From: Verrucomicrobiales bacterium
Lineage (GTDB): Bacteria > Verrucomicrobiota > Verrucomicrobiia > Verrucomicrobiales > DEV007
Reading direction: 5' to 3'
Assembly: GCA_965224535.1 (NCBI GenBank)
Contig: CBDCZR010000019.1
Coordinates: 271,527 to 335,526, forward strand
DNA length: 64,000 nt
In this document: one piece after another, positions 1 to 64,000 of the stretch
Numbering within the stretch: the stretch's first letter is position 1
Layout of the letters: the number at the start of each line of letters is the position of its first letter
Made by a program: the position numbers and the translations under genes
The notes under the pieces: model-generated
Database searches by the model: none
The model's input: only the letters and a program-made list of their open reading frames with translations
Told to the model about the DNA's origin: nothing

Positions 1-368
1 TGAATTCAGACCACGGAATTTGCCCCGCGGTAGGATTGCCGTCCGGATCGACAACGGTCTGATAGCGCAAGGTCATCGTTTCAAGAATAGTTCATCGGAC
101 TCGATCTTCCAGCGCACGTGTCGCCGTCGTTGAACTGGGCGAGATAGGCCGGCAATTTGTGAGGTTGTGGTTGTTTTTGTGGCCAAGGAGCCTATGATTT
201 TTTTGTTCAAGAGCACTTGCCGAAGTCCTCGAAGAACTGCCGAATCTCTCGCGCGAGGGACTGGCCAGCCTTTTGAAATTGTCTCCCGCCGCCAACGGCA
301 AATCGCGCTGGCTCTACGCTCACCCGGCGGGCCCGGACCGGAACGACCTAACCATCCTGCTCAGCCCG

Positions 369-1463
369 CTACGGCCACCACTCCTTGGCCATTCTCAAAC
401 CGCGCTCCCACAGGCTGTCCGGCCGCGGCTCTACGATCACCGAGTGGGTGGATTTGTCGATGCGAAGGCGGTAGTCCGGCCAAGCCTCGCGACACTCCCT
501 CAGCAATTGGTTCGGGGTGACCGTTCGCGACGTTTCGGCGTATTCCGGCCAAAAATACGGGATCGATCCCGGCGGTAGGTTGGCGTTCATCTCGGCGGCT
601 TGCACGGCGATTCGCAGCTTTTGGCTGGGTAGGGCGCTTCGAAAGGCGGGAATCTCGACCTCCAACAAATTTTGCGTCGAACGCGGGTTTGGCATCCCCG
701 TGAGGTGGGCGATTTGGAACCAGACGTGGGCGCGTTTTGGGTAACAAACCAGCTCAGCCGGTTGGCCGTTGAATTCCGCCAAATGGGCCGCTTGAATTCG
801 CGGAACGCGCTCAAACCAGGCGGGCTGGGACCAGGGCGCCGGATCGCCGGAGTCGCGGTTGCGAAATCGGCAATTTGCCGCCCAAACCGCGGGACTGACC
901 CTGCCGAGGATGAAACGCTGCCTGGACGGGGTAATGTCCCAGGTTTCCCCGCGCCGGCCGACCTCGCGGACCGTTCCCGGGCCGGTGGTGATGAACTGAA
1001 ACCGCACGCCGCACGGCAGCAGGCATTGCTCGCCGGGTTGGGTGGGCAGGGGTGCAGTTTCCGCCGCGCCGCAGGGCAAGCGAAGCACGATGCCGAGAGG
1101 CGTGTCGTGCCAAATTTCCAGCGGAACGTCGAGGACAGGTTTCCCGCGTTTTTGCACGTCGATTACGCGGCCCACGGGGTGATGGGTGCGGCTGTCGAAG
1201 ACCTGGGCGGTTCGATTCCAGAGATTCGTGCCCAATCCGGCAAAAACCAGCCGCAGGATCGGGGAATTGGGGATGGGAGGCGGTTGGAAGCGCAAAATCT
1301 CCTCCGGCGCGGGTTTTGGCTCCCCGGTTATGGGGTCGAAGAAGCGGAACTGCGGCGATGCGTCGCCAGGGACCCATAATCCCGCCATTTCCAGCCGAAT
1401 GACGTAGCCGCCCGGCAATTTGGCTTCGCCGTTTTCGTTAGCGTCGATGGTGGTTGCGCCCAC
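369..1463 (-). CDS. hypothetical protein, no recognisable domain. A short ORF with a signal-peptide-like start (1525..1821, -, '...LAGLVLSGC...') lies immediately upstream and could be its N-terminus displaced by a frameshift.
   Basis: 364-aa ORF with host-like GC-rich codon usage and varied composition; no motif recognised. Confidence 0.4.
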   Translation of the reverse strand: MGATTIDANENGEAKLPGGYVIRLEMAGLWVPGDASPQFRFFDPITGEPKPAPEEILRFQPPPIPNSPILRLVFAGLGTNLWNRTAQVFDSRTHHPVGRVIDVQKRGKPVLDVPLEIWHDTPLGIVLRLPCGAAETAPLPTQPGEQCLLPCGVRFQFITTGPGTVREVGRRGETWDITPSRQRFILGRVSPAVWAANCRFRNRDSGDPAPWSQPAWFERVPRIQAAHLAEFNGQPAELVCYPKRAHVWFQIAHLTGMPNPRSTQNLLEVEIPAFRSALPSQKLRIAVQAAEMNANLPPGSIPYFWPEYAETSRTVTPNQLLRECREAWPDYRLRIDKSTHSVIVEPRPDSLWERGLRMAKEWWP

Positions 1464-1901
1464 CCGGCCGCCGTGCGAGCGAGGAGGCTCGATGAGGCGG
1501 AGGCGTTCGATCCAAACGCCTTCTTCAACAAACCATCGTCAGGCGCTCGCTGGTGGTAACTTCCGGCATGGCGAAGGGCGGGCTGGGCACCGGTTTCCGC
1601 AGGGGTTTCGGATTTCGGGCTTCAGCCCACGGTATCGGCGGCGCGAGCGGATGCGGGTTTTCGCGGTTCGCCGTGGCCGAAATGCTCCAGGGCGAGAGCG
1701 TGCCCCGGATTCCCACGGCAACGCAGCCTGACAACACCAAACCAGCGAGGATTCGGCTCAACCAGAGAGCCCAAAATGGCGCGCGTCGGCGGTTTTGCGT
1801 CACGAGCCAGTTTGCGCGCAATCGAGCCCCCTGTCCTCCAATTTCGGGTTAGGATTTCGGGCATCGAGCCTCGGCTTTCGAGTGCCAAGCTTCGGATTTC
1901 C

Positions 1902-3863
1902 TCACCGAGCATCCTCCGCGGCTTGATCGGTGGCCTGCTGCGCTTCTTCCAGCGCTTTGAGCGCCACCAACGTCGTGTTCACCCTCGGCTCGCTCAGCGG
2001 TTTGGCGGTGGTGGCGGCGATTTTTTCCACGGCGCCGTTCACCAGTTCGACGGCGGCTTGGACCCGTGCTGCGGCGACTTGGGCCTCCTTGGAGGCGGAA
2101 TCGGCGGCGGTTTTCGCGGCGGTGGCGGTGGCGACGGCTTTTTCCAGCGGCGCCAGGGTTTCGGCGGTTGCCGCGGCTTCTTTGGCCTTGGCCAGCGCGG
2201 CTTGGGCGGCTTTCAGCTTGGTTTCGGCGGCTCCGGCCGTTTTTTCGGCCTTGGCCACCGCGTTATTGGCGGCGGCAAGATGTTGGGCTACCCGGCCCTT
2301 GAGCGCCTTACTTTCGCGAACCGCCCGGCGTTCGGCGATGATGTCGCGCCAGTCGTGCAGCTCAAATCCGTCTCCCAGCCCGCCAATTTCTTTCACCAGC
2401 GCCTCGCAACGCGCGGTCCAGTGCGCCAAATCCGGTGGACCGTTCTTTTCTTCCTTGGAGCCGGGAAACACGACGTAGGTGACCTTTAGATCGCTGACGG
2501 GACGGCTGTAGGGGCTGGCTTTGGGGTTGATGGTTTGCGCCATGAAAAGGCTGGCCTCGCCAAATTTCCAGGATGGCCCGGCATCGCCGCAAATGACGGG
2601 ATAAACCTTGGAACCGTAGATAACCACCGCGTAGTCGCCGGTAGACGGTGCGTGCGAGACTTTGCCAACCTGGCGCAACATGGATAACGGCAAAACAACG
2701 AACGGATCCGCTTCGGCGATAAGATAGCTACGCACCTTGAGATCGCCAATCAGCCGGCGTAGCTCATCGCGCCGATTTTCCAGGTAGCGGTTCCGTTCCC
2801 GCGTCAAACCGACGATCTTATATTCCTCCAAGACGTCGTTGAGTTCTTTTTCCAGGCGTGGGACGAGCGGATTTGGCGTTTTTGTCTTTTTCGGCCAGCC
2901 GTATGAGGTCGTAGGCTGATAGTATCTGGAGAGCGAAATATAATCATCGATCGCCGGCATCCGGTCGCCGTCCGAGCCATCGGCAACCACGTCCATTTCA
3001 CCCTGGATCAACAACGCCTGGCGCTCAGTTTCCGGGTGGGTTAATTGCAATACCGTCTCGCAGTCAAAATAGTTGTGGCGCGTCTCCAATTTGTCCAACC
3101 GCGTCATGCTCGTTTTGATGCGATCGTTCTTCAAGCTGTAGAGCTTATCATAAAACGGGGATACTTTGCCGGTTTGGAGCAATTTCCCCAATTCCGGCAA
3201 AATTTCCGGCAATTGCGGGTTCAGCGCCGCTAGCTCGGCAACGCTTTGATTGGCTTGCGGGACGTTGATTTTGAGCTTGATCTCAAATTCGTAAGCTTCG
3301 TCGGTAATTCGCTCCTTGGTGGCGGTATCGCCTTTGCGCAGGTCTAACGTGGTTCTCACCCCCACGCCGTTGAACAACTTGGCAACGTCGTATTCCTGGC
3401 GCGGCAGCACCGTGGGGGCCGGCTTGACGTCTTGCGGCGGCTCCGGTTCATCCGGCGGCGACTTCGGTTCGACAATCGGCTTGGCAACTACGCGATTTTG
3501 CTCCGCCTGCGCCTTGGTAGCGGCCAATTCCTCCTCCAACAGCGCGATTTTTTCCCGGGCTTGCGTCAATTCCTGGCTACTGGTCCCTTCCGCTGTGTTG
3601 TTGCCTTCCAGCGCCTGGATGGTCCTGTGCACCTCGCGCTTCAACCGCGAGGCAGTGTCGGTGAAGTAGAACAAAAACGGGATGGAAACGAGGCAAACCA
3701 GGATGACCAGCAAAATCAGGTTGCCCAGCGCGTTGGAAAACGCCGAGGGCCTTGGTTGCGCGGCCGATTGCGCCGCCATCGCGGCCTGTTCCTCTTCTTG
3801 AGAGGCGTGAACTTGTGCGGCGATGGGGTTTTCCGGAGGATGGGTGGATTTTTCGTCAGCCAT
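1902..3863 (-). CDS. membrane-anchored coiled-coil protein with a putative GH75 (chitosanase)-like domain and an Ala/Lys/Glu-rich C-terminal tail
   Basis: 653-aa ORF with one N-terminal TM helix (ALGNLILLVILVCLVSIPFLFYF) and a coiled-coil stretch (LEEELAATKAQAEQN). The central segment VVIYGSKVYPVICGDAGPSWKFGEASLF has Asp and Glu nine residues apart, which I recall as the catalytic pair of GH75 chitosanases. The C-terminal 150 aa is low-complexity A/K/E-rich. Confidence 0.55.
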   Translation of the reverse strand: MADEKSTHPPENPIAAQVHASQEEEQAAMAAQSAAQPRPSAFSNALGNLILLVILVCLVSIPFLFYFTDTASRLKREVHRTIQALEGNNTAEGTSSQELTQAREKIALLEEELAATKAQAEQNRVVAKPIVEPKSPPDEPEPPQDVKPAPTVLPRQEYDVAKLFNGVGVRTTLDLRKGDTATKERITDEAYEFEIKLKINVPQANQSVAELAALNPQLPEILPELGKLLQTGKVSPFYDKLYSLKNDRIKTSMTRLDKLETRHNYFDCETVLQLTHPETERQALLIQGEMDVVADGSDGDRMPAIDDYISLSRYYQPTTSYGWPKKTKTPNPLVPRLEKELNDVLEEYKIVGLTRERNRYLENRRDELRRLIGDLKVRSYLIAEADPFVVLPLSMLRQVGKVSHAPSTGDYAVVIYGSKVYPVICGDAGPSWKFGEASLFMAQTINPKASPYSRPVSDLKVTYVVFPGSKEEKNGPPDLAHWTARCEALVKEIGGLGDGFELHDWRDIIAERRAVRESKALKGRVAQHLAAANNAVAKAEKTAGAAETKLKAAQAALAKAKEAAATAETLAPLEKAVATATAAKTAADSASKEAQVAAARVQAAVELVNGAVEKIAATTAKPLSEPRVNTTLVALKALEEAQQATDQAAEDAR

Positions 3864-3948
3864 GCGTCAATTGCGTCAATTGAGTGGGAAAGTGCGGAAA
3901 ATTCGCGTCCCCTTTGGACGTTCGCAACCCCTCAATTGCTTCATCTCC

Positions 3949-4302
3949 ATGACCGTTCAGCAACTCAACGACCAAGCTCCGTTCACCACCAAGGACGGCT
4001 CCACCATCCGCAGCATCCTGGATTCCACCAACGCGCCGGTTCGAAATCAGAGCCTGGCCGAGGCTAGCCTCCCGGCAGACTGCACGACGGATCGGCACTT
4101 TCACAAGCTCGCCGAGGAATTCTACTTTATCCTGGAAGGCGAGGGAACCATGGAAATCGACGGCGAAACGCGCCAGGTTCAAACCGGTGACGCCATTCTC
4201 ATCCCGGCAGGTTCATGGCACCAGATCCGCGCCGCCAAGAGCCTGCGTTTTCTCTGCTGTTGCGCCCCGCCTTACGCGCATGAGGACACTTACTTCGCGT
4301 AG
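3949..4302 (+). CDS. cupin-domain protein (cupin_2-like)
   Basis: Conserved cupin motifs HFHKLAEEFYFILEGEG...GDAILIPAGSWHQI. ATG at 3949 chosen; the longer ORF start at 3823 overlaps the convergent upstream gene. Confidence 0.7.
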   Translation: MTVQQLNDQAPFTTKDGSTIRSILDSTNAPVRNQSLAEASLPADCTTDRHFHKLAEEFYFILEGEGTMEIDGETRQVQTGDAILIPAGSWHQIRAAKSLRFLCCCAPPYAHEDTYFA

Positions 4303-7300
4303 TCGCGCCGGAAAAAGAGGAAGAACAACACCGGGCACAACGCCAACGTCAGCAAGGTGGCGAAACCCAGCCCGAACATCATCGCAAACGCCATGGAACT
4401 CCACATTCCACCGCCGCCGAATGCCAAGGGGCAAAGGCCGATGATGGTGGTGATGGTGGTCATGAGAATCGGCCGGAGCCGCGATTTCGCCGCGGCGACG
4501 ATGGCGTCCTCCAAGTTCAAGTCTCCATTTTCCAGCTTCGCATCCGTTTCGTCGATCAGCAGGATGGCGTTGTTGACGATGATGCCGAGAAGCGCGATCA
4601 TCCCTAACAGGGTCATAAATCCGAACGAGGAGCCGGTCAGCAGCAGGCCCGGAACCACCCCGATCATCATCGGCGGGATGGTCAGCACGATGATCGCGAA
4701 GCGGCGCAAGCTGTTGAACTGGCCGACCAGGATGAGCGCCAGCGCGCTGAGCGAAATGGGCATGGCCGCGGCGATGGATGCCTGGGCTTGGGCGCTCTCT
4801 TCTTGCTCCCCGCCGTACTCAATGCGGTAGCCGCGTGGCCAATCCGCGCTGCCGGTTAGCTTGGCCAGACGAGGCTGAATTTCCGCCAACGCGTCGCTGG
4901 AAAATCGCCCGCGCACCCTTCCCTTCACCGTCATCGTGCGGATGGTGTCCTTGCGCTGGATGGAGCCGGGCAAAAACTCGACGCCGGCCTCGGCAATTTG
5001 ACTCAGCGGGACGGTGCCCTCGCTGATGAAGATGGGCAAATCAGCGATGCGATCCGGTTTTTCGCGATAATCCTCGCGCGAGCGCATCACCATGGGAATG
5101 GCGTCTTCACCCTCGTGAAACGTGGAAAAATTCAGCCCGCTGAATTGCAGGTTCAGGCTTTCAGCGATGCTGCTGGTGGTTAGGCCCAACCGGGCGGAGC
5201 GAACGGGATCGGGATCGATGCTGACCTGCTTGACCCACGGGCCCCAGTCGTCGCGAACGTCAAACATGCCGGTTACCGCCTGCACTTCGCCAATGATGCG
5301 GTCGCGCAGGGTGTAGAGGGTGTGCATGTCAGGGCCGGAGAGGCGAATTTGGATGGGATCGCCCACCGGCGGGCCATTTTCCAGGGCTTTGGCGACAACG
5401 CGGGCCGCGGGAAGCCGGTTTTCGGCAAAATCGTGAACGCTGGCGACGAGCGCCTGGATTTCCTCCGGCTCAGCGGAATGCGTTAGGACCGAAAGGAAGG
5501 CGTAGCCTGAATTTGGCGGCTCCGGGGCCAACGCGAGATACCAGCGTGGACCGCCATCGCCAATCCAGGCCGACACGTGGCGCACTTTTTCCGCATGCTC
5601 GCCCAACAGCCAATCTTCCAGCTCGGCGACGCGTTTTTCGGTTTCGGCGATGTCCGTGCCCAAGGGCAGCTCAAAGTCGATCACGAACTGGCCGCGTTCG
5701 TTAGGCGGAAAGAAAATGTTGGGCACCTTGCTGAAGAGCATCAGTGCGCCGGCGGTTAGCAGCAAAATAAGCAGCGGGTAGGCCCAACGCATCTTGATGA
5801 GCAGGCGCAGCACTTTTTCGTAAGGCGCGTAAAGACGGTTGAGCCCGCGCCCCACCAGCGTGTCGCGCTTCAGCGGTTTGAGGAAGTAGTAGCAGCAGAG
5901 TGGGATGATGGTGACCGACAAAACCCAGCTACCCAGCAACGTAAGCGTCACAACCGCGAACAGGCTGTAGGTGAACTCGCTGGTTTCGCCGCTGGCCAGC
6001 GCAATGGTCGAAAACGCAGCGATCGTCGTCCCGCTGGCCGCCAGCAGCGGAATCATGAGGTCCTTGACCGCGCCGATGACCGCATCGCGCCGCGCTTCGC
6101 CCTGATTCAGCCGAACCAGGATCTGCTCACTGACGACCACGGCGTTGTCCACCAGCAATCCCAGCGCAATGATGAGCGCGGCGATCGACATCGTCTCCAG
6201 CGCCACGCCAAAACTCGGCATCAGCGCAAAGGCCACCAGAATCGCCGACGGAACCAGAATTCCGACGACGATCGAAATTCGCCAACCGGCGAAAAGCAGC
6301 ATCACCAGCACCACGAAGAAGAATGCCTGGCCCAGGTTAACCACGAAGCTGTTCACCGACTTGCTGATGTACTCCGGCTGGAAAAACATGCGCTCGATAT
6401 CCAGGCCAACCGGCAAATCCTGACGAATTTCGGCCAATTTCGCCTCGATGCGCTCCCCAACCTCTGTCACCACGCCGCCTTCGACCATGGATACGGCAAT
6501 GCAGACGACGCGTTGGCCGTTGAAATGCGCCAGCGCGATGGGCGGGTCTTCGTAACCGCGACGCACGTCGAAGAGATCTGCAACCCGGACGCTGGTTGCC
6601 TCACCGGGAATGGTTAGGCGGTAATTTCCCAGTTCCTCCAAATTTTCGAATTCGCCCAAGGTGACGAGGCTGTAACGCTCCGGGCCAAATCGCACGTTTC
6701 CGCTGGATGACACCGCGTTCTGGTTGTTGATGATGCCGGCGATCCGGGTTGGCGAAGCGCCGTAAGCCGCCAGCTCGCTGCTGGAGAATTCCAGGAAAAC
6801 GCGCTCCTCCTGCTCTCCGTGGAAATCGACCTTGCCCACGCCGTCGATGGCCAGGAGATCGTCGCGGATTTCTTCGGCGTGGCTGAGCATTTCTCGGTAG
6901 GCGAAGCCATCGCTGGTCAGCGCATAGATGTAGGGGTAAACGTCGCCGTAATCGTCGTCGATCATCGGCTCGTAGGCGCCAACCGGCAGGCGGACTTCGG
7001 CGATTTTGTTGCGCATGTCCGTCCAAATGTCCTCCATGTCGAAATACTCTTCGCCCACCTCCACGATGATGATGGACAGGCCGGGTTTGGAGATGGAAAT
7101 GAGGTCGGCCATCTCCGGCATTTGGCGCAGCGCCTGTTCCAGCGGCTCGGTCACCTCTTGCTCCACCTGCACCGTCGTGCGGCCCGGATATTGGGTGATG
7201 ATCTGGGCGTTTCGGATGGTGAATTCCGGGTATTCCAGGCGGCTGATGGTAAAAAACGTCGCCACCCCAAACAACAACGCCGCCACGTAGATAACGAGCG

Positions 7301-7340
7301 CCGTGCGGTTATTTTTTAGCGTAAACGCGGCTGGGTTCAT
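4290..7340 (-). CDS. RND-family efflux transporter permease (AcrB/HAE1-like), 12-TM with two large periplasmic loops
   Basis: About 1016 aa from MNPAAFTLKNN. Typical AcrB N-terminus (TISRLEYPEFTIRNAQIITQYPG) and the TM4 region LGLLVDNAVVVSE. No membrane-fusion or outer-membrane partner gene is adjacent. Confidence 0.9.
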   Translation of the reverse strand: MNPAAFTLKNNRTALVIYVAALLFGVATFFTISRLEYPEFTIRNAQIITQYPGRTTVQVEQEVTEPLEQALRQMPEMADLISISKPGLSIIIVEVGEEYFDMEDIWTDMRNKIAEVRLPVGAYEPMIDDDYGDVYPYIYALTSDGFAYREMLSHAEEIRDDLLAIDGVGKVDFHGEQEERVFLEFSSSELAAYGASPTRIAGIINNQNAVSSSGNVRFGPERYSLVTLGEFENLEELGNYRLTIPGEATSVRVADLFDVRRGYEDPPIALAHFNGQRVVCIAVSMVEGGVVTEVGERIEAKLAEIRQDLPVGLDIERMFFQPEYISKSVNSFVVNLGQAFFFVVLVMLLFAGWRISIVVGILVPSAILVAFALMPSFGVALETMSIAALIIALGLLVDNAVVVSEQILVRLNQGEARRDAVIGAVKDLMIPLLAASGTTIAAFSTIALASGETSEFTYSLFAVVTLTLLGSWVLSVTIIPLCCYYFLKPLKRDTLVGRGLNRLYAPYEKVLRLLIKMRWAYPLLILLLTAGALMLFSKVPNIFFPPNERGQFVIDFELPLGTDIAETEKRVAELEDWLLGEHAEKVRHVSAWIGDGGPRWYLALAPEPPNSGYAFLSVLTHSAEPEEIQALVASVHDFAENRLPAARVVAKALENGPPVGDPIQIRLSGPDMHTLYTLRDRIIGEVQAVTGMFDVRDDWGPWVKQVSIDPDPVRSARLGLTTSSIAESLNLQFSGLNFSTFHEGEDAIPMVMRSREDYREKPDRIADLPIFISEGTVPLSQIAEAGVEFLPGSIQRKDTIRTMTVKGRVRGRFSSDALAEIQPRLAKLTGSADWPRGYRIEYGGEQEESAQAQASIAAAMPISLSALALILVGQFNSLRRFAIIVLTIPPMMIGVVPGLLLTGSSFGFMTLLGMIALLGIIVNNAILLIDETDAKLENGDLNLEDAIVAAAKSRLRPILMTTITTIIGLCPLAFGGGGMWSSMAFAMMFGLGFATLLTLALCPVLFFLFFRRDYAK

Positions 7341-7518
7341 GTGCTGGCCTTCGGAATGGTTAGGCGAGGGCGGGTTATCTTGCAACGGTTCGGGGAGCAT
7401 TTTCAACCAACCGCGTCTGGAATTGGCTTGGCATGTAACGCGGGGAACTCGAAGACCCAAAAAATGGGCAAAAAGCGCAGATTAGCGGCAAAAAAGCCGA
7501 AAAACGGCAATCCCGTTC

Positions 7519-9186
7519 TTGATTATGGCAATTATTAAAAATATAATTCCGGGAAACGACACACTCTCACTCAAAATGCGTTCCCTCTACCAATTCAAAA
7601 AATCCGCTGCTCTTACCCTTGGCGAAACCCTGGCTGCAACAGCGGCAATCGGAATCCTGGCCTCCATTGTCGTCGCCAGCCTATCCCAATCCGTCGATGA
7701 CGTTCGCGAAATCAAACTCCTGTCCGATGCCAAGGAGCTGAATTCCGCGGTGAAGGTCTACGTAGCTAACGGCGGTAAACTCACTGGGGATGAAACCGCC
7801 CAAGAGATCATCTCCAAGCTCAAAACCCATCGCAACGCGGAGGAGCACGGACAACACGTGGGGCTGAGCGAAAGCATGATCGACAATCGACTGGCGCCGA
7901 TCATGATGTCCGACGACGAAGTGCAGAGCGATGCGCCTCGTCTCAATTGGGACGGCGAAGCGATGCGATTTACGCTCAAAAACGAGGGCCAGGGCATCAA
8001 GGGCTTTTACTTTGCCTCACCCACCCAGGTGACGGAGGAAGATCGCAACGACGGCATCTACGTCTACTCCGACCAAGACGGCTGGATTTGGGAATACGCT
8101 GAAACCGCGCCCCTCGACAAGCTGGCGCCTACGCACGTTCCGCTTCACTCGCCAGGTGGAAGCGGCAGTGGCGGATCGTCGTCGTCCGGCGGTGGTTCGG
8201 GTGGCTCCGGTAGCAGCGGATCCGGTTCCGGAGACGACGGAGAAAGTGGGAGTGGTAGCGGTGATGGAAGTGGGGACGACGGTGGTGGTGGTAGCAGCAG
8301 CAGTGGTGGCGGAAGCAGCGATGGCGGCGATGATTCCAGCGGAGGCGACGACGGCTCGGGAGGTCCCGATCCGGTTCAACTGGCGGCCCCGCTCATCTCG
8401 CCTTCCAACGGCGATCATCCGCTCAACGCCTTCCCTTTGCCGGTGGGGCTGACCAATCCTAACGACCTCAACTACTCCAAGGTGGTCTACAGCATCGACG
8501 GCTCGCCGTGGGCGGACTACAGCATCGCCACGTTCGACGTCTCCCCGCTTCAGACGGTTTCGGCCAAATCGGTGACCTTGGACCCCACGCGTTACACTGA
8601 CAGCAACGTGGTGAGCGTGCTTTATCGCGCGGTTTTGGACACCTTCAGCGGTATGGGCGGAGGTCACTTCAAAAATCCGCAAGGTCCCGCGGGAATGGAT
8701 GTCAACATCCAGTCCAGCGGAAACAACAGCCACTTTGAGTGGGGCGAAGGAGCCTATGGCAGCCCCGACAACAGCTTGGACTTCGCGGGTCAAAGCTTCA
8801 GCGACGTTACCCTGGGCGAGCAGGTGCAAGTAGGCACCCTCAGCTACTACAACGGCAGCATCTGGGCCGGAACAGAGGCCGATTCCATCACCCTGGAAGT
8901 GAACCTGGCTCTGAGCGAGCCCGAGCAAACCACGCTGACCGCGGAATTCACCTTCGATCTGGAAAACACCGAAAACACCAACGACCCGGTGGCGAGCGCG
9001 GACTTCGTTCGCTTTCAATCGCAGACCTCGCTCTCTCAGCAGTTGATCAACGGCGTGCGCTACAACATTACCTTGGAATTTGGCAGCTCGACCTCGCAAG
9101 GATTCACCTCAATCACCCAATTCCACGTCTTCGAGAATCAACAGGCCACCGCGGAACTCTTTGCGACCGTGATTGCGGAGGATTGA
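7519..9186 (+). CDS. secreted or envelope protein with a prepilin-like (class III signal) N-terminus and a 120-aa Gly/Ser/Asp low-complexity linker. The true start is probably the ATG at 7576 (MRSLYQF...).
   Basis: N-terminus KKSAALTLGETLAATAAIGILASIVVA resembles a type IV pilin or pseudopilin leader (E at +5, IGILA core) but has Ala rather than Gly at -1. GS-rich DNA spans 8160..8390. The C-terminal 300 aa has no recognised motif. Confidence 0.6.
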   Translation: MIMAIIKNIIPGNDTLSLKMRSLYQFKKSAALTLGETLAATAAIGILASIVVASLSQSVDDVREIKLLSDAKELNSAVKVYVANGGKLTGDETAQEIISKLKTHRNAEEHGQHVGLSESMIDNRLAPIMMSDDEVQSDAPRLNWDGEAMRFTLKNEGQGIKGFYFASPTQVTEEDRNDGIYVYSDQDGWIWEYAETAPLDKLAPTHVPLHSPGGSGSGGSSSSGGGSGGSGSSGSGSGDDGESGSGSGDGSGDDGGGGSSSSGGGSSDGGDDSSGGDDGSGGPDPVQLAAPLISPSNGDHPLNAFPLPVGLTNPNDLNYSKVVYSIDGSPWADYSIATFDVSPLQTVSAKSVTLDPTRYTDSNVVSVLYRAVLDTFSGMGGGHFKNPQGPAGMDVNIQSSGNNSHFEWGEGAYGSPDNSLDFAGQSFSDVTLGEQVQVGTLSYYNGSIWAGTEADSITLEVNLALSEPEQTTLTAEFTFDLENTENTNDPVASADFVRFQSQTSLSQQLINGVRYNITLEFGSSTSQGFTSITQFHVFENQQATAELFATVIAED

Positions 9187-10234
9187 TCGATCGATCCATC
9201 GGCGGTCAATCACCGGCTGGTGGCGTGCGTCCGCCGGCTCGAACGTGGCAAAATCAGCGTGCGCCGCTTCGAAAGTTTTGCCATCGCGGACCTGGATCAG
9301 CCCGTTGGCCGTCGTCAGCACGATCCGGTCGCTCGCCGGGGGTAACCTCAGGTCTCCGGCACTGAATCCGCATCCCATTCTGGTGGAAAGGATGCCCCCG
9401 TTTGAAGAAACGAGCGGTTTTATCGTTTGTTCGAAATCGGCACACGAAAACGAATTTCGCCCCGGCCATCCGGCAGAGAGGCCGTCATTTCGCCTTCACG
9501 AGCCGTGGATTGTCTGGGCGGGGTGACCCGGAAACGAAGCCCATCTCGCTGGATATCCCAAAACGGAGGAGTCGAGAACGAAACCGGCTCTGTCGCGGCT
9601 TCCAAAACGATTTTCGCTGTACCGGTGCGAGTCATGGTTCGCGGTGCTTCGGCGATGCTAATTCTTGGTTCGCCCAATTGATCGGGTAGGCCGTTTTTCG
9701 CATCTTCGTAGAGAAGCAGCAATGGATCGGGCGAAATTCCTAACGTAAGACCCTGGCCAGCGGCGTGCAATGCGGATTGGCTGCCGTCCAGGTAGATCAA
9801 ATCGACCTTTTCAACTTCTGGCAACGGGCAAAATACGTCTGTGCGGCCCTCGTCGTTCCAAAGGATCTGCAGACAGTGGCCAGCGCGATCGCGAAAGAGC
9901 GACGCAACGATTCCGTTTCGCATAACGCCTTTGCTCGACAAATTTTTTGATCGCGATGGCATTGACCGCGTGATAGTAGGTTACGGCGTCGAGCCTCGGA
10001 GCATAACGGTTGAAGCGGCAATCAAAAACGTTGTGCGAATCACCCGAACTACCGTGATTTTTCCCTCCCGGTCGGGGTAGAGTAGACCAAACCAGGAGAC
10101 GTTTCTCCACCGGCGGCGAAAAATGTGGCGACTTTCTTGATCAACTCCTGCGAAACGGCTTGTCGGGGCTGGCCTTGACTGTTGAGGCCTAGTTCGGTTG
10201 ACCAAATCGGCTTTACCACATTATATTTCTCCAT
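9109..10234 (-). pseudogene. probable multiply frameshifted remnant of a glycoside-hydrolase-like gene
   Basis: Four consecutive minus-strand ORF fragments in three frames (10049..10234, 9811..10110, 9420..9962, 9109..9378) with protein-like composition. The fragment IWSTELGL resembles a TIM-barrel GH nucleophile motif (ITELD-like). No single intact ORF exists. Confidence 0.25.
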
Positions 10235-10333
10235 CAGGCTCGTCTCAGCACCAGCCTCCTACGTCGGCTGACGCTCCGCTCGGTGAGCGTCTCTCGCTGG
10301 GCTGCTCAGCGCAAACGTTAGGCTCAAAAATAT

Positions 10334-10747
10334 ATGCGACTGCCATTCTTCAAGCCGAATCGTTTTGAACCAGACTTCCCGATCATCCCCTTGTTCACCA
10401 CCGAGGAGGAAGCTCGCCAATTGCTCAATCAGCATGCCGAAGTGGAGGAGGAAGGTCCTGAGAGTGATTCAACGATCGCGCAAAAGCTCTTGGTCGCCCA
10501 GACACCCGAAACCCGAATCACGGCAGGAATCTGGGATGGGCGCGTTCGATTCACGAATTATCTGACCGAGCACTTCAACAAGAACGACAATTTGAAGGGA
10601 AAGAAGCTGGGTTGGTTCGTCGAGTATTATGGCGGCTCACAGGAATTTGAAGAACCGATGACACGGATACATGATCTTCTGGCGCAATCCCAAGAAGAAG
10701 ATCAGGATTGTATTTGGGCTGCATATGGGCCCAGTTCGAATCATTGA
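10334..10747 (+). CDS. hypothetical protein (acidic, no motif) in a locally lower-GC stretch
   Basis: 137-aa ORF with protein-like composition; the stretch from about 10200 to 10800 is visibly more AT-rich than its flanks. Confidence 0.35.
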   Translation: MRLPFFKPNRFEPDFPIIPLFTTEEEARQLLNQHAEVEEEGPESDSTIAQKLLVAQTPETRITAGIWDGRVRFTNYLTEHFNKNDNLKGKKLGWFVEYYGGSQEFEEPMTRIHDLLAQSQEEDQDCIWAAYGPSSNH

Positions 10748-10803
10748 CGAAGACCCGGAGCACTGGCCAGAACCTGAAAACAAAGAAGCCTAACAAATCA
10801 GCT

Positions 10804-11685
10804 ATGGCCGACGACGAAGAAAAATCCGACAAAATCCGGGTCAGCGCCTACGAATTGATGACCCTGCTAGGTTCGGTGAAACCTTGCCTCTCCCAGAAAT
10901 TCAAGGACATCCTGGACGAAGAACGCGCCAAGCCGGAGTACGCGGAATATTCCGAAGAACAGGCCTGGGGCCTGGCGTTTCGCTACCTGGCAACCCAACG
11001 GCAGGATTCCTTCGACCTGCGCAACAAGGATGACGCGGTCGCCTTGCGCCTGATGCCCTATTTTTTGGGCGAAGACGGGTTGCCCGTCGATAAAAAGGCA
11101 TTGTTCAAGCGGTTCGAACCTGAGAACGCCCGACTCGATCTGCACGACAAAGGCGACCACGCGATGATGGAGATCAGTTCCTGTGACGGCGACCGCGAAT
11201 ACCAAACCACCATGCGCATGGACAAGAACGATCCCGACAAAAAGCCGTCCTACACCACCCAATTCATCGGCGGCGACCGCACGCGGGACCTGACCGGGAA
11301 CCAAATCGACGAAAAGCTGCGAATTTTGAAGATGAAGGTGCTGGAAACCGAGGATTTCCGCGTGTCCTTCGAGCACTACGTGGCTGAGTTCGCCGAAGAC
11401 GAGGAATTCATGGAACTGGGCCGCTCCTCCACCAAAGCGCCGCGGCTCAGGGCCCAATTGCGCAATATTTCCAAGCGCCTGTTTCCGGATGGCAACCACA
11501 AGGTCACTCAATTCCGGCTAAAGCACCTGGCCAACCATCGTTTCGTGCACGGCACGGCCCTTGTCAGCGGCCGGCGAACCATGCTCTTCTTTTTTCAGGA
11601 TACGGGATTTGGGATGGGCGCGTTGGAGGACTTTGTGGGCACTCACTACGTGCGTCTCACCATCGCCGCCAAGCCGGAGGACTGA
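10804..11685 (+). CDS. hypothetical protein
   Basis: ATG at 10804 (MADDEEKSDKIRV...). Varied composition, whereas the antisense ORF 10867..11511 is L/V/G-rich junk. Confidence 0.45.
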   Translation: MADDEEKSDKIRVSAYELMTLLGSVKPCLSQKFKDILDEERAKPEYAEYSEEQAWGLAFRYLATQRQDSFDLRNKDDAVALRLMPYFLGEDGLPVDKKALFKRFEPENARLDLHDKGDHAMMEISSCDGDREYQTTMRMDKNDPDKKPSYTTQFIGGDRTRDLTGNQIDEKLRILKMKVLETEDFRVSFEHYVAEFAEDEEFMELGRSSTKAPRLRAQLRNISKRLFPDGNHKVTQFRLKHLANHRFVHGTALVSGRRTMLFFFQDTGFGMGALEDFVGTHYVRLTIAAKPED

Positions 11686-11696
11686 GGTTGCTCGCC

Positions 11697-11775
11697 GGTC
11701 AGATGATCTCCGCGATTGGCCGCCCCTCGTCCAACAAATGCACCGGCCGGCCGGTGAAATCCTCGAACGTGACCT
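11697..11775. repeat. 79-bp direct repeat, copy 1; a duplicated copy of the 3' end of the DUF1501 gene at 12863..14194
   Basis: 78 of 79 nt identical to 12861..12939 (single difference tccaac versus tctaac). Confidence 0.9.
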
Positions 11776-12421
11776 AGTAGATCTTGGCCAATTCTCCGCG
11801 TCGCTGCCGCTCAAAGTGACACTCGGCAATGCCGTTGGGTTGGTGGTTTCCTCCAGGGGGCCGTTTGAGCTTCAAATTGGGCAAATCCTCCGGAAACGCC
11901 AAAAGCTCGCAAAGTAGTGACTGCGCCTCTGACGAGGCATTCGCGGTCAGCAGTCGAATCAGGCCAAGGAGCCGCGACCGGAAAAGAATCAGCGACCTTC
12001 GATTCAATTGGCACATTTCGATGAGCCGTACCCCTTCGACGCTCGAAGCCGCCAGAGTGCCATCATCCTGAAGCTGCAGGTGGCGATTCAATTCCTGGTG
12101 CTCGGGATCCAAGGGCAATTCGCGATCTTGGCGGGCGGCATTGCAGGTGCAACAGGCGTAGAGGAGGTTTCCGTAGACGCAGATCAAATCCGCGCGGATA
12201 GTGCGAGGGATGCGATGTTCGACGCTGAACGCGCGTTCGCCGTTGGCATCCCATCGCCCGCGGCACAGGCAGTAGACACAACGAAAGGAGAATTCATCTC
12301 GCAGCCATGGTTTGAACGATTGCGGATTTTCGTAGCCGGCCGGTCCATGTTTCCGGTGTTGGGGACGTTCCGGATACCGAAACAACCTGGCAGCGACGGT
12401 TTCCAGCGTTTGTCCATTCAT
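11774..12421 (-). CDS. HNH endonuclease-family protein
   Basis: Motifs CVYCLCRG ... FSVEHRIPRT ... NLLYACCTCNAARQD (CxxC...H...CxxCN). ATG at 12421 overlaps the upstream gene's stop as ATGA. The stop codon abuts the end of repeat copy 1. Confidence 0.65.
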   Translation of the reverse strand: MNGQTLETVAARLFRYPERPQHRKHGPAGYENPQSFKPWLRDEFSFRCVYCLCRGRWDANGERAFSVEHRIPRTIRADLICVYGNLLYACCTCNAARQDRELPLDPEHQELNRHLQLQDDGTLAASSVEGVRLIEMCQLNRRSLILFRSRLLGLIRLLTANASSEAQSLLCELLAFPEDLPNLKLKRPPGGNHQPNGIAECHFERQRRGELAKIY

Positions 12422-12789
12422 CCATTTGCGGTGGGTTTCAACACCTGAGCCACACGCTCTTCGAACTGGTCGAGCCAATCCAGCTTTCCGCGATCGATGA
12501 CTTCAAGTTCCGTTTCGGAGAGGGCTTGAAGCGCGGCTAGTTCCCGGGTTTCTGGCTCGGTCAGACCACGATCATACTTTTGGTCGATCAGGTCCAGACG
12601 CCGACAGTTGAGTTCATCATTGGTAGGCCGATTGGGAGGTTGGGTAGCTTCGGTCAAAATCCATTTTGCCCACTGATCCCACGGAACGGCACGCGATTCC
12701 GCCTGGGAACGGAGGGCATCCAACAACTGGTCATCGATGGCAAGGGTCGCACCAATGTCGCACCTTAGAAGAGCGCTGGAAATATGCAA
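12418..12789 (-). CDS. ribbon-helix-helix (CopG/antitoxin-like) protein, translationally coupled to the HNH gene
   Basis: ATLAIDDQLLDALRSQAESRAVPWDQWAKWILTEA fits a beta-strand plus two helices RHH fold. Confidence 0.45.
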   Translation of the reverse strand: MHISSALLRCDIGATLAIDDQLLDALRSQAESRAVPWDQWAKWILTEATQPPNRPTNDELNCRRLDLIDQKYDRGLTEPETRELAALQALSETELEVIDRGKLDWLDQFEERVAQVLKPTANG

Positions 12790-12860
12790 ATTCCTGAAAG
12801 GAGCCTCGAAGAATCACTCAAGGCCCAAATCGACCGGCTAGCCGCAGGCGAGTGTGACGC

Positions 12861-12939
12861 GGTCAGATGATCTCCGCGATTGGCCGCCCCTCGTCTAACA
12901 AATGCACCGGCCGGCCGGTGAAATCCTCGAACGTGACCT
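12861..12939. repeat. 79-bp direct repeat, copy 2; the native in-frame 3' end of the DUF1501 gene
   Basis: Encodes the C-terminus ...VTFEDFTGRPVHLLDEGRPIAEII followed by the stop. Confidence 0.9.
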
Positions 12940-14194
12940 TGCGGTGATCGATTCCCAGCACGTGGTAGATGGTCGCCAGCACGTCGCTGGGTTTCAGCGG
13001 CCGTTCGACGGGGTGCTGGGCTTTGGAATTCGTCGCGCCGATGACTTGGCCCGTTTTTAACCCGCCACCGGCCAAAACCACGCTCATGGCGTTGCCCCAG
13101 TGATCGCGGCCGGGAATGGGGATGCCGGGTTGGCCGGAATTCAGCTTCGGGGTGCGGCCAAATTCGCCCATGATGACGACCAACACGTCGTCGAGCATTC
13201 CGCGGTCGCTCAAATCCTGCATCAGTCCGCCAACGGCCAGGTCCAGGTAGGGCAGGCGATCTTCCATGGCCACCTTGATCTTGGAGTGATTGTCCCAGTG
13301 CGGCATGTCCACGGTTACGAAGCGCACGCCGGCTTCCACCACGCGGCGGGCCATGAGGGTATAGTGGCCCCAGGGTCCCCGGCCGTAGGAATCGCGAATT
13401 TTCGGGTCCTCCTTCTCCATGTCGAAGGCTTCGCGGGCGCGGCTGCCCATGATCATGTCCACCGCGTTTTGGTTGAACTGATCCATCGTGTCCATCAAGC
13501 CGCTTTGGTCCAGCCGGCGGTTGAGTTGATCCAGCGAGCCAAGCAAATTCATCCGCGAAGAGGTCCGGTCCACGTCACCGGAGACGTTGTCGAGAAACGT
13601 CGGGGCCTTGATCGCGGGCGTGTACCTCCCGGCCAGGTATTTTTGCTTCATGTTCACCTGAAACGGGTCGTAGGCCGGTCCCAGGTAAGCGCCGCCCATG
13701 TATCCCGGGTAAATGTAGACGCTGTGCGCCGCCGGCAGGCCCACGTAGGCCGGCATGCCTGTTTTCACCGAGCCTTTCAGCTTGGACACGCAGGAGCCCA
13801 CGGACGGGTACATCTGCGCCTTGTTTGCCGCGGAACTGCCGAAACGGCCCGTCAGCATCCAGTGCGCGGCGGCAAAGTGGTCCCCGTTGTTGTGGTGGAC
13901 GGAGCGCAAGAAGCACATTTTGTCGGCATGCTTGGCGTGATGCGGTAGCATTTCGGAAATGCGGATGCCCGGCACGTTGGTGGGCATGTCTCCCCAAGGG
14001 CCGCGATACTCGCTGGGAGCGCCCGGTTTGGGATCGTAAGTTTCCAACTGGCTGGGTCCGCCGTCCAGCCACAGCAAAATCACGGATTTTCCGTTGTCGG
14101 CGGTTTGCGCTTCGGCTTGCAATTTGGCCAAATTCGCGCTGGTGAGGCCAAATGCGCTCAATGCGCCGGCTTTCAACGCAGTGCGGCGAGTCAT
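12863..14194 (-). CDS. DUF1501 domain protein (sulfatase-like fold, Tat signal)
   Basis: MTRRTALKAGALSAFG twin-arginine leader; HWDNHSKI..., DHWG..., GEFGRTP motifs typical of DUF1501. Confidence 0.85.
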   Translation of the reverse strand: MTRRTALKAGALSAFGLTSANLAKLQAEAQTADNGKSVILLWLDGGPSQLETYDPKPGAPSEYRGPWGDMPTNVPGIRISEMLPHHAKHADKMCFLRSVHHNNGDHFAAAHWMLTGRFGSSAANKAQMYPSVGSCVSKLKGSVKTGMPAYVGLPAAHSVYIYPGYMGGAYLGPAYDPFQVNMKQKYLAGRYTPAIKAPTFLDNVSGDVDRTSSRMNLLGSLDQLNRRLDQSGLMDTMDQFNQNAVDMIMGSRAREAFDMEKEDPKIRDSYGRGPWGHYTLMARRVVEAGVRFVTVDMPHWDNHSKIKVAMEDRLPYLDLAVGGLMQDLSDRGMLDDVLVVIMGEFGRTPKLNSGQPGIPIPGRDHWGNAMSVVLAGGGLKTGQVIGATNSKAQHPVERPLKPSDVLATIYHVLGIDHRKVTFEDFTGRPVHLLDEGRPIAEII

Positions 14195-14410
14195 GCCCTG
14201 GCAATTGCGGCCAGCGCGGGTTGAGGGGTTAGAGATGGTGAGCATAGCTTGTTTCTCCCGGGGTTTTCCCCTACACGTCGGGAGAAATCACCCCCTTTCA
14301 AGTCGCGGAACGCGCAAAATTTCGGGAACTGGCTTGGGGGGCGCAGAAAAATCCTTGGCAGGGCGAATTTCCCCCCTTATGTCAGCGGGGTTAACGCGAT
14401 ATTTCCCACG

Positions 14411-15451
14411 ATGAGTCTCACCCAAAAGAAACTGGTCAACGATCCCCTGAAAGTCGCCGACGAGCTGCTCGACGGCTTGGTGGAAGCTTACGACGGCGAG
14501 TGCGCCAAGGTCGGCAAACGCTCCATCGTCAAGACAAACATCCCGGACGGCAAGGTGGCCTTGTTAGTCGGCGGCGGCAGCGGTCACGAGCCCGTTTACC
14601 ACGGTCTGGTGGGGCGAAATTTGGCCGATGGCGCGGCTTGCGGCGACATTTTCGCGGCGCCGACCCCGGACATCGTCCTGGAAGCGACGCAGGCGGTCAA
14701 TAAGGGCAACGGCGTGCTGTTTTTGTACGGAAATTACGCCGGCGACGTCATGAATTTCGACATCGGCGCTGAAGATGCCGAGGATGCCGGAATCGATGTG
14801 CGCACCGTGCTGATTTGGGACGACGTTTGCTCCGCGCCGCCCACGGAGAAGGGAAAACGGCGCGGAATCGCCGGTTTGGTGCCGATCGTGAAAATGGCCG
14901 GCGCGGCTTCGCAAACCGCCACCTCGCTGGATCAGCTGGAAGCCGCGGCGAAGAAGGCGGTGCTGCAAACCCGCTCGGTCGGCGTCTCCATGAGTCCGGG
15001 GTCGATTCCGGCGACCGGCAAGGCCACGTTCGAGATCGACGACGACAAGATCGGCCTCGGCATGGGCATCCACGGCGAGCCCGGCGTGGCCGAAATTCCG
15101 ATGACCACGGCCGACGACTTGACGCCGAAGATGCTCGACCTGATTTTCAAGGACTTCGAGGACGACGCCGAGGTCGAACCGCTCAAGGCCGGCGACGAAA
15201 TCGTGCTTTTCGTCAACAGCCTCGGTTCCACGACGATGATGGAGTGCCTGATCTGTCTGCGCAAAGCCAAGGAAATCCTCAACGCGCGAGGTATCCGGGT
15301 TTACGACACGGTGGTGGGCCCGTTGGTGACGTGTCAGGAAATGAGCGGCATTTCCTTCAGCATCACGCGCCTGGACGACGAGTTGAAAAGTTACTGGAAT
15401 CCGGCCTGCGAATCAGTCTGTTTCAGCAAAATGGAGACCGTTTCGGCCTGA
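14411..15451 (+). CDS. dhaK: dihydroxyacetone kinase, DhaK subunit
   Basis: KKLVNDPLKVADELLDGLVEAY..., GKVALLVGGGSGHEPVYHG, GDIFAAP are DhaK signatures; ATG at 14411. Confidence 0.9.
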   Translation: MSLTQKKLVNDPLKVADELLDGLVEAYDGECAKVGKRSIVKTNIPDGKVALLVGGGSGHEPVYHGLVGRNLADGAACGDIFAAPTPDIVLEATQAVNKGNGVLFLYGNYAGDVMNFDIGAEDAEDAGIDVRTVLIWDDVCSAPPTEKGKRRGIAGLVPIVKMAGAASQTATSLDQLEAAAKKAVLQTRSVGVSMSPGSIPATGKATFEIDDDKIGLGMGIHGEPGVAEIPMTTADDLTPKMLDLIFKDFEDDAEVEPLKAGDEIVLFVNSLGSTTMMECLICLRKAKEILNARGIRVYDTVVGPLVTCQEMSGISFSITRLDDELKSYWNPACESVCFSKMETVSA

Positions 15452-15505
15452 CGGCGCGAAACGGAGTTTTCAGTGTCAAATTTTCAGTTTTAAGTCTCTC
15501 AAACC

Positions 15506-16138
15506 ATGGCCAAAGAAACGCTCGATACCGCTCAAACCAAGGAAATGCTGCTTCAGGTGGCCGACGCCATCATTGCCGCCGAACCCGAGCTTTCCCAAGC
15601 CGACCGCGATTTGGGCGACGGCGATCACGGGCTCGGAATGTCGCGCGGAATGACCGCGGCGAAGGAAGCGCTGGAAGCGGGTCAATTTTCGACCGTCGAT
15701 GAGCCGCTCGTCGCCACCGGCCAGGCGATGATGTCGTCGATGGGCGGAGCTTCGGGCGTCGTTTTCGGCACGGTGTTTCGCGGCGGCCGGGCGCTGAAAG
15801 GCAGCGAAAGCCTGGATTCCGCGGGATTAGCCGCCTGGTTGCAATCCGCGGCCGAAGGCGTGATGAAACGCGGCGGCGCAAAGCCCGGCGACAAGACGAT
15901 GATCGACGCCCTGGTCCCCGCCGCGGAAAAAGCGGCCGAATTCGCCGCCCAACGTCTCCCCGACGCGATTTCCGCCGTCGCCGAGGCTGCCGAAGCCGGC
16001 AAAGAAGCCAGCAAAGAGATGGTCGCCTCCATGGGCCGCGCCAAAACGCTCGGCGAGCGCTCCGTAGGGTTCCCGGACGCCGGCGCGCTCTCCATGACCA
16101 TCATTTTTGGCACGATGCGCGACTACGTTTGCGGGTGA
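15506..16138 (+). CDS. dhaL: dihydroxyacetone kinase, DhaL (ADP-binding) subunit
   Basis: DRDLGDGDHGLGMSRG motif; 210 aa; 55 bp downstream of dhaK. Confidence 0.85.
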   Translation: MAKETLDTAQTKEMLLQVADAIIAAEPELSQADRDLGDGDHGLGMSRGMTAAKEALEAGQFSTVDEPLVATGQAMMSSMGGASGVVFGTVFRGGRALKGSESLDSAGLAAWLQSAAEGVMKRGGAKPGDKTMIDALVPAAEKAAEFAAQRLPDAISAVAEAAEAGKEASKEMVASMGRAKTLGERSVGFPDAGALSMTIIFGTMRDYVCG

Positions 16139-16192
16139 ATAAGGTGAAAGGTCCGCCGGGCCTCCCGATTGATCCGCACACCGTGAGCCGGA

Positions 16193-16924
16193 TCAATCAA
16201 GCAGCGGCACCGTATTTGATTCATCGGCCAAACCGCCGGGCAATTCCATGATTCGGAGCTTGCGAAAATGGATTTCGGCTCCTTCCGATTCCAAACAGAG
16301 ATAGCCTTTCCTAAACGATGTGTCCCGAATGCCATTGACGAATTTTCCGTTCACGGAAAGTTTCACGATTCCGTCCACTGCCACAACCACATACCGATTC
16401 CATTCACCATGCGGTTTGCAGCGATTCTCCAAGGACTGGCTGCGACTCCCTCTCGGATTTTCGGGTGTAGCCGTCATCCCTCCCGCACCAAAAAGTTCGC
16501 CGTGAACATAGGCGATGGGCGGCAAGCTGCCGTCTTTGCGTTTGTTGAGTTTGGGCCAATCCAGCTCTAACATTTGCACTTCCAACCCAAGCGGAAGGCG
16601 GTTCCCGTTTGGGGTGGCATCGCTCCAAAGAAACACCCCGGAGTTTCCGCCCGGCTCCATATGACGCCATTCCACGACGAGGATAAAGTTCTCATATTGC
16701 CGGTCGGAACGCATTACCCCGATGGGATGACCGGTGCAAACGAGCATTCCGTCGCGCACGGACCAGGTTTCTGGCGAGGTGTTTACGTCGATCCAACCGG
16801 AGAGATCTTTCCCGTTGAAAAGATCAACAAAGGCGGGCTCGACGCCCTCTTCCTCCTGGCCGGTACACAATGAGGTGCATGCAAAAAACGTAAGGAGAGC
16901 GATAGCGGAAAGAAGGGGATTCAT
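16193..16924 (-). CDS. DUF1080 (3-keto-disaccharide hydrolase-like, LamG-fold) secreted protein
   Basis: Signal peptide [16 protein letters not shown], then FNGKDLSGW...W.VRDGML...GNSGVFLW...GEWNRYVV...FRKLRIMEL, all DUF1080 hallmarks. The ORF-track N-terminal extension is rejected. Confidence 0.8.
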
Positions 16925-16939
16925 TTTCTGTGTAGTTGG

Positions 16940-18646
16940 ATGATGTCTGTTTTCCTGATCGTGTATCGTCATGCAAAGCCGATCCTTTGCCTGGCGGTTT
17001 TGTGGGCGTGTTTGGTCGCAGCCGACGCCAAGGACACGGAGCGGCGACCCAATATCGTTCTCATTTTGGCCGATGATTTGGGCTATTCCGACCTGGGTTG
17101 TTATGGCGGCGAAATTACCACGCCGAATTTGGATGCCTTGGCGGCAGGCGGATTGCGGATGACTCAGCTCTACAACACGGCTCGCTGTTGTTCCACCCGC
17201 GCTTCGCTTCTGACCGGATTGTATCCCCATCAAGCCGGCGTAGGCGCGATGACGGCGGATCTTGGTTTGCCCGGTTACCGCGGTTTCCTGACCGATCGAT
17301 CCGCCACCGTGGCCACTGTTTTGCGCGAAGCAGGCTACCAAACATTCCTCTCCGGTAAATGGCATCTGCGCGGAGCGGGCGATCCTGACTGCATTCCCAC
17401 CAACCGCGGGTTTGACCGGTTCTACGGTCACTTCAAGGCCTATGCCAGCTTCTATCGGCCAGACCTCTTCGTCCATTTACCAGCTCATAAGAATTCCGAG
17501 CCCAACGACCCGAATTTCTATGCAACCAACGCAATCACGGATCAAGCCCTCCGGTTCATCAACCAGGCCCGGCATGCTGATTCGAGTTCCCCCTACTTTC
17601 TCTATCTCGCCTACAACGCACCGCATTTTCCGTTGCACGCTCCCAAGGATTTGATCGATAAATGGGTGAAGCAATATGTAGACGGATGGGACGCGTTGCG
17701 TCTCGCCCGCCATCGTCGCATGATAGAAATGGGAATCGTCTCCCGACAGACAACACTTACCCCGCGCGGACATGTCACAGAAGTCCCCAATCGCAATCGC
17801 GATTCTCCTTATTACGGAAAGCAGATCCCGGCTTGGAACAGTCTACCGGAAGATCGCCGTCGTGATCTGGCCCGGCGCATGGCAACCTATGCAGCCATGG
17901 TGGAAATCATGGATCGCAATATAGGCCGAGTCGTGAATGATCTGCGTGAGAATGATGAGCTGGATAATACCTTAATCGTGTTTCTTTCCGACAACGGAGC
18001 ATGCGCGGAGTGGGATCCTTATGGCTTTGACAACAACCCCTATCCGACCAACAAACTCTATCGTGACGAGGAACTGGATGAGATCGGACAACCGGGCACC
18101 TTTCATAGTTACGGCACGGGTTGGGCCAATGCTTGCAACACGCCGTTTCGGCTCTACAAACACTACTGCCATGAAGGCGGTATTTCCGCTCCCTGCATTG
18201 TCCATTGGCCGGATCGAATCGAGCGGGCCGGAGAAATCGATCGTCAACCGGCTCACCTCGTGGATTTATCGGCCACACTACTGGATGCGGGCGGTGGAAC
18301 TTATCTTAACGCGCCGGATGTTCTTCCCGCGGCCGGCATCAGTTTGTTGCCGATTTGGGAGAGATCTGAGGTATTGCGGGAGCGCCCGCTCTATTTTGAA
18401 CACGAAGGAAATCGCGCCATTCGGTTGGGAAAATGGAAAGCTGTTTGGACAAATTTCAATCGGCGGTGGGAGCTCTACGACATCTTGAGCGATCGGACGG
18501 AACTCGATAATTTGGCGGATCAGAACGCGGAGAGAGTCGGGCAGCTCAGTAAAATGTGGGATGAGTGGGCAGCGGCATCGTTCGTGGAAAATCGAAAGAT
18601 CGAGCCTCCCGCCGAGGGTATGCCGAAGATCTACTACATGAAATGA
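16940..18646 (+). CDS. sulfatase-family (arylsulfatase-like) protein with signal peptide and a variant active-site motif C-C-S-T-R
   Basis: [34 protein letters not shown]...[17 protein letters not shown] aligns to the canonical sulfatase N-terminus. Ser replaces the usual Pro of C-x-P-x-R. Confidence 0.85.
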
Positions 18647-18886
18647 AACTTCTGCTGGTCGCGACCTGGGGGAGGACGTCAGACGAACGGAGAGGGTTTG
18701 TTTTAGCCGGAAGTGAACCCACCGGTTGCCTTGGGAGTAATTTAGTAGTTGATGGCAGTCGTCGGGCGAGGTTTACGGCTATGCTAGGGTCAGTCAAGGG
18801 CAAAACCGCTGTGACTGAAAGCGTCGGGCCAAAAGGGGGCGCTGGCTTCGGCCCCACAACCGGAGTTGGCGCAATTTGTCGGGGGT

Positions 18887-18910
18887 TGGCCGCAATTCGG
18901 CCCGTTTTTT
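18887..18910 (+). terminator. candidate rho-independent terminator (GGCCG-CAATT-CGGCC plus a T6 run) inside a 447-bp intergenic region
   Basis: Perfect 5-bp stem with a 5-nt loop, followed by cgTTTTTTgg; lies 240 bp downstream of the sulfatase stop. Confidence 0.35.
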
Positions 18911-19093
18911 GGCTCGCGGCACCCGCTATTGGGCCGTCGCAAACAATCTCGCCACGAACCTTGCACCTCATTGGGATTTTGCCGATCGTGGGGCCAAACC
19001 ATGATTGAAGTCCACGAAAACCGGAGATCGTCGAGCGCACCTTTTTGGGGCGACGCGCGCCAACGTTTGCGGGTGAAGCTTAGCATCCAGGTT

Positions 19094-19882
19094 ATGCGAT
19101 CGCTCGCCCTCCTCCCCTTCTTGCTCGGTATCGCCGGAGCGCAGAAAAAACTCGAAATTCGCCCAAATCCCGATGCCGAGTGGAACGCGCAGCCAGCTGA
19201 TGTTCGGGCCGTGTTTGATTCCGTTGCCGGCGAATTTGCCCCGCTCTTTCCGGGAATCGAAATCGACCCGATTTTGGTCGAACCCAAGGGCGGGCCGATC
19301 GTCTTGTTCCAGCGCGGCCCAAACAACGAGCACCAGGTTCGCCTCAGCACGGGTGGCCGGCTCTGGGCGCAGTATTCCTTCCAATTTTCGCACGAATTGT
19401 GCCACATCTATTGCCGCTACGACCGCGACGAGCACCCTAACAAATGGTTCGAGGAGTCAATCTGCGAATTGGCCTCACTTTTCGTCCTGCGCCGCATGGG
19501 CGAGACCTGGAAAACCAAGCCGCCCTACGGAAACTGGAAATCCTACGCCGGCGCGCTAACCAGCTACGCGCAGGATCGCATCGACGGGGTGGCGTTGCAG
19601 CGTTCCCGGCCGTTTTTGCCATGGTTTGAGCGGGAACGCGCCTCATTGGCGAAAGATTCCGGCCAGCGCCAAAAAAACACGGTCATTGCGTCCATGCTGC
19701 TGGAATTATTCGAGGCTCAGCCGCAAAATTGGGCGGCGGTGCACTACCTCAACGTCAGCGCGGGAACCCCCGAGCAAAATTTCGAAAAATACCTGCTGGA
19801 GTGGCGAAACAACGCGCCTTACCGGCACCACGAGTTTATCGAGAAAATTGCCTCGCGCTTTGGCGTGCGATTGGCGGAATGA
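19094..19882 (+). CDS. secreted HExxH zinc-metallopeptidase-like protein
   Basis: Signal peptide MRSLALLPFLLGIAGAQ; HELCH motif (FSHELCHIY); ATG at 19094. Confidence 0.55.
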   Translation: MRSLALLPFLLGIAGAQKKLEIRPNPDAEWNAQPADVRAVFDSVAGEFAPLFPGIEIDPILVEPKGGPIVLFQRGPNNEHQVRLSTGGRLWAQYSFQFSHELCHIYCRYDRDEHPNKWFEESICELASLFVLRRMGETWKTKPPYGNWKSYAGALTSYAQDRIDGVALQRSRPFLPWFERERASLAKDSGQRQKNTVIASMLLELFEAQPQNWAAVHYLNVSAGTPEQNFEKYLLEWRNNAPYRHHEFIEKIASRFGVRLAE

Positions 19883-19914
19883 GGCGCTGGGCGTTCTAAG
19901 TCGTGCAGCCTCTC

Positions 19915-21219
19915 CTAGCTTAGCAACCCGCGCAGAATCTTGCCCTCTCGAAACAGCGTCATCGGCCGCCCGGAAGGCGTCGTCAGCTCTTGGCGGGGGT
20001 CGATTCCCAAGTCGTGGAAGATGGTGGCGCAAACATCGGCGGGCGTGCAGGGATCGTCGTCCGGCGCCATGCCGTCCTTGGTCGTGGAGCCGTAGGCAAA
20101 ACCGCGCTTGAAGCCGCCGCCGGCCATCAGCACGGCCATCGATTTGGCCCAGTGATCGCGGCCACCCTTGCCGTTGACCTTGGGTGTGCGGGCGAATTCA
20201 CCGGCGCAGTAAACGATCGTTTCGTCCAGCAACCCGCGATCCTCCAGATCGTCGATCAACACGGACAAGGTACGGTCCAACTCGGGAAGCCGCGATTCCT
20301 TCAGCTTCTTGAAGTTCTCGCCATGGGTATCCCAACCGCCCGTGCCGACGCTGACAAAACGCACCCCGGCCTCGATCAGGCGTCGCGCGGCTAATGCGCC
20401 TTGGCCGAAACTATCCTTGCCGTAGCGCTCCCGCAGCGCCTCGGGTTCTTTATTTAAGTCGAAGGCTTGGCGCGTTTTTGGGGATCGCAGCATATCAAAA
20501 GCCTGCTGCTGGAAGCGATCCAGGCTATCGACGATGGCGCCGGATTTTTCGAGCGCATTGAAGCGCGAATCGAACGTATCCAGCAACTCTGCGCGATTGG
20601 CTAATTGATCCAGGCTGAAGCCGGACGGCAAGGTCAGGCCGCGGACGCGCAAATCACCGCGCCGGCCGTCGCCTTCCACCTGAAACGGGTTATACGCCGG
20701 GCCTAAATATCCACCCATAGCCGCTCGGTCGCGTCCCCGGCCAAAGGTTACATACGGCGGCACGCCGGTTGGCGTAGATAGTAGCCGGGCCGTTAAGGAG
20801 CCCATGGATGGATAGTCCAGAGCGGGCGTAGGTTTGTGCCCCGTATGCATATAAACCGTGCCCGGCCCGTGGGAAGGAATGGTGTGACGCAGGGAGCGAA
20901 GGATCGCACAGTGCTTCATGACCTTGCTCAACTTGGGAAGGTGCTCGGAAATCCGGATTCCGTCCGCGCTGGTGGCGATTGGCTTGAATTCGCCGCGGAT
21001 TTTGGCGTCGGCCTCCGGTTTGAGGTCCCACATGTCGATCGTAGCCGGACCGCCTGCCAGCCAGATCATGATGACGTTCTTGGCGTTGGTGGATCCGGCC
21101 GAAGCGGCTTCGAGCCGAAGGATATCGCTCAGGCTCAGCCCCATAAGGCCGGCGGCGCCGATTTTCAAGAAATCGCGTCGCGCGTTTCCTTGGCAGTCTG
21201 TCCAGGTTTTGCGCTTCAT
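19915..21219 (-). CDS. DUF1501 domain protein (Tat signal)
   Basis: RRDFLKIGAAGLMGLSL leader; DMWDLKP, GTGGWDTHGENF, DHWA motifs; immediately downstream (15 bp) of the PSD gene. Confidence 0.85.
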   Translation of the reverse strand: MKRKTWTDCQGNARRDFLKIGAAGLMGLSLSDILRLEAASAGSTNAKNVIMIWLAGGPATIDMWDLKPEADAKIRGEFKPIATSADGIRISEHLPKLSKVMKHCAILRSLRHTIPSHGPGTVYMHTGHKPTPALDYPSMGSLTARLLSTPTGVPPYVTFGRGRDRAAMGGYLGPAYNPFQVEGDGRRGDLRVRGLTLPSGFSLDQLANRAELLDTFDSRFNALEKSGAIVDSLDRFQQQAFDMLRSPKTRQAFDLNKEPEALRERYGKDSFGQGALAARRLIEAGVRFVSVGTGGWDTHGENFKKLKESRLPELDRTLSVLIDDLEDRGLLDETIVYCAGEFARTPKVNGKGGRDHWAKSMAVLMAGGGFKRGFAYGSTTKDGMAPDDDPCTPADVCATIFHDLGIDPRQELTTPSGRPMTLFREGKILRGLLS

Positions 21220-21233
21220 TTGGCGTTGTAGAT

Positions 21234-24200
21234 TTAGTGATTGAGGATGAATTCGCGGGTGTTGATCAATGCCCAGAGCACGTCCACAAATCCGGCATCG
21301 CTGCCGTTTTGCTTCGTGATATTGGCGACGGCGGCCTGGCGCTCGTCAGGGCTGGGGAAACGTGTCAGGGTGGCCAGGAACAGTTCGTCGATGATTTTGC
21401 CTATTTCTCCTTCGCTCAGCTTTTTTTGCTTGAGCTTCTCCAGCCTCTTATCCTTGGCCAACTGCTCCTTGAGGCGTCCGTTGCGGATTTTATCATAAAT
21501 CCGCGAATCGGTCATGAGATAGAGAATTTGCGGTAAAGCCGGGTCGTCGCTGCGTTCGCAATCGCAAATGGCCGTGCGTGGCGGCCGGCCAAAAGCGTTA
21601 AAGACGTAAGCCAGGTTGCCATCCTGAATCTGGCTCCCGGCAACCTCGATGGCGCTGCTGCCTTTGGGCGCGTCGCGGGTAAAGTTGTCGCTGGTCCCCA
21701 GCGCGGAGTTAAGCGCATCAACAACGACCTCGGCCATCATTTTTCGGGGATATTTCCGCGCAAAGTTGATCTTATCTCCGGCATTGGTCTCATTCGGCAT
21801 GGAAGAGCGCTGATACGTCCGGGAACGTAGGATTTGCCGTTCCAGGTGTCGCATATCGTAGTCATGCTGGACGAAGTCATCCGCCAAGGCGGCGATCAGT
21901 GCTTCATTGGAAGGCGGGTTGGCCGCGGAAAAGTTATCGACCGGCTCTACGATGCCCACGCCCATATAATACGCCCAAACGCGGTTCACAAAGGCGCGCG
22001 CGAAGAAGGGATTGTCCTCACCGGTCATCCATTCCAGGAAAGCCGCGCGATAGTCTCCCTTCTCTTCCAGCGGCTCCGCGCCCAAGGGCGTGGGTGGAAG
22101 CGGCTGGTTGGTGGTGGGGTGTTTCATGAGGTTGGGCCGGTCTACGTCTACAAACACCTCGCGAAGCGTGGGGAGCTTTTTCTTGTTATCCTTGATCTTT
22201 TTGCGCCGGTTGTTTTCCGCGTCGATTTGTTTCCGCGCTTCCTTTGAGCGGTCGTTCTTCACCTGGCTGAAGATATTGGCATAAGCGCGGTAATCCGCCT
22301 GCGTCCAACGGTCGTAGGGATGCTTGTGACATTGCGCGCATTGCAGTTGCACGCCCAAAAATGCAGCCGCGGTTTGTTCGGCGAATTGTTCCCGGGAAGT
22401 ATTTTTGCGGGCCCAAAAAAGATCGAGTGTCTCGCGTTTGGCGTAGGCATTCGCGAAACCGGCTAACGCGCCTTCATCTTGCTTGCGAGCGAGTTGAATC
22501 CATTGCGCGGGGGCCTTGTCTTCGCGGCTGGTCGCCAAAATAACGCCGCGCACCATCTCATCGTAGGGCACGTTCTTCGCAATTCGCTGGCGAAACCAGT
22601 CGTGCCACATTTTGCTGCGTTTTTCACCGGGACGCTCCAGGTTGTTGGAATTATTCCCGGTAAAATCGCTAAATTTCGTGGCCCACAAGGCGGCGTGAAG
22701 CGGATGGCGCAGCATTTCGTCGATCGTCCTGGTTCGCTTCTTGGGGTCCTTATCCGCGAAAAACGCGCGCGCTTCTTCCGGGCTGGGCAGTCTTCCGATG
22801 GTGTCAATATAGAGCCGGCGGAGAAATTCGCCGTCAGTCGCAATTTCGGATGGCTCGACGTTCAATGCGTCCAGCTTCGCCAACACGGCGCGGTCGATAT
22901 ATTGAGCGTCGGGCAACTTGATGCTCGGATTCCAGAACCTTTTTTTAGCTTCCTCCAGGTAGCCGATCGATGTGGCCACCAACGCGCGCGAGGCGACGAC
23001 CTCGTCGCGATAAGATACAACAATCGCGGTGTCACCGGGATTTTTGGAACGCACTTTCCCCTCCGGCGTTACTTCTGCCACAAAGTCGTCTTCAATTTCG
23101 AACTTGCAAAACGGGGTGACGTCTTCAGTCGTTCCATCGGCAAAGGTGGCTTCCACTTTTAAACGGACGCTGTGCCCAGGGCGGCTAAAGCAATGCTGGG
23201 CCGGCGAGATTTCGATCTTGGCGACTCGCCCGTTGCCGCTACTATATTGGGCGCCGCCTTCAATCCAGTTTCGGATCACTTTATACTGCCAGGAACGGCG
23301 CGAAAAATGTTCGCCGCCCTTATGTTTGGCCTGGAGGGTTGGTTTGCGAAGCAGGGCGCTTTTTTCCGGCGAACCGGGGTCAGCAAACGGGCCGAAACTA
23401 TCATCGATGATCGCATAGTAGTCCGGCTCCGGCGAGTGTCCGAAGAGGCTTAGCGCCATATCGCTTTCGCCTTGCAACGAGCCGTGGCAGGAGCCGGTGT
23501 TGCAGCCTTGGCGGGTGAGGATGCCCATGACGTGGCGCTCGAAATCGACATCCGTCAGGGTGCGCCCGCCGGGAAGTTTCACGGCCGGCAGATTGACGCT
23601 CGGTTTCGCCTGCGTTTTGGCGACTAGGGAAGGAATGACGCCAGGATTCGGCCCCGCCTCCAGGTTTTGGCGAATTTCCGCTTCACTCAGAGCGCGGCTG
23701 TAAATGGCCACCAGGTGAAAATCGCCCAGCCACGTGCGGTCGTTGGTTAGCTCGTTGGCCAGGGCGAAACGGTAGCTTTGCTCCCAGTTGGCCGGGCTGC
23801 CGCCGATTTTTCGCCGGGCGGCTTGCTTACCATCCAGGTAAATCGTGGCGTTGCTGGCGCGATCCAGCGCATAAACCACGTGAGTCAGCACCGGCTTCAG
23901 CTGGCCGGAAGAAGTCTCCAGCGAGCGCATGCCGTTGCGATCCGTCGCTGTGGTGCGAAAGCGAACGTCGTAGCTGGCGCCCTCTTGCCCCAGGGTAAAA
24001 TTTCGCTGGCCGGAATCCTCCGACAAAGTCACGATCCGCGCTGGACCACGTTGCGAGTCCTGCGCCGGTGAAATCCAGGCTTCGAGGGTAAATTCGCCGC
24101 TCCGGCGGACGGCTTCGATCAATTTCGACGGCGGCTTGGCGGAAACCAGGATGGTGGGAGCTTTCACCCGCAAAACCCCGTTTTTCCGCTCGACCGCCGC

Positions 24201-24524
24201 GATGTTGCCGATCGTCAAATCCAGCGGTTCGCCAATTCCGGAGCGGTCGCGGACTTTCGGCCCCGTCGTCTCGTTGAAATCGTAGAAAACCTGGAGCCCG
24301 CGGGTGACGCGCGGCGATTCCACGGTTTTGGGAGGTTTGTCAGGCACATCCGGCTTAGCCGAGATGGAAACCCACATTGCCTGGACGCTGCCTGCCGCGA
24401 GTTTGGAAATTCGCGCGGCAAATCCGGCTTCTTCCAGCGGTTCCGGCCGTCCAATCCACCCCGCCAGAAAAATCGCAAGAATCAGCGAGATAACGATGTG
24501 GTGGCGGAGTTTCATGATTTTCAC
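21234..24524 (-). CDS. DUF1549/DUF1553 (PSCyt2/PSD1) protein with an N-terminal LamG-like domain
   Basis: 1096 aa. CAQCHKHPYDRWTQADY (DUF1549) and NRVWAYYMG...NPPSNEALI (DUF1553). The N-terminal ~300 aa contains a LamG-like segment (NATIYLDGKQAARRKIGGSPANWEQSYRFALANELTNDRTWLGDFHLVAIYSRAL). Confidence 0.85.
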   Translation of the reverse strand: MKIMKLRHHIVISLILAIFLAGWIGRPEPLEEAGFAARISKLAAGSVQAMWVSISAKPDVPDKPPKTVESPRVTRGLQVFYDFNETTGPKVRDRSGIGEPLDLTIGNIAAVERKNGVLRVKAPTILVSAKPPSKLIEAVRRSGEFTLEAWISPAQDSQRGPARIVTLSEDSGQRNFTLGQEGASYDVRFRTTATDRNGMRSLETSSGQLKPVLTHVVYALDRASNATIYLDGKQAARRKIGGSPANWEQSYRFALANELTNDRTWLGDFHLVAIYSRALSEAEIRQNLEAGPNPGVIPSLVAKTQAKPSVNLPAVKLPGGRTLTDVDFERHVMGILTRQGCNTGSCHGSLQGESDMALSLFGHSPEPDYYAIIDDSFGPFADPGSPEKSALLRKPTLQAKHKGGEHFSRRSWQYKVIRNWIEGGAQYSSGNGRVAKIEISPAQHCFSRPGHSVRLKVEATFADGTTEDVTPFCKFEIEDDFVAEVTPEGKVRSKNPGDTAIVVSYRDEVVASRALVATSIGYLEEAKKRFWNPSIKLPDAQYIDRAVLAKLDALNVEPSEIATDGEFLRRLYIDTIGRLPSPEEARAFFADKDPKKRTRTIDEMLRHPLHAALWATKFSDFTGNNSNNLERPGEKRSKMWHDWFRQRIAKNVPYDEMVRGVILATSREDKAPAQWIQLARKQDEGALAGFANAYAKRETLDLFWARKNTSREQFAEQTAAAFLGVQLQCAQCHKHPYDRWTQADYRAYANIFSQVKNDRSKEARKQIDAENNRRKKIKDNKKKLPTLREVFVDVDRPNLMKHPTTNQPLPPTPLGAEPLEEKGDYRAAFLEWMTGEDNPFFARAFVNRVWAYYMGVGIVEPVDNFSAANPPSNEALIAALADDFVQHDYDMRHLERQILRSRTYQRSSMPNETNAGDKINFARKYPRKMMAEVVVDALNSALGTSDNFTRDAPKGSSAIEVAGSQIQDGNLAYVFNAFGRPPRTAICDCERSDDPALPQILYLMTDSRIYDKIRNGRLKEQLAKDKRLEKLKQKKLSEGEIGKIIDELFLATLTRFPSPDERQAAVANITKQNGSDAGFVDVLWALINTREFILNH

Positions 24525-24669
24525 CGCCCTCTATGCCAATGCGGTGAAAATGTCACAAACTTGGTGCTGGCAAGGCCGAATCCAGCTACTTGCTCTGCTT
24601 TTGCCAAAAAAGGCGCAGCCCAAGCCAAGCAAGAGGAAGCACCCATTTGAAACAGTGTTAGGCTGCCGG

Positions 24670-25107
24670 ATGAGAAAGATTTACTGGCTGCTACCCATTC
24701 TACTACACACCGTCTCCGCCAACGCCCAAGACTCTCCGGCTTCTGCTCCCTCATCCTTCATTCCGCAGGGCAACATCGCCCGTGGGGAGACGGTGTTTCT
24801 GGAGCAAAGGTGCTACCGTTGCCACACCCTGGAAGGCAGGGAGTTGCCGGACTTCGACCTGCCCGCCAAGCTGAAGATTCACCTGGGGGGTTCCACGCAC
24901 CTTTTGTGGAATCGCGATGAATTCGGCCGGGCGATTTTGAATCCCAAGCACATTGTGGCGCCGCAATATCAGGCTGTGATGATCCAGGCTGGCGACAAGG
25001 CTGGAGCCCAAGAATCGCCGATGCCCAACTTCAACACGCTGCTGAGCGTGGCGGATTTGATCGACCTGGCCACATTCCTGGATGAGTTGGGTGGCCGGCG
25101 CCGATAA
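24670..25107 (+). CDS. monohaem c-type cytochrome (periplasmic, signal peptide)
   Basis: CYRCH haem-binding site; signal MRKIYWLLPILLHTVSANA; ATG at 24670. Confidence 0.6.
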   Translation: MRKIYWLLPILLHTVSANAQDSPASAPSSFIPQGNIARGETVFLEQRCYRCHTLEGRELPDFDLPAKLKIHLGGSTHLLWNRDEFGRAILNPKHIVAPQYQAVMIQAGDKAGAQESPMPNFNTLLSVADLIDLATFLDELGGRRR

Positions 25108-25173
25108 CGCCGGCGAATCTCAATGGCCCCAGCAGACTCGGCTTGCTCGTGAAAAAGGTAGGTTGGTCTAGGG

Positions 25174-25863
25174 TTAGGGAAGCTTCGGCAGATCGCCTTC
25201 CACGGCGTCCACCTGCTGCCGGGTTGGCATCGGAGCATCGGCGTATTTTTCCCGCGCCCAGGCAATTTGTTCCGGCGTGATAGGGCCGCTCTTGTTGCCG
25301 AAATTCGACCGAATGTAGGTCAATACCGCTGCGATCTGTTCGTCGCTCAAAGTGGCGCTCCAACCGACCATGGCGCCAACGTGCCGCGTCATGTCCGGCA
25401 TCGCTCCTTTCAGCGCCAGATAGGCCAGCTTCTCCGTCGGACCGTTCACGAATTCCGATCCTGCAAGGACGGGCGCCATGGGCGGATTCATCTTCATGGG
25501 CGGCCCTTTTCCATCCTCCCCGTGGCAGGCAACGCAGTTGGCGAAGGTGGCTTTGCCCAGGGCGGCGAAATCTACGGACCCCGCTGGTGCTCTGTCTCCG
25601 GAAGCAGGGGTCTCGGGCGTGGAAGGCGCGTTTGGCGGGGTTCCCGCACCTGCCGGGGGAGTTTGTGGCGCAGATGGGGCAGTGGCAACCGCGGAACCGG
25701 ATTCCGAAGGCGCTTCGGTGAGCCTAGCGGTCTCAAACATCGCGCCGAGCAGTTTGAACCCAAAGATGCCCAGCAGGACGGTCAAAATAACCGCGGTGAC
25801 GCCGCTGCTTAAGGTGCCGAGGGTTCCGGCAAAGGATTTGGATGATGGTGAGTTTTGGGCCAT
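25174..25863 (-). CDS. membrane-anchored monohaem c-type cytochrome with a Pro/Ala-rich linker
   Basis: N-terminal TM helix; CVACH haem site; C-terminal GAMPDM...LSDEQIAAVLTYI typical of class I cytochromes c. Confidence 0.7.
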   Translation of the reverse strand: MAQNSPSSKSFAGTLGTLSSGVTAVILTVLLGIFGFKLLGAMFETARLTEAPSESGSAVATAPSAPQTPPAGAGTPPNAPSTPETPASGDRAPAGSVDFAALGKATFANCVACHGEDGKGPPMKMNPPMAPVLAGSEFVNGPTEKLAYLALKGAMPDMTRHVGAMVGWSATLSDEQIAAVLTYIRSNFGNKSGPITPEQIAWAREKYADAPMPTRQQVDAVEGDLPKLP

Positions 25864-25952
25864 GGTCGTTCGCTCGATAAGGTGTTACGCGCCTGGCAAC
25901 GGCGCGGGCGCAACCCTGTCATTCCCGCCGGTTTTTGCAATCGAATTTCTCC

Positions 25953-28900
25953 CTATCCTTTGCCTTGTTGGATCTGTGTTTCCACAACGGGATCATCGCC
26001 GTTTGAAGGGACGATTTTGACCTCTACATCGACGGGAACCGAGCGAATTCCCCGAATGATCGCCTCCAACTGCTGCAACGTGGATTCGGCCAATTTTGGC
26101 TGCGAGGCGCCCTCCAGCGCCTCTCGAATGCGCTCCAAACCTTCGCCAAACACCGCCAATTGCCCCACCACACGGCTCACCGGGTCGTTTTCGCCGCCGC
26201 CGCCCATCAAGAGGTTTCGCTGGAATTTGGCCTTGATGTCCTCCCAGCGTTTGGCCTCCTGCGGGGTGAGAATTCCCTCCATTTCGCGAAATTTCAGCAG
26301 ATTGGCTTCCGCGCCGGTGGTTAGGTTTTGCGCTTCGTTTTCGTAGTGATCCATGATGAGCGCTTCCACCTCTTTTTCCGTCATTAGTGCTAAAACGCGC
26401 TCGGCGATCCGGTTCATGTTGCGATAAGATCCCTGGAGCCTGAATGCCGGCTCCGTCCGATATTCGTCCTGCTGCGCGGCGCTGGCGATATATTGCTGGT
26501 TGACTCGCAAAATCGTGTCGCGAACGCGAAAAAGCTTGCGGGTGACGTCGACCAATTCGTCGATCTCCTCAACGGCGTAGTTGCCTTGAAAATCGATCCC
26601 TTCCTGCGTGCCGGTTTCCGCGATTTTCATCACGGCGTAGACATCTTGCTGGCTGCGCGCGGCCAGCTTGGATAAAACGGCGTTGTATGTTAGCGCGTTT
26701 TCAATATAGGAGGCCTTGAAGGCGGATCCGTGCCCGCCAATGATGTCACCCAGGTTGTAGGTATCCGCCCGGTTGGCAAGCATGTCGGGAATTTGGAATT
26801 TTCCGCCGCTTTCCGTGTAGGGGTTGCCCGCCATGACCACGGCCACTTTTTTGCCGCGCAAATCATAGGTTTTCGCCTCGCCCTTCCACACGCCTTCCAT
26901 TTTGCGCTGGGCGTCGCACAAGCTGATGAATTTTTGCAAAAACTCCGGATGACAGTGTTGGATGTCGTCCAGATAGATCATGATATTGTCGCCCATTTCC
27001 AGCGCCAGGTTTAGTTTGTCCACTTCTTCCCGCGCACTGGCGTTCGGCGCTTCGTTAGGATCTAACGAAGTTACGTTGTGCCCGATTGCCGGTCCGTTGA
27101 CCTTGATGAAAGTGATCCCAAGGCGATTGGCGATATATTCCATCAACGTTGTTTTTCCGTAGCCCGGTGGAGATATCAACAAAAGCAGCCCCATGCGGTC
27201 GGTGCGCGAGTCTTCCCCGGCGGTACCCAGTTGCTTGGCCAGATTTGCGCCGGCAAGCGGCAGATACACCTGGTCGATCAAGCGATTTCGCACAAAGGCG
27301 GACATCACCCGCGGCTTGAATTCTTGCAACCGCATTGTTTCGCGCGTTTTTTCGACCAACTGCGTTTTCAGCCTTGAGTAGGATCGGAATTTGGGCACGA
27401 TTTCGCGATCGAACCGGCGCAGTTTGTCGATAAACCGATTGAAGTGAAACGCATAGGTTCCCCCATTGCCAATCGCCGGGTGCGATCCGGAAAATCCGCT
27501 CAGCTTTGCGGCGAGATTCGTCTTGACGACGTCTTTCTTGCGGAAACCGCCTCGCAAGAGATGAACCGCCGCTTCTTCGGCAAAATCGGCCTCAATTTCG
27601 GGTTCATGACCGGTTGCCAAAAATCCGCGCACCCAGTCAAGGATAACGGCATAGCGCGCTCTCGGGTTAGCCTTCAGCGGCGCCTGAGCCTCCTGAAACG
27701 TCTTCTCCGCCTGCTTGCCTGCGATGGCGGTTTTAAAGTGTGTAACCAGGTCGCTCGCCTCCCGCGAGACGGTGAATTCCTTGGGCGTGCTGAGTTCGTG
27801 AAACAAGTATTCCGCCGCCTCTTCCACAAGCAATGAATCGCCCGAAAGGCCGCTGTCTCGAATGCCGCGCACCAGATCGCCAACATGATCGGCAGGCGCC
27901 GTTCCATTGGCGCCGAACGTGTTTTGCATGTCGCCAAATGCGAGCAATTTTGCCTCCGAAAGCGCCTTGGCGTCGCCATCGCTCCAACACTCCCAAAATA
28001 GCAGGCCCAATGCCCGCGCTTTGGAGTTGTAGCGCAACAAACCGACTTTTTCGCGCAAGGTAAGCAGCTTTTTGATGAGTTTCAGCGCGTCGCGGTCGTG
28101 CACGCCCTTGGTGTATCCTTCATCGTACCTGGTGGCCGCGAACCGTTGTACGTCTTCCAATGTGGCTGCTCCAGCGGGATGGGTTTGGATGTATTGATAA
28201 GCCAGGTATTCGGCCCGATAGACCTCGCCATTTTCGGATAATACCGATTGATCCCAAATGTCCGAGGTTTCCAGGAATTCCTCTTCCTCAATCGCCTCAA
28301 AAAAGCCCGTTCCCGTGAGATGAAGACACATTTGCTCGTCATGCGGAACCACTGTTAGCTCCAACTCCTGGTTGTTCACGGAAAACTTGTGCTCGCCAAA
28401 CTGGATGACGTTTTTGCCGTCCACGTACAACTCCTTGCGATCTTTTAGCTGCCTGACGCTTTCTTCTCGTAGCGAGTTTAGCTGTGTTTGCAGGTCGCCG
28501 GCTTTCACGGTGTCTCCCAACACTTTTAGGTCTGCGATCACGTTGCGGATCTTCTCCACCATCAAATCGCCGGCCAAATATCCGTTGATTTCATTGATCG
28601 ACTCAAATTGTTCGACCCGATGGCGAATACCGGTCAAAATTCGTTCGCCGGACTTCATCAACGTCCCCGCGCGCCGATTTCGCGCCTCTGTCAGGCTCAA
28701 TTTGCGCGATTCGAAGGCATTGTAGATCTCATCCCGCTTTTCTCCGATCTGCTCGACGTATTCGTCAAATTCGCTAATCTCGCCTTCCAACTCTTCGAGT
28801 TGGATCATCGCTTTCGTCAAAAATTCTTCGCATTTTTCAGGCGTAGAACAAAGATCGAGATAATTGACGACAGCCTGGTTCAGCAGCTTCAGTTTCGCTC

Positions 28901-30965
28901 CAAACTGTGCGGCGCCTTCTTCCCGCGATAGCTCAAGGTTTCGTGCTTTTAGTGTGGCTTTGACCTGATTCAGTTGCGCGTAAATCGTGGAGATTTGATC
29001 GACGATTTGCGTAGTTTGCGTGGCATCCTCGATCTTGAGATTTCCGACGATATCGATCAACATTTCCAACTCGCCGGCAGCCTCGTTTAGGCCCGTTTCG
29101 ATCTCCTCAGCCTCAACCACCTTTTTAATCTTCGCGATTGCGGCTTCGCGGTCAGCGACGCGCTTGCGATAGGGCTCGAGAGCAGCATCGGTTTGCAGGA
29201 AATCCACGCATTTTCGTGAGATCGCCTCCGACGCTTCTGCAACGTCGGCCTCCATGGCGCCGACACGGTCCAAGTTCACGTAGCGGATGTCCCGCAGCGA
29301 GATCAATTCCCCGCGCAATTCGCGCAAATCCCCTAAAATGTGAACGAATCCCAGGATATCGTCCGGCATCATGTGCTTAGCCTTGCCAACAATCTCGGTT
29401 GTGCGTTTGGAGAGCCTTCCCGTCTCCTCGCCGGCTGTTTTGCGCAAGCGCACCACCTTTTCAAACTCGGAGATCGCCGCTTCAGCCGCGGATTTAACAT
29501 CCATCAGCGGAACCTTCAGTTGATGGGTTTCCGGCCGGCCGATCCAAAAGTAGCTATCGCAAATATCCCCGGATCGCTTCGCCAAATCGAGATACAACCC
29601 CTCAAACGAGTCGTCTTTGGCCAAGAGCGTTAGAATCTCCTGACATTCCGCCATGCACCGTACCAAATCCGCGTTGCCGATTTTGTAGAGATAAGTGCCG
29701 GTTTTCTCTTTATTTGCGATGCTGCCTGCATCGCTAACATACGGTGTCTGCCATACCTGGAGAACGTGATGTTTTTGCGGATTGCTTTCCGCCTTGAAAT
29801 AGACCAGCTCACCGTTGGAAAATATCGTGAAACCGTGGCAAACAATCGGGGTTTCGACGTTTTGGGTGATGATGTTGTAGGATAGCAGCGTGTATTGCCC
29901 CGAACGCCGGTTGTAGAAGACAAAAAGGTGGTCTTCGCCGTTGGGAGACGCAATCCGGCGCTCGAAGAGCATATTCTCCAGATCGCTGTCAAAAACCTTG
30001 ACCTCGCCAATCTGCAACAGGTAACCGTTGGCGAAAATCAGGCCATGATCGTCCGGCAGCAACACGCAAGAGTCCCGAATCCCCGGGACGGAATAGACCT
30101 TGCGGATCTTCTCGTTGTAGACCAGGTAGCGGTAGTCTTTTTCCTGATAGGGCAGGATTTTTAGCAGAATCAGGCTACCCACGCACGCGTAGAAGATTTC
30201 GGCGTCGTCCAGGGTTTGATCGGCGGCCGCAACAGCCTCGGCGTAGATTCCTTCGCCCGTGTCGGTATTGTCCTCAATTTTGATGGTCAGGTCTCCCCCA
30301 ACCGTTTCCACAAATATCCGGTCTTCGATGGAAATATGGGGATGTTCTCCGTAGCGGTGAAGGTCCCGGTGGGCGCGTTTCCACACAAACTCCTGCTGGG
30401 GCGGGAAAACGTACTCATGGTCGAATCGGTTGCCCAGATAGTGCAATTCGCCGTCGGCTAGAGCCCACTTGAACACCTTGACGTCCGCCACTTCTCGTCC
30501 CACGCGAAAGGCCATGAAAAGATGCGGGCCTGCGATCATAAACTTTGCGAAAACAGCCTGCCGATAATATTTGTAGAGGTAGGCGAAATCGCGCTCGAAT
30601 TGTTCGTCGCGAATCAAATCCAGGCCAACCTGATGGAAGCTATGATCCGCTGCCTCATAGCGATAAACCGCGAAGACGTCTGAGAGTTCTGTCTGCAATT
30701 TCAGCCCCAAATGTACGTTGTAACCAAACAAGAACAGGTTTCCGCCGCAGGCCACCATATCACGCGGAACACAATTATGTTGCGTGGTGATCCGCTCCGT
30801 GCCAACCAGGCTTGCCTCAATAGCGCCAAATACTTCCTGCCGGTCCGCGTTCAGGCTGGCAAGCCGCTTCCGAAGCTGCGCGCCGTGAGTTTCGAGGCGC
30901 CCACGAATTATTTCGTAGGCGCCCCCTTCAAGCGCAGCAGGTTTTTCTGCGTTTTCCTCTGCCAT
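25953..30965 (-). CDS. giant (1670 aa) protein with a MoxR/AAA_5-like AAA+ ATPase core; flotillin-operon partner
   Basis: Walker A LLISPPGYGKTT, Walker B IMIYLDDIQH, and a MoxR-like sensor segment VAVVMAGNPYTESGGKFQIPDMLANRADTYNL near residues 1240-1400. The ~1200-aa N-terminal part has no recognised motif and includes a coiled-coil-like E/K/L-rich segment. Starts 9 bp after the flotillin stop. Confidence 0.8.
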   Translation of the reverse strand: MAEENAEKPAALEGGAYEIIRGRLETHGAQLRKRLASLNADRQEVFGAIEASLVGTERITTQHNCVPRDMVACGGNLFLFGYNVHLGLKLQTELSDVFAVYRYEAADHSFHQVGLDLIRDEQFERDFAYLYKYYRQAVFAKFMIAGPHLFMAFRVGREVADVKVFKWALADGELHYLGNRFDHEYVFPPQQEFVWKRAHRDLHRYGEHPHISIEDRIFVETVGGDLTIKIEDNTDTGEGIYAEAVAAADQTLDDAEIFYACVGSLILLKILPYQEKDYRYLVYNEKIRKVYSVPGIRDSCVLLPDDHGLIFANGYLLQIGEVKVFDSDLENMLFERRIASPNGEDHLFVFYNRRSGQYTLLSYNIITQNVETPIVCHGFTIFSNGELVYFKAESNPQKHHVLQVWQTPYVSDAGSIANKEKTGTYLYKIGNADLVRCMAECQEILTLLAKDDSFEGLYLDLAKRSGDICDSYFWIGRPETHQLKVPLMDVKSAAEAAISEFEKVVRLRKTAGEETGRLSKRTTEIVGKAKHMMPDDILGFVHILGDLRELRGELISLRDIRYVNLDRVGAMEADVAEASEAISRKCVDFLQTDAALEPYRKRVADREAAIAKIKKVVEAEEIETGLNEAAGELEMLIDIVGNLKIEDATQTTQIVDQISTIYAQLNQVKATLKARNLELSREEGAAQFGAKLKLLNQAVVNYLDLCSTPEKCEEFLTKAMIQLEELEGEISEFDEYVEQIGEKRDEIYNAFESRKLSLTEARNRRAGTLMKSGERILTGIRHRVEQFESINEINGYLAGDLMVEKIRNVIADLKVLGDTVKAGDLQTQLNSLREESVRQLKDRKELYVDGKNVIQFGEHKFSVNNQELELTVVPHDEQMCLHLTGTGFFEAIEEEEFLETSDIWDQSVLSENGEVYRAEYLAYQYIQTHPAGAATLEDVQRFAATRYDEGYTKGVHDRDALKLIKKLLTLREKVGLLRYNSKARALGLLFWECWSDGDAKALSEAKLLAFGDMQNTFGANGTAPADHVGDLVRGIRDSGLSGDSLLVEEAAEYLFHELSTPKEFTVSREASDLVTHFKTAIAGKQAEKTFQEAQAPLKANPRARYAVILDWVRGFLATGHEPEIEADFAEEAAVHLLRGGFRKKDVVKTNLAAKLSGFSGSHPAIGNGGTYAFHFNRFIDKLRRFDREIVPKFRSYSRLKTQLVEKTRETMRLQEFKPRVMSAFVRNRLIDQVYLPLAGANLAKQLGTAGEDSRTDRMGLLLLISPPGYGKTTLMEYIANRLGITFIKVNGPAIGHNVTSLDPNEAPNASAREEVDKLNLALEMGDNIMIYLDDIQHCHPEFLQKFISLCDAQRKMEGVWKGEAKTYDLRGKKVAVVMAGNPYTESGGKFQIPDMLANRADTYNLGDIIGGHGSAFKASYIENALTYNAVLSKLAARSQQDVYAVMKIAETGTQEGIDFQGNYAVEEIDELVDVTRKLFRVRDTILRVNQQYIASAAQQDEYRTEPAFRLQGSYRNMNRIAERVLALMTEKEVEALIMDHYENEAQNLTTGAEANLLKFREMEGILTPQEAKRWEDIKAKFQRNLLMGGGGENDPVSRVVGQLAVFGEGLERIREALEGASQPKLAESTLQQLEAIIRGIRSVPVDVEVKIVPSNGDDPVVETQIQQGKG

Positions 30966-30974
30966 GACGTTGTG

Positions 30975-33026
30975 TTAGCTGGTTAAGCGGCGAATCACTT
31001 TTTCCGCCTTTTCATCGGCCAGGCCAAAGCGTTCGGCGGCGCCCAACAGCATCTGGAGCTTGTTTCGGGTCCCGTTGTCATCGTTCGAAGCCGCCACCAT
31101 TTGGCTCAAAACCGCGGAGATGGTTAGATTTTTGAGATCCTCGCTGGAGAACCCGAATTGCTCCACCCAGTTGCGCATTTGCGCCTTAAAATAGTCGGGA
31201 TCAGAGCTAAAAAAGGTCTCTTTTACGTCGGTTAGTGCGGCGCTGTTGTTCACCAGGCGATCGACAGCTTTGCCGTTCATGATCGACTTGGTGATTTTAT
31301 CGAAAAACTCCGTTTCACCGCCCACAATGTCAATACGAGCGCTCTTCAGCGCTTCGCCGACGATCATTGCTTGTTCGGCGGCGACATCGCGGCGGATGTT
31401 GATCTCGGCAAGCTCGATTTCCTTTTGTTTTTCCAGTTCGAGCTTGAATTCTTCGTGCTCGCGCCCCACCTCGTCGAAGAGCTTCATCGCTTCGGCTTTT
31501 TCGTTAATGCTATTGGCCTCAGCTTCGCCTTGAGCGCGAATCACATCAGCTTCCCCAAGCCCTTCGGCAGCCGATTCGGCGGCAATGGCCTCGGCAAGCA
31601 TCTTTTTCGCTGTTGCCTCTTTTTCCGCGGCGGTTTGTTGGGCTTCGGCTTCAATCACAACTTCCTCAGCGTGCAATTCCGCAGCGGTTTTGCCGGCCTC
31701 GGCGTCTTTCACGCGGACGTATAAGTCCTGATCGGCCTCCAACTTTGCGGCCTCCTGTTTCGCCTCGGCTTCCTTGATCGTTTTGACCAATTCTTCTTGA
31801 GCTTCCTTTTCCGCCTGGGTAATGGCGACTTGTTTTTCCCGTTCGGCAGTGGCGTGTGCCTCGGTATCCAGGACGCGTTGTTGTTCTTCAACAACTGTCT
31901 TCTCCAAGGCCACGCGTTCTTTTATTACTTGCTGGATGTCGCGCTTTTCGCCTTCCACCGCTTTATCACGCTCGATCGCCTTCAACTGCGTGACTCGCTC
32001 GCGGTCGATTACTTCCATTTCGCGGTCCCGCTCGACGCGTTCCAGTTCCACCGCGTCGGTCCGCTCCTTGTTGCGTTGCGCGACCAGAACGGTGCGCTCT
32101 TTGTTCTCTTGCGCGACGTGTGCTTCTTCTTCAGCGGCGATCCGGGCCTGTTCTTCGCGTAGCCATTGCTCGTGTTTGACTTGTTCGGATTCCGCTTTCT
32201 CGCGCGCTTGCACCACGGCAATTTCCCGCCCTTGCTTGGCCTCGGTTTCGGCCAACTGACGTTCGAGTTCCAAAATCGCCTCGCGCGCCTCCACGTCTTG
32301 TTGTTTGATAACGCGTTCCTCATCCCGGCGAGCGAAGTTGGCGCCTTTTTTCTCCTGCGCGGTTTGTTCGGTGATTTTTCGGATGCCTTCGGAATCCAAG
32401 ACGTTGTCCGGATCCAGGTCCTCGATCGGCGTTTGTTCCAAATGGTCGATTGCCGCGTCATCAAGGACAAAACCGTTCAGATCGGTGCCAATGACCTTGA
32501 GAATCTCGCTGCGGAAGGTATCGCGCTCTTGATACAAATCGACGAAGTTAAACTGCTTGCCGACAGTTTTAAGCGCTTCGGAAAATTTGGCGTCAAAAAG
32601 CGCCCGAATCTCTGCTTCGCTCGAAGCGCGGTCGCAGCCGATGGATTGCGCGACTTTCAGGACGTCTTCCTTGGCGTTGTTGACGCGAACGAAGAATTTC
32701 ACCTTGATGTCTGCGCGGATGTTATCCTTACAAATGAGGCCGTGACCGTGTTTGCCGGAGCGATCGATTTCCACGCTTTTTAACGATATATCGATCGATT
32801 CCGCCCGGTGAACGACCGGCACAACAAAAATGCCGTCAAAGGCGATTTCCGTGCCGCCCATTCCGGTCCGAACAAGCGCCGTGCCTTTCTTAACCTTGCG
32901 GTAAAGCGTGGCGTAGAGGATGCCGGCGGCTAGAACAAAGAACAGGATAGCTCCAAGAACGGCAGCGATCATTGTTCCGACAAATCCCAGCATGGGCTGG
33001 ATTTCCACAAGTGCGTATATTGGCAT
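30975..33026 (-). CDS. flotillin / SPFH (band 7) family protein (YqiK-like) with a long E/A/K/R-rich coiled coil
   Basis: N-terminal TM helix plus SPFH region (GTALVRTGMGGTEIAFDGIFVVPVVHRAESIDISLKSVEIDR...); ~350 aa of EAxxK heptads; flotillin C-terminal region. Confidence 0.85.
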   Translation of the reverse strand: MPIYALVEIQPMLGFVGTMIAAVLGAILFFVLAAGILYATLYRKVKKGTALVRTGMGGTEIAFDGIFVVPVVHRAESIDISLKSVEIDRSGKHGHGLICKDNIRADIKVKFFVRVNNAKEDVLKVAQSIGCDRASSEAEIRALFDAKFSEALKTVGKQFNFVDLYQERDTFRSEILKVIGTDLNGFVLDDAAIDHLEQTPIEDLDPDNVLDSEGIRKITEQTAQEKKGANFARRDEERVIKQQDVEAREAILELERQLAETEAKQGREIAVVQAREKAESEQVKHEQWLREEQARIAAEEEAHVAQENKERTVLVAQRNKERTDAVELERVERDREMEVIDRERVTQLKAIERDKAVEGEKRDIQQVIKERVALEKTVVEEQQRVLDTEAHATAEREKQVAITQAEKEAQEELVKTIKEAEAKQEAAKLEADQDLYVRVKDAEAGKTAAELHAEEVVIEAEAQQTAAEKEATAKKMLAEAIAAESAAEGLGEADVIRAQGEAEANSINEKAEAMKLFDEVGREHEEFKLELEKQKEIELAEINIRRDVAAEQAMIVGEALKSARIDIVGGETEFFDKITKSIMNGKAVDRLVNNSAALTDVKETFFSSDPDYFKAQMRNWVEQFGFSSEDLKNLTISAVLSQMVAASNDDNGTRNKLQMLLGAAERFGLADEKAEKVIRRLTS

Positions 33027-33038
33027 TTTCTATTTGGG

Positions 33039-33722
33039 TTACGATGTTATTTCCGATTCTGGCTTCAGGGACCGGACGGTGTACCAATCCGAGTTTTCCT
33101 CCTTCGCCACGACTAAAATGGATGTGCCCTTGGGCAGGCTTTTGCCTTCGACAGATAGACGCGCGTTTAAAAGCAAGGGTGCGCCTTCTGCCTCTACTTC
33201 CACCTGGCCGAACTCGTGATCCAAATTTGGCGAACGCACAAATCCGGAGCGTCCAATGACCGGTTCCTGCTTTTCCGCGGATTTGATCATTCTTCCGAAA
33301 GGTTTCAGCGGTATGGTGAGCCACTTTGCGGATAACACGCCCACGATTATAGCGCCAAACGCGACCGCGGCAGCTATCATTCCATCATGGGAGGGGTTCA
33401 GATAGTGATTGCCCAAAAGGTTGGCGGCCCAGGTAAACAAGGTAAGTAGCGATAACACCAAAATGATGGGCACGTCAGACGCGTTCATGAAATTCATCAT
33501 CGATTGAATGATGCCCGGTCCGCCGGTTTCTCCGTCATTGCTATCGGCGCCCTCTACGCTGGCGTCACCATCTATTTCGGTATCGACTTGCAACAGACCA
33601 TCCAGCATCTCAAAGTCCAGTGCGCCCAACATAGCGATGAGCCAATATAAAATGACACAACCCAGGAGAATGGTAAACGGCATGTTATGCGGTAGAATGG
33701 CTTCTTGAAGAAATTCTCTCAT
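33039..33722 (-). CDS. NfeD/YqiJ-like membrane protein (TM helices plus C-terminal OB-fold-like beta domain)
   Basis: Hydrophobic helices (ILLGCVILYWLIAMLGAL, IILVLSLLTLFTWAANLL, AAVAFGAIIVGVL) followed by a beta-rich C-terminus VEVEAEGAPLLLNARLSVEGKSLPKGTSILVVAKEENSDWYTVRSL. Sits 12 bp upstream of the flotillin gene, as in the E. coli yqiJ-yqiK arrangement. Confidence 0.65.
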   Translation of the reverse strand: MREFLQEAILPHNMPFTILLGCVILYWLIAMLGALDFEMLDGLLQVDTEIDGDASVEGADSNDGETGGPGIIQSMMNFMNASDVPIILVLSLLTLFTWAANLLGNHYLNPSHDGMIAAAVAFGAIIVGVLSAKWLTIPLKPFGRMIKSAEKQEPVIGRSGFVRSPNLDHEFGQVEVEAEGAPLLLNARLSVEGKSLPKGTSILVVAKEENSDWYTVRSLKPESEITS

Positions 33723-33868
33723 GGTGTGATTAGGAAGAATGGATTTTTGGGATTCCAGCGGCGCTATTCTGCTACACTTTTGACGGCTATGCCAATTATA
33801 ATTGATTTACTCTATTGTAACTAGCTTTCTTTGTTCGTGAGCGCACTGGCAAATCACGATTGGAGTAA

Positions 33869-35959
<2,091 letters not shown>

Positions 35960-35996
35960 GTCAGGCTAGGTCAGGTGACCACATCGCCCGAATTTG

Positions 35997-37778
35997 TTAC
36001 TTCCCTTCAACGGAACGAACGTGCTCGAGGAACTTGGCGGCTTCCTCTTTCACAACGGGCAGCAGCAGGTAAAGGCCCACCATGTTGGGGATGACCATGG
36101 CAAAAACCAACGCGTCGGAGAGATTGATGACGTTGTTGAGCGAGGCGGAGGCACCGACGATGATGAGCAGGCAAAAGACGACCTTGTAGACCAGCACGCA
36201 GGTGTTTGGCGCGTTGGGCCCGAAGGCGTTGCTGAGGAAGGTGCGCGCCAGGTAGCGCACGCCTTGCTCGCCGTAGTAGGACCAGGAGATCATGGTGGAA
36301 AACGCGAACAGAAGCACGGCGATGGATAGCAGCTTGGGAAACCAATCGATGCGTTTTTTAAACGCCATGGAGGTGGTGTTGATGCCTTTCAAGTCGCTGA
36401 CGGCCGAGGCGGGAATCCACCCTTGCTCAACGGGCGTCTCCGTGTAATCCGGGGAGACCAGGCCGATGACTTGCACCCATTCCTCCGGCTCGCCTCCGTC
36501 TGCCTCAAGAACCTGGGTGTCTTTTAGGTGGACGAACTGACCCGCGTTCAACTCTTGGCCCGCTTGCTCGTGGGCGGGATCGGCAACCATTTGCACGCCA
36601 CCCTCTTTGACCTCGCCGCTAACAATCCAGGTGCCGGAAATGACGATGACCAGCGCAGTCATGGTGCACACCACCACGGTATCGGTAAACGGTTCCAGCA
36701 AGGCAACGAATCCCTCGCTGGCGGGCCGGTCGGTCTTTACCGCGGAATGGGCGATGGGCGCCGAACCCAGCCCGGCTTCGTTGGAAAAAGCCGCTCGCTT
36801 GATGCCTTGGATGAGGACGCCAACGATTCCGCCGGCAATGGCTTTAGCGCTAAAAGCTCCACCAACAATGGCCGCGAAGGCAGGGCCGACTTGGTCCAGA
36901 TTTCCCAGGATAATTACCAGGGCGGTAAGGATGTAACCCGCGCACATGAATGGTACCAAGATGGAGGTTACCCGGGCAATCCAGACGATGCCGCCAATGA
37001 TGACCGCCGCGACTAAAATCGCCATCACCACCCCGAATATCACCGGCGAAAGGCCGTTTGCCCAGCTTTGCTCGAATTGGTCGAAGGATTGGTTGGCCTG
37101 AAACATGTTGCCGGCCCCAAACGCACCGCCAATGACGAAAATCGCGAAAAATACCGCCAAAATGCCACCCAGCGTCCCCAGGCCCTTTTCGTTTAGCCCA
37201 TCGCGCAAGTAATACATCGCCCCGCCGCGCACTTTGCCGTTTTCGTCGATTTTTCGATATTTCACCCCCAACGTACACTCGGCGAATTTGGTGCTCATGC
37301 CAAAGAGCCCCATCAAGATCATCCAAAACGTCGCGCCAGGTCCTCCAAGGCCGATAGCCACGGCAACACCGGCGATGTTGCCGAGTCCCACCGTCGCCGA
37401 CAGCGCCGCGCTGAGCGCCTGAAAGTGGGTGATTTCGCCGGGTGCATCCGGCGGGGTGTATTTTCCCTTCGCCGTTCGAATGGCGACCCCAAAGCAGCGC
37501 AGATTCACGAAACCGAAGTAAATCGTCACGAAAATCGCCGTTCCTCCCAGGATGATGAGGATAATGGGCAAGTTTTGTCCGGCGATTTTGATGGGGAAGA
37601 AGATGATCTTGCCGGCAATGTTGGAAATCGGCCCCATGCCCTTGTCGATGCTGAGGCTGATTTGCTCGAGCATTCCCGGCTCGGCCGGTTTGGCAGACTC
37701 CTCGGCCAGTGTTAGGGGAGCGAGAACCATGCTCGATAGCAAAACGAGGGCGGCAATTGAGTTGCGGGAATATTTCAT
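35997..37778 (-). CDS. alanine/glycine:cation symporter (AGCS family) with an N-terminal extension
   Basis: GEITHFQALSAALSATVGLGNIAGVAVAIGLGGPGATFWMILMGLFGMSTKFAECTLGVKYR matches the AGCS family; 593 aa with a signal-like N-terminus. Confidence 0.85.
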   Translation of the reverse strand: MKYSRNSIAALVLLSSMVLAPLTLAEESAKPAEPGMLEQISLSIDKGMGPISNIAGKIIFFPIKIAGQNLPIILIILGGTAIFVTIYFGFVNLRCFGVAIRTAKGKYTPPDAPGEITHFQALSAALSATVGLGNIAGVAVAIGLGGPGATFWMILMGLFGMSTKFAECTLGVKYRKIDENGKVRGGAMYYLRDGLNEKGLGTLGGILAVFFAIFVIGGAFGAGNMFQANQSFDQFEQSWANGLSPVIFGVVMAILVAAVIIGGIVWIARVTSILVPFMCAGYILTALVIILGNLDQVGPAFAAIVGGAFSAKAIAGGIVGVLIQGIKRAAFSNEAGLGSAPIAHSAVKTDRPASEGFVALLEPFTDTVVVCTMTALVIVISGTWIVSGEVKEGGVQMVADPAHEQAGQELNAGQFVHLKDTQVLEADGGEPEEWVQVIGLVSPDYTETPVEQGWIPASAVSDLKGINTTSMAFKKRIDWFPKLLSIAVLLFAFSTMISWSYYGEQGVRYLARTFLSNAFGPNAPNTCVLVYKVVFCLLIIVGASASLNNVINLSDALVFAMVIPNMVGLYLLLPVVKEEAAKFLEHVRSVEGK

Positions 37779-37892
37779 CGGACCGGAAAAATTTCGGCAA
37801 TCCTAAGGACTCCTGCCGACCCTGACAACCAGAAAAACCACCGATCCGAGTCGCCGGTTGCGTCAGCCCGGGCGCTCGATAAAATTTGCCGA

Positions 37893-39941
37893 ATGATCCG
37901 GCTCACCACCATCCTCACCGCGGCCGTTTTCTGGAATTTTGCCGCCGCAGCGAAAGAATACGACGTCGTCGTCTACGGCGGCAATTCAGCGGCGATTTCC
38001 GCGGCCGTGCAGGCCAAGAGAATGGGGAAATCCGTCGTCGTCGTCAGCCCGGACAAGCACCTCGGCGGGTTGACCAGCGGCGGGCTGGGTTGGACCGACA
38101 GCGGGCGCAAAGAGGCCGTTGGCGGGATTTCGCGCGAGTTTTATCAGCGGCTCAAGCGCCACTACGACCAGCCCCAGGCCTGGAAATTCCAAAAACCGGC
38201 TGAGTATTCGCGTTACCGCAAGGACGACGACGCCATGTGGGTGTTTGAGCCCGGCGTGGCTGAAGCTGCGTTCGAGGCGCTGGTCGAGGAACACGGCATC
38301 CCCGTTTTGCGCGAGGAATGGCTGAATCGCGAAAATGGCGTGGTTAAGGCCGGCGGACGCATCGCATCCATCGCCACGTTGAGCGGCAAAACCCTCGCCG
38401 GGCGCGTTTTTCTGGATTGCACCTACGAGGGCGACCTGATGGCCGCCGCGGGCGTCTCCTTCACCGTCGGGCGCGAGGCAAATTCCGTCTATCGCGAGAC
38501 GCTGAACGGCGTGCAGATCGAAAACGCGCGCAAGCATCAGTTTGACTACCCGGTCTCCGCCTACGTGAAGCCGGGCGACCCGAAAAGCGGGCTGTTGCCG
38601 CGAATTTCCGCGGATCCGCCGGGCGTTCAAGGCCAGGGAGATCACCGCGTCCAGGCCTACAATTTTCGCATGTGCCTGACGCAGGTTCCTGAGAACCGCG
38701 TGCCCTTTCCCAAGCCGCAGGGCTACGATCCCGGCCAATACGCGTTGGTCGCCCGTTACCTGGAAGGCGGTTGGGACCAGGTTTTTCGCAAATTCGACCC
38801 CGCGCCGAACGCAAAGACCGACACGAACAATCACGGCGCGTTTTCCACCGACAACATTGGGTTGAACTACGACTACCCGGAGGCGAGCTACGAGCGGCGC
38901 CGGGAGATCATTGCCGAGCACGAGCGTTACCAGCAGGGGCTGATGTATTTCCTGGCCAACGACCCCTCGGTCCGCCAAGACGTCCGCGAGCGCATGGCAA
39001 CCTGGGGCCTGGCCAAGGACGAATTTACCGACAACGGCCACTGGCCCCACCAAATTTACGTGCGCGAAGCCAGGCGCATGGTCGGCGACTTCGTCATGAC
39101 TGAAAACCACCTCCGCGCGCTGGTTCCCACCCCGGAATCGATCGGCATGGGCAGCTACAACATGGACTCGCACAACGTCCAGCGCTACGTGGACGGCAGC
39201 GGCAATGTTAGGAACGAGGGCGACATCCAGGTGAGCCCCGGCGGCCCCTATCCCATCAGCTACCGCGCCATCGTGCCAAAACGCAGCGAATGCACGAATC
39301 TCCTGGTCCCCGTCTGCGTTTCATCCTCACACATCGCCTACGGGTCCATTCGCATGGAGCCGGTTTTCATGATTTTGGGCCAAAGCGCGGCCACCGCGGC
39401 GGCAATGGCGTTGGACGCGGAAATTGACGTGCAAAGCGTCGATTACGCAAAATTGCGGCCACGCCTGCTAGAGGACGGCCAGGTTCTCGAAATGGCGCGC
39501 GCGCCTCACACTCCCAAAGTCACCATCGATCCAAAATCGCTGCCCGGCGTTGTTTTGGACAACGCAGCCGCCAAATTAACCGGCCAATGGACCAGCAGCT
39601 CCGTCTCAACCTGCGTTGGCGCAGACTACCTTCACGACGGCAACGAAGGCAAGGGCGAAAAATCCGCCCGCTGGGAGGCCAAACTCAAGCCCGGCCGCTA
39701 CGAAGTGCGCATCGCGCATTCACCGCACGGAAATCGGGCCACCAACGTGCCGGTCAGCGTGGTTCACGCCGGCGGCACGGCCAAGCTGACCTTAAACCAA
39801 AAGGCCGAGACCAAAATCGCCCCGTTTAGCAGCGTGGGAACCTTTGTCTTCGGCGCGGAGGGCGTGGTGGAAATTTCGACCAAGGGCACCAACGCGCACG
39901 TCATCATCGACGCGGTGCAGTTCTTGCCGGACGAACCGTGA
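37893..39941 (+). CDS. FAD-dependent oxidoreductase (FAD_oxidored family) with a C-terminal beta-rich, carbohydrate-binding-like domain
   Basis: YDVVVYGGNSAAISAAVQA...LGGLTSGGLGWTD dinucleotide-binding start; 682 aa; signal peptide. Confidence 0.75.
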   Translation: MIRLTTILTAAVFWNFAAAAKEYDVVVYGGNSAAISAAVQAKRMGKSVVVVSPDKHLGGLTSGGLGWTDSGRKEAVGGISREFYQRLKRHYDQPQAWKFQKPAEYSRYRKDDDAMWVFEPGVAEAAFEALVEEHGIPVLREEWLNRENGVVKAGGRIASIATLSGKTLAGRVFLDCTYEGDLMAAAGVSFTVGREANSVYRETLNGVQIENARKHQFDYPVSAYVKPGDPKSGLLPRISADPPGVQGQGDHRVQAYNFRMCLTQVPENRVPFPKPQGYDPGQYALVARYLEGGWDQVFRKFDPAPNAKTDTNNHGAFSTDNIGLNYDYPEASYERRREIIAEHERYQQGLMYFLANDPSVRQDVRERMATWGLAKDEFTDNGHWPHQIYVREARRMVGDFVMTENHLRALVPTPESIGMGSYNMDSHNVQRYVDGSGNVRNEGDIQVSPGGPYPISYRAIVPKRSECTNLLVPVCVSSSHIAYGSIRMEPVFMILGQSAATAAAMALDAEIDVQSVDYAKLRPRLLEDGQVLEMARAPHTPKVTIDPKSLPGVVLDNAAAKLTGQWTSSSVSTCVGADYLHDGNEGKGEKSARWEAKLKPGRYEVRIAHSPHGNRATNVPVSVVHAGGTAKLTLNQKAETKIAPFSSVGTFVFGAEGVVEISTKGTNAHVIIDAVQFLPDEP

Positions 39942-40056
39942 TCGGCAAAAAGGGACAAAAGGGACCTAAAGGACTGAAGGGACGTCGCTTGCGTCCCTTT
40001 CAATCCGTTGGGTGAAAAGGCGCCTTCCCGCCGCTCGTGTTCTAAAAAAGCAAGCC

Positions 40057-41466
40057 ATGCACCCCGAATCCGCCCAACCGCCCAGCCGCCGCCGCCTGCT
40101 CCAAACCAGCGCGGTGGGTTTTGGGCATCTGGCGTTTTCTGCGATGCTCGGCGGGGAATCTTCGGCAGCCAACCCGCTTGCGGCGCGCAAACCACACGTG
40201 CCGGCGCGGGCTAAGCGCGTGGTGTTCCTGTTCATGAAGGGCGGGCCGTCGCACGTGGATACCTTTGATCCTAAGCCGCTGCTGGATCGCGACCACGGCA
40301 AGCCCCTGCCCTTTGATCTGCCGCGAGTCACCTTCGCCAAGCAGGGCAATTTGCTCAAATCTCCGTGGCGATTCCGACGTTACGGACAGAGCGGGTTGCC
40401 GGTTAGCGAGCTTTTCCCGAACGTGGCCCAGCTCATCGACGAACTTTGCGTTCTGCGCTCGGTTCATGGCACCAACCCGGCCCACGGCGGAGCTTTGCTG
40501 AAACTCCACACCGGCAGCGACACTTTTGTCCGCCCCAGCCTCGGTTCGTGGGTGATTTACGGGCTGGGCACGGAAAACGAGAATTTGCCCGCGTTTGTGA
40601 CGATTTGCCCCACTTTGGCGCACGGCGGGGTCAACAATTGGGGCGCGGCGTTTTTGCCGTCGCACTGTCAGGGCACGCCAATCGGCAACGCCAGCCTTAA
40701 GGCGTCGCAAGCGGTGGTGAAGCACATCCGCAACGAGCGAATTTCGCCGGAATTGCAGCGCAAGCAGTTGGATTTGATCGCAGCGATGAATCGCGATCAC
40801 CTGCGAGCCGTGGGGAGAAATCAGGCGCTGGAGGGACGGCTCAACTCCTTCGAGCTGGCCTTCCGGATGCAGGCGGAAATGCCGGTGGTGCAAGATTTGA
40901 GCGGCGAAACGCCGGTTACGCGCAAACTCTACGGGATCGACGATCCGCTGACCGAGGATTTCGGGCGGCAATGCCTCATGGCGCGGCGATTTCTGGAACG
41001 CGGCGTCCGATTCGTCCAAGTGACGCACAGCGACAGCGAGGTGCAGTGGGATCAGCACAGCAACCTCTACCAGGGTCACACGAAAAACGCGGCAGAGGTG
41101 GACAAGCCGATCGCGGGGTTTTTGCGCGATTTAAAGGCGCGCGGCATGCTGGAGGACACCCTCGTCATCTGGGGCGGCGAATTTGGCCGCACGCCCACCG
41201 CGCAGGGAACCAACGGCCGCGATCACAACCCTCACGGCTTCACCATGTGGATGGCCGGTGCCGGCGTAAAGCCCGGCTTCGCCTACGGCGCCACCGACGA
41301 TTACGGCTACTACGCCGAACGCGACAAAATGCACGTGCACGATTTGCACGCGACCATCCTCCACATCCTGGGCCTCAACCACGAAAAACTGACGTTTCGC
41401 TACGCGGGCCGGGATTTTCGGCTAACCGACGTGGAAGGACACGTGGCCCGCGAAATTTTGGCCTAG
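40057..41466 (+). CDS. DUF1501 domain protein (Tat signal)
   Basis: SRRRLLQTSAVGFGHLAF leader; DTFDPKP, HSDSEVQWDQHSN, DHNPHGF motifs; no adjacent DUF1553 partner. Confidence 0.85.
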   Translation: MHPESAQPPSRRRLLQTSAVGFGHLAFSAMLGGESSAANPLAARKPHVPARAKRVVFLFMKGGPSHVDTFDPKPLLDRDHGKPLPFDLPRVTFAKQGNLLKSPWRFRRYGQSGLPVSELFPNVAQLIDELCVLRSVHGTNPAHGGALLKLHTGSDTFVRPSLGSWVIYGLGTENENLPAFVTICPTLAHGGVNNWGAAFLPSHCQGTPIGNASLKASQAVVKHIRNERISPELQRKQLDLIAAMNRDHLRAVGRNQALEGRLNSFELAFRMQAEMPVVQDLSGETPVTRKLYGIDDPLTEDFGRQCLMARRFLERGVRFVQVTHSDSEVQWDQHSNLYQGHTKNAAEVDKPIAGFLRDLKARGMLEDTLVIWGGEFGRTPTAQGTNGRDHNPHGFTMWMAGAGVKPGFAYGATDDYGYYAERDKMHVHDLHATILHILGLNHEKLTFRYAGRDFRLTDVEGHVAREILA

Positions 41467-41499
41467 CAAAACGGCCTAGTCTCGCTCAAGATCCCGCTC

Positions 41500-41817
41500 A
41501 TGGCCGCTTCCTCGCCAAATTCGACCGATTCGCCCCAAAAAACCGGCGCCCACGACCTCGGCGCGTCATTTCGCCAATCCCGCCGCGAAATGTGGGTCAT
41601 TCTCGCCGCCTGGACCGCGTTTTTACTCTGGTCGGGCATCACCTGTGCCGCGTTGACGCCCGAACCCGGCGATCCGGTGCCAACCTTGTTGGGAGTCCCG
41701 CGTTGGGCCGCGTTAGGCGTAATGTTGCCCTGGATTTGCGCCATCGGCTTCATTTTCTGGTTCGCCGGCTGCTTCATGCAGGACACCGACTTGGGAACCG
41801 GCGATGGCGACGGTTAA
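41500..41817 (+). CDS. small two-TM membrane protein of unknown function
   Basis: 105 aa with two hydrophobic helices (WVILAAWTAFLLWSGI, ALGVMLPWICAIGFIFWFAG); 33 bp after the DUF1501 stop. Confidence 0.45.
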   Translation: MAASSPNSTDSPQKTGAHDLGASFRQSRREMWVILAAWTAFLLWSGITCAALTPEPGDPVPTLLGVPRWAALGVMLPWICAIGFIFWFAGCFMQDTDLGTGDGDG

Positions 41818-42053
41818 CCGAGCCCCGGGCAGCCTTTTCGCGCGGCGCCGGTTGACGAAATTGCCGGAAGCGCCGATTTTGCGGGGCGCCTGGAAACCAA
41901 CCCTAACCTGCGAGCCGTCTGGAATCCGCCATCGACCAATTCATCCGCCATCTCGCCACCGAGCGCGGACTTTCCACCAACTACCAACTCTCCGTCCAGC
42001 AATCGCTCGAGCACTTTCGCGCCTGGCTTGAGAAAGATCGCGAAATCCGCGCG

Positions 42054-42812
42054 GTGGGCGATTTGAAGTTCGAGCACCTAACCGGCTTCCTGGCCCAGCG
42101 CAAAGCGGAGGAATGGTCCTCCAGCACGTTGCGGCTCAACAACCTCGCGCTGAAGGTTTTCTTCCGTTTCCTGCACCGGCGCGGAATTTTACCCAAAGAC
42201 CTGGGCGAACCGCTCATCTCCCCAAAGCTGGAGCGCCACCTCCCCGGCACGCTCAACGAAACAACCATCGAATCCATCATCGAGGCCATCGATCCGGACG
42301 GCGAACGCGGCTTGCGCGACCGCGCCATCATCGAGCTGTTCTATGGCTCCGGCCTGCGCCTCACCGAGCTGGTGGAACTGACCCTCGACGCCGTAAATCT
42401 GGACGAGCGCATGGTCCGCGTGCTCGGCAAGGGCGGCAAAACGCGGCTCGTCCCCATGGGGCAGCGCGCCAGGGAAGCGATCGTGGCTTACCTGACCAAG
42501 GAACGCCCCCGCTTCGTCAATCCCCGCAGCGGAATCGAGATTTTTCTGTCGATTCGCGGCTTCAAACTGACGCGCCAGCGGATTTGGCAGATTTTGCGCG
42601 AGCGCGCCGTTGAAGCCGGGTTTGAGCCCACCATCATCCATCCGCACCTGTTGCGGCACTCATTTGCGACGCATTTGCTCGGCAACGGAGCGGATTTGCG
42701 CGTCATCCAGGAAATGCTCGGCCACGCGGACATCGCCTCCACGCAAATTTACACGCACGTGGACGGCAAACGGCTCAAAGAGGTCCACCGCCAGTTTCAT
42801 CCGCGGGGTTGA
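42054..42812 (+). CDS. xerD: tyrosine site-specific recombinase, XerD/XerC-like. The conserved N-terminal domain continues in frame upstream to about 41907, where there is no ATG/GTG/TTG.
   Basis: Catalytic region ...LLRHSFATHLLGNGADLRVIQEMLGHADIASTQIYTHV with R..H..Y. The upstream in-frame translation ESAIDQFIRHLATERGLSTNYQLSVQQSLEHFRAWLE is the canonical XerD N-terminus. Confidence 0.8.
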   Translation: MGDLKFEHLTGFLAQRKAEEWSSSTLRLNNLALKVFFRFLHRRGILPKDLGEPLISPKLERHLPGTLNETTIESIIEAIDPDGERGLRDRAIIELFYGSGLRLTELVELTLDAVNLDERMVRVLGKGGKTRLVPMGQRAREAIVAYLTKERPRFVNPRSGIEIFLSIRGFKLTRQRIWQILRERAVEAGFEPTIIHPHLLRHSFATHLLGNGADLRVIQEMLGHADIASTQIYTHVDGKRLKEVHRQFHPRG

Positions 42813-42947
42813 GGGACGGGATGACGATATCTCCAAAATCTTGCGCCTCGCAAAGATCCGCAGGCTAAATTCGCCGTTGCAAACCCGCTCACTCGCCCCT
42901 AGCTTCCGTCCCCGGTTCGCCAACGGCAGTTTCCGCGAAAAAATGAC

Positions 42948-43023
42948 GGTGACCGTAGCTCAGCGGTAGAGCCCCTGATTGTGGTTCAGGATGTCGCGGG
43001 TTCGAATCCCGTCGGTCACCCCA
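42948..43023 (+). tRNA. tRNA-His (anticodon GTG) with encoded G-1 and 3' CCA
   Basis: Manual fold: G-1, acceptor GTGACCG/CGGTCAC, D-arm GCTC-AGCGGTA-GAGC, anticodon loop TTGTGGT (GTG), T-arm GCGGG-TTCGAAT-CCCGT, discriminator C then CCA. G-1 with C73 is diagnostic of tRNA-His. Confidence 0.85.
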
Positions 43024-43084
43024 TTTTTTCCTTTTCTCTTTGCATGGCGGGCGAAGCAGCGATTTCTTGGAGGCCACGTTTGTC

Positions 43085-43783
43085 ATGGATTCGTTGGAAG
43101 ACAAGGTCGGTTACAAATTCCGCAATTCGCTCTTGCTGGCGGAGGCCTTGACGCATCCCAGCTTGGCTTACGAAACCCAAAAGCCGCATTTCGACAACCA
43201 ACGGCTGGAATTTTTGGGAGACGCGGTTCTTCAGCTCATCCTCACCGAGGAGCTGTTTCAGAAATTTCCCAAGTTTAGCGAGGGCCGGCTCACCAAGCTG
43301 CGTTCCCGGCTGGTTTCCCGCACGGCGCTCAAAATTTACGCCGAAGACATCGGTTTGGGCGATTATTTGTTGATGGGCAAGGGCGAGGAGGCCAGCGGCG
43401 GCCGCACGCGGGCTTCGACCCTGGCCGACGCTTTTGAGTCGCTGGTCGGCGCAATTTACCTGGATGGCGGGTTTGAGTCGGCGCACGAGTTTTTGAACAA
43501 ACATTGCCGCGAGGCCATGCGAAAAATCGAGGAAATGCCGGCGGAGGTGAATCCGAAGGGCCAATTGCAGGAGACATTGCAGGCCATTTCCGCGACCAGC
43601 CCGCGTTACCGCGTTCTTTCCCAGGATGGCCCGGATCATCGCAAGACGTTTGTTTGCTGCGTGGAGTGGGAAGGGCGGCGACTCGGCGAGGGGACGGGAT
43701 CGAGCAAGAAGGAAGCCGAAGCAATGGCTGCCAACAAAGCGCTGGAGGGCAAAATTTGGGAGGAATCGGGGTTTGAGCTGTAA
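43085..43783 (+). CDS. rnc: ribonuclease III
   Basis: RNase III signature ERLEFLGDAVL; C-terminal dsRBD (KTFVCCVEWEG...GSSKKEAEAMAA); ATG at 43085. Confidence 0.9.
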   Translation: MDSLEDKVGYKFRNSLLLAEALTHPSLAYETQKPHFDNQRLEFLGDAVLQLILTEELFQKFPKFSEGRLTKLRSRLVSRTALKIYAEDIGLGDYLLMGKGEEASGGRTRASTLADAFESLVGAIYLDGGFESAHEFLNKHCREAMRKIEEMPAEVNPKGQLQETLQAISATSPRYRVLSQDGPDHRKTFVCCVEWEGRRLGEGTGSSKKEAEAMAANKALEGKIWEESGFEL

Positions 43784-43875
43784 CGAACAGGGCAGGCTTA
43801 GTGCACACGCGATTATCCGCGCCGCGGGCGATCAGCGGCTTCGGGTCGTGGTGATTCGGGGCCGGTGGGCGATTT

Positions 43876-46188
43876 TTAGCGGTAGATCGCCACTGGCGCT
43901 AACAACCCGCCTGTTCCGAGTTCGTTGACAAATTCTCGTTCGCAGAAAATGGCGATCTTGTTAGACCCAGGTTGAATTGCGTTGCTGATGTCGAACGAGG
44001 CCGGTTTGCAGAATCCATTGAAACGCTCCAGCGACTCGCCATTGTCGTCCACGAACGGAATGTGCTGACCATTGACGAAGACTTTCGCGTGACCGTCGGT
44101 CGCTCCAATCCAGAGCCAGGTTTTTGCGTCGCCGGCCGCCGCCGGAATTTCGACTTCCGCGCGATACCACATCGCGCCCATGTAGTTGTGATGTCCGAGT
44201 GTGGACCACGTTTCGACCGCGACATCGGTCGTTTCCCAGCCAGTGTCGGCAAAATCCGCGGCAGCCCAGCCTTGTGCCTCCCCGTTTTTGTCCGGGTCGA
44301 TTCGATAGCGCCAGTTGCGAATTGGCGATTTTGTCAGGATGTCGAAGCCTGTCGCGATACGCGTGGCGTCGTCGTAGGTCTTTTGGTAGAACGCGCGGAA
44401 ATAGCGGCCGTAGAGACTCTCATCGCGCGTCCAGCCCATTTTGCCGAAACAGGATTTATCCTCGTGGTTTTTGCCCAGCTCGCTGGTTCGGTTGAAGTAG
44501 CGCTTGGCGTCAGCCGCGAGGTTCTCAAAACGCCCTTCCGCCAAATCTCGGCGCAATTTCATGAAGAGCCGGAACTGGTCGAGCGACTCCCGTGCGATTT
44601 TGATGCGCTTTTGCACGGCCGGCGTGTTGCTCGCCATTTCCGCCGCAGCCAGCAGTTGCTGGATCTTTTCCTCGCGCTCCGGCGTGAAGCGCCGCAGGTG
44701 ACCAAAGCCACAGCCGGAATATTCCGGCGTATTCACCCAGACAGAATCGATAAACTGCCAATACGCAGCCATCTCCGGCGCGGCGTCTCCGTAAAACGCG
44801 GTGTGCAACTCGGCGATGAGGTCCTCCGGCTTCTGCTGAGGATCCCACGCCATGCGCAGCCCGAGCCAGTGGGCGTGCATCGCCGTTTCGAAGTTTGTCA
44901 GGGTCTCCGGCTGCCAGAACGTGCAGCCGTGTTCATAGATCAACGGCAGGTCGATGCCCCACTTTGTCATAAAAGGATGTGGCGCCGCCGGATTGGCCAA
45001 ATTGAAGCCGTAGAAGTAATACGAGATGTCCTTCGCCTTCTCTCCCCAGCCTTTGACGAGATAGCGCAGTGACTCATTGTTCGGCTCGTCCGCGGTCATC
45101 GGATGATTGCGGGCAAAGGTGATCGGAGCAATTTGCGGAACGATGCTTGGATGCAGTTTCTCGCGAACGGGCGGCCGGGTGTAATCGACATAAGCCAGAA
45201 CGCCGAAACGGACGTCTGGATGTTTGGCAGTCACTTTTTCGGCGATGCGATTGCAGGCGTAAATCAGTCGGTCGGTCTTGGCGACGGTCTGGAGCGTGGT
45301 GTCGAAATCATCCGCATCATGCTGTGGATCGTAAGCCTCGTCCCAACGTGCGCCGTCGGCGGGCGACAGCGAAAAGGTGCGCGTGTCAGGATCTTTTTCC
45401 AGCCGTTCGAGAATCGCGTTGGCGACGGCGTCGACGACCAGCGGGTGCGTCCACTTGAGCAGATGCGGATGCGGCTTGCCGCCGATTACCGCGCGGATTT
45501 CCGGATTTGATTCGCGCAACTCCTTCGGCACGTAGGACTCAAACGCGTGCCCGGCTTTAAGTTCGAGACCACCGAGCCGATTTCGGCGAGCAAAATCGTT
45601 ATCACAATACCAGAGCCCGCGATAAACGGTGTGCGGCCCTTCGGAAAGGTCCTGCTCTGCGATTTCGATCGCTTTTGTTTTCGGCAACACCTCGCCAAGC
45701 TCGCCCGGCATGAACCAACGGCAGCCGATTTGATCGAGCAGCGTGTAGATCGCGTAACTCGTCGCCAGATCGGATTCGCCGATCAATCCCACGACGCCGT
45801 CTTTGACGACGATTCGAAAACCCTGCTTCTCCGGATAAGCCTTTTCCGTTTTGCCAAACGCCGTTTCAGCCAGCTCCCCAATCAAAATTGGAGTTCGCTT
45901 GTCGTCAGCGGTTGCCGGGCCGGCCTTTATCTCAATAGTCCCGCCCGCAATCCGGTTCAGAATCTCCGCGAGATCGAAAACGCTTTCGCGAAGCCGCAAC
46001 CGGTTGATTTCCGGATCGAGCTTGCGCCAGACGGGAAACGGTTCCGGCGTGGCCTCGCGATCGTCGAGAAGGCGTTTCGGAACGCAAATCACGGCGTTTG
46101 GTTTGCCGTCGATCACCAACGAAACCGGTTCGGCAATCGCCAGACAGGTAGGCAACAAGGACAGAAGGGGAAATAGGAAGAAGCGCAT
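43876..46188 (-). CDS. secreted DUF4838-like putative glycoside hydrolase with a C-terminal sugar-binding jelly-roll
   Basis: Signal peptide MRFFLFPLLSLLPTCLAIAEP. C-terminal MGAMWYRAEVEIP...WLWIGATDGHAKVFVNGQHI resembles a GH2-type sugar-binding domain. Family assignment is from memory. Confidence 0.55.
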   Translation of the reverse strand: MRFFLFPLLSLLPTCLAIAEPVSLVIDGKPNAVICVPKRLLDDREATPEPFPVWRKLDPEINRLRLRESVFDLAEILNRIAGGTIEIKAGPATADDKRTPILIGELAETAFGKTEKAYPEKQGFRIVVKDGVVGLIGESDLATSYAIYTLLDQIGCRWFMPGELGEVLPKTKAIEIAEQDLSEGPHTVYRGLWYCDNDFARRNRLGGLELKAGHAFESYVPKELRESNPEIRAVIGGKPHPHLLKWTHPLVVDAVANAILERLEKDPDTRTFSLSPADGARWDEAYDPQHDADDFDTTLQTVAKTDRLIYACNRIAEKVTAKHPDVRFGVLAYVDYTRPPVREKLHPSIVPQIAPITFARNHPMTADEPNNESLRYLVKGWGEKAKDISYYFYGFNLANPAAPHPFMTKWGIDLPLIYEHGCTFWQPETLTNFETAMHAHWLGLRMAWDPQQKPEDLIAELHTAFYGDAAPEMAAYWQFIDSVWVNTPEYSGCGFGHLRRFTPEREEKIQQLLAAAEMASNTPAVQKRIKIARESLDQFRLFMKLRRDLAEGRFENLAADAKRYFNRTSELGKNHEDKSCFGKMGWTRDESLYGRYFRAFYQKTYDDATRIATGFDILTKSPIRNWRYRIDPDKNGEAQGWAAADFADTGWETTDVAVETWSTLGHHNYMGAMWYRAEVEIPAAAGDAKTWLWIGATDGHAKVFVNGQHIPFVDDNGESLERFNGFCKPASFDISNAIQPGSNKIAIFCEREFVNELGTGGLLAPVAIYR

Positions 46189-46199
46189 CACTGAAATGG

Positions 46200-48285
46200 T
46201 TAGTAAACGGTGCGGAATTCGCCCGAGGCGATCAAGCCGTGGCAAATATCCGTCCACAGGGTTAACGGATCGTCCTCAGCTGCGGATTTCACCATTTCCG
46301 CGACCATCTGACGCTCGGAGTCTTGCGGATCGCGCCCTAACATGAGCCGAAACGCGGCAGCCGTGCGTCCTGAACTCTCGGTGGTCAGCAATCGCTCCGC
46401 CGCCAGCTTGGCCTGCGCGCGGACGAACGCGTCGTTCATCAAAAACAGCGCTTGCGGCGCCACCGTGGTCCGATCGCGCTGGCCGACGACGAGACTCGGG
46501 TCGGCGGCGTCGAACACCTTCATCATGTCCGGCAACGCGGCGCGAACGACGGGCAGGTAGACGCTGCGGTAGTTCCCTTCGGTGTGGGCATTGCGCAGTC
46601 GATCGCAATACTCAGCTTTCATCTCGAAGGTGCCGATCTCCGACACAATCGAGCCTTCCAACTGCGCCAAATTGAGCTTCCCTGCGACTTGGAGCAAACT
46701 ATCGCGAATCGCCTCGCCCTCCAAACGACGCGGGTTCATGCGCCACAGCAGTTGGTTAGCGGAATCGAGGGCGTAGCTCGCCTCGGCATGGTCTGAACTG
46801 AGGCGGTAGGCGCGGCTGAGCATCGTGGTGCGTATCAGATTCTTAAGCGACCACCCGTTTTCGACAAACTCCAGTGCCAGGTGATCGAGCAATTGCGGAT
46901 GCGTCGGCCGGCTGCCGATGATGCCGAAGTTGTCCGGCGTATCGACCAGCCCCACGCCGAACAAATGATTCCAAACGCGGTTCGCCAGCACGCGCGCAGT
47001 CAGCGGATTGCGCTCGTCGGCAATCCAGCGCGCCAGTTGCAGCCGACCGCTCTGACCAGCGGGGATTTCGTCCATCGGCAACGCCTCACTGAGAACGGCA
47101 ATCGTGCCTCGCGGCACTTTGTCGCCTGGTTGACCGACATCGCCCGCGGGGAAAAACTCGCAGTCGTCGATCTTCTCACCCTCTTTGGCCGCCATGACCG
47201 ACGGGGGCGGTTCGGGAATGGCTTTTTGGGCGTCGCGGAACGCTTTGAGCTTTTCCTTGTGGACAACTTTGGCCTTTTCCAAATCCATCCTCCAATTTGG
47301 CGAGTTCCTCCGCGGTAGCCGAAGCCGCCATGGCATCTTTGATGTCGTTTTCCAGCCCCATCTGCGCCCGGCGCGCCTTGGTGAAGATCGGCGTGACCTC
47401 CTTGAGATGCTTCTCCGCTGCCGCGATCTGATCGATGATCGCCTGCCCATTTTCGCCGAGCGGAAAGAGGCCGTTGTCGATGTTGTTGGTGTTCGCCTTG
47501 ACGCCGGCAAGGTTTTTGGTGCTGCGAAAAATCCCCGCCAACGCGTAGTAGTCGCGCGCCGTGACCGGATCGTAGAAATGATCGTGGCAACGCGCGCAGC
47601 CGACTGTCAGGCCCATGAAAGCGCGGAACGTCGTGTCGATTTGGTCATCGACCACGCCCATGCGATAGACGAGCGATTGGTTACGCTCGTTCAGCAGCTT
47701 GGGACCGACGATCAAAAAGCCGGTCGCGGTATGTTGCCGCTCAACCTGACGCCGATTCTCAGCCGGCAATAGGTCGCCGGCGATCTGCTCGAGGATGAAA
47801 CGGTCGAACGGCATGTCCGCGTTGACCGCGTCGATGACCCAATTGCGGTAGGGCCACGCAAAACGGTAGCTGACGTTGCGCGACTGGCCGGCCGACTCGG
47901 CAAAACGCGCCACATCGAGCCAGTGCTTGCCCCAGCGCTGGCCAAACGCGGGCCGCGCGAGGAGTTCGTCGATCAACTTCGGCAACGCCTCGGCCACGCT
48001 ATCACGAAGCTGCAGCGTCCACGTTTCGATGTCCTCCAGCGTCGGCGGCAGACCGATGAGATCGAAGAACACGCGTCGTAACAGCACCTGCGGCTCAGCA
48101 TCGGCGTTTGGCTCCAACCCCTCCGATTCGAGCCGCGCGAGAATGAAGCGATCGATGTCCGTGCGCGCCCAATCTTGCCGTTCGACTTCGGGAACTTCCG
48201 GCGCGGTTGGCGGCTGAAAGGACCAGTGCGGCTCCTCCGCTACCGCGGCGCCTAACAAAGCCATCAGCCAAACGAGCGTCCTCAT
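46200..48285 (-). pseudogene. DUF1549/DUF1553 (PSCyt2/PSD1) gene interrupted by a single-base frameshift near 47265..47290
   Basis: Upstream ORF (47176..48285 part) carries DUF1549 (W..DIDRFILARLE, GCARCHDHFYDPVTARDYY). Downstream ORF (46200..47510) carries DUF1553 (NRVWNHLFGVGLV, NPRRLEGEAIRD). Removing one G from 'gatgga' restores a continuous EELAKLEDDLEKAKVVHKEKL. Confidence 0.75.
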
Positions 48286-49646
48286 GCCAAAAGGTCCTTC
48301 ACCACCTTTCCGTAGACATCGGTTAGACGAAAATCGCGACCCGAGTAACGATACGTCAGCTCTTCGTGATCCAGCCCTAACAAGTGCAAAATCGTGGCGT
48401 GGAAATCGTGCAGGTGAACCTTGTTTTCCACCGCCTTGTAGCCAAACTCGTCGGTTAGGCCGTGGTTGAGCCCACCTTTGACGCCGCCGCCCGCCATCCA
48501 CATCGTGAAACCGTAGTGATCGTGGTCGCGGCCCTTGGTTTTGTTGAGATACGGCGGCCGGCCGAACTCACCGCCCCACACCAGCAACGTGTCCTCGAAC
48601 ATACCGCGTTGCTTGAGATCGGAAATCAACGCCGCGATCGGCTGGTCGGTCGCCAAACCCAGCTCACCATGAATCTTCTGCAAATCGACGTGGTTGTCCC
48701 AGCGGCCGACGTTCAGCTGGATGAAGCGCACGCCTGCCTCGGCAAAGCGCCGCGCCAACAGGCACTGACGGCCGAACTGCTCGGTCTCCTTGGCGCCAAT
48801 GCCGTAGGCTTCCTTCGTCTTAGCACTCTCGCCACGCAAATCCATCACCTTCGGCGCCTCGGTCTGCATGCGAAACGCCAGCTCGTAGCTTTGGATGAGC
48901 CCTTCGAGGTCATCGTTGACCCGGTCACGCTTGAGTCGCTCGCGATTCAGCCCCTGCGCCAACTGCAAGGTGCGCCGCGATACGATGCTCTTGGTGTTCG
49001 GCAGGCTGATGTCGTCGGTTAGCTCCTGGCCTTCGGCGAGGATCGGCGTTCCCTGGCATGCGGCCGGCAAAAACGCGTTGCCGTAGTTGCGCGCCCCGCC
49101 ACCGCCGCCGGCTTGAGGGCAAATCGAGATGAACCCGGGCAAGCTCTGGTTTTCGGTGCCCAAGCCGTAAATCACCCACGCGCCGACCGACGGCCGCGCG
49201 AATTGAAAGCTGCCCGTCTGCATCTGCAGCACCGCCTGCGGGTGATTGCCAACATCGGTGTGCATGCTGTTGATGACGCACAGGTCATCGGCGTGCTGCG
49301 CGACGTGCGGAAACAGCTCCGACACCCACATGCCGCTGTTACCACGTTGGCGGAATTCCCACGGCGATTTCCAGTACTTCAGCGTGCTGCCTTTGCTAAC
49401 CGGCTCACCGTCTTTGTTCGCCAAAGCCGGTTTGTAGTCGAACGTGTCCACCTGCGATGGCCCGCCGCGCATGAACAGGAAGATCACGCGCTTGGCGCGG
49501 GCCGGCAGTGGCGGATTTTTCGGCGTCAGCGGGTTGCTCGCTCCATTCGCGATACCGGCCAAAGCTAACGCGCCGAATCCACCGCCGGCAGTGTGGAGAA
49601 ACTCACGGCGGTTGGTGGGCAAGGGTGATTTGAAGCAATGCGGCAT
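48282..49646 (-). CDS. DUF1501 domain protein (Tat signal); its stop overlaps the start of the downstream PSD gene (ATGA)
   Basis: NRREFLHTAGGGFGALALAG leader; DTFDYKP, GRWDNHVD, DHDHYGF motifs. Confidence 0.85.
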   Translation of the reverse strand: MPHCFKSPLPTNRREFLHTAGGGFGALALAGIANGASNPLTPKNPPLPARAKRVIFLFMRGGPSQVDTFDYKPALANKDGEPVSKGSTLKYWKSPWEFRQRGNSGMWVSELFPHVAQHADDLCVINSMHTDVGNHPQAVLQMQTGSFQFARPSVGAWVIYGLGTENQSLPGFISICPQAGGGGGARNYGNAFLPAACQGTPILAEGQELTDDISLPNTKSIVSRRTLQLAQGLNRERLKRDRVNDDLEGLIQSYELAFRMQTEAPKVMDLRGESAKTKEAYGIGAKETEQFGRQCLLARRFAEAGVRFIQLNVGRWDNHVDLQKIHGELGLATDQPIAALISDLKQRGMFEDTLLVWGGEFGRPPYLNKTKGRDHDHYGFTMWMAGGGVKGGLNHGLTDEFGYKAVENKVHLHDFHATILHLLGLDHEELTYRYSGRDFRLTDVYGKVVKDLLA

Positions 49647-49969
49647 GGCGTCCATTCAAAACCACGCACTTCGGGCTGCATCTCATTCAATTTAGCGCGA
49701 GCCTACGCAATCATGGTAAACTTTCGACACTCGATGATCGATTCGACAGGAACAAAACCAAAGAAAAATCGCCGTTGGCCCATTGGCCGTCGTGGCGCTG
49801 CTCATCCCAGCTTGGGTAGCCGTTGGGATGTTGGGATTAGGGAAAAATGATGGCCTTGTGAGTTCGCCGAATGCACCACGGCCGAAGGTTTATGCGAAGC
49901 AACCAAAGGCGTGCTGGGATTATATTGCGCCTGGTTGGCTCAAATAGTAGTGAATGCCGTCCGCAGACC

Positions 49970-52900
49970 CTAACGGTTGAACAAAAACGCGGGGCTGTTG
50001 ATCAGCGCCCAGGTTAAATCTTGCGCGGCGGTTAGGCGGTGGTTGGCGAGTTGGTCGGCGGAGTATTTGGCGTCTTGGCGCAGCGCGAGCAATCTGGTGT
50101 CCTGGCGGATGGGCGATTCAGCTTGGGCCAGCGCGGCTTTGAGCGACTCCAGTTGCGGGTCGGTGGGGAGGGGACGTTTTTCCTTGGCCAGGGCGAAGCT
50201 GCGTTTGCGCAACTCAGCTTCCTCGGTGCGGAAAAAGGCGGCGATTTCGGCGTTTTGGGCTTTGGAGCGCGCGTCGGGCGGAATTTGGAAGGCTTGGGCG
50301 AGGTTTTTGGGTAGGCCGAGCCAAAGCGGGTCTTTCGATGACGTCGCCCAAACGCGGAAGTGGCCGAGCGGGTAGTCGCCTTGGCTGAAGCGGCAGTAGA
50401 TGCGGATTTTCAGCTTGGCTTTGCCGTCGGCGTTGGCGATTGGCTTGGCGAGCTTGACGCGGGCGGCGTGGGGGTTGCGTTCGCCGCCGGCGATGGCCCA
50501 GGCACGTTGATTGCCGCCGTTGCCGTCGATGGCGAGCTTGACGTTGAAGCCGTTTTGAATGTGCTCGGTGCGGGCGTCGCTGAGCTTTTGTTTGGCGAAT
50601 TTTCCGTTGGCACCGGCGATTTGAACCTCGATTTCGGTGACGACGAAGTTGCCGTTCGGGTTGAGGCCGGGACCGAAGCCGCGCAGACTTTCGTGCGGCA
50701 GCGCTTCGATTTTGAGGCCGGTGATGTCGCGCAAATCACCCAGCTCAAAGTCGACGAGGTAATCGGTTTGGCGCTTGATCTCCTTCATCTGCGTGGAGGC
50801 GAGAACTGCGCCGTTTTCCTGGATGGCCAGCTTGTATTCCTTGGCGGTGGCGTCGGCTTTTGTGGGTTTGAGAGGATCCCAAATCGAGTAGAGGCGGCTA
50901 ACCGGCATGCTGTCACGCCAGGCGTCGAGTTTTTTGGGTAACTCGGCCTGGTAAGCCTTCAACGCTTTGTCGGCGGCGGCGATTCGCTTGGTTTGGGCGG
51001 CTTCGGCGGCGGCCTTTTTCTTGGACCACTCGGGAAGGTAGCCGGCGATGTCGCTGGCGGATTTGGCGACCCTAACAAGCCGCTCCGTTTTGCGTTGACT
51101 CTCGACCGGCAACCACCATTTTTCGCGTTCGGCCAGTTGGGCTTGCACGGTGGCGTTGTCGGCCTCAATCTGCTTCATGCTGGCGAGCACGGCGTCGATT
51201 TCGGCGGGTTTCGGCGCGCGGGCGAGGACGCGCAGGTAGACTTCTTCGATCAGCCTGCGGTCGTCCTTTTCTTCGGCAGTTAGCTTGGCCAACGCGCTGT
51301 CTTTTGCGCCAACGGCATCGGCAATCGCAGGGCCGGAGACGAAAGCCATGACCGCGCTCATTTGCAGGTCGTCATTGCGGTCGCATTCGCAGGCGCTTTC
51401 GCGCGGGGGACGGCCCAAATTCGCCAAAAAGCCGGATTTCAGGTCCATCTTGGCGTCCGGCAGTTGGCTGGCGCGAACTCCGCGGCCCGCGCCGGGGATG
51501 TTTGGGACCGCGCCGGTCACGGCGTAAACGGCGTCGTAGAGCACCTCGGCAGGGAGGCGTTTGGCCTTGGCGTGGCTAAAATTCAGGGAGTCGTCTTCGT
51601 TCCATTTGTTCGTCCGGATGCTGAGCTGGTAAACGCGCGATTTGCAGATGAGCGCCATGAGTTTGTGCACGTCGAAGCCGGATTTGACGAACTCATCGGT
51701 TAGCAAGCCCAGCAGCTCTGGGTTGCTCGGCGGGTTGCCGGCGCGGATGTCGTCCAGGGGATTGATGATGCCGGTTCCTAACAAATACCCCCAAATCCGG
51801 TTGGCGTAGCTGAGCGCGAAATACCGGTTGTCCGCGCTGGTGATCCAGGCGCCGAGTTCTTCGCGCCGAGTCGGCTTTTGCGCGGTTTTGAAGCTGACGG
51901 GGGCGAGTTCTGCCGGGTAGGGAAACTGCGGCGAAGTCACTACGCCGGTGCGCTCGTGCGTGATCTCGCCTTCCGGCATGTCTTGCACCACCTCGTAGAG
52001 CGGCTTGGGATTTTCCACCGCGCTACCGCCGAGGTTTTGCGTCGGCGCGTTCTTTTTGTCGCGATCCAGGCCTAACCGGGAAAAATAAGCCGCAGTCTCG
52101 TAGTATTGGTCCTGCGTCCAGCGCTCGAAGGGGTGATCGTGGCACTTGTTGCAGTTGAATCGCGTGGCCAAAAACAGGTGGGTGGTGTTCTCCATGATCG
52201 CGTCCGGCTCGCGCAGGATCTTGAAGTAGCTGGCTGCGGGGTTCTCCTTATTCGAGCCGGTGGCGGTGATGATTTTGTAGACGAATTGGTCGTAGGGTGT
52301 GTTGGCGGCGACCTCCTTTTTGATCCAATCGCGGAAAAGACGCGCGCCTTCGCCGCCGAGGAATTTCGAGTTCACCTGGAGCATGTCGCTCCATTTGTTG
52401 GTCCAATAATCGACGAATTCCGGGTTGCCGATGAGGCTGTCGATGAGTTTGTCGCGTTTTTGATGCTGGGGCGATCGATCGGCGAGAAACTGGCGGACGG
52501 CGTCTACCGAGGGTGGTAAGCCGGTGAGGTCCAGGTAAATGCGGCGGACGAATTCTTCGTCGGTGCACAGCTCGCTGGGTAGGATTTTCAGCCGTTTCCA
52601 CTTCTCCGCGGCCAACTCGTCGATGCGGTTGTTGGCCGGCGGTTGTTTCCAGGTGAACCCGTCGCGCTTACCCATGACGGTTAGGGTCGTGGCGGCGTAA
52701 GCGCCTTCGTAACGCGCCAAAACCGGTGCCTCGCCGCGGCGAATCGTCTCGATCAACGCGTAGTCGTCGTGCTTGGCCACCTCGGTGTTGCCGCTTTCGA
52801 CAAAGGCCTCGCTGGTGACGTCGCGCCGGGTTCCGTCGGTGAACTCAGCCACCACGCGGAATTGTTGCCTACCGCCGATGTTCTGAATCACCGGATTGCT

Positions 52901-55108
52901 CGGGACCAACTCGATTTTCGCCACCTTGGGCGCGTTGAGGTCGAGCTTTGCGCCGCCGGCGATCCAGCTGCGCACCGTGGTGTAGTAGGTGGAGTGCTGC
53001 TTGGCCAGTTGCCGGCCTTCGTGCGGCACGGCGCCGGTCATTTTCAGCAGCATCAGGCTGTCGTCCGGCGAGGCAAAATTAACGCGGCGGGTCTGGATGT
53101 CGTCGGTGAAGGCGCGCACGTCGAAGAGCGGATCGTAACCGCGCAAACTCAGCTTGAACCCGGCCTTGCCATCCTTGGCGCCGTGGCAAAGACCGGCGTT
53201 GCAGCCCATTTTGCTGATGACCGGGTTGACGTCCTGGATCCAGCTGGGATGCGGCGTTTTGGCCAGATTTTTGACGACGACGGGCGCGGTGATCTTGGCT
53301 TTGCCCAGGGTGACGGTTAGGTTTGTCTGGCCGTCTTTCCGCGGCAGCACCTTGCCACGCGGCGTAACCTGGAAACTAGGATTTTTGCCAAAAGTCACCA
53401 ACCGCGTCACATCGGCCTTCGCCCCGGTGCTTAGGTTAGCGGTTACCACCACTTGCTGGTAACGTCCCGGCCCATCAATCTCCAGATTCTTCGGCGAAAT
53501 CTCCAGGCTGGCGACTCCACCCGGGATTTGCTCCTTTTCCCAATCCACGCCCGGATGCTCGTCCGCGTTCTTCGGCTTCTCCTTCCCAGCAACCTGGGAA
53601 ATCTGCACTGGCACGATCGCCTTCTCCACGTTCGCCGTTTCCGGATTGATGAAACGCAGCTTCCCATCCTGACCGGCGGCGACGACCCGCTTCGAATCCG
53701 GGCTCCACGCCAGCGCGAACACCGGCGAATCCAGCGAAATCGCGGCGAGTTGCTTCGCATTCTTCGTTTGCCAGGCGTCGATGAGCTTCTGCTGCGCGGA
53801 AACGCGACCCCCAACCTCGCGCCGCGCGGTTTCCATCGCCTTTTTCAGCTCCGGCGTGATCTTGGCGTCGTATTCGCTCTGGTAAAAGTGCACCGCGCCC
53901 TTGCCGTTGAGGCTCGACCCAGCCACGAAGCGCTTGCCGTCCGGCCGAAACGCCACGCTCCAAACGCGGCCCGGCATCGCGGGATAACGCCGAATCAAAT
54001 TCGCGTTGTCGCCGATTTTTCGCGCGGTTTCGCGCTTGGTGCGGTAGATCTGGGGCGCGCCGTCGCTGCTACCCAGCAAGATGTGATTTTCCTTCGGATG
54101 CAGCACCACCGCGCCGATCCCCCCGCGCAACGCCCCCGGCGTGATGGAGCTGAGATTATCGACAAACCGCTCCGTCGCCACCTCGGTCAGCTTCGTGGAC
54201 ATATCGCGTCCCACGGAGACGATGTGCTTACCATCCTGGGTAAACGTCGTGTCCAGCACCCAGTCATTGTGGCCGCCCATGAACACCACCTGCTCGCCGT
54301 TGCTGGCCTTCACCGCGCGGACGGTGTTGTCCGGCATCCCGAAGGCCACCAGCGTCCCATCCGGCGACCAACTGGCGCCGTAAATCGTGTCGTAACCGAC
54401 CGGCAGCGACAAATCCAGCTCGCGCTTGGCCACGTCCCAAATTTGCAGCTCGCCCATGCGTCCCGGCAGCCCGCCCGTCACCGCCAGCCGCGTTCCATCC
54501 GGCGAAAACGCCACGCTCTCGATGCGCTCGCTCAAGCCCACGAACCGCGCCAGGAGCCCCGAGCCATCCGCCTTGTGCAGCAACACCTCGTGGTAGCCGG
54601 AAATCGCCAAAAGCTTGCCGTCGGGCGAAAAATCGATCGAAGTGATGACCGGCGGGCGCTCGTAAACCGGCGGATTTTCGGGCGAATAGCGCTCCACGGC
54701 ATTCGCCGGCGTGTCGTCGACGGCGCCTTGCGCGATCCATTTTTCCACCAGCGCGATTTCGGATTTCGAGAGCGCATCGCCCTTCGGCGGCATCTCCACC
54801 TCGCCCTTGTCGTTCGGCTCGATGTTTGCGATCAGATTGGATTTTTCCGGCTTATGGGCGACGACTGCCGAGCCTTCCTCCCCGCCCTTCAGCAACTGCG
54901 CAAATGTGGTCATCACGTAGTCGCCCTTGGCCTTGGCGGGCTGGTGGCAACCATGGCAATTCGCCTGGAAAATGGGGCGGATTTCTTCGTAGAAGCTGAC
55001 TTTTTCGTCGGATTTCGGCGATTTCGCCGATTCGTCGGCAAAAGCGGCATTCGACAGGCAAAAGCAGGCAAAAAAGGGGATAGCAAAGAAGGTGCGCAGC
55101 GTCATCAT
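49970..55108 (-). CDS. giant (1712 aa) multidomain PSCyt1 (CxxCH) - WD40 propeller - Ig-like - DUF1549 - DUF1553 protein
   Basis: N-terminal FQANCHGCHQP haem motif with signal peptide; WD40-like repeats (SVAFSPDG, ALAWSPD); NCNKCHDHPFERWTQDQYY (DUF1549); NRIWGYLLGTGIINPLDD...NPPSNPELL (DUF1553). Confidence 0.85.
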   Translation of the reverse strand: MMTLRTFFAIPFFACFCLSNAAFADESAKSPKSDEKVSFYEEIRPIFQANCHGCHQPAKAKGDYVMTTFAQLLKGGEEGSAVVAHKPEKSNLIANIEPNDKGEVEMPPKGDALSKSEIALVEKWIAQGAVDDTPANAVERYSPENPPVYERPPVITSIDFSPDGKLLAISGYHEVLLHKADGSGLLARFVGLSERIESVAFSPDGTRLAVTGGLPGRMGELQIWDVAKRELDLSLPVGYDTIYGASWSPDGTLVAFGMPDNTVRAVKASNGEQVVFMGGHNDWVLDTTFTQDGKHIVSVGRDMSTKLTEVATERFVDNLSSITPGALRGGIGAVVLHPKENHILLGSSDGAPQIYRTKRETARKIGDNANLIRRYPAMPGRVWSVAFRPDGKRFVAGSSLNGKGAVHFYQSEYDAKITPELKKAMETARREVGGRVSAQQKLIDAWQTKNAKQLAAISLDSPVFALAWSPDSKRVVAAGQDGKLRFINPETANVEKAIVPVQISQVAGKEKPKNADEHPGVDWEKEQIPGGVASLEISPKNLEIDGPGRYQQVVVTANLSTGAKADVTRLVTFGKNPSFQVTPRGKVLPRKDGQTNLTVTLGKAKITAPVVVKNLAKTPHPSWIQDVNPVISKMGCNAGLCHGAKDGKAGFKLSLRGYDPLFDVRAFTDDIQTRRVNFASPDDSLMLLKMTGAVPHEGRQLAKQHSTYYTTVRSWIAGGAKLDLNAPKVAKIELVPSNPVIQNIGGRQQFRVVAEFTDGTRRDVTSEAFVESGNTEVAKHDDYALIETIRRGEAPVLARYEGAYAATTLTVMGKRDGFTWKQPPANNRIDELAAEKWKRLKILPSELCTDEEFVRRIYLDLTGLPPSVDAVRQFLADRSPQHQKRDKLIDSLIGNPEFVDYWTNKWSDMLQVNSKFLGGEGARLFRDWIKKEVAANTPYDQFVYKIITATGSNKENPAASYFKILREPDAIMENTTHLFLATRFNCNKCHDHPFERWTQDQYYETAAYFSRLGLDRDKKNAPTQNLGGSAVENPKPLYEVVQDMPEGEITHERTGVVTSPQFPYPAELAPVSFKTAQKPTRREELGAWITSADNRYFALSYANRIWGYLLGTGIINPLDDIRAGNPPSNPELLGLLTDEFVKSGFDVHKLMALICKSRVYQLSIRTNKWNEDDSLNFSHAKAKRLPAEVLYDAVYAVTGAVPNIPGAGRGVRASQLPDAKMDLKSGFLANLGRPPRESACECDRNDDLQMSAVMAFVSGPAIADAVGAKDSALAKLTAEEKDDRRLIEEVYLRVLARAPKPAEIDAVLASMKQIEADNATVQAQLAEREKWWLPVESQRKTERLVRVAKSASDIAGYLPEWSKKKAAAEAAQTKRIAAADKALKAYQAELPKKLDAWRDSMPVSRLYSIWDPLKPTKADATAKEYKLAIQENGAVLASTQMKEIKRQTDYLVDFELGDLRDITGLKIEALPHESLRGFGPGLNPNGNFVVTEIEVQIAGANGKFAKQKLSDARTEHIQNGFNVKLAIDGNGGNQRAWAIAGGERNPHAARVKLAKPIANADGKAKLKIRIYCRFSQGDYPLGHFRVWATSSKDPLWLGLPKNLAQAFQIPPDARSKAQNAEIAAFFRTEEAELRKRSFALAKEKRPLPTDPQLESLKAALAQAESPIRQDTRLLALRQDAKYSADQLANHRLTAAQDLTWALINSPAFLFNR

Positions 55109-56067
55109 GGGTTTTTTTGAGGTTTAAAGGGACATCAGCCCGTAAATCCGCGAAATCCGGGTTCGATCCGGCTAAATCTGTGAACCCCTAAGAAACCTCC
55201 GCTTCACTGGCGATGCAAGCGGATCGGCTTCGCGGTTTTCACGGATTTGCACCGATAAAACAGAGGTATTCACCGACATTGGACCGGGACATGATTGTTC
55301 TACACGCAAAACGCGGCTGGTAACTTTCGCAAGTGTGCCCTGGAATCTGCCCCGAATTGCGTCCTGTCGCCATTTGGCGTTGTCCAGTTGGGATTTGGTT
55401 GACCGTGCGGTGAATTTCGGCTGTGTGGTTTCGGTTAGTGGCCCGAATCCGGGGAAACTGTGATTATGGGCGGCCCTTGAGGGGATGTTAACGCGAGAAG
55501 GAGGCAGAGTAGGCCGACTAGGAAATCGGAATCCGACTACAGTTGAAGGGAAATTTGGTTGGAACAGTGGTCAAAAGCTGGCCGCCTCAAGACTGCCCGA
55601 AGTGCACCGATACGTCTTCGCGAAAGAGCAGAAATAGTCCTTTTGGCTGCCGGGGGGTTGGAAAATCGCTAAAAGCTTGAATCAAGATCTAGGAAAGGTT
55701 GGACGCTGGAGGGCGTCGCTACGCAGAAGCTGGACTTCAAGGGATGCCATCGCACCTTCGCTCCATTTCAGACAGGCGCTAGATGCTCTGGAATAGACGC
55801 TTACGAAACTTAGGCATCCAACATCCAATCTCAAGTTTCCATTCTGTTTGCTACTATGAAACGGATGTTCGCCCAATCTCCGGTACGCCCGAACTCCCGT
55901 CGCCCCTCGATCCGACTTCTTGAACGCACCCTAGCGCCAAAACAACATTTTGTGGTGCCGATGCCAGATTAACAAAAAGCCGCGAAGTGAAAGATTTTTG
56001 CCTGAATCGTGGAAATTATAATCACCTCAAAATCAGCCAGTTAAACGTTTTGTTACTCAAGAGCTGC
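55109..56067. promoter_or_regulatory. about 960-bp ORF-poor, lower-GC leader or promoter region upstream of the giant PSCyt gene
   Basis: No ORF longer than 67 aa on any frame; composition visibly more AT-rich than flanking genes. Confidence 0.3.
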
Positions 56068-57741
56068 CTAACGAAGCAACGCATCCATTCCCTGACGAAT
56101 CAGAGCATCCATCTGCTCCTCCTCCAGGGCGCTTCCATCGCAAGAAAGCTGCACGACCAGGTTTCCTTTCCGGCATTGAACCACCGTTGACGTGCTTTCT
56201 CCCAGCAAGAAAGAATCGGTCTGAAATCGCAGAGCAGATCCTTCCGCCCCGGAAGCTCCTTTGTAGTCATGCACGGCGGAAGCTTTCAGTTTGACCAGCG
56301 CCGCCGCTCGCATTTCGGCCATGTTTTGCCGATTTAGCTCCTCCATCGCCTTCACCATTTGCCCGGCGCCGGCTTCAGAGTTGAATTCGAACAACGCCAG
56401 CTCCATTCCGGCTCCGAGACTCGTCGGATCCAGCATCAACACCACCGCCGCCTCTCTCAACTCCCGCATGATGTGCTGGCGCTGATCCCTGGGCAGGGTG
56501 GCAAGGCAGCTTTGCACCTGGAAATCGCCCATCGGCATGGCCAAGTGCTTCCAATCCTCCTGGCCGGCCGCTTTGGGGACAAACGCGAACCGCTCCTGAT
56601 AGTCGGGAAGCGGTGTGGAATTCGGCGAGTAGCTCTCCGGGCGGGTAATCATCGACGTACGCGAGGGAGGGTTTTTCATGATTTTCCAGATTGCCTCGAT
56701 GCCGCCACGCTGGTGCTGATGCGCCATGAATCGCTCCCCACCGAGATAGATTTCCTCCCAAAGAACGGCGTCCGCCATGGCGACCCGATCGATCAGCCAC
56801 GGATCCTCCTCCATTTCGGCCATCAACAAATCCGACGCCGCTTTGGCCGCCGCATCGAAACCCAGGCGCTTAGCCGCAGCATTCTGGATGAACACCGCAT
56901 GCCCCTCAATCGTGGCGTTGAACGCCTGCATCGCATCCGGAGACTCCACGTTGGCGGTAGCGTCAGCCAGCCCCACCTCCTGATCCTGCAAACCATGCGT
57001 CAATTCGTGGGCGATCACGATTTGAAGAATTTCTTCCTCGAGACCAGGGGCGATTCCCACCGCTTCAATCACCGCGCTGATGTTTTGCGGCATGAGATAA
57101 ACCGTGTGATCCTCCACCCCGTACTTTCCCATGAGCGAGGGGGCGAATAGACTGGCGCTGAGGTAGGCCCGCAGATAAATCATGGCTTTCGGCGTCTCCG
57201 GCAAACGTTTCTCGAACTGGGGAACCAAATCGCGGGCCAAAACGTGAACCATTTGCATCGTGCCAACTGCCTTGACCTTCGGGGAAGCATCAAACTTCCT
57301 CGCGTTCAACTCCTCCACCAATGGGGTTAGCTTCGCTGCGTGGGCCTGGATTTGAGCTTCGGTAAACGCCGGTTCGCGACCCGCCAACTTCTGGTCCAGG
57401 TAGGCCAGCATTGCCTCCATCTTGGCGTTGGCTTCCGTGCTGGAGTCCATCAAGTCGGTTAGCCCTTGCTTCCCGCGATCCAAAGTCTCCTCGCCAATTT
57501 CGCGAGCCCGGTTTACCAAACCGCCAAAAAATCCGGATTTCTTCTCCTCCTCAGCTTTTGGGGCTTCCTTTTTGTCCTCGGTTTTCGTTAGCCGGTTGAA
57601 GAGCCCTCCAAAGCCTCCGCTTTCTTTTTTGTTCTCTTCAGCAATCGCGGGAAAAGCGAGAGCCAGCAACACTATCATTCCCAGAATCTGTCTCTTACTG
57701 ATAGGAATTTGCTTTTGGCCCTGCCGCGTCCGGGTCATCAT
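56068..57741 (-). CDS. secreted HExxH zinc-metallopeptidase-like protein
   Basis: IVIAHELTHGLQDQE motif; signal-like MIVLLALAFPAIA. The start is ambiguous: 57741 (MMTRT) or 57678. Confidence 0.55.
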   Translation of the reverse strand: MMTRTRQGQKQIPISKRQILGMIVLLALAFPAIAEENKKESGGFGGLFNRLTKTEDKKEAPKAEEEKKSGFFGGLVNRAREIGEETLDRGKQGLTDLMDSSTEANAKMEAMLAYLDQKLAGREPAFTEAQIQAHAAKLTPLVEELNARKFDASPKVKAVGTMQMVHVLARDLVPQFEKRLPETPKAMIYLRAYLSASLFAPSLMGKYGVEDHTVYLMPQNISAVIEAVGIAPGLEEEILQIVIAHELTHGLQDQEVGLADATANVESPDAMQAFNATIEGHAVFIQNAAAKRLGFDAAAKAASDLLMAEMEEDPWLIDRVAMADAVLWEEIYLGGERFMAHQHQRGGIEAIWKIMKNPPSRTSMITRPESYSPNSTPLPDYQERFAFVPKAAGQEDWKHLAMPMGDFQVQSCLATLPRDQRQHIMRELREAAVVLMLDPTSLGAGMELALFEFNSEAGAGQMVKAMEELNRQNMAEMRAAALVKLKASAVHDYKGASGAEGSALRFQTDSFLLGESTSTVVQCRKGNLVVQLSCDGSALEEEQMDALIRQGMDALLR

Positions 57742-58246
57742 TGGCCCGGGGTTGGAGGGGGGCCAATAGGGGGAGGAAGGGCAATTTTTGGCCTTCATCA
57801 GAGCGACTCATGACAGAACCGGGACGCCGATTCAAGGATTTTTGCGCATCTGGGTCGAATTAGCGACCAATTCCGGGATTCTACGCGGGTTCGGGACACA
57901 ATGCGGCGGTTCCCAGTTCTTGGCGGAAATAAAACTGACTGAACCCTGCTGGCGTCGCGTCGATCTGGCAAATCAGTGGGTCAGTTCGCCCAAAAAACCG
58001 GCATATTTTCCTGCGATCCCGGATCGCCCTCGAGAATGAGGGTGCGTTCTTCGTCGAGTTGGAGTTCCGGGTGGCGTGGCTCGGGGCGTTCCGGCACTCA
58101 ACATTCCCACCAGATTGGCGGGGGTGGTTCGGTTCGCCGGCCCTGGACGACGGAAAACGCCACAATCCCAGGTGTCGCCACTTCCAATCGGCTCGTGGCC
58201 ATTACGGAACGGAAAGTGAAGGAAGTCCGTGTTCGCACTGTGGGGG

Positions 58247-58936
58247 TTAGGAATGCCCGGAATCCTGGCGCCGGCGCGAGGGCAAAAATGGCGCAACCAG
58301 GAAAATTAGCGCCACGAGCAGCAAAATCGCCGAACTGGGCCGCGCGAGCAGGTAACCTGGGCTGGAGATCGCCAAGCCTTGCACCAAATTCACCTCCGCC
58401 AGTGGCTGGAGGACGAATCCGAGCACGAACGGCGCGAGGGGGATGCCGAAGCGGTTCATCGCCAGGCCCAGCAGGCCGAAGCCGAGCATGGACCACACGT
58501 CGAACATGCGGTTGGCCAGGGCGTAGCTGCCTACCACGCAAAAAATCAGCACCGCCGGGATGAGCAGCCAGCGCGGGATTTCCAGCAGTTTGCGCGCTAA
58601 TCCCGCGCCGAACCACATGAGCGCAAACATGACCAGGTTGGCGATGAGATAGGCGCTGGTGATGGTCGAGACGACTTCCGGGTTGTTGTCGAAAAGCAGC
58701 GGACCGGGCGTCAGGCCGTGCAAAATCAGCGCGCCGAGCAAAATGACGTCGATGACGCTGCCGGGGATGCCCAGGGCGATGAGCGGGACCAATGCGCCGC
58801 CGACGGTGGCATTGTTCGCGGCTTCACTGGCCACGACGCCGGAATCCGCGCCTTGGCTGAATTTTTCGCGGTCGCGTTTCCAACAGTAAAGATGTTTGAA
58901 TGTAAATTTGCTGCAAAGCCATGTTCCAACAGTCAA
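58247..58936 (-). pseudogene. truncated 3' fragment of a tctA paralogue (the C-terminal ~200 aa only)
   Basis: 58281..58876 aligns by eye to 61023..61618 (the tctA 3' end) at roughly 90-95% identity. Homology stops abruptly at 58876 and is replaced by AT-rich sequence. Confidence 0.75.
58281..58876. repeat. imperfect direct repeat (about 596 bp), copy A of the tctA 3' end
   Basis: See pseudogene above; begins at the stop-codon region and ends at ...gaatttttcgcggtcgcg. Confidence 0.8.
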
Positions 58937-58973
58937 ATTGTTTTAGTTTTAAAATAAATTATCTGGGAAAATG

Positions 58974-59363
58974 TCACGTCCCCGAGGTAACCCAAGCGAA
59001 GTTAGCCAGGTCATCCCTTATCCAGATTGACAGAACGATCCACGGATCACCGTTATCCAAAGTATATACCCAGCTGACAAATTCTTCTGAAATCGGCTCA
59101 ATTGAATCAGGCGGACCAAAGATCCTGAGAATCTCCTTTGACTTGAGCTGATTGACAGGTTTACCTTCCAAGGTAGAGGACGGCAAAAGCCTACTCAATT
59201 TTTCGTAAGCTTTAAGTCTCTCTACTCGATTCGTTCGAAAAGTAGCTGAAGCCGCTATTTCTGAGTCTGATAACTCAATTGAAACCTGGCCGTTTACAAT
59301 GGTTGAAAGCAGAAAAAATAAGGCGGCGAGAATTCCGAGCCCGCGCAAGGATGTTAAGTTCAT
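58974..59363 (-). CDS. small secreted protein of unknown function, encoded in the low-GC island
   Basis: Signal peptide MNLTSLRGLGILAALFFLLSTIVNGQ; AT-rich codon usage unlike the host; its ATG overlaps the upstream stop (ATGA). Confidence 0.5.
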   Translation of the reverse strand: MNLTSLRGLGILAALFFLLSTIVNGQVSIELSDSEIAASATFRTNRVERLKAYEKLSRLLPSSTLEGKPVNQLKSKEILRIFGPPDSIEPISEEFVSWVYTLDNGDPWIVLSIWIRDDLANFAWVTSGT

Positions 59364-60436
59364 TTGATTTCAAAGGTTGGTGTATTAGGTGGATTTGCCA
59401 CATCAATGTCGTCCGCTTGGTATTCCCAAGTTAGCTCAAGCTTTGTTGTAAGGTCGTGGCCCCTCACTTTGAGCGTTTGTGATTTCGTTCCAAAAAGTTT
59501 TTGTTTCAAGGCGAAAGCCTTAGCACCGAAACTGTTATTCTTTGGGATGCCAAGCTTGAACGCCTTCCATTGTGCCCTATCTGCGGCCGTCGCAATTAGT
59601 CTCTTTCCAACAGTTTCTCCTAGGGACTTTTGATCTTCGATCTTTCCATCTTTAAGTTCGCCTGATGGCAACCTAATCGGTACATTCAAACGAGATTTGC
59701 CGGCGATCGTCCCTTTTCCTACCGTCTTTATGGTTTCCTTCACAACTCTCATTCCGTCAAAAACGGAATCCAATGTCTCACCGTATTGATCTTTCAATGT
59801 GAATACGAGTACTTTGGTAGCTGCTGTGTGGTACATAGTATCAGTTGTCGTTCCGTTTGGTACATCGATTTCGCCAACAAAGGTCCATTTCTGGCCTGGA
59901 AGGCTTGAAGCGTTTTCATACGCAGTTTTTTCTTCTACTCCATCTTTATTCTTTTTCCATTCAGCGGTAAATGTCTTTGGAACCACAACCTGAACGGGCA
60001 CAGTAAAATCCTGACCCATTACCGTGCCAACCAACTCAAGGTCATTGCTTGTTTGCGGATTCAGCGTTTCTTTGATTCCTTCGATTTTCAAGGTTATCTT
60101 ACCCGTTGAAGTGTTGGGTTGACCTTCAATCTTTACATCCGCATCACCGCCAGTTGTTCCAGGGATAACAAAGGTTGCATTTGGGGCTTCAATGGGCGGC
60201 GTAACAGTTGCAATTACTTCCTTCACCAGCGGAGTGTCATCTTGGGCCTCACCTTCAGCTTTGATGTAACCCGTCTTAATGAGCGTTTCACTGTATGTGA
60301 TAGAGACTACAGCAGCACTGCTCGTGCTAGTGGCGGACGACAATGAACTGCTGCTGCTTGATGAACTGCTGCTGCTTGATGAACTGCTGCTGCTTGATGA
60401 ACTGCTGCTGCTTGATGAACTACTGCTGTTTGGCAT
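59360..60436 (-). CDS. beta-rich protein with a 30-residue N-terminal poly-Ser tract, encoded in the low-GC island
   Basis: MPN followed by S30 encoded by an 18-bp tandem repeat; T/V/K/G-rich beta-like remainder; AT-rich codon usage. Confidence 0.5.
   Translation of the reverse strand: MPNSSSSSSSSSSSSSSSSSSSSSSSSSSSSLSSATSTSSAAVVSITYSETLIKTGYIKAEGEAQDDTPLVKEVIATVTPPIEAPNATFVIPGTTGGDADVKIEGQPNTSTGKITLKIEGIKETLNPQTSNDLELVGTVMGQDFTVPVQVVVPKTFTAEWKKNKDGVEEKTAYENASSLPGQKWTFVGEIDVPNGTTTDTMYHTAATKVLVFTLKDQYGETLDSVFDGMRVVKETIKTVGKGTIAGKSRLNVPIRLPSGELKDGKIEDQKSLGETVGKRLIATAADRAQWKAFKLGIPKNNSFGAKAFALKQKLFGTKSQTLKVRGHDLTTKLELTWEYQADDIDVANPPNTPTFEIK
60341..60431. repeat. 18-bp tandem repeat (gatgaactgctgctgctt, about 5 copies, last copy degenerate) encoding poly-Ser
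   Basis: Four perfect 18-bp units at 60360..60413 plus flanking partial or degenerate units. Confidence 0.9.
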
Positions 60437-60997
60437 GAGAGGATCCTTTCCAGATGACTATCAAGTTTTGAAGTTACAGCATTCTGTACACCGGATCGCG
60501 AATTGTTAATAGGAATTTCCTATCGCAAGATAAAATAGTGGGTCGGACCGGAGAGTTGGAGGTTGAGGTACTACCGCTGGAAAATTTTGAGTACACCCTC
60601 TGAAATTAGGTGATTTAGTGAGGTAAAGAAAATTGTAACAACGATGTATGAGCGACCTATGATGAAAATCTCAGAAATTGCAGGGAGACGCAATTTTTAA
60701 CCCCTTCCGCGTCGGAAACGGGTTTCATGGCATGATTTGGCCAGATTTAGGGGGCAAAGTCAAGGATTTTAGCCATTTTAGCCGATTTTGTGATTGCCTT
60801 GAAGGGAATTTCTCCGTTTTCCGGTCGCCGGCTGGTTGGTCTGGATAGACCGGATGGATGCTAACGCCGTTTACAGTGTGCGTGCGATAAGTGGCGCTAC
60901 GCATTGGCAGCAACGCGCCTTGGTTGCCTTGCTTGACGGAAACTCTTTCTGATAGGTGACGTAGCCCTCGTTATATTGCAGGCATCACTCGTCCAGG

Positions 60998-62434
60998 CTA
61001 ACCCGATGGTCGCCAGCGCCTGGGCAAAAACGGCGCAACCAGGAAAATTAGCGCCACGAGCAGCAAAATCGCCGAACTGGGCCGCGCCAGCAGGTAACCC
61101 GGGCTGGAGATCGCCAAGCCTTGCACCAAATTCACCTCGGCCAGTGGTTGGAGGACGAATCCTAACACGAACGGCGCGAGGGGAATGCCGAACCGGTTCA
61201 TCGCCAGGCCCAGCAGGCCGAAGCCGAGCATCGACCACACGTCAAACATCCGGTTGGCCAGGGCGTAGCTGCCGACTACGCAAAAAATCAGCACCGCCGG
61301 GATGAGCATCCAGCGCGGAATTTCCAGCAGCTTGCGCGCCAATCCCACCCCAAACCACATCAGCGCAAACATGACCAGGTTGGCGACGAGATAGGCGCCG
61401 GTGATGGTCGAGACCACCTCCGGGTTGTTGTCGAAAAGCAGCGGCCCCGGCGTCAGGCCGTGCAAAATCAGCGCGCCGAGCAAAATGACGTCGATGACGC
61501 TGCCGGGGATGCCCAGGGCGATGAGCGGAACCAAAGCGCCGCCGACCGTGGCGTTGTTCGCGGCTTCACTGGCCACGACGCCGGAATCCGCGCCTTGGCC
61601 GAATTTTTCGCGGTCGCGAGCCACTCCTTTCGCCGCGCCGTAGGCGAGGAGCGATCCCACGTTTGCGCCAATTCCCGGCAAAACGCCGACAAAACTGCCG
61701 ATCATCGACGAGCGGATCAAATTCAGGGCCTGTTGCTTCCATTCGGCCAATTTCAGCAGTTTTCCGCCGCTTCCTTCGATCCGCTGGCCCGCTTCGTGCG
61801 GGTTGGCGGCCAGGCGAAACACCTCGCTGACGGCGAAAAGGCCGATCAACACCGGCAAGAGCCGAAAACCGTCGTCCAGCTCGGCAAAACCCAGGGTCAG
61901 CCGTGGTTTTGGGTTGGCGGGATTCGCGCCCGGCAAGGCGAAGAGCATGCCCAGAAAGACGCTGAGCAAGCCGCGTGCCAAATTTCCGCGGCTAATCGCG
62001 GCCACCAGCACCAGGGCCAGCATCACCAGGCTAAAGTAGTCGAACGGGTGCATGCGAATGGCCAGCGCGGCCACGGGCCGGGCCAGGGCCACCAACACCA
62101 GCCAGGAGAGGATTCCGCCCGCCAGCGAGGCCACGATTCCCAGCGCCAGGGCTCTTCGCGGCCGGCCTCCCGCAGCCATGGGATGCGCGTCCAGCGTCGT
62201 CATCATGGACGCCGGCGTCCCCGGCATTTTCAGCAACGTCGCGGTAATCAGACCCCCGCTCACCGACCCCACGTACATGGCCACGAGCAGCGCCAACGCC
62301 GGTTCGCGCTCCATCGCGAAGGTGAGGGGAACAGTCAGGGTGATGGCCATGGCCCCGGTCAAGCCGGGAATGGCGCCGACGACGATTCCCACGAAAACGC
62401 CGAGAAAAACCCAGGGAAGCAGATCGGGAGTCAT
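60998..62434 (-). CDS. tctA: tripartite tricarboxylate transporter, TctA large permease
   Basis: About 478 aa from MTPDLLPWVFLGVF; typical TctA helices (GALVPLIALGIPGS...); start overlaps the tctCB stop (ATGA at 62431..62434). Confidence 0.85.
   Translation of the reverse strand: MTPDLLPWVFLGVFVGIVVGAIPGLTGAMAITLTVPLTFAMEREPALALLVAMYVGSVSGGLITATLLKMPGTPASMMTTLDAHPMAAGGRPRRALALGIVASLAGGILSWLVLVALARPVAALAIRMHPFDYFSLVMLALVLVAAISRGNLARGLLSVFLGMLFALPGANPANPKPRLTLGFAELDDGFRLLPVLIGLFAVSEVFRLAANPHEAGQRIEGSGGKLLKLAEWKQQALNLIRSSMIGSFVGVLPGIGANVGSLLAYGAAKGVARDREKFGQGADSGVVASEAANNATVGGALVPLIALGIPGSVIDVILLGALILHGLTPGPLLFDNNPEVVSTITGAYLVANLVMFALMWFGVGLARKLLEIPRWMLIPAVLIFCVVGSYALANRMFDVWSMLGFGLLGLAMNRFGIPLAPFVLGFVLQPLAEVNLVQGLAISSPGYLLARPSSAILLLVALIFLVAPFLPRRWRPSG
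61023..61618. repeat. imperfect direct repeat, copy B (within intact tctA)
   Basis: Partner of 58281..58876. Confidence 0.8.
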
Positions 62435-63783
62435 GGGAGGTCGATGATGAGCACGTTTTGGAAGAGAAATTGCAGGCCGATCGCCAAAAAGACGCCGGCG
62501 CCGGCCACGATTCCGCGCGTTCGCAGGTTTGGGGCCAAAATCCAGCCGGCGGCGGCTGCGAAGAGCCCGGTGGCGAGCCAAAACGGGAGCCAGTGGAGGC
62601 TGAGGAGGCCCAGATACGCGCTCAGCAGGCCGACGATCGCCGCCGGCCGCCAATTTCGACGGGTTTTAACCGCGCTGGGGGCGATTTTTTGGCTTAAACC
62701 GAGAAAAACGCTCAAACCCGCGAAAATTCCCACACCGGTCAAAATTGCGCCGAAAACCGGCAAACCGCCCTTATTTTGCTCGGCGTCGTCCACTTTCAAT
62801 CCGACGATTTGCGCGCGTTTCGTCTCAATTTCCGCCAAAAGCGCCTCGCCGCGCAAAAACACGGGATCCACCGATTTTTCAGCGTATTTTTTGCGCAGCC
62901 AGTCGGAATTCATCGCGCGTTCGAGCAAATCCGCGATTTTTTCGATCCGGTCCGGCGGGGTTCCCTTCGGCGCCCACCAAAATTGGGTCGTGCCCGTCAC
63001 CAAATCGATTCCCTCCTCCCGCGCCGTCGGCGTTCCGGCCAATTTCGGGTGGCGTTCCGGTCCCAGATAGGCCAGCGCCTTCAACCCCCGCCGCGTCTCC
63101 GTTTTTCGAAACTGGAGGTATTCGGAAACGGAAAAAATCGACAAATCCACGTGCCCGCCGGCCAATTTTTCGAACCGGTCGGCCCCACCTTGCAGAGGCA
63201 CCATGCCAAACCGCGCCGAACCGTGCTTCTGCTCGAGCTGCAGGCCGATGAAATGGCTCGGAGCGCCCAAATTCATGCCGTATTTGACCTCGCCCGGCGT
63301 TTCCGCGGCTTCGTCCAGGGCTTGAGCGACAGACGTCCAACGTCCCTCCGGTCCGGTGCAAACCACGGTGTGGCTTGCGCCGGTGGAAGCGATCGGCACG
63401 AACGCCTCCGGCCCGTAAACGTGCCTCACTTGCTTGGCCGTCATGATGGCGTCGTGCAAGTTGAGGATGGTGTAGCCGTCAGGACGCGCGTTTTTCGCCC
63501 TGCGGCTGCCGATGGTGCCTCCAGCGCCCGGGACGTTGATGATGACCAACGGATGCGGGGAAAGATCGTCCCGGCGGATGGATTCTTGCACCACGCGAGC
63601 CAAGGAATCGCTTGCACCGCCCGGCCCAAATGGAACAATGACCTTGATAGCTTTGCGCGGAAATTCGTCCAAATTCTCCGAACCTGCTGAGTTCATGCAC
63701 AAACCCCAAAAAATTGCGAGCGCAAATCCCCTTGCATGTGGCCTCGTTAGAGTGTGTAGATAGGCTATGAAGCGTGTTTTCAT
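62431..63783 (-). CDS. tctC: fusion of TctC (Bug-family periplasmic binding protein) with a TctB-like 4-TM small permease
   Basis: N-terminal signal peptide and KAIKVIVPFGPGGASDSLARVV...PGAGGTIG...PDGYTIL (TctC/Bug). The C-terminal ~115 aa comprise four hydrophobic helices (LPVFGAILTGVGIFAGLSVFLGLS ... GIVAGAGVFLAIGLQFLF). Confidence 0.75.
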   Translation of the reverse strand: MKTRFIAYLHTLTRPHARGFALAIFWGLCMNSAGSENLDEFPRKAIKVIVPFGPGGASDSLARVVQESIRRDDLSPHPLVIINVPGAGGTIGSRRAKNARPDGYTILNLHDAIMTAKQVRHVYGPEAFVPIASTGASHTVVCTGPEGRWTSVAQALDEAAETPGEVKYGMNLGAPSHFIGLQLEQKHGSARFGMVPLQGGADRFEKLAGGHVDLSIFSVSEYLQFRKTETRRGLKALAYLGPERHPKLAGTPTAREEGIDLVTGTTQFWWAPKGTPPDRIEKIADLLERAMNSDWLRKKYAEKSVDPVFLRGEALLAEIETKRAQIVGLKVDDAEQNKGGLPVFGAILTGVGIFAGLSVFLGLSQKIAPSAVKTRRNWRPAAIVGLLSAYLGLLSLHWLPFWLATGLFAAAAGWILAPNLRTRGIVAGAGVFLAIGLQFLFQNVLIIDLP

Positions 63784-64000
63784 CACGTTGGGAATTCTCC
63801 TCGTCGTGCTGGTCCTGGCCGCGTGGCTTACGGTTACGTTATCCGTGGGCCGGTTTGCGGATTCTGACTACCTTGTGCGCCAGATTGAGTCCTCTTTCAA
63901 CTGCCGGGCGCAAATTGGCGAGGTAAAGCTCAACGCCTACACGGATCCCGCGCGCATGGAACTGACGGGGCTGGCGTTTGCCCCCCGCGATAAAACGGTG
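63767..64000 (+). CDS. partial (5' end only) AsmA-family-like envelope protein
   Basis: MKRVFITLGILLVVLVLAAWLTV N-terminal anchor followed by ...KLNAYTDPARMELTGLAFAP; open to the window end. Its start overlaps the divergent tctCB start. Confidence 0.45.
   Translation, partial: MKRVFITLGILLVVLVLAAWLTVTLSVGRFADSDYLVRQIESSFNCRAQIGEVKLNAYTDPARMELTGLAFAPRDKTV

What the first reader, a model, noticed from the sequence alone, without database searches (positions are those of the whole stretch)
11697..12939. RHH + HNH-endonuclease cassette bracketed by 79-bp direct repeats that duplicate the 3' end of a DUF1501 gene
The sequence 11697..11775 is 78 of 79 nt identical to 12861..12939, which is the in-frame C-terminal coding end of the DUF1501 gene at 12863..14194. 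Between the repeats lie exactly two translationally coupled genes (ATGA overlap at 12418..12421). One is a ribbon-helix-helix protein and the other an HNH nuclease (CxxC...H...CxxCN). The HNH stop codon abuts the inner edge of repeat 1. This looks like a small site-specific insertion of about 1085 bp into the 3' end of a host gene that preserves the host ORF by duplication, behaviour reminiscent of homing or integrative elements. The RHH/HNH pair also resembles an antitoxin/toxin module. A 79-bp duplication is much longer than the target-site duplications made by IS elements.
Basis: seen in the sequence. Interest (0 to 1): 0.7.

Follow-up and report, generated by a model that had tools for sequence, protein, structure and literature searches.

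The report
Nuclease gene cassette inserted with host-gene duplication
A two-gene nuclease-plus-regulator cassette sits after a host gene whose last 80 bases are repeated on its far side, a recombinase-free way of inserting genes previously described only for restriction-modification systems.

Summary
Window 11696-11775 and 12860-12939 are an 80-nt direct repeat (79/80). The right copy is the true 3' end of a DUF1501 gene. The 1,084 bp between them hold only two overlapping genes: a small partner protein with a weak RHH signal, and an intact HNH nuclease resembling PtuB of Septu and retron Ec78.

This gene pair is conserved in about 500 loci of Planctomycetota, Verrucomicrobiota, Acidobacteriota and others, always in unrelated neighbourhoods. 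About 11% of loci with enough flank (10 of 93) carry long, locus-specific direct duplications of host sequence (49-1,400 bp). These usually cover the 3' end of the gene upstream on the same strand. Shifted control positions gave 1 of 123.

The same window holds a second case: a 608-nt duplication of the TctA 3' end around a cassette with no nuclease.

In the three long coding repeats that could be tested, the two copies differ mostly at synonymous sites. They look like two functional alleles. This favours single-crossover homologous integration of a circular piece (gene fragment plus cassette) over a staggered cut.

It matches the "insertion with long target duplication" known for restriction-modification units, with a new cargo. 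No empty site was found. It is not site-specific and not a homing endonuclease.

The parts
12863..14245 (-). Host gene encoding a DUF1501 protein (460 aa), intact. Its last 77 nt lie inside the right repeat copy.
   Evidence: Pfam DUF1501 5e-101 over the full length. The 85%-identical orthologue P0122/L005 aligns to the same stop.
12860..12939 (.). Direct repeat, gene copy: the last 25 codons, the stop and 3 nt of DUF1501.
11776..12859 (-). Inserted cassette of 1,084 bp: a 70-nt leader, the partner gene and the HNH gene, and nothing else.
   Evidence: Sharp junctions on both sides. G+C is 0.54-0.59, against 0.61-0.63 in DUF1501. Copies in other genomes share homology over the same extent, from just upstream of the partner gene to the HNH stop.
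12418..12789 (-). Partner gene (up to 123 aa). The N-terminus looks like a ribbon-helix-helix (RHH). The C-terminus is a helical domain conserved across the family and is the predicted antitoxin or regulator part.
   Evidence: Weak CopG_antitoxin hit at E 0.016. RHH families hit 5-6 of 32 family members. Invariant residues R63 R64 L67 L76 E80 L87. Homologous to the upstream ORF in 78 of 79 loci. The single-sequence AlphaFold2 (AF2) model is poor, pLDDT 63.
11774..12421 (-). HNH nuclease resembling PtuB (215 aa), full length, with the active-site and zinc-finger residues intact. Its start overlaps the partner stop (ATGA).
   Evidence: PADLOC PtuB 2e-13. NCBIfam PtuB and Pfam HNH both score below their cut-offs. 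AF2 pLDDT 93.6. Foldseek top hits are PtuB of retron Ec78 and Septu. Family alignment.
11696..11775 (.). Direct repeat, orphan copy of the DUF1501 3' end. It lies 10 nt from the stop of the convergent gene 10708..11685(+).
61011..61618 (.). Second case, gene copy: a 608-nt repeat within the 3' part of TctA (60998..62653, minus strand). The last 13 nt of TctA, including the stop, lie beyond the repeat and differ from the tail that follows the orphan copy.
   Evidence: Window self-BLAST, 94.1% identity with no gaps. Pfam TctA 8e-140.
58877..61010 (-). Second inserted cassette of 2,134 bp. It holds two overlapping genes, 59360..60436 (358 aa) and 58974..59363 (129 aa). Neither is a recognisable nuclease or recombinase.
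   Evidence: No Pfam or PADLOC hits.
58269..58876 (.). Second case, orphan copy of the TctA 3' part (ORF 58247..58936, a TctA fragment).
   Evidence: The copies differ at 27 synonymous and 7 non-synonymous codons, with no stop codon or indel.

Best explanation
Window 11776-12859 is a foreign two-gene module: a small RHH-type partner plus a PtuB-like HNH nuclease. It most likely works as a toxin-antitoxin-like or defence module. It was inserted at the very end of the DUF1501 gene by 'insertion with long target duplication'. The 80 bp that contain the gene's last 25 codons and its stop codon now flank the insert, so DUF1501 stays intact and an orphan copy lies downstream.

Shown:
- the repeat and the intact host gene;
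- the two-gene module as a conserved unit found in many unrelated contexts;
- flanking host duplications that recur across the family, differ by locus and vary in length;
- no transposase or integrase among the annotated genes near either cassette;
- a second cassette without a nuclease in the same window, with the same architecture.

Inferred mechanism: a circular, or circularised, DNA carried the cassette plus a fragment of the neighbouring host gene from a related donor. It integrated by one homologous (Campbell-type) crossover, which duplicates the homologous fragment. Only events whose fragment spans a gene end leave a working host gene. That would explain why the duplicated piece is usually the 3' end of the upstream gene, or the 5' end of the downstream gene.

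The resulting repeat-cassette-repeat structure can loop out again as a circle, or amplify in tandem. The nuclease/antitoxin pair would favour keeping this unstable structure through addiction or defence benefit. It would not itself catalyse the insertion.
For: - Repeat and anatomy.
- Conserved pair: 79 of 85 loci have an upstream ORF of at least 50 aa ending near the HNH start, usually overlapping it, and 78 of 79 of these are homologous to the window's partner. There are 486 loci in GTDB species representatives, with several copies in some genomes.
- Locus-specific two-copy direct repeats tightly flank the cassette in WIN (this window's own cassette), L046, L004, L012, L085, L057, L067, L080, L023, L020, L032, L021 and L161.
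- Frequency: 11 of 66 real positions against 1 of 109 shifted control positions in the same loci (p=1e-4). A conservative pooled count gives 10 of 93 against 1 of 123 (p=0.001).
- The duplicated pieces are 3' ends of ordinary genes on the same strand as the cassette.
- Junctions are sharp and carry no shared motif.
- Cassettes 89-93% identical sit in non-homologous flanks. The shared stretch runs from just upstream of the partner gene to the HNH stop.
- A second cassette without a nuclease has a 608-nt duplication of the TctA end.
- Differences between repeat copies are biased to synonymous sites, with no stop or indel in the 'orphan': TctA 27 synonymous to 7 non-synonymous codons (P=3e-6), ComM in L057 17 to 2 (P=1e-5), L021 12 to 5 (P=0.01). 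This is expected if the two copies come from two functional alleles.
- Tandem or relic cassettes (L075, L034) fit amplification through the repeats.
- Literature precedent: PMC2853133 and PMC3874152.
Against: - No empty site was found for this or any family locus. The insertion is inferred from structure and recurrence.
- The window's own 80-nt repeat has a single mismatch, which is synonymous. The allele test therefore has no power for this locus.
- Four other repeats (L067, L034, L032, L012) show no codon periodicity.
- The synonymous bias could also arise after insertion, if the gene copy was later replaced by an allele from another strain.
- Eighty bp, or 49 bp in L004, is a short substrate for RecA.
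- In three independent comparisons the right end falls within 0-3 nt of the HNH stop codon. Random circular fragments do not predict this. It could reflect a defined element end, or trimming under selection.
- L021 and L022 share a 92%-identical cassette next to a gene that is only 67-68% identical. Homology-driven targeting explains this poorly.
- No circular intermediate has been observed.
Confidence: 0.55

Rival explanations
1. The cassette is an autonomous element driven by its own nuclease. The HNH, guided or restrained by the RHH partner, makes offset nicks or breaks in the target. Repair by fill-in or joining then inserts the cassette and duplicates the stretch between the cuts.
For: Long target duplications are enriched around nuclease-bearing units: restriction-modification (RM) systems in PMC2853133, this HNH family, and a different small HNH next to ComM in L095. 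The right junction lies at the HNH stop codon in WIN (this window's cassette), in L016/L018 and in L030/L041. The cassette carries no other enzyme.
Against: A cassette without any recognisable nuclease shows the same architecture in the same window. Duplications range from 49 to about 1,400 bp, which is hard to produce with staggered cuts. The copies in long coding repeats look like two alleles, not one sequence copied in place. There are no conserved ends or target motif.
Confidence: 0.15
2. A tyrosine or serine recombinase encoded elsewhere integrates the cassette site-specifically. The att site lies in the 3' end of the host gene, as with islands in tRNA or protein-gene ends or elements mobilised in cis. 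The 80-bp repeat would then be attL/attR.
For: Direct repeats that restore a gene's 3' end are typical of integrase-made junctions. The repeat holds a perfect 16-nt palindrome, CACCGGCCGGCCGGTG. The ComM 3' end is a repeated insertion point in related genomes. In L087, about 150-nt repeats of equal extent separate several small cassettes.
Against: No integrase was found in the cassette or among its annotated neighbours. Repeat lengths and sequences differ completely between loci of the same family, and even at the same host gene: 82 nt in L095 against 1,399 nt in L057 for ComM. The palindrome is absent from the orthologue, so it is not a conserved site. The window has only two copies of the repeat.
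Confidence: 0.15
3. There was no insertion. The repeat is an old local duplication, a chance arrangement, or an assembly artefact next to a resident toxin-antitoxin-like operon.
For: No empty site is available. The window probably comes from a metagenome-assembled genome.
Against: The same architecture recurs at unrelated genes in many assemblies, including very long contigs: 7.5 Mb for L021, 1.17 Mb for L004 and 425 kb for L057. It is about ten times more frequent than at control positions. The repeat boundaries coincide exactly with the ends of the two-gene unit.
Confidence: 0.05

Closest known systems
Insertion with long target duplication of restriction-modification gene units (Nobusato et al. 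2000, Gene 259:99; Furuta, Abe and Kobayashi 2010, NAR 38:2428, PMC2853133)
   Same: A small nuclease-containing, addiction-type gene unit with no transposase or integrase. It is flanked by long, variable, locus-specific direct duplications of the target (46 to about 420 bp in that work). Some of those overlap the 3' end of a host gene. Tandem amplification through the repeats occurs. The mechanism is unknown.
   Different: The cargo here is an HNH nuclease plus an RHH-type partner, with no methyltransferase. The hosts are Planctomycetota, Verrucomicrobiota, Acidobacteriota and others. The published cases were proven with empty sites from a second genome, which I could not obtain. I also find that long repeats differ mainly at synonymous sites, and that a cassette without a nuclease shows the same structure.
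PtuB, the HNH effector of Septu (PtuAB) and of retron Ec78/Eco7
   Same: Best sequence and fold match: PADLOC PtuB 2e-13, PDB 8ee7 by profile search, and Foldseek E 8e-5 with TM about 0.49. Same size (about 200-240 aa) and the same CxxC...H...N...CxxC core.
   Different: Only about 15% identity. NCBIfam PtuB scores 18.6 bits against a cut-off of 150. No PtuA ATPase and no retron reverse transcriptase lies next to it. The invariable neighbour is a small protein of about 110-140 aa.
Type II toxin-antitoxin operons with an RHH antitoxin (CopG/ParD/FitA type)
   Same: A compact bicistronic operon with overlapping stop and start codons. The small upstream protein combines an N-terminal RHH-like DNA-binding part with a conserved C-terminal part that co-occurs with the downstream enzyme. 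Multiple copies per genome and a patchy distribution.
   Different: I found no described TA family with a PtuB-like HNH toxin. Toxicity and neutralisation are untested. The RHH part is missing or replaced in some family members.
Campbell-type single-crossover integration (insertion-duplication, as used in the laboratory with circular DNA carrying one homologous fragment)
   Same: The product has the same structure: the homologous fragment is duplicated on both sides of the insert. The host gene survives only if the fragment includes a gene end.
   Different: This is a natural event with no plasmid backbone. The origin of the circular intermediate is unknown.
Free-standing HNH homing endonuclease genes
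   Same: An HNH nuclease gene lodged beside a host gene, with mobility suspected.
   Different: Homing copies the gene into a cleaved allele by double-crossover repair and leaves no flanking direct repeats. It targets one conserved site. Here the host genes are unrelated and a partner gene is always present.

Membership tests
Insertion with long target duplication (criteria of Furuta et al. 2010) | Direct duplication of target sequence longer than 30 bp flanking the insert | tested here: met
   80 nt, 79/80 identical. 49-1,399 nt in other family loci.
Insertion with long target duplication (criteria of Furuta et al. 2010) | Insert shorter than 20 kb with no transposase, integrase or prophage genes | tested here: met
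   The insert is 1,084 bp with two genes only. The annotated neighbours are ordinary metabolic genes.
Insertion with long target duplication (criteria of Furuta et al. 2010) | A related genome has the target once, without the insert (empty site), and both repeat copies align to it | tested here: inconclusive
   No genome closer than 85% amino-acid identity in DUF1501 was found, and that one is not syntenic. The empty-site pattern gave 0 hits in metagenome contigs. ComM relatives of L057 gave no clean empty site.
Insertion with long target duplication (criteria of Furuta et al. 2010) | Cargo is a restriction enzyme plus modification enzyme pair | tested here: not met
   There is no methyltransferase. 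The cargo is an HNH plus a small RHH-like protein.
Septu (PtuAB) | PtuB-type HNH nuclease | tested here: inconclusive
   PADLOC PtuB 2e-13 and PtuB as the top Foldseek hit. However, NCBIfam PtuB scores 18.6 bits against a cut-off of 150.
Septu (PtuAB) | Adjacent PtuA AAA-type ATPase | tested here: not met
   The neighbour is a 123-aa protein here, and a homologous small protein in 78 of 79 loci.
Type II toxin-antitoxin module | Two small co-transcribed genes, one encoding a DNA-binding antitoxin | tested here: inconclusive
   The ATGA overlap is confirmed. The RHH is supported only by weak hits.
Type II toxin-antitoxin module | The toxin arrests growth and the partner neutralises it | not testable with these tools
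   Needs expression assays.
Homing endonuclease gene | One conserved target site, and insertion without flanking duplication | tested here: not met
   Host genes differ between loci and direct repeats flank the insert.
Integrase-mediated integrative element | A tyrosine or serine recombinase gene in the element, and a fixed att core shared by its copies | tested here: not met
   No recombinase was found. No sequence is shared between the repeats of different loci.
IS element / DNA transposon | Transposase, terminal inverted repeats, and a short target-site duplication of fixed length | tested here: not met
   No transposase is present. No inverted repeats were found at the cassette ends. Duplication length ranges from 49 to 1,399 nt.
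Integron gene cassette | An attC recombination site at the cassette end, and an integron integrase or cassette array | tested here: not met
   The flanking repeat is host coding sequence conserved in the orthologue. Only by-eye inspection for attC core sites was done, and no attC model was run.

The most novel reading that the evidence does not exclude
The RHH-partner plus PtuB-like HNH pair could be a self-mobilising cassette without a recombinase. Its own nuclease would trigger insertion and generate long target duplications of variable length. That would be a nuclease-driven class of mobile element, shared in principle with mobile restriction-modification units and with small HNH cassettes such as the one beside ComM in L095.
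Probability: 0.15. Interest if true: 0.85.

Novelty: new variant of a known kind. Interest (0 to 1): 0.6.

Why it matters
How restriction-modification units insert with long target duplications, without any transposase or integrase, has been open since 2000. Three results here bear on it.

- The same footprint recurs around a different selfish or defence module, in little-studied phyla.
- It also occurs around a cassette with no nuclease.
- The two repeat copies can carry the signature of two functional alleles.

Together these point to a testable mechanism: homologous single-crossover capture of a circular piece made of a gene fragment plus a cassette. They also point to a simple genomic signature, an orphan gene end lying downstream of a small cassette, that could be used to find recent gene insertions in metagenome-assembled genomes.

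The work also defines a widespread two-gene family, a PtuB-like HNH with a small RHH-type partner, that I did not find in the defence or toxin-antitoxin catalogues or papers searched.

Tried and rejected
Empty-site searches:
- Looking up the window's own HNH protein found no indexed contig.
- The closest DUF1501 orthologue (85% amino-acid identity, a TARA scaffold) shares only the gene itself and no synteny.
- A gapped empty-site pattern found nothing in metagenome contigs.
- For L057 I traced ComM relatives. They showed that the ComM 3' end is an insertion hotspot, but downstream synteny was too poor for a clean empty site.
- Looking up HNH proteins seen on several contigs returned only the same contexts.

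Ideas rejected:
- Integron attC. The repeat is conserved host coding sequence. The match to GTTRRRY in the repeat is expected by chance.
- A larger mobile element around the cassette. Neighbours are ordinary genes, and the only tRNA in the window is 30 kb away.
- Carriage on plasmids or phages. There was one weak plasmid hit and no phage hit.
- A circular contig for L086. Its identical ends are a palindromic repeat element.
- Counting L068/L087 and L056 as target duplications. Their repeats are multi-copy families.
- Conserved terminal motifs or inverted repeats at the cassette ends. None were seen.

The single-sequence structure model of the partner was too poor to use.
Full report
**1. The observation**

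Window 11696-11775 and 12860-12939 form an 80-nt direct repeat with 79 of 80 positions identical. The only mismatch (11732 C, 12896 T) is a synonymous Leu codon change on the minus strand. Sub-patterns of the repeat occur exactly twice in the 64 kb, against none in 100 shuffles. A self-BLAST of the window finds only one other strong direct repeat (see section 6). The flanks diverge at the first base outside the repeat on both sides, so this is not part of a larger segmental duplication.

**2. Anatomy**

- The right copy covers the last 25 codons, the stop and 3 nt of a DUF1501 gene, 12863..14245 on the minus strand (Pfam 5e-101).
- An 85%-identical orthologue from a TARA scaffold aligns to the same stop. 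The right copy is therefore the native gene end and the left copy is an orphan.
- The 1,084 bp between them (11776-12859) hold a 70-nt leader and two genes with an ATGA stop/start overlap at 12418-12421.
- The TAG stop of the second gene overlaps the orphan repeat by 2 nt.
- G+C of the insert is 0.54-0.59, against 0.61-0.63 in DUF1501.

**3. The two proteins**

The downstream protein (215 aa) is an HNH nuclease.
- Pfam HNH and NCBIfam PtuB hits are below their cut-offs. PADLOC PtuB models hit at 2e-13.
- A profile of 32 homologues finds PtuB (PDB 8ee7) as its best solved relative.
- An AlphaFold2 model built with that alignment has pLDDT 93.6. Its best PDB matches are PtuB of retron Ec78/Eco7 and of Septu (E 8e-5, TM about 0.49, 15% identity).
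- C48, C51, H69, C90, C93 and N94 are invariant across the family and N85 is nearly so. The window protein is full length to the conserved C-terminal '...RGEL..Y'.

The upstream protein (up to 123 aa) has two parts.
- The N-terminus gives weak RHH signals that agree with each other. CopG_antitoxin hits at E 0.016. RHH_1, RHH_5 and FitA-like_RHH hit 5-6 of 32 family members. An antitoxin chain, 7e4j, hits at E 0.17.
- The C-terminal helical domain is the truly conserved part, with invariant R63 R64 L67 L76 E80 L87.

This is the usual layout of a type II antitoxin: a variable DNA-binding head and a partner-binding tail. That function is inferred, not tested.

**4. The pair is a conserved unit found in unrelated places**

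- About 570 homologues of the HNH were found, none above 55% identity. There are 486 loci in GTDB species representatives. Most of the 80 fetched loci are from Planctomycetota, with some from Verrucomicrobiota, Acidobacteriota and Armatimonadota. Some genomes hold 2-3 copies.
- In 79 of 85 loci an upstream ORF of at least 50 aa ends near the HNH start, usually overlapping it. In 78 of those 79 it is homologous to the window's partner.
- The neighbouring genes differ from locus to locus.
- The module is essentially absent from the plasmid and phage collections.
- I found no paper describing an RHH/PtuB-like pair.

**5. Flanking host duplications recur in the family**

I compared the 1-4 kb upstream of the partner gene with the 1-4 kb downstream of the HNH stop in every locus. 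Long direct repeats appear around many cassettes. Matches in inverted orientation stay near background: median 22 bits against 23 for direct matches, and a maximum of 56 bits.

Clean cases with exactly two copies in the locus:

| Locus | Repeat length and identity | Insert | What is duplicated |
|---|---|---|---|
| WIN (this window) | 80 nt | 1,084 nt | DUF1501 3' end |
| L046 | 286 nt, 98.6% | 1,220 nt | last 243 nt of a histidine kinase gene plus 43 nt |
| L004 | 49 nt, 100% | 2,104 nt | end of an abhydrolase gene; junction inside the stop codon |
| L012 | 161 nt, 90% | 1,108 nt | C-terminus of a Ser/Thr kinase-WD40 protein |
| L085 | 70 nt, 80% | 1,857 nt | M14 peptidase |
| L057 | 1,399 nt, 95% | 1,981 nt | last 477 nt of ComM plus about 920 nt downstream |
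| L067 | at least 390 nt | 1,235 nt | not assigned |
| L080 | 118 nt | 1,652 nt | not assigned |
| L023 | 86 nt | 1,289 nt | not assigned |
| L020 | 134 nt | 1,352 nt | not assigned |
| L032 | 150 nt | 1,873 nt | not assigned |
| L021 | 199 nt | 2,621 nt | 5' end of the downstream gene |

Wherever the duplicated piece is a gene's 3' end, that gene is upstream of the cassette and on the same strand.

Frequencies:
- With 1-kb flanks, 11 of 66 real positions carry such a repeat, against 1 of 109 shifted pseudo-cassette positions in the same loci (Fisher p=1e-4).
- An independent set from JGI metagenomes gave 3 of 29, against 0 of 14 controls.
- Removing the window itself, one duplicate locus and two multi-copy cases gives 10 of 93 against 1 of 123 (p=0.001).

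L075 has two cassettes in tandem. In L034 the repeat starts inside an HNH 3' end, which looks like a relic of tandem amplification.

The footprint also occurs on very long contigs: 7.5 Mb for L021, 1.17 Mb for L004 and 425 kb for L057. This argues against an assembly artefact.

**6. The unit that moves**

- Two cassettes from one MAG (L016 and L018) are 93% identical over 993 nt while their flanks are unrelated. The shared stretch starts at the ribosome-binding site 12 nt before the partner's ATG and ends 3 nt after the HNH stop.
- L030 and L041 share 1,058 nt at 89.5% identity, ending inside the stop codon.
- In the window the right junction is also inside the stop codon (T|AG).
- In other loci the ends lie 16-205 nt beyond the stop. 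I saw no terminal motif or inverted repeat.

**7. A second case in the same window**

Window 58269-58876 and 61011-61618 are a 608-nt direct repeat, 94.1% identical with no gaps. One copy is the 3' part of TctA (60998..62653, minus strand; Pfam 8e-140). TctA belongs to a TctC/B-TctA operon. The other copy is an orphan TctA fragment. Between them lie two overlapping genes of 358 and 129 aa, with no Pfam or PADLOC hit and no sign of a nuclease or recombinase. The architecture matches the HNH case: host gene, then cassette, then an orphan copy of the host gene's end. The process therefore does not depend on the HNH cargo.

**8. What the repeat copies say about mechanism**

If a sequence were duplicated in place and the orphan then decayed freely, I estimated that roughly 60% of differing codons should be non-synonymous. 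Stops and indels should also appear. Instead:
- The TctA repeat differs at 27 synonymous and 7 non-synonymous codons. Mismatches by codon position are 7, 2 and 27. There are no stops or indels, and the differences are spread over the whole repeat (P=3e-6).
- The ComM part of the L057 repeat gives 17 synonymous to 2 non-synonymous (P=1e-5).
- L021 gives 12 to 5 (P=0.01).

In these cases the two copies look like two functional alleles brought together. That is what a single homologous crossover would produce between the chromosome and a circular DNA carrying a donor's gene fragment plus the cassette.

This model also explains three other features:
- why repeat lengths vary so widely;
- why no recombinase is present;
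- why surviving insertions duplicate a gene end, since a fragment internal to a gene would knock the gene out.

Limits:
- The window's own 80-nt repeat has one mismatch, which is synonymous, so the test has no power for it.
- Four repeats (L067, L034, L032, L012) show no codon periodicity.
- Replacement of the gene copy by another strain's allele after insertion would give the same signature.
- Right ends at the HNH stop codon, and the L021/L022 pair (cassette 92% identical, shared neighbouring gene 67-68%), are not predicted by simple homology-driven capture.

**9. Comparison with what is known**

The closest precedent is the 'insertion with long target duplication' of restriction-modification units. 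There, repeats of 46 to about 420 bp flank units with no mobility genes. Some repeats overlap gene 3' ends. Amplification through the repeats has been shown, the mechanism is unknown, and double-strand breaks are suspected (PMC2853133; PMC3874152 citing Nobusato et al. 2000). The present case fits those structural criteria except for two points. The cargo is not a restriction-modification pair, and I have no empty site.

It is not Septu, because there is no PtuA. It is not a homing endonuclease gene, because it has flanking repeats and many different targets. It is not an integrase element, an IS or an integron cassette.

**10. What failed**

No empty site was found for the window or for L057. 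Further look-ups returned only the same contexts. The structure model of the partner was poor.

**11. Verdict**

It is wrong about site specificity and homing.

My estimates:
- Insertion with long target duplication, followed by retention as a selfish or defence module: about 0.8.
- The Campbell-type mechanism specifically: about 0.45.
- The combined best explanation: 0.55.

I rate this a new variant of a known kind, with moderately high interest.

Noticed in passing
window 58247-62653: A second cassette is flanked by a 608-nt, 94%-identical duplication of the TctA 3' part. It holds two genes of 358 and 129 aa with no known domains. The present TctA gene has a different tail after the repeat ('...RRWRPSG') from the orphan copy ('...SRRRQDSGHS').
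   Followed up: yes
window 11741-11756 and 12905-12920: A perfect 16-nt palindrome, CACCGGCCGGCCGGTG, lies inside both repeat copies and encodes FTGRPVH. The scan also flags it as terminator-like. It is not conserved in the L005 orthologue, so it is probably chance. It does sit about 115-130 nt upstream of the partner gene, where an RHH operator could lie.
   Followed up: partly
L087 (same locus as L068) 1545-5045: Six copies of a roughly 150-nt unit separate small cassettes (ParE/ParD, and the partner+HNH pair). Each unit encodes about 50 aa ('...REALSLIHFLRDQ..QPQSEWLNALSSDQT.S..VRQRALQFARDWKP*') and most end at a stop codon. Differences between the copies appeared mostly synonymous by eye. 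It looks like an array built up by repeated insertions at one gene end. L056 has a similar multi-copy 384-nt family.
   Followed up: partly
L095 8456-10339; L097 7456-8662; L057 2253-10081: The 3' end of ComM is an insertion hotspot in related genomes (some ComM relatives are labelled Isosphaeraceae). L095 has a different small HNH (136 aa) plus a 97-aa partner between 82-nt copies of the ComM end, and an extra copy of an internal ComM fragment. L097 has a 325-aa gene between about 72-nt copies of the ComM end. L057 has a third ComM fragment further downstream.
   Followed up: partly
L021 2867-5885: The insert bounded by the 199-nt repeat also carries a GmrSD-like (DUF262 + HNH) type IV restriction gene upstream of the partner+HNH pair. 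The cassette is 92% identical to the one in L022, while the shared downstream DUF6079-like gene is only 67-68% identical.
   Followed up: partly
L075 3576-5622: Two HNH cassettes lie in tandem. The last 44 nt of the two HNH genes are identical and the sequence downstream is degenerately similar, which suggests amplification or recombination between cassettes.
   Followed up: no
L167 1789-1819 compared with L175 4598-5044: Two otherwise 92-97% identical loci differ by an indel immediately after the HNH stop codon: 447 nt in L175 against 31 nt in L167.
   Followed up: no
L004 3739-5004 and 7553-7861: Here the partner is a 421-aa protein with a weak GNAT acetyltransferase hit. The match to the partner profile is weak (jackhmmer E 9e-17), and which part of the protein matches was not determined. 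An orphan 102-aa DUF1501 fragment lies about 1.9 kb downstream of the HNH.
   Followed up: no
window 10334-11685: Two adjacent hypothetical genes (137 and 325 aa, no family hits, lower G+C of 0.50-0.57) share a short repeated motif (10526-10549 and 11604-11627, 88% identical). The region left of the orphan repeat may itself be foreign DNA.
   Followed up: no
L086 1-73 and 3852-3905: The contig ends are identical over 54 nt and contain a 20-nt hairpin. This is probably a dispersed palindromic repeat that broke the assembly, not a circular molecule.
   Followed up: partly

Follow-up and report, generated by a model that had tools for sequence, protein, structure and literature searches.

Bacterial flotillins and PspA/ESCRT-III-like proteins build large membrane-bound assemblies. 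YqiJ-YqiK of E. coli, SO1376-SO1377 of S. oneidensis and YuaF-FloT of B. subtilis are encoded as SPFH2-NfeD pairs, whose gene order and tight spacing (PMC2636767) are shared by the operon described here. The difference lies downstream. In E. coli K-12 no ATPase gene follows yqiK, and SO1377 of S. oneidensis is followed by a terminator and then by no ATPase gene (PMC1468410), whereas here the pair runs into a gene for a giant protein with an AAA+ module.

The same trio has already been reported by Ravi, Anantharaman, Aravind, Gennaro and colleagues (mSystems 2024, PMC11237479; bioRxiv 2020.09.24.301986). Their study is purely computational, devotes one paragraph to the operon without naming DUF3686, and reads its context as sub-membrane dynamics with PspA; it also notes that ‘abbreviated’ operons devoid of CesT/Tir-PspA are widely distributed. 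A tblastn search of the window (the whole 64-kb stretch of DNA analysed here) found no PspA or CesT/Tir homologue, so that our operon matches this abbreviated form. It thus displays no difference in kind from the published one, to which it adds one orthologue from a Verrucomicrobiales-like genome. Consequently, the ‘undescribed’ status that a first, sequence-only reading had given to the flotillin-associated ATPase has to be abandoned, and the value of this locus is limited accordingly. In Pfam and NCBI, moreover, the ATPase family already has its own models and names (‘ATPase involved in DNA repair’, ‘DNA repair ATPase’). Our literature searches found nothing on DUF3686/PF12458 or on ‘DNA repair ATPase’ together with flotillin, and returned no match for an SPFH/NfeD gene neighborhood with ATPase or for flotillin/YqiK with ‘AAA+ ATPase’. 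The ATPase is not mentioned in the papers on P. aeruginosa SPFH proteins (PMC13086221), on SPFH evolution (PMC2636767, 2009) or on SO1377 (PMC1468410).

Organization of the operon

The three genes lie on the minus strand and all start with ATG: gene 1 (33039..33722, 227 aa) for a YqiJ/DUF1449-family protein, gene 2 (30975..33026, 683 aa) for a flotillin-type SPFH protein and gene 3 (25953..30965, 1670 aa) for a DUF3686-DUF7902-AAA+ protein. They are separated by 12 bp (33027-33038; TAA-cccaaatagaaa-ATG) and 9 bp (30966-30974; TAA-cacaacgtc-ATG), in exact agreement with the sequence-only reading, and the gaps are 11 and 10 bp in the closest relative. Neither junction carries a promoter-like or terminator-like site, and over the operon region such sites were not in excess of shuffled sequence (4 versus 4.4 promoters, 10 versus 14.8 terminators). 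The short gaps together with these uninterrupted junctions fit a single transcription unit, and we infer that the three genes are co-transcribed. Translational coupling is possible, so that the tight spacing underlying the earlier term ‘co-translation’ stands while the term itself is too strong.

The presumed operon promoter lies in the 218-bp intergenic region (33723..33940) common to the operon and the divergent ligA gene, which encodes an NAD-dependent DNA ligase. This region contains a single weak sigma-70-like match on the minus strand (33795-33766), at chance level. A tRNA-His at 42949-43023 was the sole find of the Rfam and tRNA scans, which revealed no regulatory RNA close to the operon.

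The membrane pair and the giant ATPase

Gene 1 encodes a protein with three hydrophobic, predicted transmembrane segments (residues ~17-35, 86-104 and 114-132) and a putative beta-rich C-terminal domain. Its match to Pfam YqiJ_N (PF21001; 21.0 bits, E 3.9e-4) is slightly below the cutoff of 23, and in an alignment of 33 family members, E. coli YqiJ among them, 10 match this model at E ≤ 1e-3. The relationship emerges from profile comparison: a profile of 32 operon-linked orthologues aligns with E. coli YqiJ by hhalign (probability 96.8%, E 2.5e-10) over 184 columns reaching YqiJ residue 202 of 209, that is, over nearly the full length. A Hymenobacter orthologue (30% identity, E 1.7e-21) bears the NCBI name ‘DUF1449 family protein’. 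No Pfam YqiJ_OB or NfeD match was found in the C-terminal 103 aa, and YqiJ_OB matches one of the 33 aligned members. By homology, gene 1 thus encodes a YqiJ/DUF1449-family (NfeD-like) inner-membrane protein, the sequence-only reading having called it an NfeD/YqiJ-like membrane protein.

The gene 2 product starts with one transmembrane segment (residues ~19-37), followed by an SPFH/Band 7 domain (residues 44-211, 32394..32897, minus strand). The latter was detected when the N-terminal 237 aa were scanned alone (Pfam PF01145, 42.1 bits, E 1.3e-10, cutoff 23.6); the full-length protein gave no Pfam or PDB match even at E = 10, owing to its Glu/Ala-rich coiled coil. This coiled coil (residues ~230-520, 31467..32339, minus strand; 21% Glu and 18% Ala) aligns with that of YqiK and corresponds to the very long EA-rich segment noticed at first sight. 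Gene 2 is 30% identical to E. coli YqiK over 417 aa in BLASTP (E 2e-44). The similarity does not extend into the C-terminal domain (residues ~521-683, 30978..31466, minus strand), which is without a Pfam match: the last 183 aa (residues 501-683) give no significant match to YqiK (E > 2.8) but find counterparts of 35-63% identity in operon-linked SPFH genes of other phyla. Almost all matches in the homologue search with this domain were short contig-end fragments. The N-domains of ATPase-linked flotillins are likewise 50-57% identical across phyla and just 33% identical to that of E. coli YqiK, and the NCBIfam FloT model gives gene 2 only 19.2 bits for a cutoff of 700. With a C-terminal region unlike those of YqiK and FloT, gene 2 belongs to a separate subgroup of flotillin-like SPFH proteins and is an orthologue of neither. 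By its sequence relationships, it is a YqiK-like flotillin with a subgroup-specific C-terminal domain, conserved in ATPase-linked flotillins and without a detectable counterpart in YqiK.

The genes are certainly real, gene 3 having full-length homologues: all 120 listed are 56-80% identical (E = 0), 118 of them covering 98-100% of the query and two 87%. More distant homologues (28-52% identity, 1590-1930 aa), retrieved from representative sequences with residues 1-1200 as query, align over that region. These ~1200 N-terminal residues had been thought to hold no recognizable motif. They in fact contain DUF3686 (PF12458; residues 31-473, 29547..30875, minus strand), which is matched over profile positions 2-448 of 448 (609.9 bits, E 2.9e-183) and predicted to be beta-propeller-like, and DUF7902 (PF25472; residues 595-676, 28938..29183, minus strand; E 3.5e-28). 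DUF7902 is located within a helical/coiled-coil region of residues ~480-1000, whose long helices start at 478 in the structure model, and no Pfam family was found in residues 681-1230. Both structure models are of moderate confidence (pLDDT ~63), and that of the 560-aa query was made with trimmed alignment rows. No transmembrane segment is predicted.

The AAA+ core (residues 1261-1384, 26814..27185, minus strand) belongs to a conserved module reaching residue ~1560. Walker A (SPPGYGKTT, residues 1265-1273, 27147..27173) and Walker B (IMIYLDDIQH, residues 1328-1337, 26955..26984), both on the minus strand, occur where the sequence-only reading had placed them. Walker A is invariant in 20 diverse homologues, as are D1333, D1334, I1335, Q1336 and H1337 of Walker B, the sensor-1 Asn and three Arg residues. 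The motifs hold in profile searches, Pfam AAA and AAA_5 both scoring above their cutoffs; the MoxR-specific model AAA_3 (PF07726) gives no match. A split ABC ATPase head of the SMC/SbcC/RecN type was not found, the ATPase being a contiguous C-terminal AAA+ module. From its sequence, gene 3 is a member of the DUF3686-DUF7902-AAA+ family, the ‘DNA repair ATPase’ of NCBI, and its product looks active and soluble. Walker B is, however, an Asp-Asp variant of the usual Asp-Glu form, so that robust ATP hydrolysis is not guaranteed.

The solved structures closest to the AAA+ module are those of the MoxR-type ATPases CbbQ and NorQ. MoxR proteins (CbbQ, NorQ, RavA) are ~300 aa long and partnered by VWA-domain proteins. 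In gene 3, on the other hand, the AAA+ module is the C-terminal quarter of 1670 aa and carries, besides the lack of an AAA_3 match, the Asp-Asp Walker B; no VWA gene was found near the operon in the window, and none recurs beside the ATPase gene in 80 related loci. HflK/C-FtsH (PMC13086221) offers another parallel, in that a ring AAA+ ATPase is there associated with a membrane scaffold of the SPFH family. FtsH, however, is a membrane-anchored protease of the classical AAA clade without a propeller/coiled-coil fusion, whereas the window ATPase is predicted to be soluble, has no protease domain detectable by Pfam and finds its nearest structural relatives among MoxR-type proteins.

Conservation and recurrent partners

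Gene linkage was surveyed in the 80 best genome loci, which cover Verrucomicrobiota, Planctomycetota, Bacteroidota, Desulfobacterota and Clostridia, upstream counts being taken from those whose upstream sequence extends for 3.2 kb or more. An SPFH gene lies directly upstream of the ATPase gene on the same strand in 60 of 62 assessable loci, and a YqiJ-like gene, immediately 5′ of the SPFH gene, in 54 of 61. The trio is likewise found in other phyla, namely in Streptomyces, Deinococcus, Proteus and on Pseudomonas plasmid pQBR103. In all, plasmids of four phyla beyond the survey have the flotillin gene directly before that of the ATPase, and the operon is conserved in at least eight bacterial phyla. 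Even ATPase homologues of 28-29% identity keep this layout: of four such cases, three are immediately preceded by a small ORF and a Band_7 gene, the upstream ORF of the fourth being contig-truncated and unannotated. The sequence-only reading had asked whether the ATPase is always adjacent to SPFH and NfeD genes. Adjacency is indeed the rule, but ‘always’ does not hold: about five of the 80 loci (L021, L026, L027, L046 and L080) have no adjacent flotillin gene, so that the two partners need not be linked in cis.

Unbiased clustering of the neighbouring ORFs revealed five recurrent partners only: SPFH (69 loci), YqiJ (55), PspA (19), CesT/Tir (17) and an HTH regulator (17). Among 61 related loci, 17-19, every one of them from Bacteroidota, have the CesT/Tir-PspA pair ahead of the trio; PspA is in or beside the operon in 19 of the 61, and also on pQBR103 and at locus L091.

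Possible functions of the module

Encoded almost always right after a dedicated flotillin/YqiJ pair, the ATPase is an obvious candidate for an ATP-driven regulator of flotillin and PspA assemblies. Judging from homology and gene context, we lean towards the view that the trio works as a unit on the cytoplasmic side of the inner membrane. It would probably serve in envelope or membrane stress, with the ATPase remodelling flotillin or PspA assemblies. Gene order, domain content and conservation are directly observed; that the proteins interact physically, what the substrate is and which stress acts as the trigger are what we infer. By homology to QmcA-YbbJ and HflK/C, which are SPFH-NfeD complexes, the flotillin may form an oligomeric ring or cage together with the YqiJ-like protein, anchored in the membrane. 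The conserved gene linkage and the co-inherited domains suggest that the soluble giant protein would then be recruited to this scaffold, plausibly through binding of its N-terminal beta-propeller and coiled coil to the subgroup-specific C-terminal domain of the flotillin, a purely conjectural docking site. Finally, the AAA+ fold and the invariant catalytic residues are consistent with oligomerization via the AAA+ module and with ATP-driven assembly, disassembly or remodelling of the flotillin scaffold. Where CesT/Tir-PspA is part of the operon, the ATPase may act on ESCRT-III-like PspA polymers instead, or on the clients they hold.

The last point recalls ESCRT-III/Vps4 and PspA-PspF, where an ESCRT-III-superfamily polymer, PspA in the latter case, is coupled to an AAA+ ATPase, here by genomic association. 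A bolder proposal, possible though doubtful, is that the DUF3686 protein acts as a bacterial counterpart of Vps4, a remodeller docked by its propeller on a special flotillin cage and disassembling or reshaping flotillin and/or PspA polymers. On this view, the Asp-Asp Walker B found throughout the family would suggest that the ATPase is slow and switch-like instead of being a processive motor. With Vps4 or PspF the window ATPase shares no homology beyond the AAA+ fold, any action on PspA is conjectural, and the window itself is devoid of PspA. According to a 2025 review, which also regards the part played by Band-7 partners as undetermined, a Vps4-like ATPase for bacterial PspA is not known and appears absent in bacteria (PMC7619361). 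If this proposal were true, the energy source for bacterial membrane-scaffold dynamics would have been found.

The flotillin/YqiJ cage could also merely position the ATPase, which would unfold or extract other membrane-associated clients and leave the scaffold and PspA untouched. Such client-directed quality control would resemble the caging of the AAA+ protease FtsH by HflK/C, and S. aureus FloA-NfeD reportedly has a holdase role, which offers a parallel. The present data fit this reading and the preferred one alike. We nevertheless consider it rather unlikely, as the conserved neighbours include neither a protease gene nor that of another effector and the best structural matches are of the MoxR/AAA_5 type. 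These ATPases are mostly complex-maturation factors and not threading unfoldases.

A role in anti-phage defence or abortive infection, with the flotillin/YqiJ pair sensing or executing membrane perturbation and the large NTPase as the switch, is less probable still. The distribution over at least eight phyla is patchy, copies are carried by large plasmids or megaplasmids of Hymenobacter, Streptomyces and Deinococcus and by pQBR103, and the GC3 of the operon (0.59-0.65) is below that of most neighbouring genes (0.68-0.79), all of which would suit a defence system. A large NTPase combined with a repeat-domain sensor is moreover an architecture common to many of them. Yet against PADLOC-DB v2 gene 3 gives only short coiled-coil/P-loop matches (LmuB 6.6e-5, IetA 4e-4), the flotillin and YqiJ-like proteins none, and the NCBIfam Ppl match (18.7 bits, cutoff 1000) is, like that to LmuB, weak, of coiled-coil type and far under its threshold. 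The trio shows no effector domain such as a nuclease or toxin, its neighbours in the window are housekeeping and PVC-typical genes, and its recurrent partners include PspA and CesT/Tir, which are envelope-stress proteins. A search of 50,697 phage records gave no homologue, which is neutral for a host defence gene. The defence role raised by the sequence-only reading thus receives no positive support from PADLOC or the phage collection.

That the giant protein is truly a DNA-repair ATPase is very improbable: the Pfam and NCBI names, the divergent ligA in the window and RuvB as top Foldseek and sequence match for the P-loop region speak for it, but ligA adjacency is not conserved in related loci and no DNA-repair gene figures among the conserved neighbours, leaving this widespread database name without support from gene context.

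The ATPase family itself comprises 443 clusters at 50% identity with E ≤ 1e-30 and is present in at least 584 species-level genomes. Its hosts include the tractable Proteus mirabilis, Pseudomonas fluorescens SBW25 (plasmid pQBR103), Streptomyces and Flavobacteriia.

An abbreviated form of a published operon

Three minus-strand genes with ATG starts make up the operon: gene 1 for a YqiJ-like protein (227 aa, 33039..33722), gene 2 for an SPFH flotillin (683 aa, 30975..33026) and gene 3 for a giant ATPase (1670 aa, 25953..30965). The ORF listing gives all three where the sequence-only reading had placed them. They are separated by 12 bp between genes 1 and 2 (TAA-cccaaatagaaa-ATG) and by 9 bp between genes 2 and 3 (TAA-cacaacgtc-ATG). 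Promoter-like and terminator-like matches across the region did not exceed shuffled expectation and the region scan placed none at either junction, so that a single transcription unit is the natural reading. The co-translation previously proposed is too strong a term, since we infer even the common transcription unit.

Ravi et al. (mSystems 2024, PMC11237479; bioRxiv 2020) have explicitly described this operon, with a CesT/Tir-PspA dyad and a 3-TM YqiJ/YuaF protein, and found abbreviated operons without the dyad to be widely distributed. No PspA or CesT/Tir gene is present within the 64-kb window and the operon therefore corresponds to the abbreviated form. The locus, initially presented as undescribed, is thus a further member of a published class. 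Earlier SPFH surveys and YqiK-type knockouts deal with pairs without the ATPase (PMC2636767, PMC1468410), and we found in the literature no experimental work on any member of the gene 3 family. The window contributes a quantified synteny, a flotillin C-terminal domain specific to the subgroup and an invariant Asp-Asp Walker B, and little beyond.

Features of the three proteins

The gene 3 protein is soluble according to TM prediction. In its first 1200 residues, where no motif had been recognized from the sequence alone, Pfam actually finds DUF3686 at residues 31-473 (E 2.9e-183) and DUF7902 at residues 595-676 (E 3.5e-28); AAA and AAA_5 match further on, at residues 1261-1384. Walker A SPPGYGKTT and Walker B IMIYLDDIQH, both noticed in the sequence-only reading, are indeed found in the translation at residues 1265-1273 and 1328-1337 (the latter at 26955-26984 on the minus strand). 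The predicted structure of residues 1180-1670 (pLDDT 63.1) displays an AAA+ core with a hairpin preceding sensor 1, and RuvB, HslU, NorQ and CbbQ occupy the top Foldseek ranks; a sequence search of the PDB recognized only the P-loop stretch. Across 20 homologues sharing 30-52% identity with the window protein, Walker A, the Asp-Asp Walker B, the sensor-1 Asn and three Arg do not vary. Walker B is of the type hhhhDD (YLDDIQH) and not hhhhDE and, as both Asp are invariant in these 20 homologues, the canonical catalytic Glu is judged to be replaced family-wide. Gene 3 encodes a soluble ATPase whose catalytic residues are intact and whose activity is predicted.

The full-length gene 2 protein has no Pfam or PDB match in hmmscan and phmmer, even at E = 10. 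When its N-terminal 237 residues are scanned alone, Band_7 appears above cutoff (42.1 bits, E 1.3e-10). Precomputed Pfam annotation of orthologues is likewise empty, and automated annotation can therefore be expected to miss these flotillins often. An alignment of 417 residues with E. coli YqiK shows 30% identity (E 2e-44). The protein possesses a single TM segment, at the N-terminus, and 290 of its residues form a stretch with 21% Glu and 18% Ala. Its last ~165 residues (30978-31466, minus strand), for which sequence comparison detected no counterpart in YqiK, are kept in all ATPase-linked flotillins examined, including those of loci L005, L006 (plasmid pQBR103), L088 and L089 from other genomes or plasmids. 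The SPFH domains of these flotillins share 50-57% identity across phyla and only 33% with E. coli YqiK. On these comparisons, ATPase-linked flotillins form a dedicated subgroup with its own C-terminal domain.

The gene 1 protein contains three hydrophobic segments and a marginal YqiJ_N match (21.0 bits for a Pfam cutoff of 23). A profile built from 32 orthologues in related operons can be aligned with nearly the full length of E. coli YqiJ (hhalign probability 96.8%, E 2.5e-10), which assigns gene 1 to the YqiJ family at the profile level. Its C-terminal domain matches neither the YqiJ_OB nor the NfeD Pfam models, and its OB fold is only putative. The Hymenobacter orthologue is a "DUF1449 family protein" in NCBI naming.

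Conservation of the gene linkage

The family is large: the N-terminal 1200 residues of gene 3 retrieve 443 representative clusters (50% identity) at E <= 1e-30, full-length homologues of 1590-1930 aa were recovered down to 28% identity, and scanning one genome per species with a pattern revealed at least 584 loci. The best 80 loci cover Verrucomicrobiota, Planctomycetota, Bacteroidota, Desulfobacterota and Clostridia. The earlier proposal of a flotillin-linked ATPase machine had named loss of synteny in other genomes as what would speak against it. Synteny is clearly not lost and this central idea was right: among these 80, 60 of the 62 loci with enough upstream sequence have a same-strand flotillin gene upstream, and 54 of 61 have a YqiJ-like gene. 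In about five of the 80, the ATPase has no adjoining flotillin gene. The loci of this set with PspA (19) or CesT/Tir (17) all belong to Bacteroidota. Apart from these partners and a divergent XRE-type regulator, unbiased clustering of neighbouring ORFs yielded no other recurrent one.

The closest relative, L090, keeps the trio with gaps of 11 and 10 bp. Even for the four homologues of 28-29% identity, three loci show a small ORF and a Band_7 gene directly upstream, while in the fourth the contig ends within the upstream ORF, which is unannotated; PspA immediately follows in one of the four. The trio is also carried by a Hymenobacter plasmid (Bacteroidota), and plasmid-collection records extend it to four more phyla, with plasmids of Streptomyces and Deinococcus, pQBR103 of Pseudomonas and a record from Proteus mirabilis.

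On pQBR103 of Pseudomonas fluorescens (L006 1-6857), the trio comes directly after genes for PspA, a rhomboid protease, DUF2491, DUF350, DUF1190 and a glutathionylspermidine-synthase-like protein. Ravi et al. (PMC11237479) also described this set, the YjfJ-type polyamine-linked PspA operon, and the cluster therefore joins two PspA-associated modules. Between the genes for flotillin and ATPase, several Bacteroidota loci contain an insertion of two or three small ORFs that encode predicted lipoproteins or TM proteins (L028 6992-8158, L033 7609-8695, L052 8063-8967, L062 6844-8744). The divergent XRE-type HTH regulator (~250 aa; Pfam HTH_3, E 3.2e-11) is located upstream of the CesT/Tir-PspA-YqiJ-flotillin-ATPase cluster at L036 3302-4063 (minus strand) and in 16 other Bacteroidota loci. 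NCBI names its Hymenobacter copy 'LexA family transcriptional regulator'; the single copy that was scanned showed no peptidase S24 domain.

Functional readings and local neighbourhood

By analogy with other SPFH-NfeD pairs, YqiJ and flotillin would form a membrane-attached cage, and the propeller and the coiled coil of the ATPase would mediate its docking there. Under envelope stress, hydrolysis of ATP would then serve to remodel the scaffold of flotillin, polymers of PspA or the clients of these. At this general level we consider the scheme the best explanation and somewhat favoured; its specific version, a remodeller of flotillin and PspA comparable to Vps4, is tentative. Operons of this class could be the source of the ATP-driven regulator that is missing for flotillin and PspA assemblies in bacteria (PMC7619361).

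The present data also fit a client-directed unfoldase simply positioned by the flotillin cage, which we judge rather unlikely. Less probable still is a defence module, to which the patchy distribution, the plasmid copies and base composition point circumstantially. GC of the operon (25953-33722) is 0.51-0.54, below its surroundings, and its GC3 is 0.59-0.65 compared with 0.68-0.79 in most neighbouring genes (one nearby sulfatase gene has 0.60). This drop, due in part to a Glu/Lys/Ala-rich composition, may also hint at horizontal acquisition. The defence models of PADLOC gave no match, 50,697 phage records contained no homologue, and effector domains were not detected. A DNA-repair role, suggested by the NCBI family name "DNA repair ATPase" (Pfam models the N-terminal domains) and by the divergent ligA (NAD-dependent DNA ligase, 33941-35959, plus strand), is very improbable: this adjacency is not conserved even in L090, nor in any of the best 80 loci, and is a coincidence that might lend the name undue credit.

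On the other side, a cytochrome c gene (229 aa, 25174-25863, minus strand) follows the operon after 89 bp on its own strand; it is kept in L090 (11100-11774) and is not a recurrent neighbour elsewhere in the best 80 loci, probably reflecting local synteny only. Scans of the 64-kb window detected a single RNA gene, a tRNA-His (GTG; 42949-43023, plus strand). At 19915-24524 (minus strand), 40012-41466 and 16940-18646 (both plus strand), the window carries PSCyt2/PSD1 (DUF1549/DUF1553) plus DUF1501 gene pairs and a sulfatase gene. Such genes are typical of Planctomycetota and Verrucomicrobiota, in agreement with best homologues that are affiliated with Verrucomicrobiales.

Follow-up and report, generated by a model that had tools for sequence, protein, structure and literature searches.

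In a 64-kb stretch of DNA from a Verrucomicrobiales bacterium (hereafter the window), an intact tctA gene is followed by about 2.1 kb of AT-rich DNA and then by a second, truncated copy of its own 3′-end. The question raised by this locus is how an insert that encodes no integrase came to lie between two diverged copies of the end of one gene. In our analysis the locus resembled what a single-crossover insertion without an integrase of its own would leave behind, which is a known kind of event and only a moderately unusual one.

Organisation of the tctA locus

The features of the locus, in order of coordinate, were as follows.

57799–58246, no strand assigned: GC-rich, non-coding spacer between the copy F stop codon and a 576-aa HExxH gene (56068–57798)
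58267–58876, minus strand: repeat copy F, a 5′-truncated tctA fragment, codons ~280 to the end
58877–60997, no strand assigned: AT-rich insert of foreign composition, ~2.1 kb, between the two tctA copies
58877–58969, plus strand: junction-proximal 93 bp, with two imperfect repeats spaced 46 bp apart, each opening with TTCCAACAGT
58974–59363, minus strand: cargo gene 2, 129 aa, with an N-terminal hydrophobic, signal-like segment
59360–60436, minus strand: cargo gene 1, 358 aa, with a poly-Ser N-terminus and then tandem Ig-like beta-sandwich domains
60343–60432, minus strand: perfect 18-nt tandem repeat, ~5 units, which encodes the poly-Ser tract (repeat family D1)
60437–60997, no strand assigned: non-coding leader of 561 bp between the tctA stop codon and cargo gene 1, AT-rich to ~60800 and then of GC 0.50–0.57
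60998–62434, minus strand: intact tctA (478 aa; Pfam TctA, 8e-140), the working gene of the tctCB-tctA operon
61009–61618, minus strand: repeat copy I, the last ~200 codons of the intact tctA, an ungapped match to 58267–58876
62431–63786, minus strand: fused tctC-tctB upstream of tctA, with a 4-nt overlap (Pfam TctC, 1.6e-22; TctB, 1.2e-5)

The intact tctA encodes a product identical to P0001, a protein from a 412-kb contig, and the gene order tctCB-tctA was also found in the relatives L003 and L010–L015. A sequence-only reading of this DNA had reported a duplicate of the tctA 3′-end at 58281–58876 and 61023–61618 and had judged the truncated copy by eye to be 90–95% identical. The duplicate is real and reaches slightly further, as 58267–58876 aligned without gaps to 61009–61618, at an offset of 2742 bp and with ~94.5% identity. 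There were 33 mismatches (94.5% identity) between the 58280–58876 stretch and copy I, and a blastn comparison of the window with itself gave 94.1% identity across 608 bp (58269–58876 and 61011–61618). The first 18 bp of the repeat were identical in both copies, and identical runs of 80, 56 and 46 bp were found inside it. The homology ended abruptly at 58876/58877, as that reading had noticed, and at the opposite end it faded ~8–11 codons ahead of two differing stop codons. Copy F covered positions 270–423 of the 423 in the Pfam TctA profile; its reading frame was open, without internal stop codon or frameshift, and ran through a differing tail of its own to a stop codon at 58247–58249.

The layout described earlier therefore stands: intact gene, foreign cargo and, beyond the cargo, a 3′ fragment of that gene. 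Its repeat unit of 2742 bp, made up of the AT-rich insert (58877–60997) and copy I, occurred once in full, as ~610 bp of tctA 3′ coding sequence, a new tail of 8–11 codons with a stop codon, the 561-bp leader and the two coupled cargo genes, after which the ~610 bp followed again. The spacer at 57799–58246 was unrelated to the sequence that follows the intact tctA, and the 576-aa gene beyond it was not adjacent to tctA in 60%-identical relatives.

The insert had a GC content of 0.41–0.47, compared to 0.58–0.64 in the flanks, and the two 1-kb intervals of lowest GC in the window both fell inside it, which bears out the claim that the sequence after 58876 turns AT-rich. The shift in GC was sharp at 58876/58877 and more gradual between 60800 and 60997. 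The 10-bp direct repeat TTCCAACAGT that had been reported at 58878 and 58924 was confirmed, and a third exact copy was found at 59605–59614; the window contained no others, against a chance expectation of 0.1 copies, and all three lie in the island. Terminal inverted repeats were not found at 58877 and 60997, nor was a short att core separable from the long homology. The leader (60437–60997) gave no Rfam match, minus-strand promoter-like sites in this region were no more frequent than chance predicts, and the stretch from tctA to the cargo yielded no minus-strand terminator. Searches with the insert DNA and its proteins found no relative among plasmids, phages, or viral and metagenome contigs.

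Allelic origin of the two tctA 3′-ends

Copies F and I differed by a dS of 0.193 and a dN of 0.014 (omega, dN/dS, 0.07), with 28 of the 37 differences at third codon positions and five amino acid changes, all conservative, across 198 codons. Since the differences are almost all synonymous (dS 0.19, dN/dS 0.07), the two copies are, judged by their substitutions, alleles of different working tctA genes and not a decaying local duplicate. At the sites that differed the working copy carried G 19 times, T nine times, A six times and C three times. Of the 19 changes private to copy F, four were non-synonymous (P = 3e-6 under neutrality).

Alignment of the intact tctA with a contig from a relative (L010) showed 93.6% nucleotide identity over the whole length of the gene with no step in divergence, and identity along tctCB-tctA was uniform at 92–95%. 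The dS of copy I to L010 was 0.269, compared to 0.251 for the upstream part of tctA. Copies I and F were 94.5% identical to each other, and the working copy and the fragment were 93.1% and 91.9% identical to the relative, respectively. The private changes of the working copy started mostly from C on the coding strand (2 G and 9 C), as did those on the L010 branch, whereas the bias of copy F was complementary (15 G and 1 C; Fisher p = 1e-4, from 31 substitutions polarised with one outgroup, in a test made after the pattern was noticed). This bias did not switch anywhere along the 595 bp, and the third-position G/C skews of both copies fell inside the range of the host genes.

The working copy thus looks native, going by its uniform divergence from L010 and a mutation spectrum that matches that of L010, and the complementary spectrum of copy F, on few substitutions, suggests that it evolved in another strand context. 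The imported part of the working tctA looks to be its last ~8–11 codons and stop codon and no more. The earlier proposal had been that the working gene carries a replacement 3′-end and that the fragment is the displaced native end; on divergence from the relative and on strand bias, with small numbers, the evidence runs the other way.

L010 encodes tctCB-tctA without the island and without the fragment. Its DNA downstream of tctA is unrelated and carries PQQ_2 and HisRS genes, so that the comparison with relatives, which gives a tctA locus lacking the island, does not give a clean empty site. An empty site with the same flanks was not found in any collection searched, which makes insertion, as opposed to another rearrangement, a probable rather than a directly observed event. 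Neither the donor allele of copy F nor a free or otherwise located copy of the cassette was found in the collections searched.

Proposed origin of the insert

We put at roughly an even chance the reading that a Campbell-type (single-crossover) insertion-duplication at the tctA 3′-end left this locus as its footprint. The product of such an integration reads chromosome, first copy of the homology, insert, second copy of the homology, with a unit length of the insert plus one copy, and a carried segment that takes in the 3′-end of the target gene leaves that gene intact. The insert at tctA likewise lies between duplicates of a single chromosomal segment, which appear to differ in allelic origin, and has no recombinase of its own. 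The substitution signature has a precedent in icd/e14/icdC (PMC13626634), and an island with long imperfect repeats on either side and no recombinase has one in the H47 island (PMC3191183). Campbell-type integration is familiar chiefly from laboratory work and from plasmids, whereas at the tctA locus the natural formation and transfer of such small circles has to be assumed.

In the proposed course of events, the AT-rich cassette would already have lain directly behind tctA in a related strain, in which a DNA circle would have formed from the cassette and the terminal ~600 bp of the tctA of that strain; the circle would have closed at what is now the sharp joint, 58876/58877. After transfer, the circle would have recombined once with the resident tctA, leaving that gene whole and functional with the cassette directly behind it on the same strand, and the slice of donor tctA would remain as a promoter-less, in-frame fragment. 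The crossover would have taken place at the extreme 3′ edge of the homology, which is why only the last few codons of the working tctA would be imported; the very edge of the 600-bp homology is one among many possible positions. Host homologous recombination is the favoured mechanism, given an element without a recombinase and 600 bp of homology with long identical runs, and recombination between the two repeats could also excise the cassette again. We infer the circle, its donor, the position of the crossover, the dependence on homologous recombination and the function of the cargo, and, as a 2.7-kb circle would have neither replication nor transfer function, its formation and transfer are purely conjectural.

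A second, smaller case of the same layout was found at 11696–12939, where an 80-bp repeat (79/80 identical) of a DUF1501 3′-end flanks a 1.08-kb cassette of two genes. This repeat, at 11.7/12.9 kb, and the tctA repeat were the only long repeats in the 64-kb window. A target-agnostic process addressed by homology predicts the same layout at a different gene; because the target gene of the second locus is another one, such a process fits better than a dedicated integrase.

The insertion was thus probably driven by homology, and otherwise the locus would be a decayed element that has lost its integrase. That second reading, of a site-specific element (CIME-like, or a satellite with its integrase in trans) that targeted tctA at codon ~280 and brought its own replacement 3′-end, is in our view unlikely; under it the last 600 bp of the working tctA would be element DNA and the fragment the displaced native end. 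Direct repeats of the 3′-end of the target gene are present at both borders, as in site-specific elements, the identical first 18 bp of the repeat could be a core, and the three TTCCAACAGT copies near the joint could be arm-type sites. The layout and the pattern of substitution also match those of icd/e14/icdC (E. coli K-12 prophage e14, phage 21), in which the intact gene extends into the element, whose far end carries a 3′ fragment of that gene (PMC13626634). The icd and icdC sequences are 92.7% identical, with 11 of the 12 differences at third positions and two conservative amino acid changes, the same signature as that of the tctA copies (PMC13626634). However, e14 spans 15.2 kb and has its own intE and xisE genes, whereas the tctA insert is 2.1 kb and has no recombinase. 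The duplicated segment of e14 covers 165 bp, stop codon included, whereas the tctA repeat is ~610 bp and ends before the stop codon, so that 600 bp far exceeds known replacement ends (165 bp in icd). At tctA, moreover, it is the working copy rather than the fragment that looks native: an element-borne replacement 3′-end is, on small numbers, disfavoured because the divergence and spectrum of the working copy are native-like and the spectrum of copy F, the odd one of the two, is complementary.

The absence of an integrase, which the earlier reading had itself noted, was borne out by profile searches of the insert and the window. No integrase, transposase or tRNA was found in or beside the insert, and the 2.1 kb, non-coding parts included, held no integrase, excisionase or remnant of either; no tyrosine or serine recombinase is thus encoded within the element. 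The sole tyrosine recombinase of the 64-kb window is a housekeeping XerD (42054–42812), 16 kb away. A site-specific recombinase may have acted in trans, 64 kb of the genome being visible. Related autonomous elements were not found in the plasmid, phage, viral and metagenome contig collections searched, and the second locus, with its other target, would require a second specificity. The suggestion of a decayed or satellite integrative element thus agrees with the layout, the foreign cargo, the alleles and the absence of island and fragment from a close relative, but no recombinase, att core, inverted repeats or autonomous relative was found.

CIMEs, which are decayed ICEs or IMEs that keep attL and attR, document that integrase-less elements can retain their attachment sites, and they resemble the tctA locus in having cargo between direct repeats that include the 3′-end of a target gene, without integration or transfer genes (PMC5704250). 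CIMEs are recognised by the att sites of a known autonomous ICE or IME, whereas the tctA repeats are long, diverged coding sequence and no att sites in common with an autonomous parent were found. The microcin H47 island of E. coli is also small, with extensive imperfect direct repeats and no encoded recombinase, and the products of its excision are hybrids within identity segments of the repeats (PMC3191183; PMC5426353). Unlike the tctA insert, it is 13 kb and its repeats are not the 3′-end of a gene; its mobility was found by experiment to be RecA-independent, whereas the tctA locus is known from sequence alone. The recA-inserting island (RME) of Vibrio cholerae likewise inserts into a housekeeping gene, for which it brings a functional but diverged copy; it is a large island with a complete, 23%-diverged recA (PMC4405046).

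It is distinctly improbable that the fragment is instead the remnant of a second, paralogous tctA from a tandem tct operon, a gene that would have lost its 5′ part, together with tctCB, on arrival of the cassette. Such an origin would agree with the purifying selection on both copies and with their being closer to each other (94.5%) than to the relative, as after a post-split duplication or gene conversion. Co-oriented tandem paralogues should share a strand bias, yet the two spectra are complementary. Additionally, no tctC or tctB remains between the copies, the homology stops at coding sequence on both sides, a second tctA was present in 0 of the 6 relatives' loci, and the protein collection had no second close tctA (only P0001 and P0002 were above 79% identity). 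The sequence-only reading had set this operon remnant against its own proposal; neither the window nor the relatives' loci lend it support.

Still less probable is a duplication and insertion in situ, after which the working tctA was overwritten by the allele of a related strain through homologous recombination. This would account for the synonymous-only divergence without an element-borne copy, and the second locus (79/80) could show such a process at an early stage. An additional event would be required, with a tract ending exactly at the 3′ tail of the gene, no step in divergence was seen at the edges of the putative conversion tract, and this reading predicts native bias and distance in the fragment and an imported working copy, the opposite of what was observed.

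Least probable of all is that the locus is an assembly product, in which sequences from a mixed population (for instance the chromosome and a free circle with the tctA segment in common, or the haplotypes of two strains) were joined into a single contig: the source is apparently a metagenome-derived contig, the cargo proteins are absent from a 15-billion-protein collection that contains the flanking proteins of the same contig, and two repeat-flanked cassettes lie inside 64 kb, but the joint at 58876/58877 cannot come from repeat collapse because its sides share no sequence, the copies differ at 33 sites with a longest identical run of 80 bases, the repeat starts 18 nt ahead of the first difference, which is no usual k-mer size, and a free circle of such content would be the proposed intermediate itself.

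Two further classes were rejected. A diversity-generating retroelement did not fit, as the mismatches span all four bases and are mostly synonymous, and no reverse transcriptase was found. A transposon or insertion sequence did not fit either, there being no transposase, no terminal inverted repeats and a duplication of 610 bp of diverged sequence. A tblastx comparison of the relatives' operons with the window, made to look for remains of a second tctCBA operon, returned the known genes and the fragment only.

Cargo genes of the insert

The two cargo genes overlap by 4 nt (ATGA) and are translationally coupled. Their GC3 values were 0.43 and 0.47, compared to 0.56–0.80 in host genes, and their codon-usage distance was 0.39, compared to 0.16 ± 0.04, so that the claim of two coupled genes with non-host codon usage held, with GC, GC3 and codon usage all unlike the host. 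Searches of Pfam, NCBIfam, PHROGs and PADLOC gave no hit for either cargo protein or for the small ORFs in the non-coding parts. The 129-aa product of cargo gene 2 matched no family and no PDB entry, and its single-sequence structure model was poor (pLDDT 43.5). The product of cargo gene 1 belongs to a sparse, uncharacterised family; in the protein collections, which were searched for homologues of this larger cargo protein only, its homologues were weak (at most 36% identical) and non-mobile. Our guess is that the cargo encodes a Ser-rich, Ig-like envelope or surface protein and a small secreted partner.

The two-gene cargo module recurs elsewhere. In L023, a homologue of cargo gene 1 carries 12 units of a 12-nt repeat in the same place, encoding (SP)n, and an ORF of ~123 aa with a signal peptide overlaps this homologue by 4 nt.

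The tctA repeat and the AT-rich insert

The last ~200 codons of tctA were found twice in the window in direct orientation, at 58267..58876 and 61009..61618. The two copies aligned without gaps at an offset of 2742 bp, which bore out the duplication claimed in the sequence-only reading and made it slightly longer than had been claimed. They shared 94.5% identity (33 mismatches in 58280..58876), and the blastn self-hit of the repeat spanned 608 bp at 94.1%; self-comparison of the window revealed a single further near-identical repeat. As the same reading had it, homology ended abruptly at 58876/58877. At the other edge it faded 8–11 codons ahead of two different stops, the tail peptides being PRRWRPSG* in intact tctA and PSRRRQDSGHS* in the fragment. 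The features of the locus are as follows.

58267..58876, minus strand, truncated second copy of the tctA 3′-end (the fragment)
58877..60997, AT-rich insert (the island)
58974..59363, minus strand, cargo gene 2, 129 aa, N-terminal hydrophobic segment
59360..60436, minus strand, cargo gene 1, 358 aa, poly-Ser N-terminus
60998..62434, minus strand, intact tctA (the working copy; repeat at 61009..61618)

The insert had a GC content of 0.41–0.47, compared with 0.58–0.64 in its flanks, and the two 1-kb segments with the lowest GC in the entire 64 kb fell within it. The cargo genes, which overlap via ATGA, showed GC3 values of 0.43 and 0.47 (host genes, 0.56–0.80) and a codon-usage distance of 0.39 (host genes, 0.16 ± 0.04), confirming the description of this DNA as AT-rich with non-host codon usage. 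Rfam, tRNA and protein-family scans detected no integrase, transposase, tRNA or Rfam family at the island; no integrase or transposase remnants were found in the non-coding parts, nor were terminal inverted repeats of the island. The sole tyrosine recombinase of the window was a housekeeping XerD (42054..42812), and the absence of an integrase that had been reported held in and beside the insert. This XerD-type gene (NCBIfam PRK00283, 288 bits) lay directly upstream of tRNA-His (42949..43023), the only tRNA in the window, and RNase III; its composition was host-like and it had no evident link to the island.

The 10-bp direct repeat TTCCAACAGT had been noted at 58878 and 58924. Both copies were present, with a third at 59605 that had been missed; all three were on the same strand and within the island (0.1 expected in the window). 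The copies at 58878 and 58924 each started an imperfect 46-bp-spaced repeat at the joint.

Origin of the two tctA copies

Across 58267-58876, 28 of the 37 differences between the copies fell at third codon positions, and the five amino-acid changes in 198 codons were all conservative. Nei-Gojobori comparison gave a dS of 0.193, a dN of 0.014 and an omega of 0.07. When L010, the contig of the closest relative available (ENA ERZ25072999), was used as a third sequence, 19 changes were private to the fragment and four of these were non-synonymous (P = 3e-6 if neutral). The frame of the fragment was open, with no stops and no frameshifts. As the differences were mostly synonymous, the non-synonymous private changes few and the frame open, the fragment is not a local duplicate that decayed in situ; it descends from a separate functional tctA and was recently truncated. 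A consequence for annotation is that a partial-gene 'pseudogene' beside a complete gene can have been imported as an allele and need not reflect local decay.

The TctA of L010 was 98% identical to that of the window, with 93.6% nucleotide identity over window positions 64000..61024. Its gene order was an AsmA-like gene, tctCB (a fused tctC-tctB gene) and tctA, then a convergent PQQ_2 gene and HisRS, and it had neither the island nor the fragment. No part of the L010 DNA downstream of tctA was present in the window. In the contigs L003 and L011-L015 (TctA identity 77–79%) tctA was followed by a sulfatase, and in the 60%-identical relatives of the 576-aa HExxH gene that gene adjoined RNase H and DUF1015, not tctA. 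On its upstream side the operon is conserved, and in every lineage synteny breaks at the tctA 3′-end; therefore there is no clean empty site. The sequence-only reading had looked to related strains for presence or absence of the island, and this was answered in part: L010 was without it, but with unrelated downstream DNA L010 is no empty site. No other tctA of >79% identity was found in the protein collection searched, so that neither the donor allele nor any paralogue has been sampled.

Window and L010 were uniformly 92–95% identical over the length of tctCB-tctA, and no step occurred at 61618. The dS to L010 was 0.269 for the repeat part of the working gene, 0.251 for its upstream part and 0.312 for the fragment. 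On the coding strand, 15 of the 19 fragment-private changes started from G (58282..58876; L010 7225..7819 as outgroup); nine of the 12 changes private to the working copy (61024..61618), and 18 of 27 on the L010 branch, started from C. Fisher's test of G against C starts in fragment and working copy (15:1 vs 2:9) gave p = 1e-4, a post hoc value from 31 substitutions and one outgroup, obtained after the pattern had been noticed. Three-way site patterns revealed no switch over 595 bp that would mark a crossover point inside the repeat. The third-position G/C skew of both copies was within the spread of host genes, and host-gene skew by strand was too noisy to assign the fragment's strand context of origin.

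These comparisons suggest vertical orthology for the working copy and, for the fragment, evolution in some other strand context, for example on an element, at an inverted location or in a different genome. If this holds, the imported part of the working gene would be its last few codons and stop only. The sequence-only reading had supposed the reverse, with the working 3′-end supplied by an element and the native end displaced to become the fragment. The native-like divergence and spectrum of the working copy, in this small sample, point the opposite way and, since the working copy looks native and the fragment deviant, the supposition is not right if the pattern holds.

A second locus and a proposed mode of insertion

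A second locus with the layout of the tctA island was located at 11696..12939, at the only other repeat in the window.

11696..11775, displaced repeat of the DUF1501 3′-end
11774..12478, cassette gene, weak HNH match (E 0.002)
12418..12789, cassette gene, weak CopG/RHH match (E 0.016)
12863..14245, minus strand, intact DUF1501 gene

The last 24 codons of the DUF1501 gene with its stop and 3 nt (12860..12939) were repeated in the displaced copy with 79/80 nucleotides identical. Between the copies was a 1084-bp cassette of two coupled, co-oriented genes, of composition close to the host's, and the stop codon of the second gene abutted the displaced repeat. No integrase was found at this locus and no junction motif was common to the two loci. 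The loci had different targets, different cargoes and repeats of 80 vs 610 bp, and are more easily explained by a process that uses homology carried by the incoming DNA than by two dedicated integrases.

The layout of the tctA island is exactly that of the single-crossover product of a chromosome and a circle bearing a tctA 3′ segment, tail and cassette. We consider the chances evenly balanced that it arose by Campbell-type insertion-duplication without a recombinase of its own. The cassette would have sat behind tctA in a related strain, where an illegitimate joint, today 58876/58877, would have closed a circle of the cassette and ~600 bp of donor tctA. After transfer, a crossover between the circle and the resident tctA, at the 3′ edge of their homology, would have left this gene whole with a new short tail, put the cassette downstream of it in the same orientation and kept the donor slice as the fragment. 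Runs of 80, 56 and 46 identical bp lie in the repeat; they suffice for RecA-type recombination, and the repeats could therefore also delete or re-circularise the cassette. If true, small foreign DNA can enter uncultured marine Verrucomicrobiota genomes without a dedicated integrase, the sole requirement being a carried stretch of the neighbouring housekeeping gene; the target is left undamaged, and this route of gene gain escapes integrase-based island finders. Two such scars within 64 kb suggest that it may be common in this genome.

A similar architecture is that of icd, e14 and icdC in E. coli K-12 (PMC13626634). Direct comparison showed that the 165 bp of icd inside prophage e14 were 92.7% identical to the icdC pseudogene at its far end; 11 of the 12 differences were at third positions with two conservative amino-acid changes, the same signature as in the tctA pair. 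Deletion or re-circularisation through the icd/icdC repeats occurs (PMC13626634). This likeness makes the analogy of the sequence-only reading well chosen, but its proposal of a site-specific element, now decayed, that brought a replacement 3′-end (a CIME as defined in PMC5704250) is unlikely given that the working copy is native-like in divergence and mutation spectrum and that the second locus would need a second dedicated integrase. The H47 island, which is small, lacks a recombinase and is flanked by long imperfect repeats, yet excises and integrates (PMC3191183), is a precedent for a recombinase-less island of this form. That the fragment is what is left of a truncated second tct operon has a low probability, and duplication in situ, with the working copy later replaced by another allele, a slightly lower one; along the operon no divergence step against L010 was found. 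An assembly product is the least probable; a k-mer-bubble artefact was rejected, as were DGR and transposon readings, since the mismatches involved all four bases and neither a reverse transcriptase nor a transposase was found.

Gene-3′-end duplications around acquired DNA, and insertion-duplication in general, are already known. Unusual in the tctA island are the diverged 610-bp repeat, the lack of a recombinase and the native-looking working copy. The island has a companion at a distance of 46 kb and carries an uncharacterised module; on present evidence it holds no new principle. As a rather improbable extension, the tctA and DUF1501/HNH (11.7-12.9 kb) cassettes might be two members, of different age, of a class of integrase-less mini-cassettes in this marine verrucomicrobial lineage. 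Such a cassette, of 1-3 kb and two coupled genes, would travel as a small non-replicating circle with a host-gene 3′ slice as its homology address, enter by a single host-mediated crossover directly behind the intact gene, be transcribed in that gene's orientation and loop out via the repeats.

The cargo module and other features of the window

No family could be assigned to the 358-aa protein in Pfam, NCBIfam, PHROGs or PADLOC, and the 129-aa protein was without a match in the last three. PDB sequence searches with the cargo gave nothing significant. No match was obtained by exact look-up of both cargo proteins and the fragment ORF (contig index and 15-billion-protein collection), by single-protein scans of viral and metagenome contigs with the cargo, by blastn searches of plasmid and phage sequences with the insert, or when the complete poly-Ser protein was used in a word-indexed homology search. 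P0001 and P0154, flanking proteins encoded on the same 412-kb contig, are in the 15-billion-protein collection, unlike the exact sequences of the cargo proteins. An exhaustive search of 1.84 billion representatives, which covered the 358-aa protein only and without its poly-Ser tract, revealed 33 weak relatives, the best at 1e-20 and 33% identity and none close. The cargo thus stayed uncharacterised at family level, as had been stated, but the larger protein does have distant relatives.

This family shared the motifs KDQ[YF]G..LDS.YDG and V.GH. Several members carried signal peptides, additional Ig-like domains or dockerin, and the two nearest relatives also had Ser-rich low-complexity N-termini. 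The single-sequence structure model of the 129-aa protein was poor. Judging from fold and architecture, the cargo probably consists of an Ig-like protein of the envelope or surface, with its Ser-rich part as a stalk, and a small partner that is exported. In L023, a contig with a homologue of gene 1, a signal-peptide ORF of 123 aa followed this homologue and overlapped it by 4 nt; in a second such contig, L019, the sequence ended after the first 12 codons of a hydrophobic ORF at the partner position. By this gene arrangement the cargo is a conserved two-gene module, known from at least the unrelated contig L023 and probably from L019 as well. The small partner proteins could not be aligned to each other, the upstream leaders of the three module copies had no common sequence, and the genomic contexts of family members were unrelated and not obviously mobile. 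The poly-Ser tract was encoded by a perfect 18-nt tandem repeat (60343..60432), and in the L023 homologue the corresponding N-terminal stretch was (SP)n, encoded by a perfect 12-nt x 12 repeat (5740..5895). These repeats look like recent slippage expansions, and tract length may therefore vary.

Between a 1712-aa PSCyt/PSD1/WD40 gene and the 576-aa gene was a stretch of ~960 bp (55109..56067) of lower GC (0.47-0.55) with no convincing ORF. A transposase-HTH-like peptide ending in RLRERAEIVLLAAGGLENR*, in one frame of this region (~55.55 kb), had no Pfam match. The 576-aa protein (56068..57798) contained an HExxH motif (IAHELTHG) and weakly matched the Hvo_1808 surface-protein family, with no Pfam domain; its relatives, at most 60% identical, were from Verrucomicrobiota and in a different neighbourhood. 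A three-gene block on the minus strand (25953..33722), of slightly lower GC (0.50-0.55), comprised a 1670-aa protein with DUF3686 ('ATPase involved in DNA repair'), DUF7902 and AAA, and after it two proteins of 683 and 227 aa without a Pfam match, and could be a defence-like system. Many PSCyt/PSD1 (DUF1549/DUF1553) and DUF1501 gene pairs were present in 12863..55108, with DUF1501 genes at 12863, 19915, 40012 and 48282 and PSD1/PSCyt genes at 21234, 46200 and 49970. Such pairs are typical of the Planctomycetota-Verrucomicrobiota group, which agrees with the verrucomicrobial best matches of TctA.
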